This document shows, one piece after another, positions 1-64,000 of a DNA stretch of 64,000 nucleotides (position 1 is its first letter; each line of letters opens with the position of its first letter). The notes under the pieces were generated by a model, which saw only the letters and a program-made list of their open reading frames with translations, made no database searches and was not told the DNA's origin. A program made the translations under genes and the position numbers. Source of the stretch: Bacteroidota bacterium (GTDB lineage: Bacteria > Bacteroidota > Bacteroidia > JABDFU01); contig JABDEY010000001.1 in the NCBI GenBank assembly GCA_013286805.1, positions 6,051 through 70,050 of the forward strand. The letters are read 5' to 3'.

Positions 1-1036
1 CTCCGTAAATAAAGGGCGGATTGGGATTATCCTTTAATTCATCGTAGCGATCCGACAACATGCTGTCAAATAAACGCCTCATCAATGAGTTCCGGTAATC
101 TCCTGCAGTTTTATCCTCCTCCCTTTTATAACTATTCCCATCAATTTCTATGACGGTATTACTGGCTTCGGCATCACTCACCACCATAGCCTCCGAAGAT
201 TTGCGTGCAGGCAAGTCAATTCGTAACGCACGCGCTCGTTCAGTCCCCGGATTTTTAAAAACACCAAATTTCTCCTTAATTAATCGTTCGGCTTCTGTAG
301 GGTCCAGATCACCCGCTACAATCACACATTCCAGATCAGGACGGTACCAGTCATGGTAAAACCGCTTTAGCACATCATACTTAAATGTTCTCAAAAGTTC
401 ATCCTTGCCAATTGGAAGACGCTCCGCATATAGTGAACCGTTCATATATTTTGGAAACCACTTCTTAAACATCCGGTCAGCTGCACCCTTACCCAAACGG
501 CTCTCTTCCAATACAACAGGTCGTTCACCATCAATTTCAATATGATCCAACAGCGCATTCCCGCTCCAGTCAGCAAGAATAGTAAACCCAGAATCCAGTT
601 TCGCCTTGTTATCAGAGGGGATAGGGAGAATGTAAACAGTCTCATCAAAACTGGTATAGGCATTCAGGTCAGCCCCAAACTTTACACCTATGCTCTGAAG
701 GTAATGTACCACCTCATTATGTGGAAAATGTTTCAAACCATTAAAATTCATGTGCTCCGTAAAGTGGGCAAGTCCCTGCTGATCAGCATCCTCCATGGTA
801 GATCCAACGTTTACAGCCAGACGCAGTTCCACCTTGTTTTCCGGCTTTTTATTTTGGATGATTAAATAATGAAGCCCATTGCCCAATTGCCCTGTTTTAA
901 TTTTCGGGTTCATCGGCAATACCTGTTTAAGATCCTGAGCTTTTACAGGGCCTATAAGTAAGCTAAGGAAGCAAACAGTCAGCAGGACGGACAGTTTACT
1001 TGTAACGAAAGAAGTGAAGGGAGCTATTCTTTTCAT
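1..1036 (-). CDS. M16 (pitrilysin/insulinase) family zinc peptidase, N-terminal part; 3' end lies left of the window
   Basis: Absent from the ORF track because no stop lies inside the window. Hand translation from the ATG (complement of 1034-1036) stays open to position 2: MKRIAPFTSFVTSKLSVLLTVCFLSLLIGPVKAQDLKQVLPMNPKIKTGQLGNGLHYLIIQNKKPENKVELRLAVNVGSTMEDADQQGLAHFTEHMNFNG... It has a signal peptide, the inverted zinc motif HxxEH (HFTEH) and the following NAYTSFDETVY block typical of M16. Confidence 0.85.
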   Translation of the reverse strand, partial: MKRIAPFTSFVTSKLSVLLTVCFLSLLIGPVKAQDLKQVLPMNPKIKTGQLGNGLHYLIIQNKKPENKVELRLAVNVGSTMEDADQQGLAHFTEHMNFNGLKHFPHNEVVHYLQSIGVKFGADLNAYTSFDETVYILPIPSDNKAKLDSGFTILADWSGNALLDHIEIDGERPVVLEESRLGKGAADRMFKKWFPKYMNGSLYAERLPIGKDELLRTFKYDVLKRFYHDWYRPDLECVIVAGDLDPTEAERLIKEKFGVFKNPGTERARALRIDLPARKSSEAMVVSDAEASNTVIEIDGNSYKREEDKTAGDYRNSLMRRLFDSMLSDRYDELKDNPNPPFIYG

Positions 1037-1074
1037 TTTTTTTGTTTATAGCATATGTGATTATTCATTTTCGG

Positions 1075-1091
1075 CAACCCGTGCCGGGTTG
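1075..1091. other. Perfect 7-bp inverted repeat CAACCCG-tgc-CGGGTTG in a divergent intergenic region
   Basis: Read directly from the sequence. It lies between the M16 start (1036, minus) and the small secreted-protein gene (1194, plus). Could be an operator or an RNA hairpin; function unknown. Confidence 0.2.
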
Positions 1092-1193
1092 GAATATTAA
1101 ATTGCACCAAATATAGAACCTTTCCGGGGATTTATTAATTTCGCTGGTGCGAACACCTTTATGATCATAATCAACAGTACCAAAGCCATTCCA

Positions 1194-1565
1194 ATGAAAT
1201 ACAAAAACCTCATTTCAATTTTAGCAATTACAATAGCAGCAAACTTCTGCCCGGCACAGACAACGTCCGTAAGTGTCAATTCCATCATGGTAGGTTATGA
1301 CAAACACACCACCCTGATCCTAAGCAAAGAAGATGCAAGGACCCTGGATTTTATCAAAACCAATAACTGTGAAATAGTATCCTACAAGCTTACAAAAACA
1401 GTTGCCGGTCAGAAAACATCCACCGAAATTAAGGGCGATAGCCTCCCCTCTTCAACCATGAACAGCCTCAAATCCGGGGATAAGATTTCCGTTGAAAATG
1501 TACAGGCCAAATGCGGTAAAGAAGCTGTAAAATCAATTAAAGGAGCAACGATTAAAGTAAAGTAA
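1194..1565 (+). CDS. Small secreted hypothetical protein (~123 aa)
   Basis: Track ORF 1161..1565. The internal ATG at 1194 gives MKYKNLISILAITIAANFCPAQ, a signal-peptide-like N-terminus. I recognise no family motif. Confidence 0.5.
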   Translation: MKYKNLISILAITIAANFCPAQTTSVSVNSIMVGYDKHTTLILSKEDARTLDFIKTNNCEIVSYKLTKTVAGQKTSTEIKGDSLPSSTMNSLKSGDKISVENVQAKCGKEAVKSIKGATIKVK

Positions 1566-1697
1566 TCCGGACTTAATCTTCACCGGTCAGGCGTTTAATT
1601 TACATCCCTCGCTCATTATCTTTGAATACACACTCTTTATCCCATTGTTAAAAAAAATAATACCCCTCACACTGAAAATCAAATTATGTGAATAGCT

Positions 1698-2297
1698 ATG
1701 AAACCCTGGATCCCCATTACAACAACCTTAAAAGGTCAATTCGTTGAACTCATCCCCCTCAAAAAAGAACACTTTTCAGAGTTGTCTGCATTAGCACAGG
1801 ATAAACGAATATGGGAATTTCTCCCGACAGATTGTTCCGATGCTGAAAAATTCAAAAGAGCTTACGAGGAAGCCTTGTATGAAAGAGAAAAAGGAAATCA
1901 TTTCCCTTTTGTCATTTTCCACAAACAGACAAAAAAGTTAATGGGCTCAACACGATTGATGGACATACACCCAAAAGACAGAAAATTGGAAATAGGCTGG
2001 ACCTGGCTGCATCCCGATTATTGGGCAACAGCCATAAACCCCGAGTGTAAATTGTTGTTGCTTACCTATTGTTTTGAAACCCTGAAAACAATACGCGTTC
2101 AGTTAAAAACCAGCGATATTAATTTACGCTCCAGAAAAGCCATAGAAAAAATAGGAGGACAGTTTGAAGGTGTTTTACGTAAAGACAAGATCAGAGACAA
2201 TGGAATACCCAGGAATTCAGCCTATTTCAGCATCATTGAGGAAGAATGGGAAACCACCAAAAAAAAGATAGAAAAACTGTTGGCTTCACTCCGCTAA
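1698..2297 (+). CDS. GNAT family N-acetyltransferase (RimJ/RimL-like)
   Basis: Track ORF 199 aa. The blocks LIPLKKEHFSEL, GSTRLMDIHPKDRKLEIGWTWLHPDYW, NLRSRKAIEKIGGQFEGVLR match the Acetyltransf_3/RimJ-like GNAT pattern. Confidence 0.8.
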   Translation: MKPWIPITTTLKGQFVELIPLKKEHFSELSALAQDKRIWEFLPTDCSDAEKFKRAYEEALYEREKGNHFPFVIFHKQTKKLMGSTRLMDIHPKDRKLEIGWTWLHPDYWATAINPECKLLLLTYCFETLKTIRVQLKTSDINLRSRKAIEKIGGQFEGVLRKDKIRDNGIPRNSAYFSIIEEEWETTKKKIEKLLASLR

Positions 2298-2407
2298 TTC
2301 CTCCAGACAATTCGCGTTTCTTCATTTATCGGAGCCCTTGGCACTTAATGATTCCGTGCTCAATTTCTTTGATTTTCCAAAATAAAAGTTTATCTTTTTA
2401 GGTCAGA

Positions 2408-5400
2408 ATGGAGACCAAAAAAAAATACCAACTCCTGCAATCTGCAATAGGGTTTATCTCCTTTCTGATTGCATTTAATTCCTACGCCGGCTGTCCCATA
2501 ACCATTAAAACAGGCTCAACTCAAGTCACCTGCCTTGGTGGAGCAAATGGAACCGCAACAGTAACAGTTTCCGGAGCAACCGGCACTTTCAGTTATAGTT
2601 GGAGCAACGGACAAGCTTCTCTTACCAGTTCCCTGACAAACCAGTTAAGCAATCTGACATCCGCCGTATATACCGTAACCGTTACCGACCAGACGGCAGG
2701 ATGCACGCTTACTGCTTCAGTCATAGTAGCTCAGCCGGGACCAGTCATTACTTCTACAGCAGAACAAAGCGTTTCCTGTAACGGAGGCACCGACGGCAAA
2801 GCCTGGGTCACTGCAAACGGTTTCAAACCAGCCTATACCTATGCCTGGAATCCAAGCCTGAGTATCAACGATACCATATTCAGCCTCAGCGCAGGTAGCT
2901 ATACAGTCACAGTAACAGATAACAGTAGTTGCACTGCTTCCTCTGTCATAATTGTCCCTCAGCCCCCGGTCCTGACAGGAACAGTATCCGGCAAAAACAG
3001 CAGCTGTAACGGAACATTGGACGGCTCTGTAACAATTATTCCTGCCGGAGGTACCCCGGCATATACCTATTCCTGGAACACAGCCCCACCTCAGACAACT
3101 GCTACTGCAGCAAACATAGGCCCCGGTACCTATACGATCAAACTCAGCGATTCCAAAGGCTGTGAGTTTTTTACCAATGAGGCCATAACAGAATCTCCAC
3201 CTTTGTTTATAAATACTCCTGTTTATACAACGGAAACCTGCCAGCTTGGAAACGGGAAAATTTCCGTATCTCTCGTGGGAGGTAATCTTCCTTATACCTA
3301 TGCCTGGAGTCCCCCTGCCAACACCCAGACAACAGCCACCGCAACAAACCTGCATGCCGGAACATATACAGTAACAGTTACGGACAGCAAGGGTTGCACC
3401 TCTTCAAAAACTGCAGTTTTGAGCAACCAATATATTCCTCCTGTGCTTACAGGTACTCAAAACAATATAAGTTGCTTCGGTTCTGCAAACGGGAAAGCAG
3501 CTGTAACAATAACTTCAGGCTCCGCACCCTACAGTTATTCCTGGTCTCCTTCAGCCGGAACAGGACCAACAGCAACAAACCTTACACCGGCGATTTATAC
3601 AGTTACTGTGACGGACATTAACACATGTACAAGTACCTGGACAGCCACGCTTACCCAACCTCTCCTTTTAGGTCAGACTACAACATCCACCCCAACAAGC
3701 TGTGGCTTAAACAATGGTACAGCAAACCTCTCAGCATCCGGAGGAACACCTCCCTATTCTTATAGTTGGAGTAATGGTGGAACGGGTATGACAGCCACTG
3801 GTTTAAATGCAGGAACGTATACGGTAACGCTTACAGATGCCAATCTCTGCAAACTAACAACAACTGTTGTACTGAGCAGCTCCAATCCCGTAACTATACA
3901 CACAGTACAAACTAATCCCTTATGCAATGGGAATACGGATGGCACAGCCACAGTCTCAGCTACCGGAGGCATAAGCGGAACCTGGGACTATCTATGGAGT
4001 CCGGGAGGCGCAACAAGTTCAGCAATTACCGGACTTTCGGCATCTGCATATACTGTTACGGTAACGGATGCTTTGCATGCAGGATGTTTAGCCACCTCCA
4101 TTATAACAATTACCCAACCTGCTTTGCTTAATCCACAAGCAGCTGCAGTCAACGTTACCTGTGCAGGATTAAACAATGGCCAGGCCTCCTCCAGCCCTTC
4201 CGGGGGCACCAGTCCTTACACGTATAGCTGGAACACAGGCAGCACGGGAACAGGTTCAGGCAGTACGATTAACAATCTCGCTCCTGGCACTTATACCCTG
4301 ACCGTTACGGATGCAAATGCATGCACTTTATCTGTAGCTGAAGTTGTCCATCCCGGCATTCCCATCACTGCATCCATAAATAGTCTGATAAATATAAACT
4401 GCTTTGGTTCAGCTGACGGATCCGTTTCAGTAAATGCTTCCGGAGGAACAGGAACCCTTACCTATTCATGGAGCAGTGGCATTAAAAATGCAACCGCCGC
4501 TGGTCTATCCCCCGGAACATATACAGTGAGCGTTACAGATGCCAATGCATGTCAGGTAACATCCACAGCAGTATTGACACAACCCGCCCTTCTAAGCCTG
4601 ACACCCTCTTCCACACAACCTACCTGCGGCAATCAGGATGGAACAGCAACAATAACCCCTTCAGGAGGACTGGCACCCTATTCCTACACATGGTCTCCTC
4701 TTGGAGGAGGCACAGGAAATCTCAGTTCACATGTTTCACAACTCACGTCGGGCTCTTATACTGTCACAGTCAGCGATGCCAACTCCTGCACCCAAACCCA
4801 GGCACTTGCATTGGTACCTGCAGATCCGATTCTACTTACCCCTTCACAAGTAAACCTGACCTGTGCAGGCCCTGCCAACGGACAGGCTTCTGTCAGTGCA
4901 AGCGGAGGAACAGGAACATATAGTTATTCCTGGTCTGCGCTCGGAGGAGGTACAGGAGATCATACCAATAACACTACGCTGCTCGCCGCAAATAGTTATA
5001 CTGTAACAGTTACGGACGCTGCAAATGCAGCCTGTTTGGCCACAACAGCCATTACAATCACTCAACCGAACATCCTCGCCGTATCAGCAACTCCTTCCGG
5101 CATCCTTTGTTTTGGGCAAACCAACGGAGCTATTACGGCCACAACAACAGGGGGAACCCCGGCATACACCTACTCATGGTCGCCCCTGGGCGCAGGCGCG
5201 GGTCAGCTTACAAGTACTGTTTCAGGCCTTTCTTCAGGGACATATACAATCACGGTTACAGATGCACATAGTTGCACAGGTACAAATTCAGCAAACATAA
5301 TAGAACCTCCCATCCTGAATCTGAATTTAACAACTACAAATGCAGCCTGCGCAGGGAATAAAAACGGGAGCGTTCAGGCAACTATTACCGGCGGAACCCC

Positions 5401-8400
5401 GGCCTACACTTATAGTTGCAGCAATGGCACAAATGCAATTTCCAATTCGCTGATTCATACATTTACAAATTTACCTTCTGGAACCTACACCCTGACCGTC
5501 ACGGATGCCAACGGTTGCCAAATAGTAAGCACAACTACTATAACGGAACCTCCGGGCTTCTCCATTGCCGTTGCCGGAACTAATCCTGCCTGTTACGGCA
5601 ATAATGGCTCAGCGCTGGTCAGTCCGGCAGGAGGCTCAGGCTCCTTTGGTTTTCTTTGGACTCCCGGAGCAGAAACAGGAAGCAGTATTTCAGGTCTTGA
5701 TCCGGGAAATTACTCCGTTAAGGTAACCGATCTTACCAGCGGTTGCGACACAACAGGAAGTATTACACTTGCATGGCCTGTTATAAAACTGCAGTTTGAT
5801 TCTGTTAATCTCAGCTGCAATGGCAGCAGCAACGGAAAAGTATGGGTAACAGCTTCCGGGGCAACTTCCCCTTATTCCTATTCCTGGAATTTGCCGGCCT
5901 CAACAAACGACACCCTGAAATCGCTCAACATTGGAACCTATTCGGTAACGGTGAGTGACAATGCAGGTTGTCAGAATACAGGAAGTGTCAGTGTCACTCA
6001 GCCTTCTGCCCTTTCACTGATCCTTAACTCAACAAGCGCAAGTTGTTATGGCGGGACCAATGGAACAGTTTCACTGACTGCATCCGGGGGCATACCACCC
6101 TATGCGTATTCCTGGTCATCCGGTCCAACATCCGGGTCAATTCCAACTTCCCTCCTTCACCAATTTAACAATCTCTCAGCTGCTGCCTACACTGTTTCCG
6201 TAACGGATGCAAATATATGTCCGATATCTGGTACAGTAACAATTACCCAGCCAGCACAATTACAACTAAAAGCAGATTCCATCAGCGTCTCCTGTCAGGG
6301 TGGAAAGGATGGATCCGCAATAGCCATGGCTGCAGGAGGAACATCTCCCTATACATATAGTTGCAGCAATGGCACAACGGTAACCAGCAGTTCGCTCACC
6401 CACCAATTCAACAATTTGCCTGCAGCAACTTACACAATTACGCTCAATGATGCCAATGCCTGCAGTACAACAACGCTTATACCTGTCACTGAGCCGGGAG
6501 TAATCGTTCTTGTCACAGCTGAAGGAAACCCAGGTTGCGGGTTAAATTCCGGCAAAGCCTCTGTATCCGCTACCGGAGGAAACGGAACTTATGCTTATCA
6601 GTGGGCCCCGGTATCAGGATCCAAAGACACACTGCTTAATTTGACTGCCGGCGAATACACTGTAACAGTGACCGACCAGAAAGGTTGCTCAGCAATTGAT
6701 TCAGCCCAGTTAATACCACTTAACCCGATTCAGTCAACCGGCTCCATGACTAACTGTACTTGTTACGGGTCCAATGATGGAAAGGCAGGCGTCTCAGCTA
6801 CCGGAGGATCAGGAACCTATCTGTACGCCTGGAGTACGACTGTCGGAAACACCGGCCCATCGTTATCTAACCTGATTGCGGGCTCCTATACGGTCACCAT
6901 TTCAGATCAAACCAATTCATCCTGCAAGCTGACCGACACGTTGGTAGTTACCCAGCCCATATCTGTATTGGCCAGCCTCGCATCCTCTCCTGCCACCTGT
7001 TTTGGAGACGCAACCGGCACGGTATTAGTAACAGCCTCCATAGGTTTATCGCCCTATACCTACAGCTGGAACACAGGATCAACAGCAATTACCAATTCGA
7101 CTTCAAATCAAATCACAAATCTTGCAGCTGGCAGCTACACCGTAAGCATTAGCAACAGCAATGGATGTAAGGCCATAGACAGCATCAAAGTAACACAGCC
7201 TCCCGCGCTCAGCACAACTACCTCAGCCAAAAATGCAAGCTGCGGAAATACATACGGAAAAGTCATTGTGAGTGCAACAGGAGGAACCGGAAGCTACAGC
7301 TATTCCTGGACTCCCATGCCTTCCTCAACAGATTCTTTAACGAATTTGTTGCCAGGCAGCTATACTGTTGTAGTATTGGATGCCAACAATTGTTTAAAGA
7401 AAGATTCTGCAACGGTACTACTAAACAATTCAATCAGTATCAAATTAACTGAAACAGGAACCTCTTGTTTTGGCCATGCGGACGGAAAAATTACTACCAA
7501 TGCAAGTGGAGGTTCTGGCAGTTTTGCTTATCTATGGAGTCCAGGAGGAAGTACTGCCCCAAATTTATTAAATCTTGGCGTTGGAATGTACACCGTTACA
7601 GTAACAGAAGGCACTATAAACGGCTGCAGCAAAATAGATTCCATACAGGTTACACAACCTGCCTTACTGGATGCCAATCTGGTCATTACCAAAACATCCT
7701 GCCTGGGGACTTCCAATTTCGTAGTAACCGCCAATCCAATTGGAGGCACCCCGGGCTATGCATATACCTGGAGTTTTGGAGGTACCGCTCAAAGCGAAGG
7801 TAATTTATCCCCCGGAACATATGTGTTGGCGCTTAGTGATACCAACGGCTGCGATACAGCCAAAATTTTTTCAGTCAATTCGGCCCCTACGCCATTTTTA
7901 CTTGCACCGGCAATCACCGACCCTAAATGTAACCTTTCCAATGGAGCAATTACAGTGGATGTATTTGGAGGGAGCCCGGCTTATACCTACAATTGGAGCA
8001 CCGGTGCAAGTGCAATAACAGGAAGTGTCAGTATCCGTCTTCCGGCTCTCCCGGCGGGAATTTACACACTTACGGTGACGGATGCATTTACCTGCACGGA
8101 CACACGAACGATAACCCTAACGAATATAGTTCTGCCTCCGGTGCTAACAATGGATTCTGAATCCGTTAGCTGTTACGGATTTAATACAGGAAAAGCAACA
8201 GTTGCTGTCAGTGCAGGCTCTCCTCCATTTGCCTATTCCTGGTCACCTTCCGGAGGAACAAACACGGTCACCACAGGATTGCAGGCAGGAGTTTATACCG
8301 TTACTGTAAAAGACGGACAATCTTGTACCTCAACAAGTTCCGTCACAATCACCCAACCACCTCCCTTACAGACACGAATTACCAAAACCAATCCGCTTTG

Positions 8401-10555
8401 CTTTGGGTATGCCACCGGCAGTGCAATCCTATCAGTTTCCGGAGGTACGGGCCCCGATTATACTTATAGCTGGAGTGCAGGAGCAAACTCCATAACATCT
8501 TCCCTGAATTACACCTATACTAATTTAATAGCCGGACTTTATTCAGTACTCGTGACAGACAGTAATGCATGCACTATTCTGGACACAGTCACAATTCAAA
8601 CACCCTCAGCCTTGCTACCCCATGCCGCTCAGATAAATGTACTGTGCTTCGGGAAAAACACAGGAAGTGCTATGCTCAAACCTTCCGGTGCCACACCGGC
8701 ATATTCCTATACCTGGAACACAGGAGCGGATACAAACGTGATAAGCAACCTCCCTGCAGGCAATTACATCTATATCATCACCGATGCTTTCGGCTGCTAT
8801 GTAAAGGATACCATCAAGCTCCTTCAGGCCGATTCGATCATACTTAAAACCGCCGGTATTGAAACCAAATGCTTCGCTTCCTGCGACGGGGAAGCTGTGG
8901 CCATTCCATCAATGGGAATCAGTCCATATACGTTTTCCTGGTCAGAAGGAGGAAGCGGCCCCGCCATCCAGCATCTATGTCAGGGCATGTACACGATTCA
9001 GATTACAGATTCCAATGGATGTCAGGCCTTAGCGAATGTTACAGTTAACCAGCCCAGTCCCTTCATTTCAAAAGGGACCAGCACTCCTGGGCGATGTAGT
9101 TTACCGGGTGGGACTGTATCAGTAAATGTAAGCGGGGCTACTGCTCCATATTCCTACCTATGGGCACCCTCCGGCCAAACAGGAAGCCAAGCAGATAGTA
9201 TGCTTACCGGTACTTATACAGTTTACATTACTGATGCAAATTCCTGCAAAGATACGGCCCTGGTAAACTTGAAAAACCCTGATTTAGTAAGTGTGATTAC
9301 TACAGGTGACACCATTATTTGTATAGGACAAACCGCTCAGATTCATGCGAGTGCTTCCGGTGGAACACCCGCCTATACGTATAGCTGGAACAGTGGTGCT
9401 TTTATCGGCCCGAATTATAACGTTAGTCCCTTGTTAAGCGCCAATTATAACATTGTAGTGAGTGATTCAAACAATTGCCTCTCACACCCTGTCATACACA
9501 CTGTAAATGTAAGACCCCCACTCAAGCTCAATTCCATCCCTGCTCCTGCTCCGGTTTGCTCAGGCGTTCCGACAATACTTACGGCCGTTGCAACAGGAGG
9601 CAACGGAAATTATTTCTTTACCTGGTCACCCGGAGGCATAACAGGACCAGTACTGACTGCAACACCCTCCGTCACTTCCCCCTACACGATTGTCGTTGAA
9701 GACGGATGCGGTACACCTGCTGATACAGCAAATGTCATCTTAACCATTTACCCTAACCCTGTGACGCAATTTGTATCTGCCGATACAGGATCCTGTCAGA
9801 ACATATGCGTTCCATTTACAGACCAAAGCACCGTGCTTGCCGGATCTGTACTAAATGCATGGATCTGGGATTTTGGAAACGGGCATAAATCAAACCTTCA
9901 AAATCCCCTTGAGTGTTACCCCGATTCAGGCCGGTTCACTGTTTCACTTAAAACAACCACTGACAAAGGATGTACCTCAACTCTTGCAAAAGCATACTAC
10001 ATTGATATTTACAGCTTACCTTCAGCAGGTTTCACAATGGATCCTGTAAAACCAGAAATATTGAATCCAGTAGTCCGTTTTCAGGATAAGTCCCGAGGAG
10101 CATTGAGCTGGGACTGGAATTTCGGAGACGGATCAGCACCAGGCCCGGAAAACCTGACCGAAAACACCAAACATACCTACGCAGATACAGGGAACTATTG
10201 TATCTGGCAATTAGTCACCAATAGTCATGGCTGCAAAGACTCAGTAAAAAACTGCCTGACTGTAGTACCGGAGTTTACATACTTTATTCCCAACACGTTT
10301 ACCCCAAATGGCGACGGCAAAAACGAAGTTTTCAATGGCAAGGGAACCTATCTAAAAACCTATCGCATGCTGATTTTCGACCGCTGGGGCAATATGGTAT
10401 TCTTCTCCAATGATCCGGAAATGGGATGGGATGGTACAATTGCCACAGGCAGCGGGCAGACAGCCCCACAGGGAGAATACGTTTACAAAGTGGATCTGAC
10501 CGATTTTTATGATCAGAAGCATAGTTATAATGGAACCTTGACCCTGATCAGATAA
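2408..10555 (+). CDS. Giant SprB-repeat cell-surface protein (2715 aa) with T9SS type-B (gliding-motility CHU_C) C-terminal domain
   Basis: N-terminal signal/anchor (LLQSAIGFISFLIAFNSYAG). About 29 copies of the SprB-type unit (C-x-G-x3-G...GG-x-x-P-Y-[ST]-[YF]-x-W...Y-T-V-T-V-T-D-x3-C), period ~76-80 aa, over ~2490-9290. Two Ig-like modules (~9290-9750). Two PKD-like modules (WDFGNG, WNFGDG; ~9750-10270). Terminal FIPNTFTPNGDGKNEVF...YVYKV block (~10270-10552) typical of the type-B CTD. Confidence 0.9.
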   Translation: METKKKYQLLQSAIGFISFLIAFNSYAGCPITIKTGSTQVTCLGGANGTATVTVSGATGTFSYSWSNGQASLTSSLTNQLSNLTSAVYTVTVTDQTAGCTLTASVIVAQPGPVITSTAEQSVSCNGGTDGKAWVTANGFKPAYTYAWNPSLSINDTIFSLSAGSYTVTVTDNSSCTASSVIIVPQPPVLTGTVSGKNSSCNGTLDGSVTIIPAGGTPAYTYSWNTAPPQTTATAANIGPGTYTIKLSDSKGCEFFTNEAITESPPLFINTPVYTTETCQLGNGKISVSLVGGNLPYTYAWSPPANTQTTATATNLHAGTYTVTVTDSKGCTSSKTAVLSNQYIPPVLTGTQNNISCFGSANGKAAVTITSGSAPYSYSWSPSAGTGPTATNLTPAIYTVTVTDINTCTSTWTATLTQPLLLGQTTTSTPTSCGLNNGTANLSASGGTPPYSYSWSNGGTGMTATGLNAGTYTVTLTDANLCKLTTTVVLSSSNPVTIHTVQTNPLCNGNTDGTATVSATGGISGTWDYLWSPGGATSSAITGLSASAYTVTVTDALHAGCLATSIITITQPALLNPQAAAVNVTCAGLNNGQASSSPSGGTSPYTYSWNTGSTGTGSGSTINNLAPGTYTLTVTDANACTLSVAEVVHPGIPITASINSLININCFGSADGSVSVNASGGTGTLTYSWSSGIKNATAAGLSPGTYTVSVTDANACQVTSTAVLTQPALLSLTPSSTQPTCGNQDGTATITPSGGLAPYSYTWSPLGGGTGNLSSHVSQLTSGSYTVTVSDANSCTQTQALALVPADPILLTPSQVNLTCAGPANGQASVSASGGTGTYSYSWSALGGGTGDHTNNTTLLAANSYTVTVTDAANAACLATTAITITQPNILAVSATPSGILCFGQTNGAITATTTGGTPAYTYSWSPLGAGAGQLTSTVSGLSSGTYTITVTDAHSCTGTNSANIIEPPILNLNLTTTNAACAGNKNGSVQATITGGTPAYTYSCSNGTNAISNSLIHTFTNLPSGTYTLTVTDANGCQIVSTTTITEPPGFSIAVAGTNPACYGNNGSALVSPAGGSGSFGFLWTPGAETGSSISGLDPGNYSVKVTDLTSGCDTTGSITLAWPVIKLQFDSVNLSCNGSSNGKVWVTASGATSPYSYSWNLPASTNDTLKSLNIGTYSVTVSDNAGCQNTGSVSVTQPSALSLILNSTSASCYGGTNGTVSLTASGGIPPYAYSWSSGPTSGSIPTSLLHQFNNLSAAAYTVSVTDANICPISGTVTITQPAQLQLKADSISVSCQGGKDGSAIAMAAGGTSPYTYSCSNGTTVTSSSLTHQFNNLPAATYTITLNDANACSTTTLIPVTEPGVIVLVTAEGNPGCGLNSGKASVSATGGNGTYAYQWAPVSGSKDTLLNLTAGEYTVTVTDQKGCSAIDSAQLIPLNPIQSTGSMTNCTCYGSNDGKAGVSATGGSGTYLYAWSTTVGNTGPSLSNLIAGSYTVTISDQTNSSCKLTDTLVVTQPISVLASLASSPATCFGDATGTVLVTASIGLSPYTYSWNTGSTAITNSTSNQITNLAAGSYTVSISNSNGCKAIDSIKVTQPPALSTTTSAKNASCGNTYGKVIVSATGGTGSYSYSWTPMPSSTDSLTNLLPGSYTVVVLDANNCLKKDSATVLLNNSISIKLTETGTSCFGHADGKITTNASGGSGSFAYLWSPGGSTAPNLLNLGVGMYTVTVTEGTINGCSKIDSIQVTQPALLDANLVITKTSCLGTSNFVVTANPIGGTPGYAYTWSFGGTAQSEGNLSPGTYVLALSDTNGCDTAKIFSVNSAPTPFLLAPAITDPKCNLSNGAITVDVFGGSPAYTYNWSTGASAITGSVSIRLPALPAGIYTLTVTDAFTCTDTRTITLTNIVLPPVLTMDSESVSCYGFNTGKATVAVSAGSPPFAYSWSPSGGTNTVTTGLQAGVYTVTVKDGQSCTSTSSVTITQPPPLQTRITKTNPLCFGYATGSAILSVSGGTGPDYTYSWSAGANSITSSLNYTYTNLIAGLYSVLVTDSNACTILDTVTIQTPSALLPHAAQINVLCFGKNTGSAMLKPSGATPAYSYTWNTGADTNVISNLPAGNYIYIITDAFGCYVKDTIKLLQADSIILKTAGIETKCFASCDGEAVAIPSMGISPYTFSWSEGGSGPAIQHLCQGMYTIQITDSNGCQALANVTVNQPSPFISKGTSTPGRCSLPGGTVSVNVSGATAPYSYLWAPSGQTGSQADSMLTGTYTVYITDANSCKDTALVNLKNPDLVSVITTGDTIICIGQTAQIHASASGGTPAYTYSWNSGAFIGPNYNVSPLLSANYNIVVSDSNNCLSHPVIHTVNVRPPLKLNSIPAPAPVCSGVPTILTAVATGGNGNYFFTWSPGGITGPVLTATPSVTSPYTIVVEDGCGTPADTANVILTIYPNPVTQFVSADTGSCQNICVPFTDQSTVLAGSVLNAWIWDFGNGHKSNLQNPLECYPDSGRFTVSLKTTTDKGCTSTLAKAYYIDIYSLPSAGFTMDPVKPEILNPVVRFQDKSRGALSWDWNFGDGSAPGPENLTENTKHTYADTGNYCIWQLVTNSHGCKDSVKNCLTVVPEFTYFIPNTFTPNGDGKNEVFNGKGTYLKTYRMLIFDRWGNMVFFSNDPEMGWDGTIATGSGQTAPQGEYVYKVDLTDFYDQKHSYNGTLTLIR

Positions 10556-10608
10556 TTGTTTTATAATACCATAATCCGGATTAGCACATTAAGTTACGGA
10601 GTTCACGA

Positions 10609-11427
10609 TTAACACATTAAGACCAGACTTACTCCACTCATTACGATCATCAGCGCATCTTCGATAATAGTAATCGTACTCATGGGCAGGTTAAACACAG
10701 CTCCAAGGCAGGCACATTTTATTTTCTCCTTTTTCAAAACACTTTGTAAAACTCCAATAATGCTCAGGCTCATAACAATCAGCGTGAGGGCATTGCTCCA
10801 ACCATATAGTGATGGAAAAAGGAATGAAATACCCAGGCCGAGTTCAACAAACGGATATATATAACCATAACCCAGCCATCGCTTAGCAATAATGTCATAA
10901 CTGCTGTAACTCATAGCAAAAGCAGGAACATCCAAAATTTTAAAAAAAGAAAACACCAGAAAAAAGCCTGCCATAAAATGGGACATCCATTCCCGTGCAT
11001 CAAATTTTTCTCTTTCAAATTGGATAAGCAGTGTAATAGCGGTAATATAACCGAAGATTAAAAAAACAGGCAGGTAGGTTTGTAATCTTGCACTATTTTC
11101 TTCAGGATGTGCTTGAACGAGATTCCCGATTTCCTGAACTGGGCTATTCCTTTCCTGAACAGGGCTGCTCCTTTTCTGAATTTGGTCATTCATTTCCTGA
11201 ACAACGCCGCTCACTTTAGGGGATTCTTCTGAAATACTGTATTTCGATCCATTCAGTGCCGCTTTTAAGTCATTTATGCTTAATTGCTCACTCATACAAA
11301 TTTCAGCCTCCCCATTTTCCAAACCAACATTTACAGATGTAACCCCCGGCACTTTTGAAAGAATACTTTGAACCTTTGTACTACAACCTGCACAAGTCAT
11401 TCCCACTATTTTATACGCCTTTATCAT
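10609..11427 (-). CDS. Heavy-metal-associated (HMA) domain fused to a MauE/DoxX-like redox membrane domain
   Basis: Track ORF 272 aa. The N-terminus MIKAYKIVGMTCAGCSTKVQSIL carries the GMTCxxC metal site of the HMA fold. The C-terminal ~150 aa has several hydrophobic helices and a CACLG motif as in MauE-type proteins. A repeat-containing linker separates the two domains. Confidence 0.75.
   Translation of the reverse strand: MIKAYKIVGMTCAGCSTKVQSILSKVPGVTSVNVGLENGEAEICMSEQLSINDLKAALNGSKYSISEESPKVSGVVQEMNDQIQKRSSPVQERNSPVQEIGNLVQAHPEENSARLQTYLPVFLIFGYITAITLLIQFEREKFDAREWMSHFMAGFFLVFSFFKILDVPAFAMSYSSYDIIAKRWLGYGYIYPFVELGLGISFLFPSLYGWSNALTLIVMSLSIIGVLQSVLKKEKIKCACLGAVFNLPMSTITIIEDALMIVMSGVSLVLMC
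11119..11205. repeat. Intragenic 21-bp tandem repeat (x4) encoding VQExxxx heptads in the HMA-MauE linker
   Basis: The core TTCCTGAAC or a close variant recurs at 11131, 11152, 11173 and 11194 (21-nt spacing). The protein reads VQEMNDQ IQKRSSP VQERNSP VQEIGNL VQ. Confidence 0.7.
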
Positions 11428-11486
11428 TATCCAATTTTTACTGCCTGAATGTAATTGTACAAACTTAAGTATATTTAACCCCTGTT

Positions 11487-12881
11487 ATGTACAATGCCCT
11501 GTTCATATTCCTTTTTTCCATCGTTGTATTTATTGTCATTCTTGCATTAAATGCAGCAATCCGATCACTTCAACATGCCTCCGGAAATTCAGACAAAATA
11601 GAAGACATACAGCAAGCCAAAACTGTCTTATTTTATTGCTCGCTGATTTTCATCTTTTTATATACCGCGTATTCATTAGTTAAAGGCACCACCTACGAAT
11701 CTCATGTAACAGAATGGATGAACCTCATTGTCCGCTGGATGCATGTCGTATTCGGCATTGCCTGGATAGGAGCCTCCTTTTATTTTGTATTCCTTGAAAA
11801 CTCCCTCAACAGGACCAAAGACCTGAAAGAAGGAATCGCCGGAAATTTATGGGCCATCCACGGCGGCGGATTTTATTACCTCGAAAAATACAAAATAGCG
11901 CCAGCAGAAATCCCCAACGATCTCCACTGGTTTAAATACGAAGCCTATTTCACATGGCTTTCCGGCTTCACGCTTATGATTATTGTCTATTACTTGGACG
12001 CACATATCTACCTGATAGATCCACAGGTAATGGCCTTAAATTCATCACAGGCGATATCCATCGGCATTGGCTCTATGATTTTCAGCTGGCTCGTTTACGA
12101 CACCCTGTGCAAATCCAGATTATCAAAAAATCAGACGCTCTTATCCGTACTGCTCCTGTTATTCATAGCCGGCATGGCCTGGCTCCTCACTCATGTCTTT
12201 AGTAGCAGAGCGGCCTATATACATGTTGGAGCCCTGCTCGGAACACTCATGGCAGGAAACGTATTCCGTGTAATCATTCCCGCACAGAAGGCAATGGTAA
12301 AAGCTGCCAAAGAAGGAAAAGCGGTTGATCCCTCCTATGGAAAAAAAGCCCTGCTACGGTCACTTCACAATAATTATTTTACCCTGCCTGTCATTTTTAT
12401 CATGATCAGCAATCATTTTCCAGGAACCTATGGCAGTACATTCAATTGGATTGTACTTATGGGATTAATCATTGCAAGCGCACTTATAAAACACTATCTC
12501 AACCTCAAAGAAAAAGGAGAAAAATCAATATGGATTTTACCCATTGGAATCCTTCTCATCCTTACACTTGCATTCGTCACGAGGCCGGTCACAAAATCCG
12601 TCTGCAAAAGCGACAAGCCAGCAAGCTTCGCCGAAGCAAATGTCATCATACAAAAAAGGTGTGTAGCCTGTCATTCAGCAAATCCCACAGATGACGTGCT
12701 GAAAGTTGCCCCCAACAACATTCAGTTTGACAAAAAAGAAAGCATATTAAAGTATGCCGAACGAATCAATCAACGGGCAGTAATTACCAAAACCATGCCC
12801 CAGGCCAACAAAACAGGCATTACTCAGGAAGAAAGGGATGTCATCGCCTGCTGGATTGAAAATGGTGCTAAGGCCGATTAA
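11487..12881 (+). CDS. puuD: Membrane urate hydroxylase PuuD-like protein (Urate_ox_N membrane domain + C-terminal cytochrome c)
   Basis: Track ORF 464 aa. Multi-TM region with WMHVVFGIAWIGASFYFVFLEN and HGGGFYYLEKYK blocks that I recognise from the PuuD family. Haem c motif CVACH at 12660-12674. Confidence 0.7.
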   Translation: MYNALFIFLFSIVVFIVILALNAAIRSLQHASGNSDKIEDIQQAKTVLFYCSLIFIFLYTAYSLVKGTTYESHVTEWMNLIVRWMHVVFGIAWIGASFYFVFLENSLNRTKDLKEGIAGNLWAIHGGGFYYLEKYKIAPAEIPNDLHWFKYEAYFTWLSGFTLMIIVYYLDAHIYLIDPQVMALNSSQAISIGIGSMIFSWLVYDTLCKSRLSKNQTLLSVLLLLFIAGMAWLLTHVFSSRAAYIHVGALLGTLMAGNVFRVIIPAQKAMVKAAKEGKAVDPSYGKKALLRSLHNNYFTLPVIFIMISNHFPGTYGSTFNWIVLMGLIIASALIKHYLNLKEKGEKSIWILPIGILLILTLAFVTRPVTKSVCKSDKPASFAEANVIIQKRCVACHSANPTDDVLKVAPNNIQFDKKESILKYAERINQRAVITKTMPQANKTGITQEERDVIACWIENGAKAD

Positions 12882-12902
12882 AAAGAAAATTGGTTTGCAA
12901 AA

Positions 12903-15050
12903 TCACAGTTTCAGCCCGATAACAGTAACATCATCCGTCTGTTCCACTCGCGCTTTCCACTTTGTATGATGTTCAGCCAAAAGTTTTTTCTGCTCCGGCA
13001 AACTCTTATCCTGAACAGACAAAAGCAATTCCTTAAACCTTCTTTTCATTAATTTCTTATCCTCCTCACTAAACTGATCAGCATAGCCATCTGTAATCAG
13101 AAAAATAGTCACCCCTTTCGTCACTTTAATAAAGTGCGAAGTAAACGATTTCCGCTCCTTGCTTTTTCCGATCGGCTGTTTATCCGCTTTGACTTCAGTC
13201 AACACACTATCTTTAATGATCCAGAGTGGATTATTTGCTCCACTCCATTGAATTTCAGTACTTTCCGCCCTCACGCTTCCGGGTTCTGTCCTCCTCCCAG
13301 CTACCTCCCCGCCTCTGTTCCTCTGCACCCGCATAAGCGAAATGTCCATTCCATCATTAATCTCCTCTCCCGATTTCTCAAACGTCTCAATAACAAGTTC
13401 CGAAACTTTATCCAATATCTTTCCGGTATCCAAACAGCCGAATTCTTTAACCGCTCTGTTCAGGGCATTGGAACAAACTACACTCACCAATGCACCCGGT
13501 ACCCCATGTCCGGTACAATCAGCGGCAGCAATAAAAACATAACCTTTCGTGGCATACATCCAGTAAAAGTCACCCGCCACAATATCCTTGGGAAGATAAA
13601 GCACAAAGCTCTCCGGAAAATGCAGGTTGATTTCGCTCAATGGAGGCAGAATAGCCTGCTGCAGGCGTTGGGCATATGTAATCGAATCGACAATTTCATG
13701 TTGTTTTTCCTCTACAAGGATTTTCTGCCGAACAACCTCATTTTTCTCTTTAACAAGCTCAGTCGTTCTTTCCACAACCCGTTCTTCCAATACTACCAGT
13801 GCCTTTTCCTGAGCCCGTATAGTTTCAGTTTTTAAGGCATTGATTTTATTCCCCATCACAAAAGACAACAAAGTAGCAGAGGCCACCAATCCAACCAGGT
13901 CAGGCACTAAAGTAAAGTCCTGAAAGCCTGAAGTCTGTCCGGAGTTAAAAAGATTGACAAGAGCAATGGTTAAAGCCGCCAGGAAGGCCATAAAATAAAT
14001 AGAATTGGCCAGCACAAAATATTTTACCTGCCTGTTTCCCTTTTTCAGGCAGGTAAGGCTTATAATGAAAGTGAACAGGAAAGCAGCTCCGCCATGAGAC
14101 CAGCCATGCCCTATCAGAGTCAATAATATATTAACGATTGAATAGGCGATAAAAAATTTCATCCATTTGTCCTTTTTCTTAAACTTTTCTTTCAGGTCAA
14201 GAAATTTCCGGGTAAACAATGAATAAAACAACATCATCATGCTGGCATAAAAAATGGATGAATCAAATTTAGACAACAAGGCCTTTAATCCGGGAAGCAA
14301 ATGAAAAAAATAGGTCCCGGATTCCGGAACAGTATTGATTTGGGTCAGGGCGCCAAACAACAAAAAAAGTGAATAATACAAAAGGGATGTATCCTTGACA
14401 GAGAAGAATAGAAACAGGTAATTTAAAAAGAGAATGAATAGGATACCGAAGAAAATTCCTTTCAGATAGGTATGTATTTTTTCAGTTGTCTGGAATTTCG
14501 CCATAAGTGCAAACCAGGCCTTTTCAGAACGAAGACTAGCCAGATCCTTATCCGTTTTTAACAAATTCAGATCCGACCACCCATTGTCAATAGCTTTTTC
14601 AAGATCGGCAAACGCCTTTTCCTTCTCCCCTATAAGTGCCCAGGAACAACCTGCATTGTACAATAAATTATTTGCTCCCATAGCCTTTAAACCTTTTCCG
14701 GTACCCATATCAAATGCCTCTTCATATAACAGAGCTGATTTTTCATAATGCGCGCTGTCATAATTATTCTTGGCTTCACTTTGCAATTCTCCATGCAAAA
14801 CAGACTTGATTTTCCTTTTGTGTACGCTGTCAGTATTAGATTTCAACAGGGTCCGCAGGGAATCAATACTATGGGAATAATTCTTATGAACATCCTTTCC
14901 CTCAGAATCATACCGAAAGGAAATCGAATCAGAATGAAAAGAGACCTGAGCATTTATAAAAGCACATGGAAGGATCAGCAGAAAAAAGAAAACCCTAAAC
15001 GCCCTTGTTATCATACCAGCCCTCGCAATCATACCAGCATTTATAATCAT
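12903..15050 (-). CDS. Membrane sensor phosphatase: signal peptide + TPR-like periplasmic region + 7TM (7TMR-DISM-like) + coiled coil + PP2C/SpoIIE phosphatase domain
   Basis: Track ORF 715 aa. The central region has about seven hydrophobic helices. The C-terminus has GDFYWMY, AAADCTGHGVPGALVS, DGMDISLM and ITDGYADQF, which are PP2C/SpoIIE metal-binding blocks. Confidence 0.8.
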   Translation of the reverse strand: MIINAGMIARAGMITRAFRVFFFLLILPCAFINAQVSFHSDSISFRYDSEGKDVHKNYSHSIDSLRTLLKSNTDSVHKRKIKSVLHGELQSEAKNNYDSAHYEKSALLYEEAFDMGTGKGLKAMGANNLLYNAGCSWALIGEKEKAFADLEKAIDNGWSDLNLLKTDKDLASLRSEKAWFALMAKFQTTEKIHTYLKGIFFGILFILFLNYLFLFFSVKDTSLLYYSLFLLFGALTQINTVPESGTYFFHLLPGLKALLSKFDSSIFYASMMMLFYSLFTRKFLDLKEKFKKKDKWMKFFIAYSIVNILLTLIGHGWSHGGAAFLFTFIISLTCLKKGNRQVKYFVLANSIYFMAFLAALTIALVNLFNSGQTSGFQDFTLVPDLVGLVASATLLSFVMGNKINALKTETIRAQEKALVVLEERVVERTTELVKEKNEVVRQKILVEEKQHEIVDSITYAQRLQQAILPPLSEINLHFPESFVLYLPKDIVAGDFYWMYATKGYVFIAAADCTGHGVPGALVSVVCSNALNRAVKEFGCLDTGKILDKVSELVIETFEKSGEEINDGMDISLMRVQRNRGGEVAGRRTEPGSVRAESTEIQWSGANNPLWIIKDSVLTEVKADKQPIGKSKERKSFTSHFIKVTKGVTIFLITDGYADQFSEEDKKLMKRRFKELLLSVQDKSLPEQKKLLAEHHTKWKARVEQTDDVTVIGLKL

Positions 15051-15097
15051 TCTAACTCTTGTTTCACACTAAAAGATTAATCCTGCCGGGCACAACT

Positions 15098-18000
15098 TCA
15101 CTTAACAATTATCAGTCGCTTGTTGATTCTGCCCTTGCTGCCTGTAACAGATATCGTATAAATGCCATCAGCCAGGTTGTTCCCATCAAGGGTTACACTC
15201 CCCGTAAAAAGAAATTGCTTATACATCAAATTACCGCGCACATCAAACACCTGCAGCAATTGCTGCTCGGCAGAAGAAGACGTCACTACAAAATTTCCAC
15301 CTGAAGGATTGGGGTACACAGATACTGAATAATTGTCTGACTCAGTAGCAATCCCCGTACAAATATTAATCGTTAAGACCATTGAACTGATGCCTTCGTT
15401 ACATGGGGCAATCCCGCTCACAGCATTTGTAGCAGTAAGCGTTAAGGTAACACTTCCATTGGCAATATCAGCTGATGAAGGAGTGTACGCCGCATTCGGC
15501 AATGCTGCATTATCAAAAACACCGGTTCCCGAACTTGTCCAGATAGAGCCAGTTGCTGAGCTGCCAACCACACCCGCTAATGTAAATGAAGTGCCTGCGC
15601 AAATGACGGCATTGGATCCTGCATTAGCAGCAATAACCGAACTGATGGTTACACCAAAGCTTGCAGCAGACGCCGAGCATCCTCCACCTGCAGCAATGTT
15701 ATTACTGATCGTATACGAAGCAGGAGTACTTCCTGCCAGGTCAATCTCCCCGGTAGACGTATTAACAAAAACCAAACCTGCAGGCAAAGCCGAAAAAACT
15801 CCGGCACTTGCCCCTGCTGTAAAATGTGGAAATGGATTTGCCTCCCCATCGCAATAAGCTGTGGAATAGGTGAACGCAGCATCAGGAGAAGTCGTTATGG
15901 TAACGCTCACTGTACTGCTGGCCGGGCAGGTCCCATCTGTTAAATAAGTTACGTTATATGTTGCAAGCGCGCTGCTGCCTAAAGTAATCTTTCCCGACGA
16001 CGCATTTAATGATAAACCAGCGGGAGAAGAAGTGAATAATCCCCCCGCAAGTCCGGAAATAACAGGACTTGGGTCCGATCCGGATTTACAGATAGTTGGA
16101 GAGGAATAACTGAAAGAAGGATTATCAGAAGGTATGATCGTAATTGCTATAGCAGCAGAGCTTACAGAAGTACAGCCATTACCATCTGTAACCAGAACAG
16201 AATCACGGCCGCCAACTGAAACAGAAATAGCAGAGGTAGTTGCTCCAGTACTCCACAAATAAGAACTTCCGGCACTGCAGGTAAGAGTCACTTTGCCACC
16301 GTTACAAAAAGAGGTCGGTCCGCCTGGAGTAATCGTAGCTGTTGGTAATGGGTTCACCGTTACATTTTGTGCTGCTGTGGCAGTATTTCCGCTACCATCC
16401 GTTACTGTCCATGTGACTACGGTTGTTCCTTCAGGGTAAGTACCGGAAGGATGATCATTACCAAAAGAAGCCACAGAGCAATTATCTGCAGTTACCGGAG
16501 TGCCCAATACCACCGTCTCCCCGACACAGACAAAAACATCTGCAGGGGCAGTAATGGTCGGATTAATGTGATCCTTTACAGTTACCGTTTGAGTTGCAGT
16601 CGCAGAGTTGCCGCTGCCATCCGTTGCCGTCCAGGTCACAGTGGTATTACCAAGGGGGAAAGCAGAAGGCGCATTATTTGTTAAACTTGCCACGGCACAA
16701 TTGTCAGCAGCGTTGGGAAATCCCAATAAAACTCCGATTACAGTACATCCTGTGGAAATATTTACATTCACATTTGCAGGGGCAGTAATAGTCGGAGCAA
16801 TATTATCAGTTACAGTCACCGTTTGATCTGCAGTGGCCGAATTTCCACTACCATCTATTACTGTCCAGGTAACCGTAGTATTTCCTAAAGGAAAGGCAGA
16901 GGGAGCATTATTAAATACAACGGCTACAGAGCAATTATCTGCTGTCACAGGTGTTCCCAATACAACTCCGGTTGCAGTGCATCCTGTATTGGTCGTCGCA
17001 TTTACAGTTGCAGGAGCCGCAATGGTTGGGTTTATATTATCCGTTACCTTAACCATTTGAGTTGCAGTTGCCGTATTCCCGCTGCCATCCGTAACGGTCC
17101 AGGTCACGGTGGTGTTTCCCAAAGGAAAGGCAGATGGCGCATCATTGATGACATTTGCAACAGAACAATTATCCGCAGTAACAGGAGTACCCAAAGAAAC
17201 ACCGGTTGCAGTACATCCTGTATTTGTAAATACACTCACTGTTGCTGGCGCGGTGATGGTCGGATTAACATTATCCGTTACGGTAACTATTTGATTAGCA
17301 GTTGCTGTATTGCCACCTCCGTCCGTTACAGTCCAGATAACTGTTGTGTTTCCAAAAGGGAAAGCAGACGGAGCATTATTCGTCACATTTGCCACAGAAC
17401 AATTATCAGCTGTTCCAGGGTTTCCCAATGAAACGCCGGTTGCAGTACATCCTGTATTTGTAAATGCATTTACAGTTGTAGGCGCAGTAATGGTCGGGTT
17501 AACATTATCAGTTACGGCAACTGTTTGAGTCGCGGTTGCTGTATTTCCGCTTCCGTCTGTTACTGTCCAGGTGACAGTTGTGTTGCCCAATGGATAAGTG
17601 CTTGATGCGTGATCATTTACCACACTTGCCACAGAACAATTATCAGCTGTCACAGGCGCTCCCAACGAAACACCGGTTGCAGTACATCCCGTATTTGTAA
17701 ATGCGTTCACAATGGCGGGTGCCGAGATAGTCGGATTAACATTATCTGTTACAGTAACTGTTTGAGTCGCAGTTGCAGTATTACCGCTCTCGTCTGTTAC
17801 CGTCCAGGTAACCGTTGTATTTCCCAAAGGAAAGGCAGAAAGAGCATTATTCGTCACACTTGCAACCGAACAATTATCTGCAGTAGCAGGAGTACCCAAA
17901 GAAACACCAGTTGCTGTACATCCTGTATTTGTAAATGCATTCACTGTTGACGGCGCAGTAATGGTCGGATTAACATTATCCGTTACGGTAACTGTTTGAT

Positions 18001-21000
18001 TGGCAGTTGCAGTATTACCGCTTCCGTCCGTTACAGTCCAGTGGACAGTAGTATTTCCCAAAGGAAAAGTTGTTGATGCATAATCATTGACTACACTTGC
18101 TACAGAACAATTATCTGCTGTCACAGGCATTCCCAAAGAAACACCAGTTGCCGTACATCCCGTATTCGTAGTAGCGAATACTGTTGCAGGTGCTGTAATG
18201 GTTGGATTGACATTGTCTGTAATAGTTACTGAGAATGAACATGTTGGTGCCCCGCAGGTATTGGTTGCTGTAAGAGTTACTATGGTCACACCCAAATTAA
18301 AAGCAGAACCTGTCCCGGTTCCGGTTCCACTACCTGTGGTGACGCCACTTAAACTATAGCTAATTGCCGGGGCAGGCGAACCTGTAACAGCAGGTGCTGA
18401 ATAATTCACAATTGCATTGCATGATCCGGCCGTTGTATTTGATATTTGGTCTGCAATGCAGGTAATAACCGGAAGTGTATTAACTGTAACTGCTATAGGC
18501 GCTGAGCTTGCAGAAGTACACCCATTAACATCCTTAATCGTCAGCGAATAGGAGCCTGTAGCAGAGGCTGTGATGGATGCCGTTGTTGGTCCGGTACTCC
18601 AGGAATAAGAATTACCGGCACTGGAAGTTAAAAGCACACCACCTCCCTGACAAAAAGTAGTAGATCCGTTGGGTGTAATAATGGGGGCACCCGGCAATGG
18701 ATTGACCATAATCACTACTGCTGCAGAACTTAAAGAGGTACAACCATTTGCATCAGTCACCTGAACAGAATCACGTCCGGCTGCAAAAATCGGAATACCC
18801 TGCTGATTCGGATCTCCATTACTCCATATATAAGAGCTGCCTGCACTACATATTAAATCCACAAATCCACCCTGGCAGAAGGTGGTAGGACCATCGGGCG
18901 TGATTGTAGGTGTAGCTGGCAGGGGGAGAATGGAAGTTGAAACAGAAGTTACAGGAGATGCGCATCCAAACGAATTGGTGATAACCAGTGAATCCCAACC
19001 GGCTGTTTTTACATAAATGGAAGGGCTTGTCGCTCCGGTAGTCCATGTATAAGTAGTTCCTGCGCTGGAAGTTAAAAGTACGCTATCACCCTGACAGAAT
19101 GTGGTCGAGCCGGTTGGTGTTATAGTGGGGGCTGCCGGTACCGGATTAACAGTTATGGTCATACTGCTTGAACAGGCGCCTGGTGTCACGCATCCACCCT
19201 CTCCTCTTGCATAATATGAGGTAGTGGAAGCAGGTGAAACAGAAATTGCAGTTCCGCTGCCAACACTTGTTGCTCCACAACTTCCGCTATACCATTGCCA
19301 TTTTGTTGCACTGTTTTGTACCCCTGTCACTATACTCAGTATAGTACTCTGTGCGCCGCAATTGGTGGAAGATGAAGTGGCAAGTGTCGGAATGCCCGGA
19401 TTTACGCAGGAAGGTACATATACCCACACTGCTCCTGCATTACTATTATCATCAGGGCCTCCTATTAAGGTAGTTGTTCCATCCGTTGAAATGGAAACGG
19501 AGGTCCCTTGTTCAGGAGCACCTACAGCACCAGTACCAATTAGTTGAGTTCCCTGCTGAGTCCATATTCCGCCAGACATGGTGAAAACCCATGCTGCCCC
19601 AATAAAACTATTATCATTAAATCCCCCTATAATTGCAGTACTTCCATCAGCTGAAATGGAAACAGAGGTCCCTTGCTTTGCAGAACCTGTTGCCCCAGTA
19701 CCAGTTAATTTACTCCCTTGCTGTGCCCATGCTCCCGCTGAGCGTGTATAAACCCACGCCGCTCCTGCACCACCATTGTCAGAATGCCCTCCAACAAGAG
19801 CCGTATTGCCATCCGATGAAAGAGCCACAGCGTAGCCCTGATCCGCTGAACCCACAGCCCCGGTACCTACTAATTTACTTCCCTGCTGGGTCCAGACTCC
19901 ACCTGAAAGGCTATACACCCAGGCAGCTCCTGCAAAACTATTATCCGCAAATCCCCCCGCAATTGCAGTAAACCCATCTGATGAAATAGCTACTGAATAC
20001 CCTTGTTCTGCAGCCCCTACAGCTCCTGACCCAACTAATTTACTTCCCTGCTGCGACCATGTTATGCCATTGCGGACAAAAACCCAGACTGCCCCCGCGC
20101 TGCTATTATCATTTAATCCTCCCACGATAGCCGTATTCCCATCGGCTGAAATGGAAACAGCCTGGCCTTGATTCGCTGTACCTATTGCACCTGTTCCAAC
20201 CAATCCAATCGCCTGCTGAGACCATGCGGTTCCTGATCTTGTGTAAATCCAGACTCCTGAATTGCTGCTGCCCACGATAGCAGTGTTCCCGTCAGCCGAA
20301 ATGGAAACTGACCATCCAAAAAAAGTTGAAAAGGTAACCCCTGTTCCGACCAGTTTACTTCCCTGTTGGCTCCAGACTAAACCTGATCGTACATAAATCC
20401 ATGCTGCACCTGTATTGGTATTATCAAAATATCCACCAACAATTGCAGTATTCCCATCTGATGAGATGGCAACAGAATAGCCCTTTTCTGCTGAGCCTAC
20501 ACCCCCCGTACCAACCAATTTGCTTCCCTGTTGCGCAACCGGATAAGGCGTAGCAGTAACTGAAAAATTACTGCCACTTAATGCATTGCCACCTGCAGTT
20601 GTAAGAGATAAATTGCCAGTTACCGCTCCTGGCATTACCAGGCACTCCAGTTTAGTTCCTGTATTTGATATCACAATAGCCGGTATTCCGCCGATAGTAA
20701 AAGAGGTGGGGCTTCCCAGATTGTAACCCATAACAGTCACCAACGTACCAGGCGCACCGCTGGAAGGACTGAAAGAATTAATTACAGGCGGGGCGATCGT
20801 ATAAACCCAGGCCGCTCCTGCATTGCTGTTATCAAATGGTCCTCCTGCGATCAGCGTGGTTCCGTCAGCTGAAATGGAAATAGCATTTCCCTGACCTGCT
20901 AACCCTGTTGCTCCTGTACCTACCAGGTTATATGCCGATTGTTGCTGGGTTTCCTGTTGGGTCCAAACGGAGCCAAAACGAGTGAATACCCATACTGCTC

Positions 21001-22315
21001 CTTCTCCACTATTATTAGCTGGTCCACCCAGAACAGCAGTATTTCCGTTCGATGAAATGGAAACGGACCAGCCTTGCTGAGAAGCTCCAACGTTAAATGT
21101 CCCCGCCAGTTTATTTCCCTGTTGAGACCATACCGTACCTGACCGGGTATAAACCCAGGCAGCTCCCGCACCTCCATCATTATAGCCACCCGAGATTGCA
21201 GTATTGCCATCAGATGAAATAGAAACGGAAAAACCCTGACGAGCAGCACCTGTTGCCCCCGTTCCCACCAGTTTATTTCCCTGCTGCGACCATACTGTTC
21301 CTGACCACGTATAAATCCAAACGGCTCCTACATCAATATTATCAGCATATCCCCCTGTTATAAGTGTATTCCCATCGGATGAAAGGGCAATAGCGTAACC
21401 TTGAAGTGCATTGCCAACAGCTCCTGTTCCCACCAATTTAGTACCCTGCTGAGACCACACTCCTGCTGTGCAGGTATAAACCCAAATTGCGCCCTGATTG
21501 GCATTGTCATAGCAACCACCTGCCACAGCTGTATTACCATCCGCTGAAATGGAAACAGATACCCCTTGCTGTGCTGCACCCGTAGCTCCCGTACCTGTTA
21601 ATTTGCTTCCTTGCTGGGTCCATACCCCTCCGGAACGGGTAAAAATCCAAACAGCTCCTGCGTTACTATTATCACCTGGGGCACCAATGATAGCTGTATT
21701 TCCATCTGCTGAAATGGAAACAGAAGCTCCCTGCTGTGCCGCTCCCACGGCTCCTGCTCCAACTAATTTAGTTCCCTGCTGCGACCAAGCGTTCCCGGAT
21801 CTGGTATAAATCCAGGCCGCGCCTGTATTACTATTGTCAGCATATCCTCCTAAGATTGCAGTGTTACCATCTGCCGAAATGGAAACAGAATAACCCTGGG
21901 ACGCAGAGCCCGTGGCACCGCTTCCAACCAATTTACTACCTTGTTGAATAGATGGATAAGGTGTTGTTATAACTGTAAAACTACTGACACTAATTGCAGT
22001 ACCGTTCGCCGTAGTAATGGATATGGACCCTGTTAAAGCAGAAGACATTACCACGCCCACCAATTGGCTGCCGGTATTTGATTCCACTATGGCTGTAGCT
22101 CCTCCAATTGTAAAAGCTGTCGGGCTTCCAAGGTTGGTACCTGATATAGTAACCACTGTACCTGGGGCCCCGCTTGAGGGATTGAACGAAGTTATAGTTG
22201 GAGTTTGGGCATGCAACGCATTAGGAAAAAAGGCAAATGCGGCAAGTACTAATACTATTAAAACCCCTGCCCTGTTTCCCCTTTGGAATCCAGATTGTTT
22301 TGTACATTTTTTCAT
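15098..22315 (-). CDS. Giant T9SS adhesin-like protein (~2405 aa): 2 x [IPT/TIG + 7-blade FG-GAP-like propeller] + Cys-rich module + Ig-like modules + 9 HYR domains + type-A CTD
   Basis: Track ORF 15098..22456. I prefer the ATG at 22315 (MKKCTKQSGFQRGNRAGVLIVLVLAAFAFFPNALHAQ, a signal peptide). IPT1 ~21965-22207 and propeller 1 ~20800-21965. IPT2 ~20545-20799 and propeller 2 ~19425-20545. Each propeller has 7 x 55-aa blades (QG[19 protein letters not shown]3-GA-W-[VI]-[YF]), including literal FG (FGWSVS) and GAP (IIGAPGDNS) motifs. Cys-rich module 19150-19425. TFCQG Ig-like modules ~18480-19150. HYR domains ~16352-18475 (NVNPTITAP...ADNCSVAS...[13 protein letters not shown]). Terminal VYPNPSGGNFVV...GIYTISV...RLIIVK is the T9SS type-A sorting domain. 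Confidence 0.9.
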   Translation of the reverse strand: MKKCTKQSGFQRGNRAGVLIVLVLAAFAFFPNALHAQTPTITSFNPSSGAPGTVVTISGTNLGSPTAFTIGGATAIVESNTGSQLVGVVMSSALTGSISITTANGTAISVSSFTVITTPYPSIQQGSKLVGSGATGSASQGYSVSISADGNTAILGGYADNSNTGAAWIYTRSGNAWSQQGTKLVGAGAVGAAQQGASVSISADGNTAIIGAPGDNSNAGAVWIFTRSGGVWTQQGSKLTGTGATGAAQQGVSVSISADGNTAVAGGCYDNANQGAIWVYTCTAGVWSQQGTKLVGTGAVGNALQGYAIALSSDGNTLITGGYADNIDVGAVWIYTWSGTVWSQQGNKLVGTGATGAARQGFSVSISSDGNTAISGGYNDGGAGAAWVYTRSGTVWSQQGNKLAGTFNVGASQQGWSVSISSNGNTAVLGGPANNSGEGAVWVFTRFGSVWTQQETQQQSAYNLVGTGATGLAGQGNAISISADGTTLIAGGPFDNSNAGAAWVYTIAPPVINSFSPSSGAPGTLVTVMGYNLGSPTSFTIGGIPAIVISNTGTKLECLVMPGAVTGNLSLTTAGGNALSGSNFSVTATPYPVAQQGSKLVGTGGVGSAEKGYSVAISSDGNTAIVGGYFDNTNTGAAWIYVRSGLVWSQQGSKLVGTGVTFSTFFGWSVSISADGNTAIVGSSNSGVWIYTRSGTAWSQQAIGLVGTGAIGTANQGQAVSISADGNTAIVGGLNDNSSAGAVWVFVRNGITWSQQGSKLVGSGAVGAAEQGYSVAISSDGFTAIAGGFADNSFAGAAWVYSLSGGVWTQQGSKLVGTGAVGSADQGYAVALSSDGNTALVGGHSDNGGAGAAWVYTRSAGAWAQQGSKLTGTGATGSAKQGTSVSISADGSTAIIGGFNDNSFIGAAWVFTMSGGIWTQQGTQLIGTGAVGAPEQGTSVSISTDGTTTLIGGPDDNSNAGAVWVYVPSCVNPGIPTLATSSSTNCGAQSTILSIVTGVQNSATKWQWYSGSCGATSVGSGTAISVSPASTTSYYARGEGGCVTPGACSSSMTITVNPVPAAPTITPTGSTTFCQGDSVLLTSSAGTTYTWTTGATSPSIYVKTAGWDSLVITNSFGCASPVTSVSTSILPLPATPTITPDGPTTFCQGGFVDLICSAGSSYIWSNGDPNQQGIPIFAAGRDSVQVTDANGCTSLSSAAVVIMVNPLPGAPIITPNGSTTFCQGGGVLLTSSAGNSYSWSTGPTTASITASATGSYSLTIKDVNGCTSASSAPIAVTVNTLPVITCIADQISNTTAGSCNAIVNYSAPAVTGSPAPAISYSLSGVTTGSGTGTGTGSAFNLGVTIVTLTATNTCGAPTCSFSVTITDNVNPTITAPATVFATTNTGCTATGVSLGMPVTADNCSVASVVNDYASTTFPLGNTTVHWTVTDGSGNTATANQTVTVTDNVNPTITAPSTVNAFTNTGCTATGVSLGTPATADNCSVASVTNNALSAFPLGNTTVTWTVTDESGNTATATQTVTVTDNVNPTISAPAIVNAFTNTGCTATGVSLGAPVTADNCSVASVVNDHASSTYPLGNTTVTWTVTDGSGNTATATQTVAVTDNVNPTITAPTTVNAFTNTGCTATGVSLGNPGTADNCSVANVTNNAPSAFPFGNTTVIWTVTDGGGNTATANQIVTVTDNVNPTITAPATVSVFTNTGCTATGVSLGTPVTADNCSVANVINDAPSAFPLGNTTVTWTVTDGSGNTATATQMVKVTDNINPTIAAPATVNATTNTGCTATGVVLGTPVTADNCSVAVVFNNAPSAFPLGNTTVTWTVIDGSGNSATADQTVTVTDNIAPTITAPANVNVNISTGCTVIGVLLGFPNAADNCAVASLTNNAPSAFPLGNTTVTWTATDGSGNSATATQTVTVKDHINPTITAPADVFVCVGETVVLGTPVTADNCSVASFGNDHPSGTYPEGTTVVTWTVTDGSGNTATAAQNVTVNPLPTATITPGGPTSFCNGGKVTLTCSAGSSYLWSTGATTSAISVSVGGRDSVLVTDGNGCTSVSSAAIAITIIPSDNPSFSYSSPTICKSGSDPSPVISGLAGGLFTSSPAGLSLNASSGKITLGSSALATYNVTYLTDGTCPASSTVSVTITTSPDAAFTYSTAYCDGEANPFPHFTAGASAGVFSALPAGLVFVNTSTGEIDLAGSTPASYTISNNIAAGGGCSASAASFGVTISSVIAANAGSNAVICAGTSFTLAGVVGSSATGSIWTSSGTGVFDNAALPNAAYTPSSADIANGSVTLTLTATNAVSGIAPCNEGISSMVLTINICTGIATESDNYSVSVYPNPSGGNFVVTSSSAEQQLLQVFDVRGNLMYKQFLFTGSVTLDGNNLADGIYTISVTGSKGRINKRLIIVK
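16352..18225. repeat. Intragenic tandem DNA array: ~8 HYR-domain units of 234-243 bp
   Basis: The landmark CGG[AG]TTAACATTATC recurs at 17261, 17495, 17732 and 17966 (234-237 nt spacing). The protein units are near-identical (NVNPTITAP-x-TVNAFTNTGCTATGVSLG-x-P-x-TADNCSVA...[27 protein letters not shown]). Confidence 0.85.
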
Positions 22316-22362
22316 CGAATCGAATTTAAATGGAGGACAAAATGGAAAATAAAATTTCAAGA

Positions 22363-22392
22363 CAAATTTATGCGATTTATCGGCAAAGTCAA
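22363..22392 (-). promoter_or_regulatory. Putative promoter of the 2405-aa adhesin gene (TTGACT - 16 nt - TAAATTTG)
   Basis: The minus strand reads aatgaTTGACTttgccgataaatcgcaTAAATTTG. TAAATTTG (complement of 22363-22370) matches the Bacteroidetes -7 consensus TAnnTTTG exactly. It lies ~48 nt upstream of the ATG at 22315. Confidence 0.35.
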
Positions 22393-22485
22393 TCATTGAA
22401 CCGACAATTAAAACGGTATCGAACCATAGAGCAGACTTAGGCCAGTTCTTAGCCAACCTGCATAAAAATTAACCAAATAGATTAA

Positions 22486-23514
22486 CTACCCCCCAATCCG
22501 GATCATACTCCGGTTCTCAATATTATTCGCATCTTCATCTGTTGTTTTTCCTGTGCTTAGAAACCCGCTTTTGGCGGGTTTCTCAAAATCTTTCCTTCCC
22601 CCCAGTTCCTTTTTCTTGCCCAGAACACAATCCATAATCAATTGCTCAATAATCTCTCCCCTTCTCCATGGCCCTAGCAAATCCACTTCCCCTTGAGAGA
22701 ACAAGCAATTCTTCATCTTCCCGTCCGCGGTCAACCTTAAGCGGTTGCAACCACCACAAAAGGGCTCAGTCACTGTCGTAATAAAAGCAAAGGTCCCCAC
22801 ATGCCCCTTCACCTTATATTTCTTCGCCGTATCAGAAGGTGCATCCGTTAATTTTTCCAACGCATTCCCGGCAGCAATCAAGGCTAGCATTTCGGCATAA
22901 GAAAACACCTTACTACGTTCCCATGCATTCCCCGCAAAAGGCATAAACTCAATAAAACGCACCTCTAACGGAAAGTCTTTTGTCCAGGCAATAAAATCCA
23001 ATAGGACGTGCTCATTCACGCCCCTCACCACGACCATGTTTAACCTCACCTTAAAATCATTCGCAAGCAGCAATTGAATATTCTCCACTATTTTATTAAA
23101 CTCTCCCCGCTGAGTAATCGCCAGAAACTCTTCCGCATTTAGTGTATCCAGACTTACATTCACTGAACGAATTCCTGTACGCTTAAAAACTCCGACAAAT
23201 TTATGCACCAACACACCATTGGTAGAAACCGCCAGCTCAACAGGCAAATCAGCCAAGCCCTCCATTATCCGGGCGGCATCAAGCCTCACCAATGGTTCAC
23301 CACCCGTCAGGCGTATTTTCTTCACCCCCAGATTCACAAACACACCCGCAATTCCTAAAATCTCATCCACCTGCATAAGTTTCGCAGAAGCAGTAGTCAT
23401 CACTTTTTCATCCGGCATACAATACCTGCAACGCAGATTACAGGCATCCGTCAGCGAAATGCGCAAATAATCATGTTTGCGTCCAAATGTATCGTATAGT
23501 CGATCGGGAAGCAT
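22486..23514 (-). CDS. moaA: GTP 3',8-cyclase MoaA (radical SAM)
   Basis: Track ORF 342 aa. Radical-SAM motif CNLRCRYC, second-cluster region FCGGCNRLRLTADG, and the conserved terminal Gly-Gly (..IRIGG). There is an extra ~25-aa insertion before the tail. Confidence 0.92.
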   Translation of the reverse strand: MLPDRLYDTFGRKHDYLRISLTDACNLRCRYCMPDEKVMTTASAKLMQVDEILGIAGVFVNLGVKKIRLTGGEPLVRLDAARIMEGLADLPVELAVSTNGVLVHKFVGVFKRTGIRSVNVSLDTLNAEEFLAITQRGEFNKIVENIQLLLANDFKVRLNMVVVRGVNEHVLLDFIAWTKDFPLEVRFIEFMPFAGNAWERSKVFSYAEMLALIAAGNALEKLTDAPSDTAKKYKVKGHVGTFAFITTVTEPFCGGCNRLRLTADGKMKNCLFSQGEVDLLGPWRRGEIIEQLIMDCVLGKKKELGGRKDFEKPAKSGFLSTGKTTDEDANNIENRSMIRIGG

Positions 23515-23649
23515 CCTTTCAGAGAATTTAATAAATGTGAATATAATTATAAATTCGGTGTTTTTGTTTATAGCCTTATTTGCGGCTCACGCCGGCCCGC
23601 CCATTTAGGAACCGTATTAAACCCTGCTAAAAAACGAGTATCTTTAAAT

Positions 23650-24744
23650 ATGATTGGTTACCGGTTTTCCAAATACAACGCACCTTTACAAACCCCTTTT
23701 GAACAACTGTTTGATATTTTCAAGCAGCTGATTACTTATACCAGCGGGGATGTGGATGAGGCGATCAATTGGCTGACTGAACTGGACAAGGAATATAAAC
23801 TCACGACTCCTGAATATAGTATCGAAGATTTCATTCAGGAGATGAAGGACAAGGGTTACCTGAGAGAAGAAGTAGAGAGTTCTGGCGGAATGAAGATCAC
23901 CAAAAAAACAGAACAAGCCATCCGGCAACAGGCGCTCGACAAAGTGTTCGGTAAACTGAAGAAGGGCCGCAAAGGCAATCACTCCACAAAATTTACCGGA
24001 ACAGGAGAAGAGAACAGTGTTGATTCCAGGCCTTTCCGTTTCGGAGATTCACTCGACCAGATTTCCATGCTGGAGTCCATGAAAAATGCACAGATCAATA
24101 ATGGTATTGGGGATTTCAGGATCACAGAAAACGATCTGGAGGTGAAAGAAACAGAACACAAGTCGCAAACCTCCACGGTTCTTATGATCGACATTTCGCA
24201 TTCCATGATCCTTTATGGAGAGGACAGGATTACCCCAGCCAAGAACGTGGCGATGGCGCTGGCAGAACTTATCAAGCGCAAGTACCCAAAGGACACACTT
24301 GATATAATTGTTTTTGGCGACGATGCCTGGAAGATAGAAGTGAAGGATCTGCCTTTCCTCCAGGTAGGCCCCTATCATACAAATACTGTTGCAGGATTGG
24401 AACTTGCTATGGACTTGCTGAGACGAAGAAAAAATGCCAACAAACAGATTTTCATGATCACGGATGGTAAACCAACCTGCCTGAAAGAACATGGAAGCTA
24501 TTATAAAAACAGCTTCGGGCTGGATGCGAAAATTATCAATAAGTGCCTGAATCTTGCCAGAAGTTGCAGGCGCCTGAAGATTCCAATCACCACTTTTATG
24601 GTGGCCAGCGACCCCTACCTTCAGGAATTTGTACGGGATTTTACAGAAGCCAATGCAGGTAAGGCTTTTTACACTTCCTTGCAGGGACTTGGAGAATTTA
24701 TTTTTGAAGATTTTGAACGAAATAAAAAGAGAAAAATAAAATGA
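23650..24744 (+). CDS. von Willebrand factor A domain protein (CoxE-like architecture)
   Basis: Track ORF 364 aa. The C-terminal vWA has a MIDAS motif DISHS (VLMIDISHSM) and a downstream FMITDGKPT. The long helical N-terminal region resembles CoxE-type vWA proteins. The stop overlaps the next start (ATGA at 24741-24744). Confidence 0.8.
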   Translation: MIGYRFSKYNAPLQTPFEQLFDIFKQLITYTSGDVDEAINWLTELDKEYKLTTPEYSIEDFIQEMKDKGYLREEVESSGGMKITKKTEQAIRQQALDKVFGKLKKGRKGNHSTKFTGTGEENSVDSRPFRFGDSLDQISMLESMKNAQINNGIGDFRITENDLEVKETEHKSQTSTVLMIDISHSMILYGEDRITPAKNVAMALAELIKRKYPKDTLDIIVFGDDAWKIEVKDLPFLQVGPYHTNTVAGLELAMDLLRRRKNANKQIFMITDGKPTCLKEHGSYYKNSFGLDAKIINKCLNLARSCRRLKIPITTFMVASDPYLQEFVRDFTEANAGKAFYTSLQGLGEFIFEDFERNKKRKIK

Positions 24745-26213
24745 GCAGGGCAAAGACATTAGGTGAACTTAAAAAGTCGGGTTATAAAAGTAAATCCATC
24801 AAGGATGAACTGAGGGACAACCTGATTGAAAAAATTAAAAAAAAGGAAACAATTTTCAAGGGTATTATTGGATTCGAAGATACCGTCATCCCCGAAATTG
24901 AAAGAGCTTTGTTGTCAAGGCACAATATGAATCTGCTTGGCCTCAGAGGGCAGGCCAAGACAAGAATTGCCCGACAACTGATTGAATTCCTGGATGAGTA
25001 TATACCTGTTGTAGAAGGATCTGAACTGAATGACGATCCCTTGAATCCTGTTTCAGATTTTGCAAAAAGAGAAATTGAAAGACTTTCTGATAGCACTCCC
25101 ATTACCTGGCTGCACCGCTCTGACCGTTATGTGGAAAAACTGGCAACCCCGGATGTTTCCATCGCCGACCTGATTGGAGATGTGGATCCGATCAAAGCTG
25201 CCAATCTGAAACTGAGTTATGCGGACGAACGGGTGATACATTACGGTATTATTCCCCGCAGTAACCGCTGCATTTTTGTGATCAACGAATTGCCGGATCT
25301 GCAGCCAAGGATACAGGTGGCCTTGTTTAATATTTTGCAGGAAGGAGATATTCAGATCAGAGGATTTAAACTCCGGATTCTCCTGGATATGGAATTTGTT
25401 TTTACCGCAAATCCAGAGGATTATACCAACAGAGGAAGCATAGTTACACCTTTGAAAGACCGGATAGGGAGTCAGATATTGACCCATTACCCTAAAAGCA
25501 TAGCACTGTCTAAAAAAATCACCCTGCAGGAAGCAAATATCAATCAGCAGCAAAGGGACCAGGTTGAGGTGACGGACCTTATAGCAACGTTAATCGAACA
25601 GGTAGCATTCGAGGCAAGGGAAAGTGAATACGTTGATTCCAAAAGTGGCGTTTCCGCCCGGCTGACCATCTCAGCTTACGAGAATTTGGTGAGTACCGCT
25701 GAACGCCGTATGCTGCTGAATGGTGAAAAGAAAACCACCGCCAGAATCTCCGACCTGAACGGCATCATCCCGGCAGTAAATGGTAAGATTGAGCTGGTAT
25801 ATGAAGGAGAGAATGAAGGGGCCGGAATGGTTGCAAAGATTTTACTTGGAAAAGCCATACGCAATGAATTTCTAAAGTATTTTCCCGATCCGGGTAAGTT
25901 AAAGAAGAAAAAAGAGGCAAGCCCTTACCAGGTGATTGTTGACTGGTTTGCCGAAGGACATGTGGTGGACCATCTTATGCTGGAGGATGAAAAGACCTAC
26001 GCAAAGGGTCTTGAAGCAATCCCGGGATTATCAGCTCTGGTTGAAAAGTTTATGCCCGCTCAGAAACGGAACGAAAAACTGGCAGGTATGGAGTTTGTGC
26101 TTTTCGCCATGGCAGAACATTCCCTGATTGGAAAATCTGACCTGATCAGCGGAGTGCAGTTTAAAGACTTGATGGGAACGATGCTTTCTGATAAGTTTAC
26201 CGGTAGTGATTAA
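24741..26213 (+). CDS. ChlI/BchI-like AAA+ ATPase with atypical Walker A (GLRGQAKT) and Walker B (VINE)
   Basis: Track ORF 490 aa. By-eye block alignment to Mg-chelatase subunit I: GIIGFEDTVIPEIERALL, LLGLRGQAKTRIARQL, PVVEGSELNDDP, ATPDVSIADLIGDVD, CIFVINELPDLQPRIQVALFNILQEG, FVFTANPEDY, PLKDRIG. Translationally coupled to the vWA gene. Confidence 0.75.
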   Translation: MSRAKTLGELKKSGYKSKSIKDELRDNLIEKIKKKETIFKGIIGFEDTVIPEIERALLSRHNMNLLGLRGQAKTRIARQLIEFLDEYIPVVEGSELNDDPLNPVSDFAKREIERLSDSTPITWLHRSDRYVEKLATPDVSIADLIGDVDPIKAANLKLSYADERVIHYGIIPRSNRCIFVINELPDLQPRIQVALFNILQEGDIQIRGFKLRILLDMEFVFTANPEDYTNRGSIVTPLKDRIGSQILTHYPKSIALSKKITLQEANINQQQRDQVEVTDLIATLIEQVAFEARESEYVDSKSGVSARLTISAYENLVSTAERRMLLNGEKKTTARISDLNGIIPAVNGKIELVYEGENEGAGMVAKILLGKAIRNEFLKYFPDPGKLKKKKEASPYQVIVDWFAEGHVVDHLMLEDEKTYAKGLEAIPGLSALVEKFMPAQKRNEKLAGMEFVLFAMAEHSLIGKSDLISGVQFKDLMGTMLSDKFTGSD

Positions 26214-26970
26214 CAGTAAATTCCACCCCATAAGATTGAATCAAACAGCCCTCATTTTACTCCTCCTATTCCTTGTCGCCTTCTTCTATTCCACAGTAGG
26301 CCATGGAGGAGCAAGTGGCTATATAGCAGTCCTAACACTAATCGGCATCAGCCCCCTGCTAATAAAACCCTCTGCTTTACTTTTAAATATCTTCGTAGCC
26401 TCCATAGCCTTTTTCCACTACTACCGAGGCGGACACTTTCGCTGGAAACTATTTTATCCATTTGCCCTCTTATCTATTCCCATGGCCTGGCTTGGCACTT
26501 TTGTAGCATTGGATCCCATCTGGTACAAGCGAATTTTGGGAATATGTCTGATATTCGCTGTACTTCGAATTGCAGGACTATTCAACAGAAAAGAAATCTC
26601 AACCACAACTCCGGTGCCAATATTAGCAGGTCTCCTAATTGGCGCAGCATTGGGTTGCATAAGCGGAATGATTGGCATAGGAGGAGGAATTATTTTAAGT
26701 CCGATCATTTTGCTTTTCCGGTGGGGTAACCTCAAAGAAACAGCAGCTGTATCCGCATTATTTATACTCGTCAATTCCATTTCAGGTATGGCCGGAATGT
26801 GGAAACAGGAAATAGTCTGGCCAACACACATTTTAGTTTGGCTTGGTGCAGCTATTATAGGAGGCTTTGTTGGATCCTGGTGGGGAAGCAGGAAAGCTCA
26901 GAACAATACCCTGAAAAACATACTCGCATCTGCATTACTTCTTGCAGCCCTGAAACTTATTTTTGCCTGA
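26206..26970 (+). CDS. TauE/SafE (DUF81) family anion permease
   Basis: Track ORF 254 aa. Polytopic membrane protein with FFYSTVGHGGASGYIAVL and GMIGIGGGIILSPIILL glycine-rich helices typical of TauE/SafE. The GTG start at 26206 overlaps the ATPase stop. An alternative TTG start at 26236 is possible. Confidence 0.75.
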   Translation: MINSKFHPIRLNQTALILLLLFLVAFFYSTVGHGGASGYIAVLTLIGISPLLIKPSALLLNIFVASIAFFHYYRGGHFRWKLFYPFALLSIPMAWLGTFVALDPIWYKRILGICLIFAVLRIAGLFNRKEISTTTPVPILAGLLIGAALGCISGMIGIGGGIILSPIILLFRWGNLKETAAVSALFILVNSISGMAGMWKQEIVWPTHILVWLGAAIIGGFVGSWWGSRKAQNNTLKNILASALLLAALKLIFA

Positions 26971-27592
26971 CCTGAGCCTTAACCTTAGATTTGTTCACCA
27001 TCCTGTAACAAAGAAACGCAAACAAAGGAGCAGCTGCCACATCTACCGCATAATGCACATGCTGCACCAACACAAAAACAGCAACCAACACAGTAGCGAC
27101 AATAAAATAATATTTCAAAGGACGCCAGGGCATGGTAAAGCAAAGCAAACACATGGTCGAAACATGACCCGAAAAAAACAAATCCTTGGTAATAACAGAG
27201 CCCTGATAAAATAATTTACCCACAAAAGGATCAACTAAAGGAATCAATGCCCGATCAGGCTCCAGAACAATCAGGAACATACAGATAACTCTCACCACAA
27301 ATAATAATGTATAAGCCTGCAGACATTTTAAAAAAAGCAGAGGGTGAACACTCAGGTAAACAATTGCCAGAAAAACCACAGAATAAATCAACAAAAAAAC
27401 AGGAACGGACATGTCGTAGGCCGGTACCTGATTCAATACCCAATCGTTCAGCCTGTACCCCGATCTTGCCTGAATAAAATTGAAAAATGGAGAAACGAAT
27501 GCCAAAACAGGAATAAGCAGGACAAGTGTGCATATGCTTTGCAGCCTGAAAGACCTCTCAGCCCATGCCAGTTTCCAATTTAATTTAAACAT
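26957..27592 (-). CDS. PAP2_C / sphingomyelin-synthase-like membrane phosphotransferase
   Basis: Track ORF 26957..27640. I prefer the ATG at 27592 (MFKLNWKLAW), which avoids overlap with moeA. Six hydrophobic helices. The motifs FFSGHVST (S-G-H) and HVHYAVDV (H-Y-x-x-D-V) correspond to the D3/D4 motifs of the sphingomyelin synthase/PAP2_C family. Confidence 0.65.
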   Translation of the reverse strand: MFKLNWKLAWAERSFRLQSICTLVLLIPVLAFVSPFFNFIQARSGYRLNDWVLNQVPAYDMSVPVFLLIYSVVFLAIVYLSVHPLLFLKCLQAYTLLFVVRVICMFLIVLEPDRALIPLVDPFVGKLFYQGSVITKDLFFSGHVSTMCLLCFTMPWRPLKYYFIVATVLVAVFVLVQHVHYAVDVAAAPLFAFLCYRMVNKSKVKAQVRQK

Positions 27593-27622
27593 GTGCAAAT
27601 TTAAAGTAATTTTCCGCTGCAT

Positions 27623-28840
27623 ATGATTACAGTAGAACAAGCCAAATCAATTCTCCTCCAAAATATCCCTGTTCTGACAGAAAAGGTAGAGGTAAAAATT
27701 GCAGAAGCACTTGGATACAGGCTGGCAGAAGATATTTATGCAACGCTCAATCTTCCTCCATTTGATCAGAGTAATGTAGATGGCTATGCTATAAGATTTG
27801 CCTCGGGCCAGCAAATCCCAGCAAGCAAGCAGCAATTTCTTGCCTACAAAGTCATTGCTGAAATAAAAGCCGGTGATTCAACAAACCTGAAACTCGAAGC
27901 AGGAGAAGCGGCAAGAATATTCACAGGAGCAATGGTCCCGGAAGCCAGTGATGCCATCATTATGCAAGAACATATCACCCGCAACGGAAACCTAATCACC
28001 AGTAACGAACTTCTTCCCAAAGCAGGGGAACAAATACGTAAGGAAGGAGCTCAAATCAAAGAGGGAGAACTGGCTCTTGACAAAGGCACTTTACTCAATC
28101 CATCCGTTATTGGCTTTTTAGCAGCACTGAGCTTACAAAAAGTTACTGTTTTCAAAAAACCATCCGTTTCTCTTATTATTACTGGAAACGAGTTTCAGGA
28201 GAGCAACACAACCAATTTAGCACCTGGTAAAATCTACGAATCCAATTCTGCCACACTTCATTCCGCGCTAATCTCAATGGGCCTAACCCTAAACAGCATC
28301 CATTTTGTAAAAGACGACAAAAAAGCACTGGAGCAAACTATCAATGATGCCTTACCCGGCGCCGACCTGCTTCTTATATCCGGAGGAATCTCTGTAGGCG
28401 AATATGATTTTGTAAAAGAAGCATTAATGGATAATGGCATAACCACCCTGTTTCATAAAATCGCTCAAAAACCTGGCAAACCCCTGTACTTTGGAAAAAA
28501 TAAAACCACATTCGTTTTTGGCTTACCAGGCAACCCGGCATCCGCACTTACTTGTTTTTACCAATATGTTTACCCTGCATTAAGGAAAATGCAAGGCCAT
28601 TCAACCCTGTTTTTGAAAACCCTGCAACTTCAAGCTCTAAAAGATATTTCAAAAAAAACAGGTCTGGCCCACTTCTTAAAAGCACAAATAAAAACAGATG
28701 GCGTGCTTCCCTTGCAAGGGCAGGAATCATTTATCATGAAATCTTTTGCAGAAGCCGGAGCATTCCTATATTTACCAAAGGAAAAAGAAAGTGTTCATGC
28801 AGGCGAAATGGTAGAAGTGCATTTATTGCCGGAGAGTTGA
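27623..28840 (+). CDS. moeA: Molybdopterin molybdenumtransferase MoeA
   Basis: Track ORF 405 aa with the blocks PPFDQSNVDGYAI, FTGAMVPEASDAIIMQE, LLISGGISVGEYDFVKEAL, GLPGNPASAL. Confidence 0.92.
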   Translation: MITVEQAKSILLQNIPVLTEKVEVKIAEALGYRLAEDIYATLNLPPFDQSNVDGYAIRFASGQQIPASKQQFLAYKVIAEIKAGDSTNLKLEAGEAARIFTGAMVPEASDAIIMQEHITRNGNLITSNELLPKAGEQIRKEGAQIKEGELALDKGTLLNPSVIGFLAALSLQKVTVFKKPSVSLIITGNEFQESNTTNLAPGKIYESNSATLHSALISMGLTLNSIHFVKDDKKALEQTINDALPGADLLLISGGISVGEYDFVKEALMDNGITTLFHKIAQKPGKPLYFGKNKTTFVFGLPGNPASALTCFYQYVYPALRKMQGHSTLFLKTLQLQALKDISKKTGLAHFLKAQIKTDGVLPLQGQESFIMKSFAEAGAFLYLPKEKESVHAGEMVEVHLLPES

Positions 28841-28900
28841 CGAAAAGGATAATATTAGAAGGCGTTATTTATACCAAGCGATGTTAGAGTTAAAAATTAA

Positions 28901-29155
28901 ATGATCGAACTAACAGTTTTGTTTTTCGGAGAACTTGCTGAATTAGCAGCAACGAAAGAAACTACCCTTTCGAATATAAAAGACACAAGCGCATTAAACG
29001 ATACAAGCACATTAGTCGATTACATACATGAAAATTACCCTCGCTTAAGAAACAAAACATTCAACCTGGCCTTGAACCGGGAAATAATCACAGAAAAACG
29101 ATTGGTTAAAAACGGAGACGAAATAGCCTTACTCCCCCCCTACGCAGGAGGATAA
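28901..29155 (+). CDS. moaD: Molybdopterin synthase sulfur-carrier subunit MoaD
   Basis: Track ORF 84 aa. Ubiquitin-like MoaD/ThiS pattern (LFFGELAE...GDEIALLPPYAGG) ending in Gly-Gly. Confidence 0.88.
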   Translation: MIELTVLFFGELAELAATKETTLSNIKDTSALNDTSTLVDYIHENYPRLRNKTFNLALNREIITEKRLVKNGDEIALLPPYAGG

Positions 29156-29172
29156 AGCTTAAATTAGTTTAT

Positions 29173-29658
29173 ATGGAAAACGATCAGCTTAAAACCCAAC
29201 ATTTAAAACCCAACAAGGTTTTAAAAAAATTCCTCCAACATGGTCCAATCTCCCCTCAATTCATAGCCGACTCCATTTCCAAACACAGCAGCAAAACAAA
29301 CATTGGTGCGCATACAATTTTTCTTGGGCAAGTCCGGAAAGATAAAATAGAAACCAACGAAGTCCAGGCTATAGAATATTCCGCCTACGAAGAAATGGCA
29401 GAACAGGAAATCCACAAGCTCCGGGAAGAAGCCATCAGCAAATACCAGCTTAGTTGCCTCCATATCCATCACAGCCTCGGCAACGTGAATGCAGGAGAAA
29501 TATCCCTTTTCGTATTTGTCTCAGCTCCACACCGTACAAACGTATTCACAGCTTGTTCTGACGTAGTGGAACAAATCAAAAATAAAGTCCCCATCTGGGG
29601 CAAAGAAATTCTTGCCAACGGGACCCATATCTGGAAAACAAATAAAACAAATGGTTGA
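29173..29658 (+). CDS. moaE: Molybdopterin synthase catalytic subunit MoaE
   Basis: Track ORF 161 aa with the blocks [55 protein letters not shown]. Confidence 0.9.
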
Positions 29659-30607
29659 CATTACTCACAAATCCAGCACATTACGTCAGGCCATCGCTCA
29701 GGCCATTGTAAAAGTCAGTCAGCAAAAAACCATTGATGCTGTCCTCAGCAAAACCGTACCCAAAGGCGATGTCTTTGAAATGGCCAAAACTGCGGGTCTT
29801 TTCGCAGTAAAAAAAACCCCAGAACTCATTCCCGATTGTCATCCATTGCCCATAGAATTCACCGCAGTTCGGTTCCGGGTAAAAGACCTTGAAATACACA
29901 TTGAACTTGAAGTAAAAACCATCTACAAAACAGGAGTCGAAGTAGAAGCCATGCATGGTGTATCTATAGTCGCGCTAACTATATACGACATGCTCAAGCC
30001 CATAGATAAAGGGATAGAAATAACCAACATAAAACTTCTGGAGAAAAAAGGAGGCAAATCAGATTTTATTTCAGATAACAAAAAAGCTAGTCCGGAAATC
30101 AATCACAAATACGATTCAAACAACACAAATTTAAAATCCGCAGTAGTTGTAATCTCTGACTCCGTCTCAGCAGAAAAAACGGAAGACCTAAGCGGCAAAC
30201 TCATAATCGAACAGCTTAAAAAGTATCACTTCAACAATACCGCTTACCACATTGTCCCCGATGAAATCACAGCAATACAAACTAAAATCAAACAACTCTG
30301 CCTGGAAAAAGCTAACCTGATCATTACCACAGGAGGCACCGGCCTTTCGCTCCGCGACATAACACCTGAAGCCATACGCCCATTACTCGATCAGGAAATT
30401 CCAGGAATAATGGAAGCTTCAAGAGTATACGGACAGAGCAGAACACCTTACGCAATGCTTTCCAGAGGAATAGCAGGGTTTGCCGGCAACACCTTAATCC
30501 TTACGCTACCTGGCTCAGTCAGAGCAGTCGGAGAATCAATGAATTCCTTATTCCCTCAAATTCTACATATATTTAAAGTAAGAGAAGGCCACAGGCATCA
30601 GGATTAG
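29651..30607 (+). CDS. moaCB: Bifunctional cyclic pyranopterin monophosphate synthase MoaC / MoaB(MogA-like) fusion
   Basis: Track ORF 29612..30607. The likely start is the ATG at 29651 ([14 protein letters not shown]), inside ATGGTTGA, which overlaps the moaE stop. The N-terminal half has MoaC blocks ([49 protein letters not shown]). The C-terminal half has the MoaB/MogA fold ([10 protein letters not shown]...[18 protein letters not shown]). Confidence 0.88.
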
Positions 30608-30668
30608 CTTTAAAATCACAAAAAAATCCGTATCATTAAGAACTAAAGATTATAAAAAAATTATCCCA

Positions 30669-32072
30669 ATGAAAAAACTTCTATTCCTCGCACTTCTCCT
30701 GCCTGCAATAACCTTTAGCCAGCTCACCATCAACATTACCTACGCCTATAACCTGACACCCCTGACAGACACTCTCTTCCTCGCCGGAACTTTTAATGCA
30801 TGGCTGCAAAACAGCCCTGCCTACGAATTCAAGCGCACAGGTTTCAATGTTTTCTCAATTACTTTCAGTCCTCCTGCGGGAGCCATACAATACAAAGTAA
30901 CAAGAGGAACCTGGGCAACAGTCGAATCCGATTCTTTAGGCGGCACGATTTCCAACAGAACCTATACCTATTCAGGAAGCCCTTCGACTGTAAACATTAA
31001 AATCCCCGGCTGGACAGACATAGGAGGAAAAGGGCAAACCACAGCCGCTGCCAATGTTCACCTGCTCACCATGCATTTTCCCATGCCCCAACTCAGCAGT
31101 ACCCGAAGAATCTGGGTTTACCTTCCGCCAGACTATCTTACTTCTTCCAAAAAATACCCGGTGCTCTATATGCACGATGGCCAAAATCTATTTGACACCT
31201 ATACTTCTTTTAGCGGAGAATGGCAGGTAGACGAATCTCTGAATACCCTGTTCACACAAGGAGATTATGGGATAATCGTAGTAGGAATAGACAATGGACC
31301 AAACCGGATAGGTGAATATTCCCCCTGGATAAACAGTGCTTATGGAGGCGGACAGGGTGCTCAGTACGTTAGCTGGATGGTCAGCAACCTCAAGCCTTAT
31401 ATTGACAGTGTATTCCGAACCAACTCTACACCTAAATACACCGGAATAATGGGGAGTTCCATGGGCGGGTTAATTTCACAATACGGAGGAATACAATTTC
31501 AAAATACCTGGAAAAAAGTCGGGCTTTTATCGCCCTCCTTCTGGTTTGCCGACTCCATATTTGTACAGGAACACAACATAGGAGTTCAAAAAGACATGAA
31601 ATTTTACTTCGAATCGGGCAGCAACGAAGACTCTACAATGGTACCGCTAATGGTCGCAATGAAAGACAGCCTGCTCAAAGGTGGATTAGACACCTCCAGA
31701 GTCCGTCTGCGCACTTATCTCAATGGACAGCACGCCGAAGCCTATTGGGCGCTCTACTTTCCCATTGCTTATCAATACCTGTTTGCTAATCTCAATATTG
31801 GCACTGGCATGGACGAGGAGGCGACCACAACAAATACCACATTTGATCTTTTCCCAAACCCCACAAACGATCAACTATTTTTTCAGATTGGATCCGGCGA
31901 AAGCCTCTGGAATATACAATTACTGAATAGTAACGGAGACATTTTGCATCAGCAAAAAATAAAAGACAAAGGATTTTTAAATACGGGTCATCTCCCTGCA
32001 GGGATCTATTTCCTGAAAGGACAAGACACAAAAGGAAATTTTGCAAACAAGAAGTTCATCATAGAACATTAA
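30669..32072 (+). CDS. Secreted esterase (esterase-D/'putative esterase' fold) with N-terminal CBM20/48-like beta-sandwich and T9SS type-A CTD
   Basis: Track ORF 467 aa. Signal peptide; FLAGTFNAWL...QYKVTRGTWATVE (carbohydrate-binding-like); YPVLYMHDGQNLFD and the GSSMGG nucleophile elbow; terminal FDLFPNPTNDQLFF...GIYFLKG...KFIIEH CTD. Confidence 0.75.
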   Translation: MKKLLFLALLLPAITFSQLTINITYAYNLTPLTDTLFLAGTFNAWLQNSPAYEFKRTGFNVFSITFSPPAGAIQYKVTRGTWATVESDSLGGTISNRTYTYSGSPSTVNIKIPGWTDIGGKGQTTAAANVHLLTMHFPMPQLSSTRRIWVYLPPDYLTSSKKYPVLYMHDGQNLFDTYTSFSGEWQVDESLNTLFTQGDYGIIVVGIDNGPNRIGEYSPWINSAYGGGQGAQYVSWMVSNLKPYIDSVFRTNSTPKYTGIMGSSMGGLISQYGGIQFQNTWKKVGLLSPSFWFADSIFVQEHNIGVQKDMKFYFESGSNEDSTMVPLMVAMKDSLLKGGLDTSRVRLRTYLNGQHAEAYWALYFPIAYQYLFANLNIGTGMDEEATTTNTTFDLFPNPTNDQLFFQIGSGESLWNIQLLNSNGDILHQQKIKDKGFLNTGHLPAGIYFLKGQDTKGNFANKKFIIEH

Positions 32073-32074
32073 GT

Positions 32075-33742
32075 ATGTGTGGAATAATAGCCGTATTCAC
32101 CTCAAAAGGCAGCTCCAAAGAATTTAGGGCCGGCGTACTTGAAATGTCAAAAAAAATCCGGCACCGGGGTCCGGACTGGTCAGGCATATACAGTGACGAC
32201 AAAGTCATTCTTACCCACGAACGGCTCGCCATCGTTGACCCGGAATCAGGGCAGCAACCTTTATTCAGCGAAGACAAACAACTCATACTTGCAGTAAATG
32301 GTGAAATTTATAATCACAAAGAATTAAGAAAAGATTTAATTGATTATCCTTTCCAGACACATTCCGATTGCGAAGTAATCTTAGCTCTTTACCGAAAAAA
32401 AGGAATTCATTTTATAGAAGACCTCAATGGGATCTTCGCTTTTGCATTATACGACAAGGAAAAAAATACCTATCTGATCGCCCGGGACCACATGGGTATC
32501 ATCCCCTTATACATGGGATGGGACAAGGCAGATAATTTTTATGTTGCTTCCGAACTAAAAGCCCTCGAAGGGCATTGTACAAAAATAAAAGAATTCCCCC
32601 CAGGGCATTACCTTCACAGCACAGAAGGACAGGAAGCAAAACTCTGGTACAGGCGCGATTGGATGAATTATGAAAATGTAAAAGACAATATCTCCGATAC
32701 TTCCCAATTAAAAAAAGCCCTCGAAGATGCTGTACACAGGCAGTTAATGTCCGACGTACCCTATGGAGTATTGCTCTCAGGAGGCCTGGACTCTTCCATC
32801 ATAGCTGCCATCACAAAAAAATTCGCACCTAACCGCATTGAATCGGGTGACCAGCAGCAGGCATGGTATCCGCGCTTACATTCTTTTGCAATAGGGTTAA
32901 CCGGATCACCCGACCTGGAAGCCGCACGCAAAGCGGCTGCCCACATAGGCTCCGTCCATCATGAAATCCACTTCACAATTCAGGAAGGCCTCGATGCCAT
33001 ACGCGACGTCATCTATCACCTCGAAACCTATGACGTAACAACCATCCGGGCCTCCACGCCCATGTATCTGCTGGCAAGAGTCATCAAATCAATGGGAATA
33101 AAAATGGTCTTATCCGGAGAAGGCGCAGATGAAATCTTTGGAGGCTACCTCTATTTTCACAAAGCACCAACGCCTCAGGCATTTCACGAAGAAACCCTTC
33201 GCAAGCTAAGCAAACTACATTTATACGACTGCCTGCGTGCCAACAAATCCCTTGCCGCCTGGGGCATTGAAGGACGCGTTCCCTTCCTCGACAAAGAATT
33301 CATGGACACAGCCATGCGTTTGAATCCAAAGGACAAAATGGCCGGCAACGGAAAAATTGAAAAATGGATACTGCGGAAAACCTTCGAAGACTATTTACCG
33401 GAAAGCATTGCCTGGAGACAAAAAGAACAATTCTCCGATGGAGTTGGTTACAGCTGGATAGACACACTAAAGGCCGTTGCCACGGAAGAAATTAGCGACG
33501 ATCAATTAAAAAACGCAGCATCCCGCTTTCCCATACATCCTCCCATGTCCAAAGAAGAATACCGGTACCGCAGCATTTTTAGCGAACTATTCCCCTCTGA
33601 CTCAGCAGCCCTCTGTGTACCCTCTGTAAAATCAGTTGCCTGCAGCACACCCGAAGCACTGGCCTGGGATGCATCCTTTCAAAATGCAAATGACCCCTCA
33701 GGAAGAGCAGTTAAAACAGTACACAACGACAGCTACAAATAA
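32075..33742 (+). CDS. asnB: Asparagine synthase B (glutamine-hydrolysing)
   Basis: Track ORF 555 aa. N-terminal nucleophile MCGI, the GAT-II blocks, and SGGLDSS PP-loop. Starts 2 nt after the esterase stop. Confidence 0.93.
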   Translation: MCGIIAVFTSKGSSKEFRAGVLEMSKKIRHRGPDWSGIYSDDKVILTHERLAIVDPESGQQPLFSEDKQLILAVNGEIYNHKELRKDLIDYPFQTHSDCEVILALYRKKGIHFIEDLNGIFAFALYDKEKNTYLIARDHMGIIPLYMGWDKADNFYVASELKALEGHCTKIKEFPPGHYLHSTEGQEAKLWYRRDWMNYENVKDNISDTSQLKKALEDAVHRQLMSDVPYGVLLSGGLDSSIIAAITKKFAPNRIESGDQQQAWYPRLHSFAIGLTGSPDLEAARKAAAHIGSVHHEIHFTIQEGLDAIRDVIYHLETYDVTTIRASTPMYLLARVIKSMGIKMVLSGEGADEIFGGYLYFHKAPTPQAFHEETLRKLSKLHLYDCLRANKSLAAWGIEGRVPFLDKEFMDTAMRLNPKDKMAGNGKIEKWILRKTFEDYLPESIAWRQKEQFSDGVGYSWIDTLKAVATEEISDDQLKNAASRFPIHPPMSKEEYRYRSIFSELFPSDSAALCVPSVKSVACSTPEALAWDASFQNANDPSGRAVKTVHNDSYK

Positions 33743-33745
33743 AAC

Positions 33746-36700
33746 TTATCTCGCTATCACCAGACGCATATTCGTTCTTCCTCCACTGCCACTGATACAT
33801 ACATCATACATACCATCCGCAACAACTCCTGCATCTATCACTGACCTGCCCGGCACAATATACTGACTAAGCACCAATTTTCCGGTTACATCAAACAACT
33901 GAAGCAATTGTTTCTCAGCAGCGGAAGACTCAACGACAAACATTCCTCCGTTTGGATTCGGGTAAACTACCACCTTGTAATTGCTTCCCACAGGATTAAT
34001 ACCTGTACAGATATTTACGACTACAACAGCTGCAACGGAGCTTGCGGAAGTACAGCCATTTCCATCCGTAACTTCAACCGAATCCCGCCCGGAAACAGAA
34101 ACCGTAATAGCCTGTGTTACATCTCCCGTACTCCACAAATAAGAAGAACCGGAGCTGGAAGTCAATAGTACATCTCCACCCTGACAGAAAGTAGTCGGGC
34201 CACCGGGGGTAATCGTAGCAGTCGGCAAAGCGTTGACGGTTACCTGTTGCGTAGCAGTTGCTGTATTGCCACTCCCATCCGTCACAGTCCAGATTACAGG
34301 AGTCGCACCAACAGGATAAGTGCCGGACAAATGGTTATTCGTAACGGAAGCAACCGAACAATTATCTGAGGTTACCGGAGTACCCAAGCTAATAGATGTA
34401 CCTGAACAAACCACCACATCAGCTGGCGCAGTAATACTTGGATTAATATTATCCGAAACTGTCACAGTAAATGAACAATTAACTGCTCCACAGGAATTGC
34501 TTGCCGAAAGCGTTACAGTAGTAACTCCTAAATTAAAAATTGAACCGCTCCCATCTCCGCCTCCCGCTCCGGTAGTTACACCGCTGAAAATATAGCTCAA
34601 AGTTGGGACCGGCGCCCCGCCAAAAGCAGATGCACCATAGGTAACAACAGCAGAACACAATCCAGCAGACGTATTACCGGTCTGATTCCCAATACAGGCA
34701 ATGGTCGGGGCATTTACTGTTATAGTCCCGGAAGCGCTGACCTGAGGGCTACAAGACCCTCCTTTAGATGTAACCGTATACGTATATATTCCCCCAACTG
34801 TCGGAGTACCGCTGATCGTAAATGTCCCGGAGTTATATACACCGATTACCCCTGGAGGTAAACCAGTAACACCTGCACCGGTGGCAGTTCCGCCAACAGA
34901 ATAAATAACCGGATCAATTGCGCTGTTAAAGCAAACGGTCTGACCTGTTGTTCCAGGGTCAGATGACAAACTGAGTACATTAAAAAAGTTGCCATTGGTC
35001 TTATAAATACTCGCCTGTTGCGTAAAGGGATAAGCCCCCGTCCACCCGGTACCTGCATCATAAAATGCAAAACAATAATGACTCAGTGTATCCAATTGAG
35101 CCCAGGTAGCACCATCATCCGAACTATAGGAAGAAATTTTACCTGTTCCGGAAGTGCTCCCAGTTAAATAAAATCCGGGTCTGGAAGCAGATTTCTTTAC
35201 ATAAATAAAACTTTCACCATCAGAAGTAGCGGCCCAGGATCCGGCCGACGTAAACGTATTCCAGGTCAAACCGCCATCCGTAGTTCTCATAATGTTACCC
35301 GATCCTGCCCCAACTACAATACCATTTAAGGAATCCCTGAAGGCGATTGTAATAACATCAACAGAAGAGGCGAAAGGTGCAGAAACAGTCCAGGTCAATC
35401 CCTTATCAGCAGTTTTCAATACCCTGCCCTCCGTAGTACCGCACCAGACAGTATTGTTAAAAACACAATCAACACCTGTTAAACCCGTTTCCCCCCCAAG
35501 CGGAGCAGGAATATTTGCAGTAGGTACTACAGTCCAGCTATTTCCCGAATTTGTACTGGTATATATTTCAAAACTCCCGCTAACCGGATCACCCAGGCAA
35601 AAACCGGTTTTCCCATCATAGAAATGTACAACATCCGGAAAAGAAGTCGAAGACTTATAAATGGTATTATCCGGAACAGACCAGGTTAATCCTCCGTCAA
35701 ACGTCCTGAAAATATCCCCTCCGGCTGCACTCGTTAAAAACATACAAGCCCAGGCCGTGTCCTTATTAACAGCAGACAAATTCGAATAATTATACCCGGA
35801 AGAACCCGTAACAGTACCATTGGTCCAGGTCGTCCCGCCATTCGTTGTATTCGTAAATTCATTAATATTTGTAGTGGCCCATACAACAGTCGGACTGATC
35901 ACCAATAGCTGATAAATATATTTGTCTATTCCTGTGATATTGGAATTCTGTAAAATCCAGGGCGCCGGAAGCTGAACATAAGGCAATGTATCAACAGTCA
36001 GAATACCGTTAATGGTTCCCTGAGAAGCACATCCTCCACCGGTAGAAGTGACCGTATAATTAAATACACCGCTCACCGAAGGCGTTCCGCTGATGGTAAA
36101 GACACCGGCATTATACACACCGCTAACACCCAAAGGCAACCCTGTTACAGTCGCTCCGCTGGCAGGAACTCCGATTGAATAGGCAATACCCGAAATAGCA
36201 GTATGGGTACATACATTTTGATTGTCCGTTCCGGTTGCAGAGGAAAGACTGACAGAGGGCACCGCATTTACAGTAATGGTAATACTTGCGCAAACACCAG
36301 GCGTTACGCAGCCTCCTTCTCCTCTGGCATAGTAAGTAGTAGTCACCGCAGGAGAAACACTAATTGAAGTTCCGCTCCCAACACTCGTTCCACCGCAACT
36401 ACCGCTATACCATTGCCAGTTGGTAGCGCTGTTCAGTATTCCCGAGACAACATTAAGCGTAGTGCTTTGCGCTCCGCAATTGACCGAGGAAGAAGTGCTC
36501 AGAACAGGAGTAGTGGGAACTGTACAGGCAATGAATACCCACGCAGCACCGGCATTCGTATTATCAATATCTCCGCCCAAGATGGCATTGTTTCCATCCG
36601 TTGAAAGAGAAACAGACCAGCCCTGTCTTGCAGAACCTACAGCCCCTGTACCAACGAGATTTGTCCCCTCCTGGTTCCAGACACCGGCTGAAAAATTATA

Positions 36701-39700
36701 AACCCAGGTAGCACCCTGAAGACCATTGTTCACGTACCCCCCCACTATAGCAGTAGTTCCATCAGCTGAAATGGATACAGCAGATCCCTGAAAAGCAGCA
36801 GCTGTGCCACCGGTACCTGTCAATTTAGTTCCTACCTGAGCCCATGCACCGGCAGATCGGCTGTAAATCCATGCGGCCCCCGCGTCGCTGTTATCTTCAT
36901 CCCCTCCAACAATCGCAAAATTCCCATCCGCTGAAAGAGCGACCGAATATCCTTGTAAGGCAGCACCCGTAGCACCTGTACCAACCAATTTACTTCCTTG
37001 CTGTGACCACACTCCGGCTGTAACCGTGTAAATCCACACTGCACCGGCACTGCTGTTATCCGTAGTTCCACCGCCTATCACCGTTTTCCCATCAGCGGAA
37101 ACAGAAACAGAATAACCCAGACCGGCATTACCAGTTGCTCCTGTACCCACCAGTTTACTTCCTTGTTGCGCCCATGCTCCGGCGGATCGGGTAAAAATCC
37201 AGATAGCCCCACTACCACTGTTATCAGAATAGCCTCCAACAACTGCCGTATTTCCATCCGCTGAAATCGAAACAGAAGCACCCTGAGTCGCATTACCTGT
37301 AGCTCCCGAACCCACCAGTTTAGCACCCTGTTGGGCCCATACTCCTGCAGAGCGGGTATAAACCCATGCGGCTCCGGCACCGCTGTTATCATCATATCCA
37401 CCCACAATAGCCGTATTCCCATCTGCAGAAATGGAAACAGAAGCACCTTGGAATGCAGCACCTATTGCTCCTGAACCTACCAATTTGCTACCCTGCTGAG
37501 CCCAGGCTCCGGCAGAACGCACATAAATCCAGGCAGCTCCTGTACCACTTGCATCTTCATATCCACCCACAATAGCGGTATTCCCATCAGCTGAAATGGA
37601 AACACTCTGACCCTGATAGGCTCCTCCGGAAGCCCCGGAACCCACCAGTTTGCTTCCCTGTTGCAAACCCGGAAATGGCGTAGGGACAACAATAAAATCA
37701 CCACCGGTTGTAGCAACACCACCGGCAGTAGTAAGCGACACAGTACCTGTTACAGCACCCGGCATCACCAGCCCGACCAATTGAGTTCCCGTATTTGAAA
37801 TTACAATAGCAGCAGCGCCCCCGACAGAAAAAGCAGTAAGGCCTCCCATATTTGTTCCGTTCACAGTAATCAAAGTGCCCGGAGGCCCGTCAGCCGGACT
37901 AAATGAAGTAATGGTCGGGGATATTCCACCAAACACACTCGTTGAAAACAAACCACGGCCGTGAGTAGCAGCAATAACTTCATTATCCGCAGCCCTCCGC
38001 TTAAGCATATACACCCTCACATTTGCCAACCCATTATCATTTGAAACCCACACAGGGGAAGCAACCGTCACATCCGACGTTGACCATATACCTACTTCAG
38101 TAGCAAGATACACTTCTGTAAAATTATTTGGATTATACATGGCCCAGCGCACAGGCATATCCGGAAGATTACCCTCTTCATTTGCCCAGGAAGTTCCGCC
38201 ATTGGTAGTTCTCCAGACAGACACAACACCAAAATTGGAAAACGTAACCAGTAAATCCTGTTCAGAAGCACCAAGCTCAACACAGGAAATACTTCCCGAA
38301 GGAAAGGAAGCCCCACCGATACTTGCCACGGAAGGAACAGCACCCGTCTGTGCATTACTCACTTTAAATAACACTCCATTGGTAGTACCCACAAATAAAG
38401 TCGTTGTTCCAGAAGGAGCATAAGGAGAAACCCGGATAACAGAAGCGGGTGAGGTCATGCCGGTAATCATGAATTTTTCAACAGGACCCGGAGTACTCGC
38501 CAGACCCGTAATTCGTTCCAGTGAATCAGTAGAGTAAGCAGAATAAAGGATATGGTTCGCATCATCATAATCAGCAGGATTAATAAAACTCCCGCTTTTC
38601 TGATCGTTATTAATCGTTGAAAAATTTGCTCCGCCGTCACTGGACCAGTAATAGGTATTATAAACGTAGGCACTCACCTGATAAGTTGGATTTGTCTGAT
38701 CAATAAAACAAAGTGCTCCATCCCCTCCTGTAGGCTCAGTAGTAGCATTCATGCCTGCTGAACTAAACTCCTGAGTACCATTATCCTGGGCCCCTGCCAG
38801 AAAATAATTTTGTCCCGAAGCCGGATGAATCGCGCAGGAATAAAACTGAGTTACATTATATCCCGAATTCGCATCATTGAACGCGGGAGTAGCAGTATTC
38901 ACATTAGAGGAATAATAAATACCCCCATCGTTTCCAAAAACAACATTGGAAGAAGATCCCGGTTGAAATTGCATAGCATGCTGATCCGCGTGCATTTCCG
39001 GATAACCGCAGCCACCCCACCAACTTGACAGCTGGGTCCAGGTAAGGCCTCCATCCGTACTCTTCATTACATCCACACCACCAATTAAAACATTGTTCTC
39101 ATTCGCAGGATCAATAGCAATAATCAGATCATACCATGCCTGAGTCCTTGTCATGTCAGTAGAAGGTGTACTGCAATCCTGATCAAACCAGCTGGGCAAT
39201 GTACAAACAGTCCAGTTGAGTCCCTTATTGACAGAAGTATATACATTCAGCAAGCTGTTATTGGAACTCTGAACCATGGCATACAACCTGTTCGCATCAG
39301 AAGGCGCCACCCCAAGTTCAACCCTGCTAAAACCAGCAGTAGGAAAACCATTGCTCCCTGTATTCAGTTTAGTCCAGGAAGTACCATTGGTTGAACTATA
39401 CACTCCGTCAGCAGTTCCTTCGCTAATTCCCATGGAAGCATAAATTGTTCCATCCACACCTATTTCAAGATCAGCCCCCCTGTTCGAAACCGACCCGAAT
39501 CCGGAGCCAAGAACCTGAGCCCAGGTAGATCCGCCGTCAACAGAACGTTGCACGCCCCCATTACGCGTAGCAGCAAACACATTCCCGCTCCCATCCACAA
39601 CAATTTTCTCAACAAAATAAAAAGTAGAATTATTCGTGCTGCCAAGCTGGCTCCAGGTAACACCACCGTCAGCCGTTTTCCAGATTCCATCACCTTGCAC

Positions 39701-40216
39701 CGCATCACTGTTAAACCAGCCTTCACCCGTACCCACATAAAAATTCAAGGTAGCGTTCGGATCATATGCAATGCAGGTAACAGCAATGTTCGCCCAGAAA
39801 TCATTCACATTCGTCCAGGCAGGAGAAGCAACAGTAATGTCAGGCGCCTGCCATAAGCCCCCATCCACACCACCAGCCCATATCTTTTTATGCGTCACAT
39901 CATTCGGATCGAACATAATAGCCCGGGTTCTCCCTCCCACATTACTTGGGCCCCGTTCAACCCAGGTAGCAGTTGACAACAAACTGGGGTTATTATTCTT
40001 TTGCCTCCTTTGATGCACCGCCATAGAACGGGCAGCCTTCAATCGTTCGTAGGGAACATATCCCAAAGACGGATCCAGCGTTCTTCGAATATCCTGTTCC
40101 AGAGCAAGATCAGGGCGATCAGGCTTTATTGCATCTTCGTCTTCATCTGCCTTCTGGGCATGTAATAAATTAGCAGCAAGAGCTGCAACGATAAGCAACG
40201 TAATAATTTTATTCAT
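33746..40216 (-). CDS. Giant T9SS surface protein (2156 aa): Asp-box propeller region + IPT/TIG + 7-blade FG-GAP-like propeller + Cys-rich module + second Asp-box propeller + HYR + Ig-like + type-A CTD
   Basis: Signal peptide [22 protein letters not shown]-terminal ~760 aa (37930-40216) with Asp-boxes ([32 protein letters not shown]). IPT ~37675-37930. Seven 55-aa FG-GAP-like blades ~36535-37675. Cys-rich module 36270-36530. Second Asp-box region ~34985-35990 ([31 protein letters not shown]). HYR region ~34200-34680. [15 protein letters not shown]...RLVIAR. Collinear with the 15098-22315 protein in several modules. Confidence 0.9.
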
Positions 40217-40239
40217 GCGGATTGTTTTGGGTATACAGC

Positions 40240-40247
40240 CAAATATA
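40240..40247 (-). promoter_or_regulatory. Putative -7 promoter box TATATTTG upstream of the 2156-aa gene
   Basis: The minus strand reads gagATTGttaataccttgaatttgtTATATTTGgctg. This is an exact TAnnTTTG match 24 nt upstream of the ATG (40216), with an ATTG 18 nt further upstream as a weak -33 element. Confidence 0.35.
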
Positions 40248-40316
40248 ACAAATTCAAGGTATTAACAATCTCCAGCACAGAGCCTTTAGCCATGTTAAAT
40301 TACTTACAGCATCAGC

Positions 40317-41546
40317 TTATCTTACATTCGCCACTACCCAATACGGACTATACCCATCCACTAATCCTCTAAGGGCATGCTGATTGGATCCATCCGCATT
40401 CATGATATTAATTCGGCCTTTCTCGGATGAACAATATACAAACTGATTCCCATCAGGAGACCAGGAAATATTATGAATCCACCTAATTGAACCAATTATG
40501 CTTTTTCCAGAACCATCCGCATTCATTACAAGTAGTTCATTTTTTTCCTCTTCAATCAAACAGCAGGCAACTTTATTACCATCAGGAGACCATACAGCCT
40601 CAGTTATCCTGTCCCTGACAAGATAACCCTCTCCCGAATTGAGTCTTCTTGCACTGAGTCGAGCATCAATATTTGCAGAATCTGCTTTCCTTTTGGGAAG
40701 ACCATTGCGAATCTTATAAACCTCCCTTTCCCTTGCTACATCATCAAAATTCCTTCCCTGAAAATTTAAAAAAACCGCAACTGTTTTTATACTATCCCCT
40801 AAAAGATTCATGGTCATCAACTCCTGCCAGTCCGTTCCGGCATCTGCAAAGGCAAGAACCCTTCTCCCCACCGGTGAAATCCTGGTATTATATACATTCC
40901 TCAAAGGTCTTGAAATGTACTTTACCTCATCGGAATAAAACCGCAGCCCAACCGAATCAACATTCAGGAGAGCCAGCCGGCTAAAAGAGGTATTTCCATC
41001 TTTCCCCTTATCCATATACTCCGTATCCGTATACGTTACATTCGTATAAATACAGTGTATTCCATCCGGCAGCCATTGAGGGTTTGCATTAGTGCCATTT
41101 GTAAGCCGTATATCCCTGTCACCTTCCAGTTCTTTCAGACAGATATTTTGCCGATCCACATAAAGCAATTTTTTATCATCAGCCGACCAGGTAACTTGCG
41201 TAATCCCCGTCATCGCCTCCAGTTCAATCTTTTCATTTTCACCGGTAATGTCAATTGTACAAAGGCAAAGCCCGCTTTTCTTCATAGCCGCAAACGCAAT
41301 CCGGTTGCCACTATGAGAAGGAAACACCTGAGGATAGAACAAATTTGTTGATGACAGTGTTTTTAGATTGGACCCGTCAGTATCCACCGTGCATATCTTG
41401 TATCTTTTAATAGAATAGCTCTCTCTATCAACCTGAGTAGGCTCATTCACCTCCTTAACAAAAATAATTTTTTGATTTTGCGCATAGGAACAAATACAGA
41501 AGGAGAAAAAGAGTACGCTGAAAATTTTAACCTGAAGCATTGTCAT
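40317..41546 (-). CDS. TolB-like PD40/WD40 beta-propeller repeat protein, secreted
   Basis: Track ORF 40317..41579. The likely start is the ATG at 41546 or 41540 (MTMLQVKIFSVLFFSFCICSYAQ). PD40-type repeats are present: FPSHSGNRIAF, WSADDKKLLY, WSPDGNKVACC, SWSPDGNQFVYCS, NADGSNQHAL. Confidence 0.7.
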   Translation of the reverse strand: MTMLQVKIFSVLFFSFCICSYAQNQKIIFVKEVNEPTQVDRESYSIKRYKICTVDTDGSNLKTLSSTNLFYPQVFPSHSGNRIAFAAMKKSGLCLCTIDITGENEKIELEAMTGITQVTWSADDKKLLYVDRQNICLKELEGDRDIRLTNGTNANPQWLPDGIHCIYTNVTYTDTEYMDKGKDGNTSFSRLALLNVDSVGLRFYSDEVKYISRPLRNVYNTRISPVGRRVLAFADAGTDWQELMTMNLLGDSIKTVAVFLNFQGRNFDDVAREREVYKIRNGLPKRKADSANIDARLSARRLNSGEGYLVRDRITEAVWSPDGNKVACCLIEEEKNELLVMNADGSGKSIIGSIRWIHNISWSPDGNQFVYCSSEKGRINIMNADGSNQHALRGLVDGYSPYWVVANVR

Positions 41547-41638
41547 AATTGTTTCATAAGAATCTCCTTGTTGTTTCAAAAGAACCTAAATTTAAGGAAT
41601 TAATAATTGTGTAAGGAAAGAGTAAAATACAGTAAGGA

Positions 41639-43093
41639 ATGAACCAAATACTGTCTGGAATACACAAAAATAAACCGCTCGCCGCAGGGGCTTCTTTGCT
41701 GATAATATACATCTGCATAAGATCAGGCACCGTAGACATAACCCATGACGAAGCCTGGTCGTTTCAAATCGTAAAAAAATTCTGGCACGTCGAAGCCTTG
41801 TGCACAGGCAACACGCACTGGTTGAACAGCATAGCCATGAAAATTGCAATTGTACTGCACTGCGAAAGAACATGGCAATTAAGGTGGTTCAGTACATTAT
41901 CAGCAATTACCTTCTGCATAGTATGTTTTCTATGGATACGCTCCCTGGAAAAACTGCACGTTCGCGTTTTTGCCTGCCTGCTGCTTTTATTTAATCCCTA
42001 TGTCCTGGGCTACCTCGGAATGGCAAGAGGATACTCTTCCGGATTGATGTTTGAAAGTTTAAGCCTGTATCTCCTGATGATTAATTCCGAAAAACACAAA
42101 AGGCGGCTTGCATTTATTGCACTCCTGAGTGCCAGCCTTAGTGCTATAGCCAACTATAGTTTTATATATTTCTTTGCTGCCTTTGCATTGGTTTACTTTT
42201 ACAAGTATTACCTTAAGCCGGCCGACAAGTTTGGGTTTTTAAAAAATAAAAATTTCTATTTAGACTTGTTTCTTACACTGGGAACCTTCGCATTCATAAT
42301 CAGGGCATTTATATTTATTATCAGATGCTCCGCAGATGTTGTCGGCGCCGGTACGGATAATATTGAAATAGCCGCCAGATCAATTGCAGAATCCTTACTT
42401 AACCGCAACATCAATTTGGGAAACGCAGGCTCAATAATTCTGTCGTGTCTGCTGCTACTCGCCATAGGAATAGTATGCTTATATGGACTATTCAAATTCA
42501 AACACCATCAAAACAAAGCCTTCTTTTGCTCCAGTCTGATCCTTTCCCTGATCTTTATGATCATCAGTATAAATTACAGTGTATTTAAAGTAGTACTCCC
42601 CTGCAGCCGCAGCGCATTATTCCTGTTTCCCATAATCAGCGTCAACCTGATTTATTTTCTAAATCAGACATCCGGGTTCCTCCTGAACAAAATTGCAATC
42701 ACGGCATTAAGCCTGCTTTTGTTATTTAATTTTATCCGCTCAGCTAATTTCACACGCACACTTGATTTCAGCAGGCAGGAAGAAACCAAAAAAGTATTTG
42801 ATTATTTAGACAGCATACATGCGAATCAGGTAGCTGTAAGTTGGATACTATTTGGAGTCTATAAAAATTACTATCAGATGACCGATCATTTCAAGTACAG
42901 GTTCAAAGCCGAAACACTGAATCAGGAAAGCCGCTTAGCAGATTTCGACTATGTTCTCTTGTCGCCGCCCGACAGCATATTGACTTATAAAACAGAACCG
43001 CTCAGGATAGACACACTAAAACGTTTCCCTAAAAACAATATTTTATTATTAAAGTGCAAGGGAGAAAAATTTATTTACAAAAAAGGCTGGTAA
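41639..43093 (+). CDS. Polytopic membrane protein, probable GT-C fold (ArnT/PMT-like) glycosyltransferase
   Basis: Track ORF 484 aa with ~11 hydrophobic helices. It has an acidic first-loop motif THDEAWSF, as in GT-C enzymes, and a soluble C-terminal ~110 aa. The assignment rests on architecture and the DE motif only. Confidence 0.4.
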   Translation: MNQILSGIHKNKPLAAGASLLIIYICIRSGTVDITHDEAWSFQIVKKFWHVEALCTGNTHWLNSIAMKIAIVLHCERTWQLRWFSTLSAITFCIVCFLWIRSLEKLHVRVFACLLLLFNPYVLGYLGMARGYSSGLMFESLSLYLLMINSEKHKRRLAFIALLSASLSAIANYSFIYFFAAFALVYFYKYYLKPADKFGFLKNKNFYLDLFLTLGTFAFIIRAFIFIIRCSADVVGAGTDNIEIAARSIAESLLNRNINLGNAGSIILSCLLLLAIGIVCLYGLFKFKHHQNKAFFCSSLILSLIFMIISINYSVFKVVLPCSRSALFLFPIISVNLIYFLNQTSGFLLNKIAITALSLLLLFNFIRSANFTRTLDFSRQEETKKVFDYLDSIHANQVAVSWILFGVYKNYYQMTDHFKYRFKAETLNQESRLADFDYVLLSPPDSILTYKTEPLRIDTLKRFPKNNILLLKCKGEKFIYKKGW

Positions 43094-43142
43094 AACAGCG
43101 AACGGGCAGATACCACTAAAGCAAAATGATATCATCCCATTT

Positions 43143-43616
43143 TCAATACTCCACCCTATCCCCCTTCAACCTCCACTCCTCAAAAGCCTTCAACGCATCC
43201 ACCCTTCCAAGCTGCACAAACTTCAGTTTCCGTTCCTGCATGGGCTTAGCCAGTTCCTGATAAATAAAATCATCGTCAAAATTAATTTCCGCAGCATCCT
43301 TCTTCGTATTGGCATAAAAGACCTTATCCGGCCGGGCCCAGTAGATTGCTCCCAGACACATAGGACAAGGCTCGCAGGAAGTATACAAGTCACAACCACT
43401 CAGTTGAAAAGAACCCAATACCCGGCAAGCCTCTCTGATTGCATTCACCTCCGCATGGGCAGAAGGGTCATTATCCCTGGTAACCGTATTCACGGCACGG
43501 GCAATAATTTTCCCATCCTTAACAACCACAGCCCCAAAAGGACCACCTGCACCTGAGCGAACATTCTTAATGGAAAGTTCGATTGCTTCCTGCATAAAAT
43601 TTTCTTCGTTCTTCAT
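43143..43616 (-). CDS. guaD: Guanine deaminase (CDA-fold, GuaD-type) / nucleoside deaminase
   Basis: Track ORF 157 aa with GGPFGAVVVKDGKIIA, HAEVNAIREAC, YTSCEPCPMCLGAIYWARP and FDDDFIYQEL. As I remember it, this is very close to Bacillus subtilis GuaD. Confidence 0.75.
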   Translation of the reverse strand: MKNEENFMQEAIELSIKNVRSGAGGPFGAVVVKDGKIIARAVNTVTRDNDPSAHAEVNAIREACRVLGSFQLSGCDLYTSCEPCPMCLGAIYWARPDKVFYANTKKDAAEINFDDDFIYQELAKPMQERKLKFVQLGRVDALKAFEEWRLKGDRVEY

Positions 43617-43678
43617 AGTCCTTATACTATGTAATCATTCTGCTTACTTCACTTGGCAACACATGAGACAAATTTTTC

Positions 43679-44176
43679 TCAGTCAGCCCTGATATACACA
43701 TCCTCATCCTTGCTGTAAAAAAAGCTCAGATTCATATACGTCTGAAAAAACTTTTTCAGATCCGCCGAAGAAGTGAACTTCTCATCAATATTTTCTGTCA
43801 CAGAAGCCAAAGTAATCTTAGAGCCACTCCCACTCATATCAAGCTTATAGAAAGAATAACTCTTTGAAGTAGCATATGCCTCCCATAAATTCAAAAACTT
43901 AGTACCATTGATATCCGAAACATAAGCCATATAAGTAGCAGTATCCGATCCGGTACTCTCCGCCTTGGTCTTTCTCTTACAAATCTTATAATTAAAGTCA
44001 CCCGTCTTGGTAATGACATAATTATAATCACTGCTGTTTTTATCCTCCCACTTACCAATCAGTTTAGGATCCGTTTTAACAGAAGGCTCATCAATAGGCA
44101 CATCACTGCTGTACGGGCAGCCCATAAAAAGTGTACTGAAGGCAGCCAGCAGAATAAATAATTTCAGGTTTTTCAT
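43679..44176 (-). CDS. Hypothetical lipoprotein
   Basis: Track ORF 165 aa. Lipobox LFMGC after a signal peptide (MKNLKLFILLAAFSTLFMGC). No recognised domain. Confidence 0.6.
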   Translation of the reverse strand: MKNLKLFILLAAFSTLFMGCPYSSDVPIDEPSVKTDPKLIGKWEDKNSSDYNYVITKTGDFNYKICKRKTKAESTGSDTATYMAYVSDINGTKFLNLWEAYATSKSYSFYKLDMSGSGSKITLASVTENIDEKFTSSADLKKFFQTYMNLSFFYSKDEDVYIRAD

Positions 44177-44326
44177 TTCGGAATGTTTTTGTTTTAATTC
44201 TTATCCGCTAAGTTAAATCATTTTTATTTACACTATTAAAAACCGCAACAGTTTTGTAAACATCCCGTCCCCTGATCCAGATCAGTAAATGCCTGCGGTG
44301 GACGTTTTCGACTTGCAAAAACATAA

Positions 44327-44899
44327 ATGGTTGGCAGAAACGTTCTTTTCTTCCTATTTTTAACCATGATTTCAATACTTCCGGGAACACGAATAGATCA
44401 CATTCATTATGGCAAAGGTAAGGTAATAGCTGTGGACGAACTTATCTACACAGCTGACTTTGGCAAACTTGGAATCATAGAACTCAGCCTGCGCAAAGCT
44501 TCAGAAGACATCACTATTTTAAACAACGAACCCTCAAAAGAATTTGACATGGAAGAATTAGAAGCAATGCTCATCCGCATCCTCAACGAATATTCCGACC
44601 TGCAAAAACCCATAGAACTGGGCAACAAATGGCAAGGCGGCACCCTCGTATTAAAACCCAGCTCCGATACCCTTAAATCCAAAGAAGTTCCCATAGAAAC
44701 ATTCTTCCATAAAATCGTAATGGTACGTGACCGCCTGCGTGTACTTGAGCAAAACATCAACAGCCATCCCAAACTGAATGATGAAGACAAAATCAATATG
44801 CAGCAATACATTACACGCATCTATGGAAGCCTCACCACATTCAATGTACTCTTTCAGGATGAAGAAGACCATTTTGTAGGGGATAAAAAAGGGGAATAA
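44327..44899 (+). CDS. Hypothetical protein (start uncertain: ATG 44327 or ATG 44366)
   Basis: Track ORF 190 aa. The N-terminal GTRIDHIHYGKGKVIAVDE is a small beta-barrel-like motif and the rest is predicted helical. I cannot name a family. Confidence 0.5.
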   Translation: MVGRNVLFFLFLTMISILPGTRIDHIHYGKGKVIAVDELIYTADFGKLGIIELSLRKASEDITILNNEPSKEFDMEELEAMLIRILNEYSDLQKPIELGNKWQGGTLVLKPSSDTLKSKEVPIETFFHKIVMVRDRLRVLEQNINSHPKLNDEDKINMQQYITRIYGSLTTFNVLFQDEEDHFVGDKKGE

Positions 44900-45010
44900 G
44901 AAGACAATCTGCTTTCCTCCTGCGCGCCGAATTTTGTCACTTGCAGGCACTCAAATATTAAAGTGATTTCCTTAAATTCATGTAGCTTTGACGTAACTAA
45001 TCAATATCAA

Positions 45011-46774
45011 ATGAAAAAAGCATTGCTCGTTATTGCCTGCACACTATGCTCCATTGCCTTCTCAAACGCCCAATGGCAGCAAACCTCCGGCCCGGGGGGA
45101 GGAAACATACAATCCTTCGCAGTCAGTGGCAGCAATATCTTCGCGGGAACCGACATAGGTGGAGTATTCCTTTCAACCAATAAAGGAACCTCATGGACAG
45201 CAGTCAACAACGGCATAACAAATCTATCTATCCTGTCACTTGCGGCAAACGGGACGACCATTTATGCAGGCACCTGGGGAGACGGAATATTTCTTTCCGG
45301 CAACAACGGCACAACATGGACAGCCAGCAATTCAGGTTTAACAAACCTAACAGTTCAAACAATCGCAACAAGCGGTACAACCCTCTTTGCCGGAACCACT
45401 GCAGGCATATTCCGTTCAGCCAACAACGGAACATCCTGGACAGCCGTAAACAACGGCCTTACAAATCAAACAATACAATCCATATCTCTAAACGGAACAA
45501 GTATTTTTGCAGGAACCAACGGAGGAGGAGTATTCCTCTCCACCGATAACGGAAATACCTGGACAGCGGTCAATACAGGACTAACAAATCTGATTATCCA
45601 TTCCATCACGATAAAAGGCAAAACTATTTTTGCAGGAACCGATATAGACGGAGTATTTAAGTCAGACAACAATGGTACAACATGGACGGCAGCCGATTCA
45701 GGATTAACAAACACATTTACCTGGTCCCTTGCGATCAGCAGTAAAAACCTTTTTGCAGGAACCTGGGGAGGAGGAGTATTCATTTCCTCCGACAACGGCA
45801 ACACCTGGAAAACAGCCAATGACGGATTAACCAATCTGGCAGTCTACTCCCTCGCAGTCAATGGCACTGCAATTTATGCAGGGACAACCGGAGGAGTATT
45901 TCTTTCGCTTAATGAAGGAGTTTCCTGGACAGCAGTCGATGCAGGCTTAACCAATCTAAACATTCTTTCAATGGCTGCAAACGGAACAACTATTTTCGCA
46001 GGAACCTGGGGAGACGGAATGTTTGTTTCGACCAATAGCGGAACATCCTGGAAAGTATCCAATAACGGATTGACAAACCTGATTGTACAAGAGATAGCGG
46101 TAAACGGAGGGTATATATTTGCCGGAACAAATGGAGGAGTATTTCTCTCATCCGATAACGGAGCATCCTGGACAGCAGTCACTACCGGATTAACAAACCT
46201 GACGGTCCAATCCATAGCAATAAGTGGCAACTCTATTTTCGCCGTCACCGGAGGAGGAGGAGTCTTTCTTTCAGTCAACAATGGAACCTCCTGGACACCA
46301 GTCAATGAAGGGTTAACCAATTTAACCATTTTTGATATCACAGGAAGCGCGGGCAACTTCTTCATAGTAACCAACGGAGGCAAAGTATTTCTATGTGCCA
46401 ATAAAGGGACATCCTGGACCGAAGTGAATACCGGATTTACAAACCTCATTATTTATGACCTTGCAGCCAACGGCAGTAACATCTTCGCAGGAACGAGCGG
46501 AGGAATATTCCTTTCAACAGACAAAGGAACAACCTGGAAAGCTGTCAATGCTGGCTTAACAAATCTCACAGTCTATTCCCTATCCGTAAGCGGCAACACT
46601 ATTTTCGCTGGAACCAACGGTGGAGTATTTCAATCGCTTAATAACGGAACCACCTGGACACCCCTCAAATCAGGTTTAACAAAACTCAATGTCCTTTCAA
46701 TGACAGTTAGTGGCAACACTATTTTCGCTGGAACCAACGGGAAAAGTGTATTCAAAACATCTCTGAAAGATTAA
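45011..46774 (+). CDS. Secreted Asp-box (BNR-type) beta-propeller repeat protein, 13 full + 1 split blade (~14 blades)
   Basis: Track ORF 44963..46774. The ATG at 45011 gives MKKALLVIACTLCSIAFSNAQ. It has ~41-aa units G-[GV]-[VI]-F-x-S-x-[DN]-x-G-x-[ST]-W-x-x-x-N-x-G-L-T-N-L-x-[IV]-x-S-[IL]-x-x-x-G-x-x-[IL]-F-A-G-T. The N-terminal half-unit and C-terminal KSVFKTS strand suggest velcro closure. No T9SS CTD. Confidence 0.8.
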   Translation: MKKALLVIACTLCSIAFSNAQWQQTSGPGGGNIQSFAVSGSNIFAGTDIGGVFLSTNKGTSWTAVNNGITNLSILSLAANGTTIYAGTWGDGIFLSGNNGTTWTASNSGLTNLTVQTIATSGTTLFAGTTAGIFRSANNGTSWTAVNNGLTNQTIQSISLNGTSIFAGTNGGGVFLSTDNGNTWTAVNTGLTNLIIHSITIKGKTIFAGTDIDGVFKSDNNGTTWTAADSGLTNTFTWSLAISSKNLFAGTWGGGVFISSDNGNTWKTANDGLTNLAVYSLAVNGTAIYAGTTGGVFLSLNEGVSWTAVDAGLTNLNILSMAANGTTIFAGTWGDGMFVSTNSGTSWKVSNNGLTNLIVQEIAVNGGYIFAGTNGGVFLSSDNGASWTAVTTGLTNLTVQSIAISGNSIFAVTGGGGVFLSVNNGTSWTPVNEGLTNLTIFDITGSAGNFFIVTNGGKVFLCANKGTSWTEVNTGFTNLIIYDLAANGSNIFAGTSGGIFLSTDKGTTWKAVNAGLTNLTVYSLSVSGNTIFAGTNGGVFQSLNNGTTWTPLKSGLTKLNVLSMTVSGNTIFAGTNGKSVFKTSLKD

Positions 46775-46898
46775 ATCCAACCGCGGCGACAAAGAAGTAA
46801 GCCCGTAGTCAATGCCGGCACCCTTCACAACTAAACGATGGCAGAAAAAAAGGCATTCTTTGATCAGCTTTCAGATATAACAACTTATGGATAGACAA

Positions 46899-47933
46899 TT
46901 ACCTTGGCCTTGCTATCAATCCCCTCACAACACCCAAATCCGGCTTCACTTCCAGCTTTCCATCCATCAGCAAAGCCACCACCTCAAATCGTTCATCCGC
47001 CAAAGCCGTTTGTAAAATATCATCCGGAAAAATAGTAAACCTCCCCATAAAAGGGCTCACCTTCCAGGGAATAAAATCGTATGCCAGGTAAACCAGCTCC
47101 GTACACATCACCATATCCGGAGACTCAATATCAAAATTAAAGTCATACGCCTTAAGAAGCTGTTTGCCTGCATTCGAAACAACGGTGTTCCTTTGCCCCG
47201 GTGTCAGCGAACGCAAACGCAGGATCAGGAAAACATCGCCCACAGCATATTCTTTTAAACTGCTGCTTCTCACTCCACTCCTCACAGCCTCCAAAATCCC
47301 CGGTTCATGTATCTCAGAGAATTTTCTTTTACGAAACCTGAAAATATCCCTCAGCCTCCTGTGCTTATTTGGGATTTCATCACCAAACCAAATAGCAGCA
47401 TGGCCAAAATAGCCCGGAATAACTTTAGAAGTCAGGTGGTTCGAGCATCTGGAGAGCAAAATATCAAACGGCTGCACCTGCGATTTCAATTTATTAGCAA
47501 TAACCCTTTGCCTGATATCCACAACCTTATTTCCGGGCGACACTCCAAAAATCTTAGTTCCAACAAATGTAAAAACCCCATAACAGGCATTAATGATACG
47601 GTCATTCTTTCTGTATAAACCATAAAATCCCGATTTCCAGATAGTAGTTTTAGGCAATTGAACCAATAAACTGTCAGCGGCATCCATCTTCCCATTCCCC
47701 GGATCAGAGGAAACACTTTTACGAACTGCAACAGAATACAAAAATCTCCTGCTCTTTTGCAAAACTCCTCGTGGAATACCATTTCCCACTTCTCCCCTGT
47801 TCAAAGCCCTTCTTATTTTTCCCTTGGGTTGTAGAATCCGGTCATAAAACGCAGCAGATTGCAGAAGTTTAGCAGCAGCAAACCGCTGAGCAGAACTTAG
47901 ATGTCCGGTATTTAGCCGGCCGCTCTGCAACAT
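46899..47933 (-). CDS. YiiX/DUF830-like permuted papain-fold (NlpC/P60-related) domain protein; possibly the 3' part of a frameshifted gene
   Basis: Track ORF 344 aa. In the C-terminal half, VIPGYFGHAAIWFGD and MVMCTELVYLAYD resemble the His/Cys blocks of the YiiX-type permuted papain-like family. The frame is open for 15 more codons upstream, up to a TGA at 47985-47987. Confidence 0.5.
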   Translation of the reverse strand: MLQSGRLNTGHLSSAQRFAAAKLLQSAAFYDRILQPKGKIRRALNRGEVGNGIPRGVLQKSRRFLYSVAVRKSVSSDPGNGKMDAADSLLVQLPKTTIWKSGFYGLYRKNDRIINACYGVFTFVGTKIFGVSPGNKVVDIRQRVIANKLKSQVQPFDILLSRCSNHLTSKVIPGYFGHAAIWFGDEIPNKHRRLRDIFRFRKRKFSEIHEPGILEAVRSGVRSSSLKEYAVGDVFLILRLRSLTPGQRNTVVSNAGKQLLKAYDFNFDIESPDMVMCTELVYLAYDFIPWKVSPFMGRFTIFPDDILQTALADERFEVVALLMDGKLEVKPDLGVVRGLIARPR

Positions 47934-48292
47934 GGAGTTAAAAATCCGGTCATAATCCAGGTCTGTGCCAAACCCGGAAAAAGTTCATTGATCTCATTCG
48001 CCTTCAGGTGCCGGGAATGCCCTTTTGCGGCTAAAGAACTCAACAGGTTATCCAGACGAATGTCTGTGAACTTTCTAACACTATCCAGCCCTGCCAGCTG
48101 CCGGTTGTCCATTTTATATGGAACCCTTTGCCGGGATCCCTTCCCGAGATAGTTATTCCTCAAACTAATGCAGGAAGAAAGAAAAATAACCAGCAGAAGT
48201 TGCAAAACAATATCCCGAATAAAACTCTTCAACGGCAAAAAAATAAAATGAGCATAGTTTCTGTAAGATCGTAAAAACCTGGAGCAATTCAA
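47912..48292 (-). CDS. Lipoprotein-signal-bearing ORF (126 aa), possibly the 5' part of the downstream YiiX-like gene
   Basis: Track ORF with lipobox-like VIFLSSC. It overlaps the 46899..47933 ORF by 22 nt in another frame. A 1-nt change in the A5 run at 47978-47982 would fuse the two. Confidence 0.35.
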   Translation of the reverse strand: MNCSRFLRSYRNYAHFIFLPLKSFIRDIVLQLLLVIFLSSCISLRNNYLGKGSRQRVPYKMDNRQLAGLDSVRKFTDIRLDNLLSSLAAKGHSRHLKANEINELFPGLAQTWIMTGFLTPCCRAAG

Positions 48293-48391
48293 AAATCCAA
48301 TGAAATCGAATCCAATCAGGCAAGTAAATCAATGCATTAATCTTGCTATATTTAAGACCAATATGTAGTTCAATAATCGAAAGCACCAGAC

Positions 48392-48709
48392 ATGAATACA
48401 CCAACTCCCCAATTCAACTCCTTCAAGGAATTCTATCCCTTTTACCTGGCCCAGCACTCCAACACAATTTGTCGCAAACTGCATTTCGTAGGACTGCTGT
48501 TGGGAATCGCATGGCTATTTGTGGTTTTATACACCGGATTAAATTCCTGGTATATACTCCTGTCCTTTCTCTCCGGATACGGATTTGGTTTCATAGGACA
48601 TTTCATGTTTGAAAAAAACAAACCGGCCACCTTCAAAAATCCCTTTTATAGTTTTGCCGGCGACATCAAAATGTTTATTGACCTGCTCACCGGCAGGATA
48701 AAATTCTGA
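48392..48709 (+). CDS. DUF962 / Mpo1-like small membrane protein
   Basis: Track ORF 105 aa with FKEFYPFYLAQHSNTICRKLHFVG, GFIGHFMFEKNKPATFKNPFYSFAGD, the characteristic DUF962 pattern. Confidence 0.75.
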   Translation: MNTPTPQFNSFKEFYPFYLAQHSNTICRKLHFVGLLLGIAWLFVVLYTGLNSWYILLSFLSGYGFGFIGHFMFEKNKPATFKNPFYSFAGDIKMFIDLLTGRIKF

Positions 48710-48768
48710 GAATTTACATCCACAAATAAATCACAAATTTTATGTGATTTTATAAATTTCAGGAGCAC

Positions 48769-49434
48769 TTATTCTTCCTCCGCTAGCTTAACAATATCCC
48801 TCACCTCCAGAACCTGCTTCTCATATCCCATTCGGGCACAATTAATCATCGCCAGGCCAACCTCCGAAAGCGAACAGACAAAATTCGGGAACACAGCTCT
48901 CAGCAAAGGATATAGCCAACTCACAACAGCATACATTTTCAAGGTATTCTTCAACCCCTTTGTAGGCTGCATATATCCAGGCCTAAACATATAAGCCTTT
49001 TTAAAAGGCAATCTCATCAACGCATTCTCCGTTTTCCCTTTTACTCTCGCCCACATTACCTTTCCCTTCTCAGTACCATCAGTAGCAGAACCCGAAACGT
49101 AGCATAAGGTCATGTCAGGATTCAGTCTTGAAAGCGTTTCCCCAACGTGTATCGTAAGCGCATAAGTCATTCGGGCATAATCAGCCTCCTTCATGCCAAC
49201 AGATGATACGCCAAGGCAAAAGAAACAGGCGTTATATCCTTTGAGTTCGCTTTCAATAGCCGAAAAGTCAAAAAAATCAGCATGAATAATCTCCTTCAGT
49301 TTAGGATGAGATACTCCGCAGGGTTTCCTGTTAATCACCAACACCTGCTCCACATCCGGATGCAGTAAGGACTCCTGCATCACACCTTCACCCACCATTC
49401 CGGTTGAACCAGTAACAATCGCTCTAATTTTCAT
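48769..49434 (-). CDS. NAD(P)H-binding atypical SDR / epimerase-like protein
   Basis: Track ORF 221 aa. Rossmann N-terminus MKIRAIVTGSTGMVGEGV (GxxGxxG). Confidence 0.7.
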   Translation of the reverse strand: MKIRAIVTGSTGMVGEGVMQESLLHPDVEQVLVINRKPCGVSHPKLKEIIHADFFDFSAIESELKGYNACFFCLGVSSVGMKEADYARMTYALTIHVGETLSRLNPDMTLCYVSGSATDGTEKGKVMWARVKGKTENALMRLPFKKAYMFRPGYMQPTKGLKNTLKMYAVVSWLYPLLRAVFPNFVCSLSEVGLAMINCARMGYEKQVLEVRDIVKLAEEE

Positions 49435-49483
49435 ACGTTCTAATGGATTAATTTGCTTTGATTAAATGAATGGGTTAATTAAG

Positions 49484-50434
49484 CTAATGCGCCTTAATCA
49501 GCAATGTAAAAACACCGCCATTGTGTATCCCTGAAAACAAACTGCTTTCAGTAGCCGCCAAAGCCTGAACATCCAGATTGCTTAATCCCGTATTAACCGC
49601 CGTCCAGCTCTTTCCATTATTGGCAGACATAAAAACACCACCCCCATTGGTTCCGGCAAATACAGAAGTCCCTGAAGCCGTCATAGCCTGAACATTATTA
49701 GCAGTGAGCCCTGTACTTACCTTAGTCCAGGTTAAGCCATTGTTAACAGAAAGAATAACACCATTTCCTGTGCCGGCAAACAGATTAGTTCCCAAAACAG
49801 CCAACGCCTGAATAGTTGGAGACGCGAGTCCGGTTGTAACTGTAGCCCAACTTACACCATTACTGGATGAAACAAAAAGGCCATTATCCGTTCCGGCAAA
49901 CAAACTAGTTCCACTAACCATCAATGCCTGCACATTCGTAGCAGTAATTCCCGTATAAACCTCTGTCCAGCTCGTCCCGTTGTTTTCAGAAACCAATACA
50001 CGACCATCCAATAAAGTGCCTGCGAAAATAGTTGTTCCCGAAACAGCCAAAGCGCCAATCTGAATAAACGAATTATTAAAGCCGGTATTTACATCCGTCC
50101 AGCTGGTCCCAAAATCAGAAGATAAAAAAACACCACCACCATTCGTTCCTGCAAATAAATTAGAACCCGCAACCGCCAAAGCATTTATTTGCAGATTAGA
50201 AATACCCGAATTAACCTCCGTCCAGTTTGCGCCGTTGTTGGAAGAAAGGAAAACCCCGACATCGGTTCCGGCAAATAATTTATTTCCTGCTGCTAAAAGG
50301 CAATTCACGTTCACCGTCCCTCCTATCGGATCACCACTCTGCTTCCATTGAGCATTGGAAAAGGGGCAAATTAAAATGAAACAGGCTAATACCAGAAACC
50401 CACCAACAGAATTAAAATAAGTTTTCATAATCAA
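49484..50434 (-). CDS. Secreted Asp-box beta-propeller repeat protein, 7 blades (paralogue of 45011..46774)
   Basis: Track ORF 316 aa with a signal peptide. Six full ~41-aa units (GVFLSSNNGANWTEVNSG..., GVFMSANNGKSWTAVNTG...) plus a split blade (N-terminal half-unit and C-terminal GVFTLLIKAH). Confidence 0.8.
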   Translation of the reverse strand: MIMKTYFNSVGGFLVLACFILICPFSNAQWKQSGDPIGGTVNVNCLLAAGNKLFAGTDVGVFLSSNNGANWTEVNSGISNLQINALAVAGSNLFAGTNGGGVFLSSDFGTSWTDVNTGFNNSFIQIGALAVSGTTIFAGTLLDGRVLVSENNGTSWTEVYTGITATNVQALMVSGTSLFAGTDNGLFVSSSNGVSWATVTTGLASPTIQALAVLGTNLFAGTGNGVILSVNNGLTWTKVSTGLTANNVQAMTASGTSVFAGTNGGGVFMSANNGKSWTAVNTGLSNLDVQALAATESSLFSGIHNGGVFTLLIKAH

Positions 50435-50552
50435 AAGATTTCGTTGGCGACAAAGGTTCGCAATATTTCATTCATTCGCAATCACGGCCCAACTGTCACT
50501 GTATTAACTTCCTTAAACCATGACACATTATTTCTTCCACCATTGCAAGGCC

Positions 50553-52649
50553 TCACTTCAAAACATTCAATCTCTCCCTCGCCCGCTCAGCAATCCCACG
50601 ATCTCCCTCCAACGCAATTCCTTTCTCATACAATTTAACAGCCTCTTTCACATCAGACTTCTCCACCAGCGTAGCCCTCGACAAAAACAGCATCGCATAA
50701 TAATTCCGGATCATCTTAGACATTCGGTCATCCAGGCCAATTGAGCCACCATCCTGCTTAACATCCAAAGGAAAATCATACCTTGAATAATCCAGCGGGG
50801 TCAATTGCTCATCACCCAAAGCACTCCTTTCATTCCTCGCCCTTACCTTATACGCCACACCATAAGGTTCCAGAAAATAGCCCTCCGTAATACCCTTTTC
50901 AAGCGGGCGCATCAACGGAAAAACAGCAGCATACACAGGCATCGACTTAGCACTCCGGTCAATAAATGAACGCACCATCGCCAGATACTTAGCCTGCAAA
51001 TCCTGACCATCATAGGTGCCACCCTCCTCGAAGGGTCTGACAGCACTAACAAAAGCATCCACTTCTGCCTTGGAAGTCTCCAAAAGCAAAGGATACCAAT
51101 TCCTCAGCATTTTTATATACCAGGTTCTTCTCAGCATTTCCACATCCACAAAACAAACACCCTTGCCCTTGTGCTCCACCCACTGATAATAAATCATTGG
51201 GAAAGTAAAAGGGTCCCAGTTCGTCAGAACGAGGGCATTTGAGCCCGCCAGCTCCAAAACATTCTTTGCATAGTATTCGCTGAAATGATACCCGCTCATA
51301 TCCTCCTTCTTCATTTGTGACACAGAAAACCAAAGACTAAAAATCAACAGTGCAGTTGCTGCAACAACCGGCCAATAGCAGCTTCCGGTGCTCCAGCTCG
51401 CATTTTCAGAGGACTTCCCACCCAGCTTTCCGGCAGACTTCCCATCCGGCCTTTCCTGCAATTTTCCAGCCATGCCTTCAGCAATAAACAAACAACCTAA
51501 AGCGACAAGCCCGGCAACATATAAATACAAAGACAGGTAAAAAACAGAAATCGTTCCTTTCATCTCCTCCATCAAATCAACGGTCCTTGCCCGCAGTAAA
51601 TTAAAATTAAGCACATACGCAACGACAGGTCCGGTAAATAAATACACCAGCAAAGAAAAATAAAACAAATTCCTCCTCAGACGGAACAAAGCCAACATAC
51701 CAACGCCAGCCAGAATAAGGGGAACCAAAGAGAACTCCTCATACAGCAATCTCCAGTGCATTTGCAACTGAGCAACCAGCAATTTCGCTGTCCTCGGCTG
51801 ATCAAATGAATACTGATGTCGCCCAATCACCCTCCAGAAATTAGTCCAGTTTTCCGGGTCACCCCAATTCATATCAGGGTTTCTGCCAGCGGCAAGAGGC
51901 AAATACAGATAAGGCAACAAACCAATGAGCAGCAAACCTAAACCCGGGCCCATTCGCTTAAAATCGAATAGCCATTTACGGTCAATCATAAAAACAAAAA
52001 GAAAACCAAGGGGAATAAAAACCAGGGAAGTATGATGATTCGTACTACTTAAACCACAAAGAAAACAATAGGAGTAAAAATAAATATCCCTTTTCCTAAC
52101 GTACCATTTCAGCAGCAGCAAAAAGAACAAAGCAGCGAACAAATCATTGATGCCATATACTTCCGTAATCACCGCCTGTTCAAAGTAAGAAGAGCCCATG
52201 CCGGCTAAAATTGCCGCAGCAAAAGCAACGGCGCAAAGCACACTTATCCGGAGATCACCAGACAATTTCTGAATTGATTTCAAAAAACTCCCAACAGTCC
52301 AAAGCAGTTCCAGTACAACAAGAGAAATAACCCCTACACCCAGAGCCGAAAAAAACGCCGACATCAGGTTCAGGCGATGAGCAACATTACCAAAAGGTAA
52401 CAGGGAAAATAATCGTCCCAACATAGAAAAAAGCGGATACCCCGGTTCATGCGGCACCCCGCCTGAAAAGGCGGCAGTAATCAACTCCCCGCTATCCTCA
52501 AACGTTACAGAAGGTGCAAGACAGAGATAATAGATAATAAAACTGAAAAGAAAAGTCAGAGAAAACAGAAGGACAGACGCAGTCCTTCCTGGAGGACTAA
52601 AGGCAACAGCTAACGCGGGATTTGCTTTTTTTAAAGGGGCACGTTTCAC
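50553..52649 (-). CDS. DUF2723 (TMEM260-like) GT-C membrane glycosyltransferase with C-terminal TPR-like region
   Basis: Track ORF 698 aa with the hallmark N-terminal block PSVTFEDSGELITAAFSGGVPHEPGYPLFSMLGRLF. It has ~11 TM helices, a soluble C-terminal domain, and a TPR-like tail (AVKLYEKGIALEGD). Confidence 0.75.
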   Translation of the reverse strand: MKRAPLKKANPALAVAFSPPGRTASVLLFSLTFLFSFIIYYLCLAPSVTFEDSGELITAAFSGGVPHEPGYPLFSMLGRLFSLLPFGNVAHRLNLMSAFFSALGVGVISLVVLELLWTVGSFLKSIQKLSGDLRISVLCAVAFAAAILAGMGSSYFEQAVITEVYGINDLFAALFFLLLLKWYVRKRDIYFYSYCFLCGLSSTNHHTSLVFIPLGFLFVFMIDRKWLFDFKRMGPGLGLLLIGLLPYLYLPLAAGRNPDMNWGDPENWTNFWRVIGRHQYSFDQPRTAKLLVAQLQMHWRLLYEEFSLVPLILAGVGMLALFRLRRNLFYFSLLVYLFTGPVVAYVLNFNLLRARTVDLMEEMKGTISVFYLSLYLYVAGLVALGCLFIAEGMAGKLQERPDGKSAGKLGGKSSENASWSTGSCYWPVVAATALLIFSLWFSVSQMKKEDMSGYHFSEYYAKNVLELAGSNALVLTNWDPFTFPMIYYQWVEHKGKGVCFVDVEMLRRTWYIKMLRNWYPLLLETSKAEVDAFVSAVRPFEEGGTYDGQDLQAKYLAMVRSFIDRSAKSMPVYAAVFPLMRPLEKGITEGYFLEPYGVAYKVRARNERSALGDEQLTPLDYSRYDFPLDVKQDGGSIGLDDRMSKMIRNYYAMLFLSRATLVEKSDVKEAVKLYEKGIALEGDRGIAERARERLNVLK

Positions 52650-52696
52650 GAATGGTAAAATATAACTCTCTAAATTACCTCTTTTTCATTTCCCCC

Positions 52697-54511
52697 TCAA
52701 TACATTACTATTTTCTTAAACAGACTCTGCTCTCCTGTCTTAATTTCAAGGATATATAAACCAGCTGCTAAGTTGTCCTTGTTCAAAATCAATTGATGCT
52801 GCCCGGCAGTTTCTGTATTGTTGCAATAAATCAATGTTCTTCTTCCAGCCAAATCAATTAACTGCAAATCCAGCGGGCCGTTTTCAGTGAGGTCCCAGCT
52901 TATGGTAAGCACATCATGAAATGGATTTGGAAAGGCCTTCAAAGAGAATGAATGGACCGGGTCATTAATTCCAGCTGACCCGGATTGGCAGGTCCAGATT
53001 GCCTGAAAGCCAGGACCAGGTACCGTTCCGGCCGATTTAAAGCGCATAGTGATGGCAGGACTTGTTCCTCCAACAGAGCCGGGAGAGTTGGTTCCGGTGT
53101 ATTTGCCTATGAGAGGTGATGCAGTAGTTGCACCGTTAAAAAGCCAGAGTGTATCCTTTCCGGCCTGCACATTGAAGGAAGAGAAACTAAGTGAAACAGA
53201 AGCGGCTCCTGGAGGCGCAATAGTATAGGTATAATCTTCCCCGTCATAATAAGGCATATGGGGGCCACCCATGTCGTAAATGGTGTCCGTACACGAAACT
53301 ACAGCACAGGAAGAAAATTTATTTTGAATGGCAGACCATAGTTCAGGATAACCATTGTCGTAACCGAGCGCCCAAATGCCAATCCCTCCGATACCACGCT
53401 GATTGACAACATCGTAACGCTTACCCATACTGTAGGCATTGTCGATCCAGGCCTGATGCCAGGCACCCGCAGTCTGATAAGCAAAATAAGGCGTGCAGCT
53501 GTTTGGTTCCCAGTGCATATTGGCAGCACTGTAATTGCCACTGGCATTGGCACGCATGGTATTATAGATCAGGGAAGTGCCGGTACCCGTAGTTGCGCTT
53601 GGTGCCGTACTTGCAGAAGTACCCCAGGACTCACCATAATAAGGAACGCCCAGCAGGAGTTTACTGTTTGGAACACCAGCCTTGAGGTAGGCAGTGATAG
53701 ATTTGGAATGATCATAATTATAAGAAGTCTGGAAATCATACAAGGGATCAGAAGGACCAGCGGTCGTACTGCCACCATAATAATAATCATAACCCATAAT
53801 TATGTACCAGTCCATTACTTTGTTCAGGTTGGGTATATCAAATACAGGGCCCCAATCCACGGCATATAAAGCAATGCTGAGTTCATAAGTTGGGCTGGCA
53901 GCTATTAACGCAGCTTTAAGCTGATTCATAAAGGCAGTAAAGTTCGCCTTATCGGTGGACGCCATGCCTTCAAAGTCAACATTAACACCCTTACCTCCTC
54001 TGCTTTTCAGCAGGGAAACAACGTTGTTGATGCAAGTAGCTTGTGCGGAAGCGCTGCCAAAAAAAGTTGTAAAACTGGCGAAAAGGGTAATGGTAATTTC
54101 AGCATTTATACCCTTGCTGAGTGCAGTAGTAACAGCAGGACTTGTAGCCCAGGCAAAAGAGGTATTACTGTTTGCTCCGGTAGTTGGGGTAACTGTATAA
54201 TCGAAATAGGCCAGATCAGTAAGGAGGTTCCATTGGAAACCAGTTTCAGTACCCGCCTCCCAGTAGGGAAACCATCCGAATACACGTTTATTTAATTGAC
54301 AGGCCGCTGCTCCCGGTTGCTCAACTTTGTTAAGTGCAGGCTCCGAAATGCCGCGCAGGCTGTCCCATTGAGACTCTTTTGTAAAATGGAAGTGGCTGTA
54401 ATATTCACTTTGCTCCTGCATAAAGGATTTATTCCTGATCTGTGCAGGGAGTGTGTAAATTCCACACTGAAGTACAAAAACGGCCAGAATACACTTTCTC
54501 AATGGAGTCAC
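52697..54511 (-). CDS. GH18 family glycoside hydrolase-like domain + CUB-like domain + T9SS type-A CTD
   Basis: Track ORF 604 aa. GH18 blocks: VFGWFPYWE, KGVNVDFEG (53967-53992; D-x-E retained, upstream Asp residues replaced by K/N), YIIMGYDYY, GIGGIGIWALGYDNG. CUB-like beta-sandwich ~52990-53293 (CTDTIYDMGG...FQAIWTC). CTD AFPNPFHDVLTI...GLYILEI...KIVMY. Confidence 0.8.
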   Translation of the reverse strand: MTPLRKCILAVFVLQCGIYTLPAQIRNKSFMQEQSEYYSHFHFTKESQWDSLRGISEPALNKVEQPGAAACQLNKRVFGWFPYWEAGTETGFQWNLLTDLAYFDYTVTPTTGANSNTSFAWATSPAVTTALSKGINAEITITLFASFTTFFGSASAQATCINNVVSLLKSRGGKGVNVDFEGMASTDKANFTAFMNQLKAALIAASPTYELSIALYAVDWGPVFDIPNLNKVMDWYIIMGYDYYYGGSTTAGPSDPLYDFQTSYNYDHSKSITAYLKAGVPNSKLLLGVPYYGESWGTSASTAPSATTGTGTSLIYNTMRANASGNYSAANMHWEPNSCTPYFAYQTAGAWHQAWIDNAYSMGKRYDVVNQRGIGGIGIWALGYDNGYPELWSAIQNKFSSCAVVSCTDTIYDMGGPHMPYYDGEDYTYTIAPPGAASVSLSFSSFNVQAGKDTLWLFNGATTASPLIGKYTGTNSPGSVGGTSPAITMRFKSAGTVPGPGFQAIWTCQSGSAGINDPVHSFSLKAFPNPFHDVLTISWDLTENGPLDLQLIDLAGRRTLIYCNNTETAGQHQLILNKDNLAAGLYILEIKTGEQSLFKKIVMY

Positions 54512-54554
54512 TATCGAATATACTAAAAAAGAAACTTATATCTAAATTACCATT

Positions 54555-54586
54555 TTTGCGCGTTCCCTGCTATTATTGTAAATTGG
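54555..54586 (+). promoter_or_regulatory. Putative Bacteroidetes-type promoter: TTTG (54555-54558) - 20 nt - TAAATTGG (54579-54586)
   Basis: The spacing and motifs approximate the -33 TTTG / -7 TAnnTTTG consensus. It lies 17 nt upstream of the ATG at 54603. Confidence 0.3.
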
Positions 54587-54602
54587 CAATATCCGAAGAC
54601 AC

Positions 54603-56459
54603 ATGAAAAAATTAATTACAATTGTTTTATTTATATTAATCCCTGCATTAAAGCCGAGTCTGTTCGCCGAAACACCTCCGGCAATAATTACACTAAATAG
54701 CCTGAATTGTGAGGTGAAGTCCAATCATGAATGCATTTACCAGATTGAGAGGGAAGTATTGGTAAATAATAAAAAAGGTCAGGAATATTCCATTCATCCC
54801 ATTTATTTCGCCAATAGAAACGAATTGCGAAAAATTTCAATTACGCTGTATGACAAAAACAAGCAATTAATCAGGAAAATTGACCCCGACGCAATGCTGC
54901 GCCATTCAGTATTCTCCTACAGTCTTTTTGAAGACAACAGCGTAGCTGAAATAAACGTTGGAAACGATACCTATCCCTATTACCTGAGTATAAAATATGA
55001 AATAAAACTGAAAGAATACCTCACTTTTCCAGAATGGGAACCTCAGCCCTTTGAAAAAATAGCTACCATTTATTCTGCTTATACTTTGACACTACCTGCT
55101 GATTTCCATTTCAACTATCGGTTCTACAATTGCCAGCCTAAGGAAGAAATCATTCCTCTGAAAGACAAAATAGTTTACAAATGGGTACTTGGAGAAATAA
55201 TGCCAATAAACCTGGAAGATTGTGCAAGACCATTTAAAATAAAAATTCCCTATGGCCTGTTTATTCCACAAACCTTTATGTATGCGGATAAAGACGGTAT
55301 ATCAGATAGCTGGGGCTTATTCGGCAAGTGGGTGTCTGATATTGAAGATGGTCTTGACTTGTTACCAGATGAAGAAATTAATAAAATTCGGGACTTAACT
55401 AAAGAGAAAAAAACGGAAGTTGAAAAGATAAGTGTATTGTATAAATATATGCAGAGAAATATCCGCTATGTAAGTGTGCAGATAGGCTCCGGGGGCTATA
55501 AAACCTATAGTGCTGCATACGTTTGTAAAAACAAATATGGGGATTGCAAGGCCATGAGTAATTACATGCATGCAATGCTCCGCGTGGCTGGTATTCCTTC
55601 GTCATTAGTCTTGGTCCGGGCGGGAGAAAATGAACCTGAAATTGACACATCCTTTGTTTATCCTGGAGATTTCAACCATTGCATACTTTGCATTCCTCTT
55701 AAAAATGACACCGTCTGGCTGGAATGCACAAGTTCAAACAATCCACCTAATTATTTAGGCACGTTCACAGCTGGAAAACAGGTATTGATAATTAACGGAA
55801 ACAAAAGCACATTAAAGAGCACTCCAAAATATGGTAAAGACAGGAATTTTATCCATGTAAAAAGCGAGGTGGAGATAAAAAAAGACCAAACCTGGTCCAT
55901 TACTGTTTCCAAACAATACAATGGCTACGAAACGGATGAAATAAGGAACAGGGTAAGAACACTACCGGATGAAAAACTAAAAAAGTGGTTTATTAATTCC
56001 CAACCCTATCAGGAAATCGCCTTGAAATCTATCCAATATACCTGCAATGACAGTTTTCCGCTGGTTACCGGGAATATAAGTTTTACCTGCAGAAGAAAAG
56101 CAGGGCCAACCCCCGTCCATGCTACAATGACCAAACTCTCTGATTACTGTCCTATCTCAAAACAAAACAGGACGGAAGACATTTTTATTCCAAACAGTTA
56201 CGAATATACGGATACGACTATCTTTACTTTTCCGTTAGAATATAAACTACTCGCTCTGCCCTCCTCCAGGGAAATTTCAGCACGCTTTGGAAGCTATAGC
56301 AAAAAAGTAATTCAGGAGAAAAATAGTGTGATGATTGTTCGTACACTTTCGAAGAACAGTGGAACCTATTCCAAAGAGCACATTCCGGAATTCAACGAAT
56401 TCAGTACAGGAATTAACAAGCTGGAAAATGAAGAAGTAGTCTATTCTGCCAATGAATAA
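54603..56459 (+). CDS. DUF3857 + transglutaminase-like (Cys-His intact) domain protein, secreted
   Basis: Track ORF 618 aa with a signal peptide. The transglutaminase core is KYGDCKAMSNYMHAMLRVAGIPSSLV (catalytic Cys) ...GDFNHCILCI (His). The N-terminal beta-rich region resembles DUF3857. Confidence 0.7.
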   Translation: MKKLITIVLFILIPALKPSLFAETPPAIITLNSLNCEVKSNHECIYQIEREVLVNNKKGQEYSIHPIYFANRNELRKISITLYDKNKQLIRKIDPDAMLRHSVFSYSLFEDNSVAEINVGNDTYPYYLSIKYEIKLKEYLTFPEWEPQPFEKIATIYSAYTLTLPADFHFNYRFYNCQPKEEIIPLKDKIVYKWVLGEIMPINLEDCARPFKIKIPYGLFIPQTFMYADKDGISDSWGLFGKWVSDIEDGLDLLPDEEINKIRDLTKEKKTEVEKISVLYKYMQRNIRYVSVQIGSGGYKTYSAAYVCKNKYGDCKAMSNYMHAMLRVAGIPSSLVLVRAGENEPEIDTSFVYPGDFNHCILCIPLKNDTVWLECTSSNNPPNYLGTFTAGKQVLIINGNKSTLKSTPKYGKDRNFIHVKSEVEIKKDQTWSITVSKQYNGYETDEIRNRVRTLPDEKLKKWFINSQPYQEIALKSIQYTCNDSFPLVTGNISFTCRRKAGPTPVHATMTKLSDYCPISKQNRTEDIFIPNSYEYTDTTIFTFPLEYKLLALPSSREISARFGSYSKKVIQEKNSVMIVRTLSKNSGTYSKEHIPEFNEFSTGINKLENEEVVYSANE

Positions 56460-58383
56460 AATAATTGCTGTCCTCTTGTCTATTTCTTCTTCTTGCCTCC
56501 TTGGTCAGGAAAACTCACCCAGATATAAAGCCGTCACGAAAGAGGACCTGGCTCTAAAAATATGCCCTATTGATTCAGAGGCAGAAGCCTTTTTTATTTA
56601 CAATATAGGGTCATCACACTTTGAAGAAAATAATGAATATTTTACTTTCGAACAATGCACCAGAATAAAAATAGTAAGAAAGTCGGCCGATCCTTTGGCC
56701 ACCGTTAGGATTGGCTTGCATAACGGAAGTGCGGGTGAGGAAATACTTACTGATTTGGAGGCCTGCGCTTACAACCTGGAAGGAGGAAATATTAAAGTAA
56801 CGTACCTGGACAAAAAATTGGTTTATGAAAAATTCTACGGAAAATATTACAAAGAAAAAACATTTGCCATACCAGATGTACGTGAAGGGACTATAATTGA
56901 ATATAAATATTCTGTCCGGTCTATTTATAATGTATATATGAGACCCTGGAAATTTCAGAATACGATACCCACACTTTACAGTTCTTTTATTTTTGGCTCC
57001 AGTCCACTCTATGCTTTTATGATGCTTAAAAGCGGGCGATTCAAATACGATACGGACACCATTTGTAAAGTACATAAAGGTTCACCTGATTATTTATGGG
57101 TTATTAAAAATGTCCCGGCCTTCAAGGACAATTCCTTTTTACCCGATCCCGAAGATTATATTCAGAAAATAAAATTTCAATTGAGCAAGATTTACGGACA
57201 GGCTGCATCTGACAGAACCTATATCTCAACCTGGGAAGAAGCGGTAACCCATTTACTGGAAGAGTCCGATTACAAAAACTACATGAACTCTTCTGCATCC
57301 AGAACAAAGGAAATTCTCAAAAGCCTGCAGCTTGACACACTGAATTTAACTGGCAAAATTAAAGCAATCGTTGAGTACGTCAAGAATGGATATAAATGGA
57401 ATCAAACAGAAAGTATTTATTGCACAAAATCCAAAAATCAGTTTTTGAATGAAAAACAAGGCAACGCAGCCGAGATAAACCTTTTTCTAACCGACCTTTT
57501 AAACAGGGCTGGATTAGAGGCCTATCCATTGATTTTAAGTACAAGAAAAAATGGAAAAATATTTAAAGGGTACCCGTTCCTGTTGCAATTTAATTCTGTC
57601 ATTACAATGGTAATCCACGAAAAAGATACCTTGTTAACAGACGCCACTGAACCACTTTTACCCTTTGATATGATTCCATCCGCCTGCCTGAATGGAGAAG
57701 GCTTAAGAATCAAAAGTTCGGGAAAAGTTGCCTGGTTCCCGCTGAAAGAGCATAAAACTTCTGAAATTAACGCTCTGCTTAACTTAAAATACCTTGACAA
57801 GGTGAACCAATTTCAAGGCGATTGTCTTTTAAAATATACCGGATATTATGCCTACCAAATGAGAAAGGTAATAGAAGATTCAAAAGAAAAAGTGATTAAT
57901 TCGATTGTACAAAATGGAGTTGGCACGCTTGACAGTGTTAAAATCATTAATGAGGATAATGCCGAATTACCCTTAATAATACAAGCTCAGGTTAAATTCA
58001 ATCCTATGCTACAGGCTAATCAGCTCATTCTCTTTCCTTTCGCACTGAATTTTAGAAAGGACAACCCGTTTAAAGAAAAGAAGAGAGACTACCCGATGGA
58101 TTTAGATTTTACATACAAGTATTCCAATCTAACAAATCTAACACTGCCTCATTTGTATAAAATAAAACAAATACCTTCTACCGCCAGATTTAATATAACC
58201 CGGGGAGGAATGGAATTCTTCTATCAAAGCGAGCTCCTTACTGAATCCAACTTGCAGTTATCATCTGTTTATCAAACGACAAAAACAAAATACAGTGCAA
58301 AAGATTATGTTAATATCAAGGAGTTTTATCAGCAAATGTCAGACAAACTGGAGGAACCAGTAGTGCTTGTCAAAATTGAATAA
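56452..58383 (+). CDS. DUF3857/DUF3858-type paralogue with a degenerate transglutaminase-like core (catalytic Cys and His replaced)
   Basis: Track ORF 643 aa. The start overlaps the upstream stop (ATGAATAA, 56452-56459). The equivalent core reads EKQGNAAEINLFLTDLLNRAGLEAYPLIL...QFNSVITMV, with Ala where the Cys should be and no His. Confidence 0.65.
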   Translation: MNKIIAVLLSISSSCLLGQENSPRYKAVTKEDLALKICPIDSEAEAFFIYNIGSSHFEENNEYFTFEQCTRIKIVRKSADPLATVRIGLHNGSAGEEILTDLEACAYNLEGGNIKVTYLDKKLVYEKFYGKYYKEKTFAIPDVREGTIIEYKYSVRSIYNVYMRPWKFQNTIPTLYSSFIFGSSPLYAFMMLKSGRFKYDTDTICKVHKGSPDYLWVIKNVPAFKDNSFLPDPEDYIQKIKFQLSKIYGQAASDRTYISTWEEAVTHLLEESDYKNYMNSSASRTKEILKSLQLDTLNLTGKIKAIVEYVKNGYKWNQTESIYCTKSKNQFLNEKQGNAAEINLFLTDLLNRAGLEAYPLILSTRKNGKIFKGYPFLLQFNSVITMVIHEKDTLLTDATEPLLPFDMIPSACLNGEGLRIKSSGKVAWFPLKEHKTSEINALLNLKYLDKVNQFQGDCLLKYTGYYAYQMRKVIEDSKEKVINSIVQNGVGTLDSVKIINEDNAELPLIIQAQVKFNPMLQANQLILFPFALNFRKDNPFKEKKRDYPMDLDFTYKYSNLTNLTLPHLYKIKQIPSTARFNITRGGMEFFYQSELLTESNLQLSSVYQTTKTKYSAKDYVNIKEFYQQMSDKLEEPVVLVKIE

Positions 58384-58394
58384 ATGAAAAACCA

Positions 58395-58637
58395 TTGGAC
58401 AATACCCCTAACCCGCAGCTCCTTATTCAATTAACAGAAATGAAAATGCCTTTTGGAAAATACAAAGGAACATTATTGTGCAATCTACCAGTCTCCTATC
58501 TGGAATGGTTTAGCCGTAAAGGATTCCCTGAAGGGAAACTCGGTATACTGATTCAGACCATTTATGAAATCAAGCTAAACGGGTTGGAATACCTGCTCGA
58601 ACCCATAAAGAAAAAACGAAACTGGATTAAAACCTGA
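58395..58637 (+). CDS. DUF3820 family small protein
   Basis: Track ORF 80 aa (TTG start at 58395; alternative ATG at 58440). MPFGKYKGTLLCNLPVSYLEWFSRKGFPEGKLG matches the DUF3820 signature as I remember it. Confidence 0.65.
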   Translation: MDNTPNPQLLIQLTEMKMPFGKYKGTLLCNLPVSYLEWFSRKGFPEGKLGILIQTIYEIKLNGLEYLLEPIKKKRNWIKT

Positions 58638-59034
58638 AAAAGAAGAAACAAACAGCAGACCATTCCTTCTTCACCCCATTGGCATGACCAATTGTACTAT
58701 GACTGCTATTCTCAACAGTACCATCAGATTTAACGTACCCCATTGTACTGTGACTGGAATTTTCAACCGTCCCATCATTTCTCACATAACCCACAGTGGA
58801 ATGACTGCTATTCTCAATTGTACCGTCCGAACGTATGTAGCCAATAGTAGAATGACTGCTGTTTTCAATCGTCCCATCATATTTGATATACCCCGAGGTA
58901 GAATGACTGCTGTTTTCAATAGTTCCATCCGATTTGATGTACCCGGTCGTGGAATGACTGCCATTTTCAATCGTCTGACAGAATAAAGCATTTGTAACTA
59001 AAAAAATCAAGCCTGTAAAGAGAATTTTTTTCAT
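58627..59034 (-). CDS. Secreted tandem-repeat protein: 5 full + 1 partial copies of a 17-aa unit ENSSHST-x-GY-[IV]-[KR]-x-DGT-[IV]
   Basis: Track ORF 58627..59115. The ATG at 59034 gives the signal peptide MKKILFTGLIFLVTNALFCQ. Then: ENGSHSTTGYIKSDGTI ENSSHSTSGYIKYDGTI ENSSHSTIGYIRSDGTI ENSSHSTVGYVRNDGTV ENSSHSTMGYVKSDGTV ENSSHSTIGHANG, followed by the tail VKKEWSAVCFFFFRF. Confidence 0.65.
   Translation of the reverse strand: MKKILFTGLIFLVTNALFCQTIENGSHSTTGYIKSDGTIENSSHSTSGYIKYDGTIENSSHSTIGYIRSDGTIENSSHSTVGYVRNDGTVENSSHSTMGYVKSDGTVENSSHSTIGHANGVKKEWSAVCFFFFRF
58680..58968. repeat. Intragenic 51-bp tandem repeat (~5.7 copies)
   Basis: The SHS codon landmark (ACT[AG]TGACT on the plus strand) occurs at 58696 and 58747 (51 nt apart), and homologous AATGACTGC units recur with the same period up to 58968. 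Confidence 0.8.
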
Positions 59035-59132
59035 GGGTTGGGTATTAGTTTCAACCCCAAATATACATACTGAATCTGAAATGTTTGTACTTTCACACAC
59101 TTGAATTCCATACAAAAATTAAAATCCGGATA

Positions 59133-60851
59133 ATGAAAAAAATAGCCACCCTCGGGATCAGCCTTTTAATCCTCCTCAATGCATGGGCAACTGACAATCA
59201 ACAGGAAATAAAAACCCCTGTTCAATCGGTAATCGTTTACCTCAATTGGGCAGAAGTCACTCAGAGCAAGCAAGTCACACTCGAAGCCGGACGAAATAAA
59301 ATAGTATTTGTCGGCTTATCACAAAAACTCGTATCCAAAAGTGTTCAGGTGAATGTAGGCGGAGATGTTGCCATCTTGTCCGTTTCAGATGAAATAAATT
59401 ACTTTACAAAACAGGAAGATCAGCCCCGTGTAAAACAAGTAAAAGATTCAGTGCAAAATCTGACGGAAGCGATCATTCAGGTAAAGAATGACAGGGACGC
59501 ATTTGATACAGAGAAGAAACTCATGCTGGACAATAAAAACATGAGCGGAAAAGATAAAGCATTAGCCGTAGCTGACCTTAAGGCCATTGCAGACTTCTAC
59601 CTTTCAAGGATAAAAGAGATCAACGATGAAATCGCCCGCCTGGATAAAAAAGAAAACAAATTAAATGAAGCCCTCTACAAAGCAAAGCAGCAATTGCTCG
59701 AATTAAATGGCAAATTCAATATGCCGATGGGAGAAGTAACCATTTTGCTGACAGCACAAACAAAGACAACAAGCACCATCGAATTAAAATACATAGTCAC
59801 AGATGCAGGATGGGCACCCGATTATGATTTAAAAGCAGAAGACGTAAGCAAACCCATAGAGTTGAAATACAGAGCCAAAGTATTCAACAACACCGGAATC
59901 GACTGGACGGATGTCAAACTGAGGCTGTCAACCGGTGATCCTATGAGAAGCGCATCCAAGCCAAAAATAGATCCATGGTATCTGAACTATATGAGCAATG
60001 AAAACGGTTACAGTTCAGGAAATTACAATCAGAGTATAAATAATAGTTACCAGTGGAACGCCAATGCCCCGGCAGCAGCACCTGTAGAACAGGGCCTGGC
60101 CATGAAGGATGCCATGAAAGAAATCCAACTCCAGAGCCAATACGGAGAGCAAACGAAGAAAAATGAGGGGAAACCAAAAACAGTAATTCAATACGAACAA
60201 ATTCAGGTGTCAGAGTTGAGCGCGGATTTTGACATCAAGCTCCCCTACTCCATCCCTGCAGATTCCAAGCCTTATATCGTAGATGTCACAACCTATAATT
60301 TACCCGCCACCTATAAAAACTTCTGCGCACCCAAAATTGACAAAAGCGTTTATCTGCTGGCACGTATAACCGGATGGGAAGACCTGGATCTTGTCGAAGG
60401 CCCTGCCAATGTATACTACGGAGGAACCTACGTCGGACAATCCTATATTAACACAAGAAGTGTAGACGACACACTGGACCTCTCACTTGGAAGAGACAAT
60501 AAAGTAATCGTCACACGCAACAAGCAGAAAGATTTCACCAGTCATAAATTCGTAGGCTCCACCAAAAAAGAATTATATGCCTATGAAATAGCCGTAAAAA
60601 ACAACCGGAAAACCCCTGTTCAGATTGAAATTGAAGATCAGTTACCCGTATCACAGCAAAGCGACATCATTGTAGAAGAGGTGGAATTATCCAAAGCAGA
60701 AAAAAATGTAATTACCGGGCAACTGTCCTGGAAATACAATTTACAGCCCGACGAACTTAAAAAAATCAACCTCAGCTTCTCCATCAAATACCCAAAAAAC
60801 AAAAGCGTCACTACTCAGAAAATGAAAATGGCACAAAGGGCAATGTTTTAA
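59133..60851 (+). CDS. DUF4139 / mucoidy-inhibitor MuiA family protein, secreted
   Basis: Track ORF 59085..60851. The ATG at 59133 gives MKKIATLGISLLILLNAWA. The DUF4140-like N-terminus (VIVYLNWAEVTQSKQVTLEAGRNKIVF), central coiled coil, and C-terminal DUF4139-like beta region (YDLKAE...YRAKVFNNTGIDWTDVKLRLSTG) follow the MuiA-family layout as I remember it. Confidence 0.65.
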   Translation: MKKIATLGISLLILLNAWATDNQQEIKTPVQSVIVYLNWAEVTQSKQVTLEAGRNKIVFVGLSQKLVSKSVQVNVGGDVAILSVSDEINYFTKQEDQPRVKQVKDSVQNLTEAIIQVKNDRDAFDTEKKLMLDNKNMSGKDKALAVADLKAIADFYLSRIKEINDEIARLDKKENKLNEALYKAKQQLLELNGKFNMPMGEVTILLTAQTKTTSTIELKYIVTDAGWAPDYDLKAEDVSKPIELKYRAKVFNNTGIDWTDVKLRLSTGDPMRSASKPKIDPWYLNYMSNENGYSSGNYNQSINNSYQWNANAPAAAPVEQGLAMKDAMKEIQLQSQYGEQTKKNEGKPKTVIQYEQIQVSELSADFDIKLPYSIPADSKPYIVDVTTYNLPATYKNFCAPKIDKSVYLLARITGWEDLDLVEGPANVYYGGTYVGQSYINTRSVDDTLDLSLGRDNKVIVTRNKQKDFTSHKFVGSTKKELYAYEIAVKNNRKTPVQIEIEDQLPVSQQSDIIVEEVELSKAEKNVITGQLSWKYNLQPDELKKINLSFSIKYPKNKSVTTQKMKMAQRAMF

Positions 60852-60981
60852 ATAAATTATATCGTTTTTAAAATCTTGCCAGGTTGAATAAATTAATAGT
60901 AAAAGAAGAATACACAGGGGGCGCATTGGGAGTTTAAGGTCAATGGCTTGTCTGAGGTTGGCCTGAATGAGGTTGAAAAAA

Positions 60982-61674
60982 TTACAGCCTTTTAAACCCA
61001 AACCCCTTCTCCCCAAACCCCTCCAGTACCCTTGGCAAAACATATTCCAGATTTTTCCTGGCCTTCAGACTGTCATGAAACACAATAATTGACCCCACCC
61101 TCAGTTTCTTTTTTATATAACGTAAACACTCTTCCGGGCTGACAAAAACATCAAAATCATAACTGAGTACATCCCACATCACAATGGAGAAATCCTCCTG
61201 TAAACCGGCAATCTGTGATTTCCGGATACGTCCATAAGGAGGACGAAAAAGTCTCCTCTCCTTTTGGGAAGACGAAGTATTCATTATATCGGAAGATGCA
61301 TTCATCTTTTTGGCAGGCACATTCAACTCCTGAGAAAAATCCATCATGGCCTTTGAACACTTCTCAATATTTTTCAGATACATCCCATCCCCGGTCCTCC
61401 AGCCATTCAGGTGATTGTAAGTGTGATTACCAACTCCATGACCCTCCAGAACAATCCTCCTGTATAAATCCGGATACTTCTCCACATTTTCCCCCACACA
61501 AAAAAAAGTAGCCTTCGCTCCAAATTTTTTCAAAATATCCAACACCCAGGGAGTAACCTCCGGCACCGGACCATCATCAAACGTCAGATAAATATTCTTT
61601 TCGGTAGTCTTAACCCTCCAAACAATATCGGTATAATATTTTCGGACAAGATATGGTGGCCTGACAAATCTCAA
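60982..61674 (-). CDS. Polysaccharide deacetylase (CE4 / NodB homology domain)
   Basis: Track ORF 230 aa. CE4 motifs TFDDGP, HTYNH, RPPYG and a later VFHD, with an S/N-rich insertion (KMNASSDIMNTSSSQKE) between motifs 2 and 3. Confidence 0.8.
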   Translation of the reverse strand: MRFVRPPYLVRKYYTDIVWRVKTTEKNIYLTFDDGPVPEVTPWVLDILKKFGAKATFFCVGENVEKYPDLYRRIVLEGHGVGNHTYNHLNGWRTGDGMYLKNIEKCSKAMMDFSQELNVPAKKMNASSDIMNTSSSQKERRLFRPPYGRIRKSQIAGLQEDFSIVMWDVLSYDFDVFVSPEECLRYIKKKLRVGSIIVFHDSLKARKNLEYVLPRVLEGFGEKGFGFKRL

Positions 61675-61724
61675 TGACTATTTCTCCTATTACTTACCGA
61701 TCAACATTTGCCGATCACAAGCTT

Positions 61725-64000
61725 TTATTCCCCCTCCGGCTGTTCCTGTGGTTGAAACTGAGGCTGCTGTTGCTGCTGAGTCCCCATCATCCGGGCGAAA
61801 ACATTAAAGCGGGCTTCAAAATCTTTTCCCAGGGTGTCCTGCTTATTCTGTTTCGCCATATAGGTCAGACGGTTCATAATTTCCTGAGACTGTCGCATCT
61901 CACGTCCAAAAGCCTGACCCTTACTACCCAAACCCATATAATACTTCATGTCCCCTTCAAAGATATCGAACAAACGTTTCGCCAGCTTATTCGCTTTCTC
62001 ATTGGCCCCCAGCTGGTAATAGGTAACCACCAGCGAATAAATAGTAGCATCATACGGAATATTTCCCTCCGGCATCACCTCCAGGCATTTGTCAGCAATT
62101 GTCATTGCCTTATCCTTCTTACCCTCATTAACCAGAGCAGTAGCAAGCGTTCCCATCTGAATACGCAGGTTAGTACACATACGTGCAATATTCTCATCCA
62201 GGTAAACACCTTTCTTCTCCATACCACCCCAACTGAACTTCATAATGTTGTCGTACATAATATCAGTAGCCACGCGTGTACCACTAATCTGTTGCTCCTG
62301 AGGCTCCGCCTTAATCGGAACCAGACGATACGCCAGTCCCTCTAACTGGAAATAATCCTGCAGATTCAGGTAACTCTCAGGACCGGTAGTAACTGCAAAA
62401 TAAATAGGACGCACCCATTTATTAGTAGCTAAAAGATCCAGAACCATCAAATCATTTTTCAGGACATACGTCTTCTCCAATTGCCAGTTGATCGATTTAA
62501 CAATGCGGTTAGCCAAGCCAGGCAGAACAGTACCATTTTTCAAGACAAAAGCAGAATCAACCGGAATACTCATCTTCTTGGTAGGAAAATAATTGATCTG
62601 CCTTCCATCCTGTCTTTCAAGCTTATTACGCGGATCATCGCTCGACACAAAATCAATCAACTCGCGCACCGAAATGTACCCGGGCAACTTCTGGTCATAA
62701 AACTGGACAAAATCCCGCGTCCCCTGACGATATTTATCCTCCGTAAGAGAAAGCGGCATAGGATCCGAATCATAAGCCTTACGCTCCATCTGGTTAATAT
62801 ACCAATCCGTATTCAGAAGGCTCAGATTACACACACGCACATCTGTTCTATACCCTTCCACCTCCTGCACATACCACAAAGGGAAGGTATCGTTATCCCC
62901 ATTCGTAAACAAGATCGCATTCGGCGCACAGGAATCCAGGTAATCCTTTGCAAAATCACGGCAGGTAAAACGTTTGGAGCGGTCATGATCATCCCATCCA
63001 TCCTTGGCCAGTAATGTAGGCACAGCCAGGAAGCACAATGCAGTGGAAACAACTGCACTTCTCTTGGCCGAAATCTTCTGAGCCAGGAATTCAAAAATAC
63101 CAAGCACCCCCAGACCAATCCAGATCGCCCAGGCATAGAAAGAGCCCGCATAGGCATAATCCCGTTCACGCGGCTGATAGGGGTACTGATTCAGAAACAC
63201 AATAATCGCCAACCCGGTAAACAGGAATAACAGCAGTACCACAAAACCATCCTTGCTATGCGTCCGGAATTGAAAAATCAGCCCAATAATCCCGAGCAAA
63301 ACAGGCAGAAAGTAAAACCGGTTCGTCCCCTTATTATTTTTCGTACTCTCCAATGTCCCCTTGGAATCCAGGCGCCAGTCATCAAAAGCCTTGAAACCCG
63401 TAATCCAGTTACCATCCGTAATATTCCCATGACCCTGAATATCATTTTGCCGGCCGCTGAAGTTCCATAAAAAATACCTCCAGTACATCCAGTTAATCTG
63501 ATACGTAAAAAAGTATTGAAGATTCTCAGAAAACTTAGGCCGAACAGGCCTTTCATGGCCCTCAGCATCCTTAATTTTATCATGCTTTATCCCACCCCAG
63601 TTGCGGTAAGCCGAAATATGGTTCGACTCCTGATTCCACATACGGGGAAAAATAGTACAAAAATCTTTATCATAATTAGGAATACTCTCTTTGCGCTCAT
63701 CCGAAACAATGTATTGATCCTTCACTTTAGCAGAACCGGAAGCAGCAGCAGAAGCGTCAGCCCCGGCTTTACTATCAGCCGCCACAACAGGTTTAGGAGC
63801 CTGCATGTACACAGGATTTCCATCCAAATATGGCTTCTGATTATCCAAAGGCGCATTGTAATACGGACCATAAAATAAAGGCCAGTCACCATACTGTTCG
63901 CGACCCAGGTAAGACAATAAACCCACCGCATCCTTGGGAGCATTTTCATTCATCGGTGTACAGGCATTAGATCGTATCACCAGCATCAGGAAAGAAGAAT
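61725..64000 (-). CDS. Large DUF2723 (TMEM260-like) GT-C glycosyltransferase, C-terminal ~758 aa; 5' end lies right of the window
   Basis: Track ORF 61725..63986, but the frame remains open to 64000 (..SSFLMLVIRSNA), so the N-terminus is outside the window. It has LSYLGREQYGDWPLFYGPYYNA, TM helices, a large soluble region and TPR-like helices (YYQLGANEKANKLAKRLFD), ending in a Q-rich tail. This is the layout I recall for long Bacteroidetes DUF2723 proteins. Confidence 0.7.
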   Translation of the reverse strand, partial: SSFLMLVIRSNACTPMNENAPKDAVGLLSYLGREQYGDWPLFYGPYYNAPLDNQKPYLDGNPVYMQAPKPVVAADSKAGADASAAASGSAKVKDQYIVSDERKESIPNYDKDFCTIFPRMWNQESNHISAYRNWGGIKHDKIKDAEGHERPVRPKFSENLQYFFTYQINWMYWRYFLWNFSGRQNDIQGHGNITDGNWITGFKAFDDWRLDSKGTLESTKNNKGTNRFYFLPVLLGIIGLIFQFRTHSKDGFVVLLLFLFTGLAIIVFLNQYPYQPRERDYAYAGSFYAWAIWIGLGVLGIFEFLAQKISAKRSAVVSTALCFLAVPTLLAKDGWDDHDRSKRFTCRDFAKDYLDSCAPNAILFTNGDNDTFPLWYVQEVEGYRTDVRVCNLSLLNTDWYINQMERKAYDSDPMPLSLTEDKYRQGTRDFVQFYDQKLPGYISVRELIDFVSSDDPRNKLERQDGRQINYFPTKKMSIPVDSAFVLKNGTVLPGLANRIVKSINWQLEKTYVLKNDLMVLDLLATNKWVRPIYFAVTTGPESYLNLQDYFQLEGLAYRLVPIKAEPQEQQISGTRVATDIMYDNIMKFSWGGMEKKGVYLDENIARMCTNLRIQMGTLATALVNEGKKDKAMTIADKCLEVMPEGNIPYDATIYSLVVTYYQLGANEKANKLAKRLFDIFEGDMKYYMGLGSKGQAFGREMRQSQEIMNRLTYMAKQNKQDTLGKDFEARFNVFARMMGTQQQQQPQFQPQEQPEGE

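Follow-up and report, generated by a model that had tools for sequence, protein, structure and literature searches.

Gene organization of the locus

The window analysed here (the whole stretch of 64,000 nt) contains a molybdenum cofactor (Moco) biosynthesis cluster in which genes for a vWA/MIDAS protein, a ChlI-like AAA+ ATPase and a TauE/SafE permease are found between moaA and moeA (Table 1). The moaA gene is transcribed divergently from the rest of the cluster and is the left boundary of the ancestral Moco locus. The spacer between moaA and the vWA gene is presumed to be a divergent promoter region; in an Rfam search it matched no family, the Moco riboswitch included, and it does not align with the corresponding spacers in relatives, where this region is 78-129 nt long and lies directly 5' of TauE. 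The vWA and ATPase genes share an ATGA overlap (24741-24744), which was read directly in the sequence and agrees with an earlier note on this DNA. That note had placed the three genes between a divergent moaA, at a 135-nt gap, and moeA-moaD-moaE-moaCB; the placement holds, but a PAP2-like gene on the opposite strand (called in L001), which separates TauE from moeA, had been omitted. No homologue of this gene was found in the 12 Moco loci carrying TauE orthologues (L086-L097), and in no relative does it occupy this position. No molybdoenzyme gene was found among the scanned window ORFs of at least 180 aa.

Table 1. Features of the Moco locus and the adjoining genes (positions in the 64,000-nt window)
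Feature	Position	Strand	Remarks
moaA (GTP 3',8-cyclase)	22486-23514	-	TIGR02666, 306.9 bits (cutoff 284); Pfam Radical_SAM and Mob_synth_C
moaA/vWA intergenic spacer	23515-23649		135 nt
vWA/MIDAS adaptor protein	23650-24744	+	364 aa; Pfam VWA_2, E=1.6e-9
MIDAS DxSxS motif, D181-I-S-H-S185	24190-24204	+	In the vWA protein
ChlI-like AAA+ ATPase, Rv0958 type	24741-26213	+	490 aa
Variant Walker A, G67-L-R-G-Q-A72-K73-T74	24939-24962	+	In the ATPase
Variant Walker B, C-I-F-V-I-N182-E183	25272-25289	+	In the ATPase; NE for DE
TauE/SafE (TSUP) permease	ORF 26206-26970, likely start 26236	+	Pfam TauE, E=9.7e-32
PAP2-like membrane protein	26957-27622/27640	-	Pfam PAP2_C, 27.1 bits, at cutoff
moeA	27623-28840	+	Pfam and NCBIfam matches
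moaD	28901-29155	+	Pfam and NCBIfam matches
moaE	29173-29658	+	Pfam and NCBIfam matches
Fused moaC/moaB	29612/29651-30607	+	Pfam and NCBIfam matches

The TauE permease and the Moco cluster

The TauE ORF matched Pfam TauE over its full length (111 bits, cutoff 32.6). The GTG at 26206, taken earlier as a TauE start overlapping the ATPase gene, and the ATPase stop codon (TAA, 26211-26213) are both present in the sequence, but TTG 26236 is the likelier start, since the nearest orthologues begin with MNEQ or MNEL, aligned to LNQT of the window (alignment A4). From this codon the protein has 244 aa and begins 22 nt past the ATPase stop, with no overlap.

All 12 TauE orthologue loci found lie within Moco clusters. 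The four nearest (L086-L089, 60-73% identical) have the arrangement moaA(-)/TauE-moeA-moaD-moaE-moaCB, with no gene between moaA and TauE and with TauE abutting moeA, and the gene order after TauE is the same in L087 and L088. A different order, moeA-TauE-mobA-like-TP_methylase-moaD-moeB-moaE-moaCB-moaA, was found in L091-L097. Because L087 also shares an upstream urate oxidase with the window (76% identity), it approximates the ancestral arrangement without the vWA and ATPase genes. TauE is thus an ancestral, native member of the Bacteroidota Moco locus, and a Moco-related role gains support from this linkage, which was not described in the literature searched. Together with the precedent of the rice TauE-family protein OsDISMO1, which transports Mo (PMC12227400), the linkage makes a Moco-related anion the most likely substrate for TauE to carry across the membrane, in keeping with the earlier proposal of a molybdate-like oxyanion. 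Molybdate uptake is our front-running guess, and 278 Mo-using bacteria have been recorded that possess none of the known Mo transporters (PMC6147048). Sulfite or a different sulfur compound would fit TSUP biology just as well. The TSUP member CysZ of C. glutamicum is a characterised sulfate transporter (PMC5840216).

Sequence features of the vWA protein and the ATPase

The vWA protein consists of an N-terminal helical region, an Rv0959_3rd domain (PF27098, precomputed annotation) and a vWA domain; its predicted structure is poor (pLDDT 54). The full MIDAS motif noted earlier is present (D181-I-S183-H-S185, T244/T246, T271-D272-G273) and invariant in 15 homologues (alignment A2), and it is kept as DCSHSMILYGEDR in the partner protein of the distant locus L103. 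Relatives of 74-87% identity are spread over many Bacteroidota, and a 650-aa partner of actinobacterial type shares 28% identity with it across 309 aa (E=4e-37). The linker and vWA region matched the ChlD-like model TIGR02442 at 6e-8, with 31 bits against a cutoff of 779. Judged by its sequence, the protein resembles the C-terminal half of ChlD, that is, a linker followed by a MIDAS-containing vWA domain. Among the Pfam profiles proposed in the earlier note, TauE gave the clear match described above, but neither VWA_CoxE nor Mg_chelatase gave a match at E<=0.01.

In the ATPase, a helix bundle at the N-terminus precedes an AAA+ core, which carries helix-2 and pre-sensor-1 hairpins, and a lid. 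The protein ends in an extension of about 140 aa; the last 151 aa had no Pfam match even at E<=10 and belong to no recognisable family. Only a weak AAA_5 match was obtained in Pfam, with no match to AAA_3/MoxR, and TIGR02031 scored 26 bits against a cutoff of 499. In profile searches of the PDB the best relatives were ChlI (8osf, 5e-12), BchI (1e-8) and LonB (3e-8), and the alignment to 8osf (GLRGQAKT with GDRGTGKS, iNELpDL with VDEVNLL, ANPEDY with GNPEE, LKDRig with LLDRFG) reproduced the block alignment with ChlI/BchI previously made by eye. The AF2 model (pLDDT 86.7) matched MoxR, LonB, MCM, BchI, NorQ, CbbQ and ComM structures in Foldseek, all at 12-18% identity. By these comparisons the ATPase is a divergent ChlI-type AAA+ protein, a distant relative of ChlI/BchI, which by profile are its nearest solved relatives.

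The departures from the canonical Walker motifs, already pointed out from the single sequence, are real and family-wide. In alignments N182 takes the place of the ChlI/BchI Walker B Asp, and NE is found at this position in 123 of the 126 representative clusters and in 119/120 close relatives; Walker A reads QAK[TS] in 70 of the representatives and QGK[TS] in 15, so an Ala or Gly preceding the Lys, like the Asn that replaces the Walker B Asp, is a hallmark of the family and not a sign of decay. K73, E183, the sensor-1 residue N224 and R241 are invariant, and the protein retains its P-loop Lys, catalytic Glu, sensor-1 Asn and Arg finger. The family is large, with at least 8000 clusters matched at 90% identity and, at 50% identity, 593 clusters with E<1e-30.

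Genomic context and composition of the pair

The context of the vWA and ATPase genes was surveyed in 80 genomes of Bacteroidota and Ignavibacteria, with linkage scored within 10 kb. The vWA gene lies directly upstream of the ATPase gene on the same strand in 64 of the 73 loci having enough upstream DNA, and none of TauE, moaA, moeA, moaD, moaE and moaCB was found within 10 kb in any of the 80 pair loci. There is no third conserved gene: among 83 loci, any further recurring gene was present in at most 11, and large CobN/ChlH-like genes were not recurrent neighbours. The closest relatives of the pair (80-81% identical) have no TauE or Moco genes nearby. Five relatives' contigs (76-81% and 54% identity) were inspected and their neighbours are unrelated to Moco; at 76-81% identity the pair adjoins LpxR/topoisomerase, IleRS, Nramp/OprB, or type III PKS/coproporphyrinogen oxidase genes. 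Distant relatives keep the pair in reversed order, the ATPase being followed by a vWA protein of 350-687 aa, and neither TauE nor a Moco locus adjoins the pair in three distant relatives of actinobacterial type, where the sole hint is a weak ThiS-family ORF beside L102. In the marine contig L097 an ATPase homologue lies about 2.7 kb past moaA on the opposite strand, which is roughly the chance expectation given the approximately 100 loci examined. No database relative has the arrangement moaA/vWA-ATPase-TauE.

The pair also differs from its surroundings in composition. Plus-strand GC3 skew is +0.01 for the vWA gene and +0.10 for the ATPase gene, against -0.54 (moaA), -0.40 (TauE), -0.44 and -0.29 for the direct neighbours; the 30 other window genes, on both coding strands, average -0.35 (sd 0.18), and just one of them has a non-negative value. 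Across 67 other loci, pair skew follows local skew (slope 0.58, r=0.51, p=9e-6); at the present locus this regression, here an extrapolation because no comparison locus has a skew as strong as that of the window, predicts -0.23 for the pair, and the observed value is opposite in sign (residual z=3.0). Since the skew breaks a strong local strand bias, the pair is apparently a recent arrival at its present spot; skew does not tell whether the pair was inverted or translocated within the genome or replaced horizontally.

Discussion

We conclude that the three genes are not one unit. Two unrelated things probably lie side by side: an Rv0958/Rv0959-type pair that has recently relocated, and a TauE permease native to the Moco locus. 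The pair forms a module of two genes that is complete in itself. Its family (M. tuberculosis Rv0958/Rv0959 type), whose members are mis-annotated as "magnesium chelatase" in databases, is large, uncharacterised and slow to evolve; the pair is widespread and apparently has no functional tie to the Moco cluster here.

AAA+/vWA pairs are often metalloenzyme maturases; CoxD/CoxE, for instance, act in this way on the Mo-Cu centre of CO dehydrogenase. The earlier note had on such grounds proposed the trio as a possible CoxD/CoxE-like module, for maturing a molybdoenzyme or for metal insertion into Moco, a view to which the tight packing of three same-strand genes within a Moco locus, the NorQ-NorD and CbbQ structures among the Foldseek matches and the L097 ATPase lend some weight. 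This is now very unlikely and largely refuted by the census: linkage between vWA and ATPase pairs and Moco genes is all but absent, so a maturation module is not supported, and orthologous Moco loci do without the pair, one of them with shared flanking synteny. The foreign skew, the missing VWA_CoxE and MoxR-type (AAA_3) signatures and the lack of a molybdoenzyme gene among the scanned ORFs point the same way. That the pair is instead native, an old lineage-specific operon fusion whose skew stems merely from codon selection acting on a strongly conserved gene, we consider unlikely. Pair skew elsewhere follows local skew at only about 58% strength and the prediction for this locus is extrapolated, but the opposite sign of the observed skew, the single exception among 30 other genes and the absence of the arrangement from all database relatives argue against it. 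Had the pair been carried here on a mobile element or an anti-phage defence element, its variable position among genomes and its foreign composition would be explained. This is nevertheless extremely improbable, as no PADLOC family was matched, no integrase, transposase or repeat was noted among the ORFs flanking the pair, and 60-87% identity across classes of one phylum, with one copy at each locus, is the usual pattern for housekeeping genes inherited vertically.

It is also quite unlikely that the pair serves as I/D-type motor for a tetrapyrrole (de)chelatase of class I whose CobN/ChlH/HmuS-like large subunit is encoded elsewhere. ChlI/BchI are the closest solved relatives of the ATPase, which databases label "magnesium chelatase", and the vWA partner has its TIGR02442 match, but all scores are far under their cutoffs, Pfam Mg_chelatase is not matched, no large-subunit gene recurs near the pair, the host organisms are non-phototrophs, and M. 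tuberculosis presumably has a separate ChlD-like gene adjoining its cob genes. In favour of a tetrapyrrole role, a B12-resistance screen yielded, once, a transposon lying 49 bp upstream of the Rv0958 orthologue of M. marinum (PMC11237697); against it, the Bacteroidota CobN homologue HmuS was reported to require the membrane fraction and NADH, and not ChlI/D-type partners (PMC12583661).

Under the preferred reading of a relocated pair beside a native TauE, the pair is most likely, by analogy, a ChlI/ChlD-like motor-adaptor for a client protein outside the locus, and nothing ties that client to molybdenum. As in ChlI-ChlD, CobS-CobT and NorQ-NorD, the ATPase would form a ring on which the vWA protein docks, the MIDAS site would hold an acidic residue of the client, encoded elsewhere, and ATP turnover would remodel or metallate it. 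The pair would have come to lie, in an apparently recent event, 3' of the moaA-divergent promoter region and 5' of the TauE start codon, and is therefore now probably co-transcribed with TauE. With at most 22 nt before TauE and expression presumably from the Moco-locus promoter region, the pair may have been functionally co-opted locally.

Comparison with known systems

The AAA+ core of the ATPase aligns block-wise with ChlI/BchI at Walker A, Walker B, sensor 1 and the Arg finger, and differs from ChlI in its additional C-terminal region, the NE of Walker B and the QAK/QGK of Walker A. Its partner has, like the C-terminal half of ChlD, a MIDAS vWA domain after a linker, whereas the AAA+ half of ChlD is absent. 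Unlike Mg-chelatase, the pair has no ChlH/CobN partner gene nearby and its hosts are non-phototrophs. A motor-adaptor-client architecture is documented for CobSTN (bioRxiv 10.64898/2026.07.21.739949).

A probable counterpart is Rv0958/Rv0959 ("possible magnesium chelatase" and conserved hypothetical protein; M. smegmatis MSMEG_5512), in which the ATPase likewise adjoins a VWA_2 partner. This assignment is based on the names of Pfam domains and on relatives classed as actinobacterial-type by their domain content. The window partner carries Rv0959_3rd and the partners of the long relatives carry Mb0984_helical plus Rv0959_3rd, all with VWA_2. In an actinobacterial-type relative the ATPase is 42% and the partner 28% identical; such relatives differ from the window pair in their reversed gene order and in a partner about 300 aa longer, with an extra N-terminal helical domain. 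For this system, only a nucleic-acid pull-down candidate and the single transposon hit have been reported.

NorQ-NorD, CbbQ-CbbO, CoxD-CoxE and RavA-ViaA likewise combine a helix-2-insert-clade AAA+ protein with a MIDAS vWA protein, and 2r44, 9qh4 and 6l1q are MoxR-class structural neighbours of the ATPase in Foldseek. Unlike the MoxR-class maturases, the window pair has no AAA_3/MoxR or VWA_CoxE profile match, the ATPase profile is nearer to ChlI and LonB than to MoxR, and no nor, cbb or cox client gene adjoins the pair. The window TauE has a full-length Pfam match to the TSUP permeases, a family whose members move sulfur oxyanions or, in the case of OsDISMO1, Mo; unlike OsDISMO1 and CysZ, it belongs to a subfamily embedded in Bacteroidota Moco biosynthesis operons.

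Organization of the locus

The locus was mapped from its ORFs together with Pfam and NCBIfam profile searches, and the features are listed in the table below. As a whole, the sequence observations of the earlier note were accurate in layout, junctions and motifs; direct reading of the sequence confirmed the ATGA overlap of the vWA and ATPase genes (24741-24744) and the TAA stop of the ATPase gene (26211-26213). Tight packing makes co-transcription of the vWA, ATPase and TauE genes likely. The TauE ORF does extend to the GTG at 26206 that the earlier note had taken as its start, but the nearest orthologues begin with MNEQ or MNEL, aligned to LNQT of the window protein, so that TTG 26236, located 22 nt past the ATPase stop, is the more probable start.

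Features of the locus and of the surrounding window
Feature	Coordinates	Strand	Remarks
Giant ORF	2408-10555	+	2715 aa
Heavy-metal-associated (HMA) domain fused to MauE-type membrane domain	10609-11427	-	adjoins urate oxidase gene
Urate oxidase	11487-12881		76% identical to that of L087
Giant ORF, repeat-rich cell-surface protein	15098-22456	-	2452 aa; FG-GAP/Ig-like repeats
moaA	22486-23514	-	TIGR02666, 307 bits
moaA-to-vWA spacer	23515-23649		135 nt
vWA protein	23650-24744	+	364 aa; VWA_2 1.6e-9
AAA+ ATPase	24741-26213	+	490 aa; weak AAA_5 match only (Pfam)
TauE permease (ORF)	26206-26970	+	PF01925, 111 bits
PAP2-like membrane protein	26957-27622/27640	-	between TauE and moeA
moeA, moaD, moaE, moaC/B	27623-30607	+	Pfam, NCBIfam matches
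Giant ORF, repeat-rich cell-surface protein	33746-40216	-	2156 aa; FG-GAP/Ig-like repeats; T9SS sorting tail
GH18 chitinase	52697-54511	-	T9SS sorting tail; opposite GC3 skew, +0.17
Transglutaminase-like/DUF3857 gene and 643-aa ORF	54603-58383	+	GC 0.36-0.38; weak skew

The PAP2-like gene was absent from the earlier account of the locus. TauE and moeA abut in relatives; in the window this opposite-strand gene lies in between, and its start and that of moeA are essentially back-to-back (27622/27623), which leaves zero intergenic space for either promoter. No RNA family of Rfam was detected anywhere in the window, and hence no Moco riboswitch. The Bacteroidota -7 motif TAnnTTTG was matched 51 times in the whole window, below the chance expectation of 61, and the relevant spacers contained no match. 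Among the scanned ORFs of the window (180 aa or longer), no molybdoenzyme or known Mo transporter was found, and tetrapyrrole pathway genes were likewise missing from the scanned ORFs, as had been stated previously.

Relationship and motifs of the ATPase

Single-sequence searches of solved structures barely detected any relative of the ATPase (BchI, E=0.23; LonB, E=0.19). A profile built from 18 diverse family members (A1) was then searched against the PDB and matched ChlI (8osf, 5e-12), BchI and ChlI (1e-8) and archaeal LonB (3e-8). Its alignment to ChlI 8osf spans residues 66-275 and reproduces the block alignment with ChlI/BchI previously made by eye: LLGLRGQAKT corresponds to the Walker A segment IMGDRGTGKS, FaiNELpDL to the Walker B segment LYVDEVNLL with N182 at the ChlI Asp position, ANPEDY to the sensor 1 GNPEE, and LKDRig to LLDRFG of the Arg finger. 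The AAA+ core, sensor 1 and Arg finger included, is thus homologous to that of ChlI/BchI.

The protein is far below the curated ChlI/ChlD cutoffs. Its sole NCBIfam match was TIGR02031 (BchD-ChlD; 26.4 bits, cutoff 499.55), no Mg_chelatase (PF01078) match was obtained at E<=0.01, and Pfam returned AAA_5 (26.8 bits) plus a sub-threshold Sigma54_activat and nothing else. Nothing significant in Pfam was found for the N-terminal 50 aa or the C-terminal 151 aa, the last ~140 residues being without any family. A confident AF2 model (pLDDT 86.7) had MoxR, LonB, MCM, BchI, NorQ, CbbQ and ComM as Foldseek neighbours at 12-18% identity, with the top TM-scores for BchI. Taken together, the profile and structure matches indicate an AAA+ protein of the helix-2-insert/pre-sensor-1-hairpin clade that is nearest to ChlI yet outside it.

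The motifs GLRGQAKT and CIFVINE differ from the canonical forms of Walker A (GxxGxGK[ST]) and of Walker B (hhhhDE), the variant residues being those the earlier note had described. QAKT was present in 120/120 close relatives and NE in 119 of them. Among 150 representatives of the 50%-identity clusters, Walker A was QAK[TS] in 70 and QGK[TS] in 15, and Walker B was NE in 123/126 representatives. K73, E183, N224 and R241 are invariant in the family, and R307 is nearly so. Judged from these alignments, the Walker motifs that look "degenerate" are hallmarks conserved across the whole ATPase family and not decay. Nucleotide binding and hydrolysis are probably kept in modified form, and the ATPase cycle may be slow or switch-like, given that Asn replaces the Asp that coordinates Mg. 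The invariant Walker B Asn offers a clear biochemical handle on the family.

The vWA partner

The vWA protein carries the full MIDAS motif (DxSxS ... T ... D) reported before, and D181, S183, S185, T244/T246 and D272 were invariant in the alignment of its homologues (A2) and conserved in distant partners. Pfam recognized VWA_2 and a sub-threshold VWA and no more, with nothing significant in the N-terminal 172 aa, and a profile of the protein gave no sequence match in the PDB. VWA_CoxE (PF05762), a check proposed in the earlier note, had no match on the vWA protein, and neither this profile nor MoxR AAA_3 (PF07726) matched anywhere in the pair. The AF2 model of the vWA protein (pLDDT 54), derived from a shallow alignment of sequences at 74-87% identity, was left out of the fold search.

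Distribution and classification of the pair

Members of the pair family were defined by an ATPase with G[LE]RGQ[AG]K[TS] and NE[LI]PDL encoded next to a partner that contains the Rv0959_3rd and VWA_2 domains. By this definition, proteins of the M. tuberculosis Rv0958/Rv0959 type are relatives of the pair, a tie made only through Pfam names and actinobacterial-type relatives. In the literature, Rv0958, Rv0959, MSMEG_5512 and mmar_4541 were found as incidental mentions only, with no function found. The matches listed for the ATPase family already amounted to over 8000 clusters at 90% identity; at 50% identity there were 3466 clusters with E<=1e-3 and 593 with E<1e-30. Across the Bacteroidota classes and Ignavibacteria, identities were 60-81% for the ATPase and 61-87% for the vWA protein.

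The vWA gene was located directly upstream of the ATPase gene on the same strand in 64 of the 73 loci with enough upstream DNA. In the other nine, a search of 10 kb around the ATPase gene with a threshold as loose as E<1 revealed no vWA partner, which is unlinked, absent or lost, or replaced there. These loci (L019, L031, L035, L048, L053, L054, L069, L074 and L082) come from Saprospiraceae, Haliscomenobacter, Bernardetiaceae and some Chitinophagales and Flavobacteriales. Distant relatives show the opposite order, with the ATPase gene first and then the gene of the partner, which is 350-687 aa long and combines Mb0984_helical, Rv0959_3rd and VWA_2; the window and distant partners are homologous over ~300 residues (E=4e-37 and 1e-47). 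Databases label the ATPase "magnesium chelatase" and the vWA protein "Ca-activated chloride channel family", and neither label is supported. As a module the pair is ancient and self-contained. It belongs to a known, though uncharacterised, family of ChlI/ChlD-derived motor-adaptor pairs, is 60-87% identical across Bacteroidota and is routinely mis-annotated.

Genomic context of the pair

The earlier note had suggested that the vWA, ATPase and TauE genes form a trio for molybdoenzyme maturation, and had itself named a neighbourhood census as a test. For this census, 80 genome loci were collected around the ATPase gene with 10-kb flanks and searched with each of the nine proteins encoded at the window locus, and TauE, PAP2, moaA, moeA, moaD, moaE and moaCB were found in none of them. 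The contexts of further relatives showed no linkage to Moco or molybdoenzyme genes either. The pair is therefore not a Moco module, and the maturation trio lacks support. This disposes of a false lead, however tempting, as adjacency in one genome is no evidence of a Moco role.

Clustering of the flanking ORFs of 83 loci revealed no third recurrent gene around the pair; after the vWA and ATPase genes, the next real cluster was MurB-like and present in 11 loci. The nearest relatives (76-81% identical) adjoin LpxR/topoisomerase, IleRS, Nramp/OprB, or polyketide/coproporphyrinogen oxidase genes. No recurrent large gene that could be a ChlH/CobN-type partner, as in a class I chelatase, was seen near the pair in the 83 loci. 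An HmuS/CobN partner was likewise considered and rejected, as no linkage was seen and HmuS activity is reported to depend on the membrane fraction and NADH (PMC12583661). PADLOC gave no match at E<=0.01 for the vWA protein, the ATPase or TauE, and an anti-phage defence role of the pair was rejected on this ground.

On L097, a marine (TARA) contig with a TauE-orthologue Moco locus, an ATPase homologue (18828-20273, minus strand; 65% identical) lies ~2.7 kb beyond moaA and convergent to the Moco cluster; at that place its sibling, contig L095, carries an Eco57I-type methylase. Given about 100 loci, this proximity is probably due to chance.

TauE in molybdenum-cofactor gene clusters

TauE belongs to the TSUP family, with 111 bits against a PF01925 gathering score of 32.6 and profile positions 2-237 of 237 covered. 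A metagenome scan with the TauE protein recovered 12 orthologous loci at 43-73% identity, a small sample from metagenomes only, and in all 12 TauE was inside a Moco cluster of one of two operon architectures. In the four nearest flanked loci (L086-L089), moaA on the minus strand is followed by TauE-moeA-moaD-moaE-moaCB, with TauE abutting moeA and just 78-129 nt between moaA and TauE. The marine architecture is moeA-TauE-mobA-like-TP_methylase-moaD-moeB(ThiF+rhodanese)-moaE-moaCB-moaA. The TauE/TSUP permease is thus conserved within the Moco biosynthesis operons of Bacteroidota, and no paper describing this linkage was found in our literature search.

Its constant place among Moco genes suggests that TauE carries a Moco-related anion, so the side suggestion of the earlier note that it handles a molybdate-like oxyanion has gained support. 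Molybdate uptake is our leading guess, in line with the report that a rice TauE-family protein transports Mo (PMC12227400) and with the characterised sulfate transporter among the TSUP members (PMC5840216); a sulfur compound is another possible substrate. Mo-using bacteria without a known Mo transporter, lacking ModABC, WtpABC and TupABC, number 278, or roughly 8% (PMC6147048), and TauE/TSUP is a candidate for the uptake route in such bacteria. It is tentatively suggested that the Moco-locus TauE subfamily might be the missing molybdate transporter of Bacteroidota. The interest that remains in the locus lies in this candidate and in the orphan ChlI/ChlD-like family.

Ancestral arrangement and probable relocation of the pair

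In L087, one of the four nearest TauE loci, the urate oxidase gene is directly upstream of moaA, and this shared upstream gene makes L087 a good proxy for the ancestral arrangement. Urate oxidase and further purine-catabolism genes (allantoicase, OHCU decarboxylase, deaminases) occupy 4310-9900 of L087, followed by the Moco locus, a context which suggests that Moco in the window serves xanthine dehydrogenase. Against L087, three insertions stand out in the window. Urate oxidase and moaA are separated by a 7TMR-DISM/SpoIIE gene and the 2452-aa surface protein, the moaA spacer and the start codon of TauE by the vWA-ATPase pair, and TauE and moeA by the PAP2-like gene. The moaA/vWA spacer had no alignable similarity to the moaA/TauE spacers of relatives or to vWA upstream regions, so the insertion borders were not placed at the nucleotide level.

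Plus-strand GC3 skew in the window averaged -0.35 (sd 0.18; 30 genes on both coding strands), and the neighbours follow this bias (moaA -0.54, TauE -0.40, PAP2 -0.44, moeA -0.29), whereas the vWA gene (+0.01) and the ATPase gene (+0.10) depart from it, the break falling at the ATPase/TauE junction. In 67 other loci the skew of the pair tracks the median skew of its surroundings (slope 0.58, r=0.51, p=9e-6), which argues that the pair is not intrinsically skew-neutral. The regression predicts -0.23 for the pair in the window, leaving a residual of 3.0 sd. With moderate confidence, since the regression is extrapolated here, the break is attributed to a recent translocation or inversion, or to horizontal replacement, of the pair. 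The strand-specific third-position bias of the window is much stronger than in the 67 comparison Bacteroidota loci, most of which had median GC3 skews below 0.15 in magnitude. The chitinase segment and that of the transglutaminase-like/DUF3857 gene with the 643-aa ORF are possibly other recent acquisitions.

Unless shown otherwise, the moaA/vWA-ATPase-TauE arrangement is a lineage-specific accident. An adaptive reading would have the relocation kept by selection, the motor having been taken up at the start of the Moco operon and joined in one transcript with TauE, itself an undescribed bacterial molybdate importer in this reading, where the motor would assist Mo delivery or the maturation of a molybdoenzyme such as xanthine dehydrogenase; we consider this very improbable.

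Proposed mechanism and comparison with known systems

By analogy with ChlID, CobST and NorQD, the ATPase may form a hexameric ring on which the vWA protein would dock. The MIDAS site would then hold on to an acidic residue in a client protein whose gene lies elsewhere, and ATP turnover would remodel this client or load it with metal. The extreme conservation of the pair argues for a conserved core target. The motor-adaptor architecture of CobST(N) (bioRxiv 10.64898/2026.07.21.739949) provides an analogue for the pair, and the likeness to NorQD is reflected in the NorQ structure among the Foldseek matches of the ATPase model.
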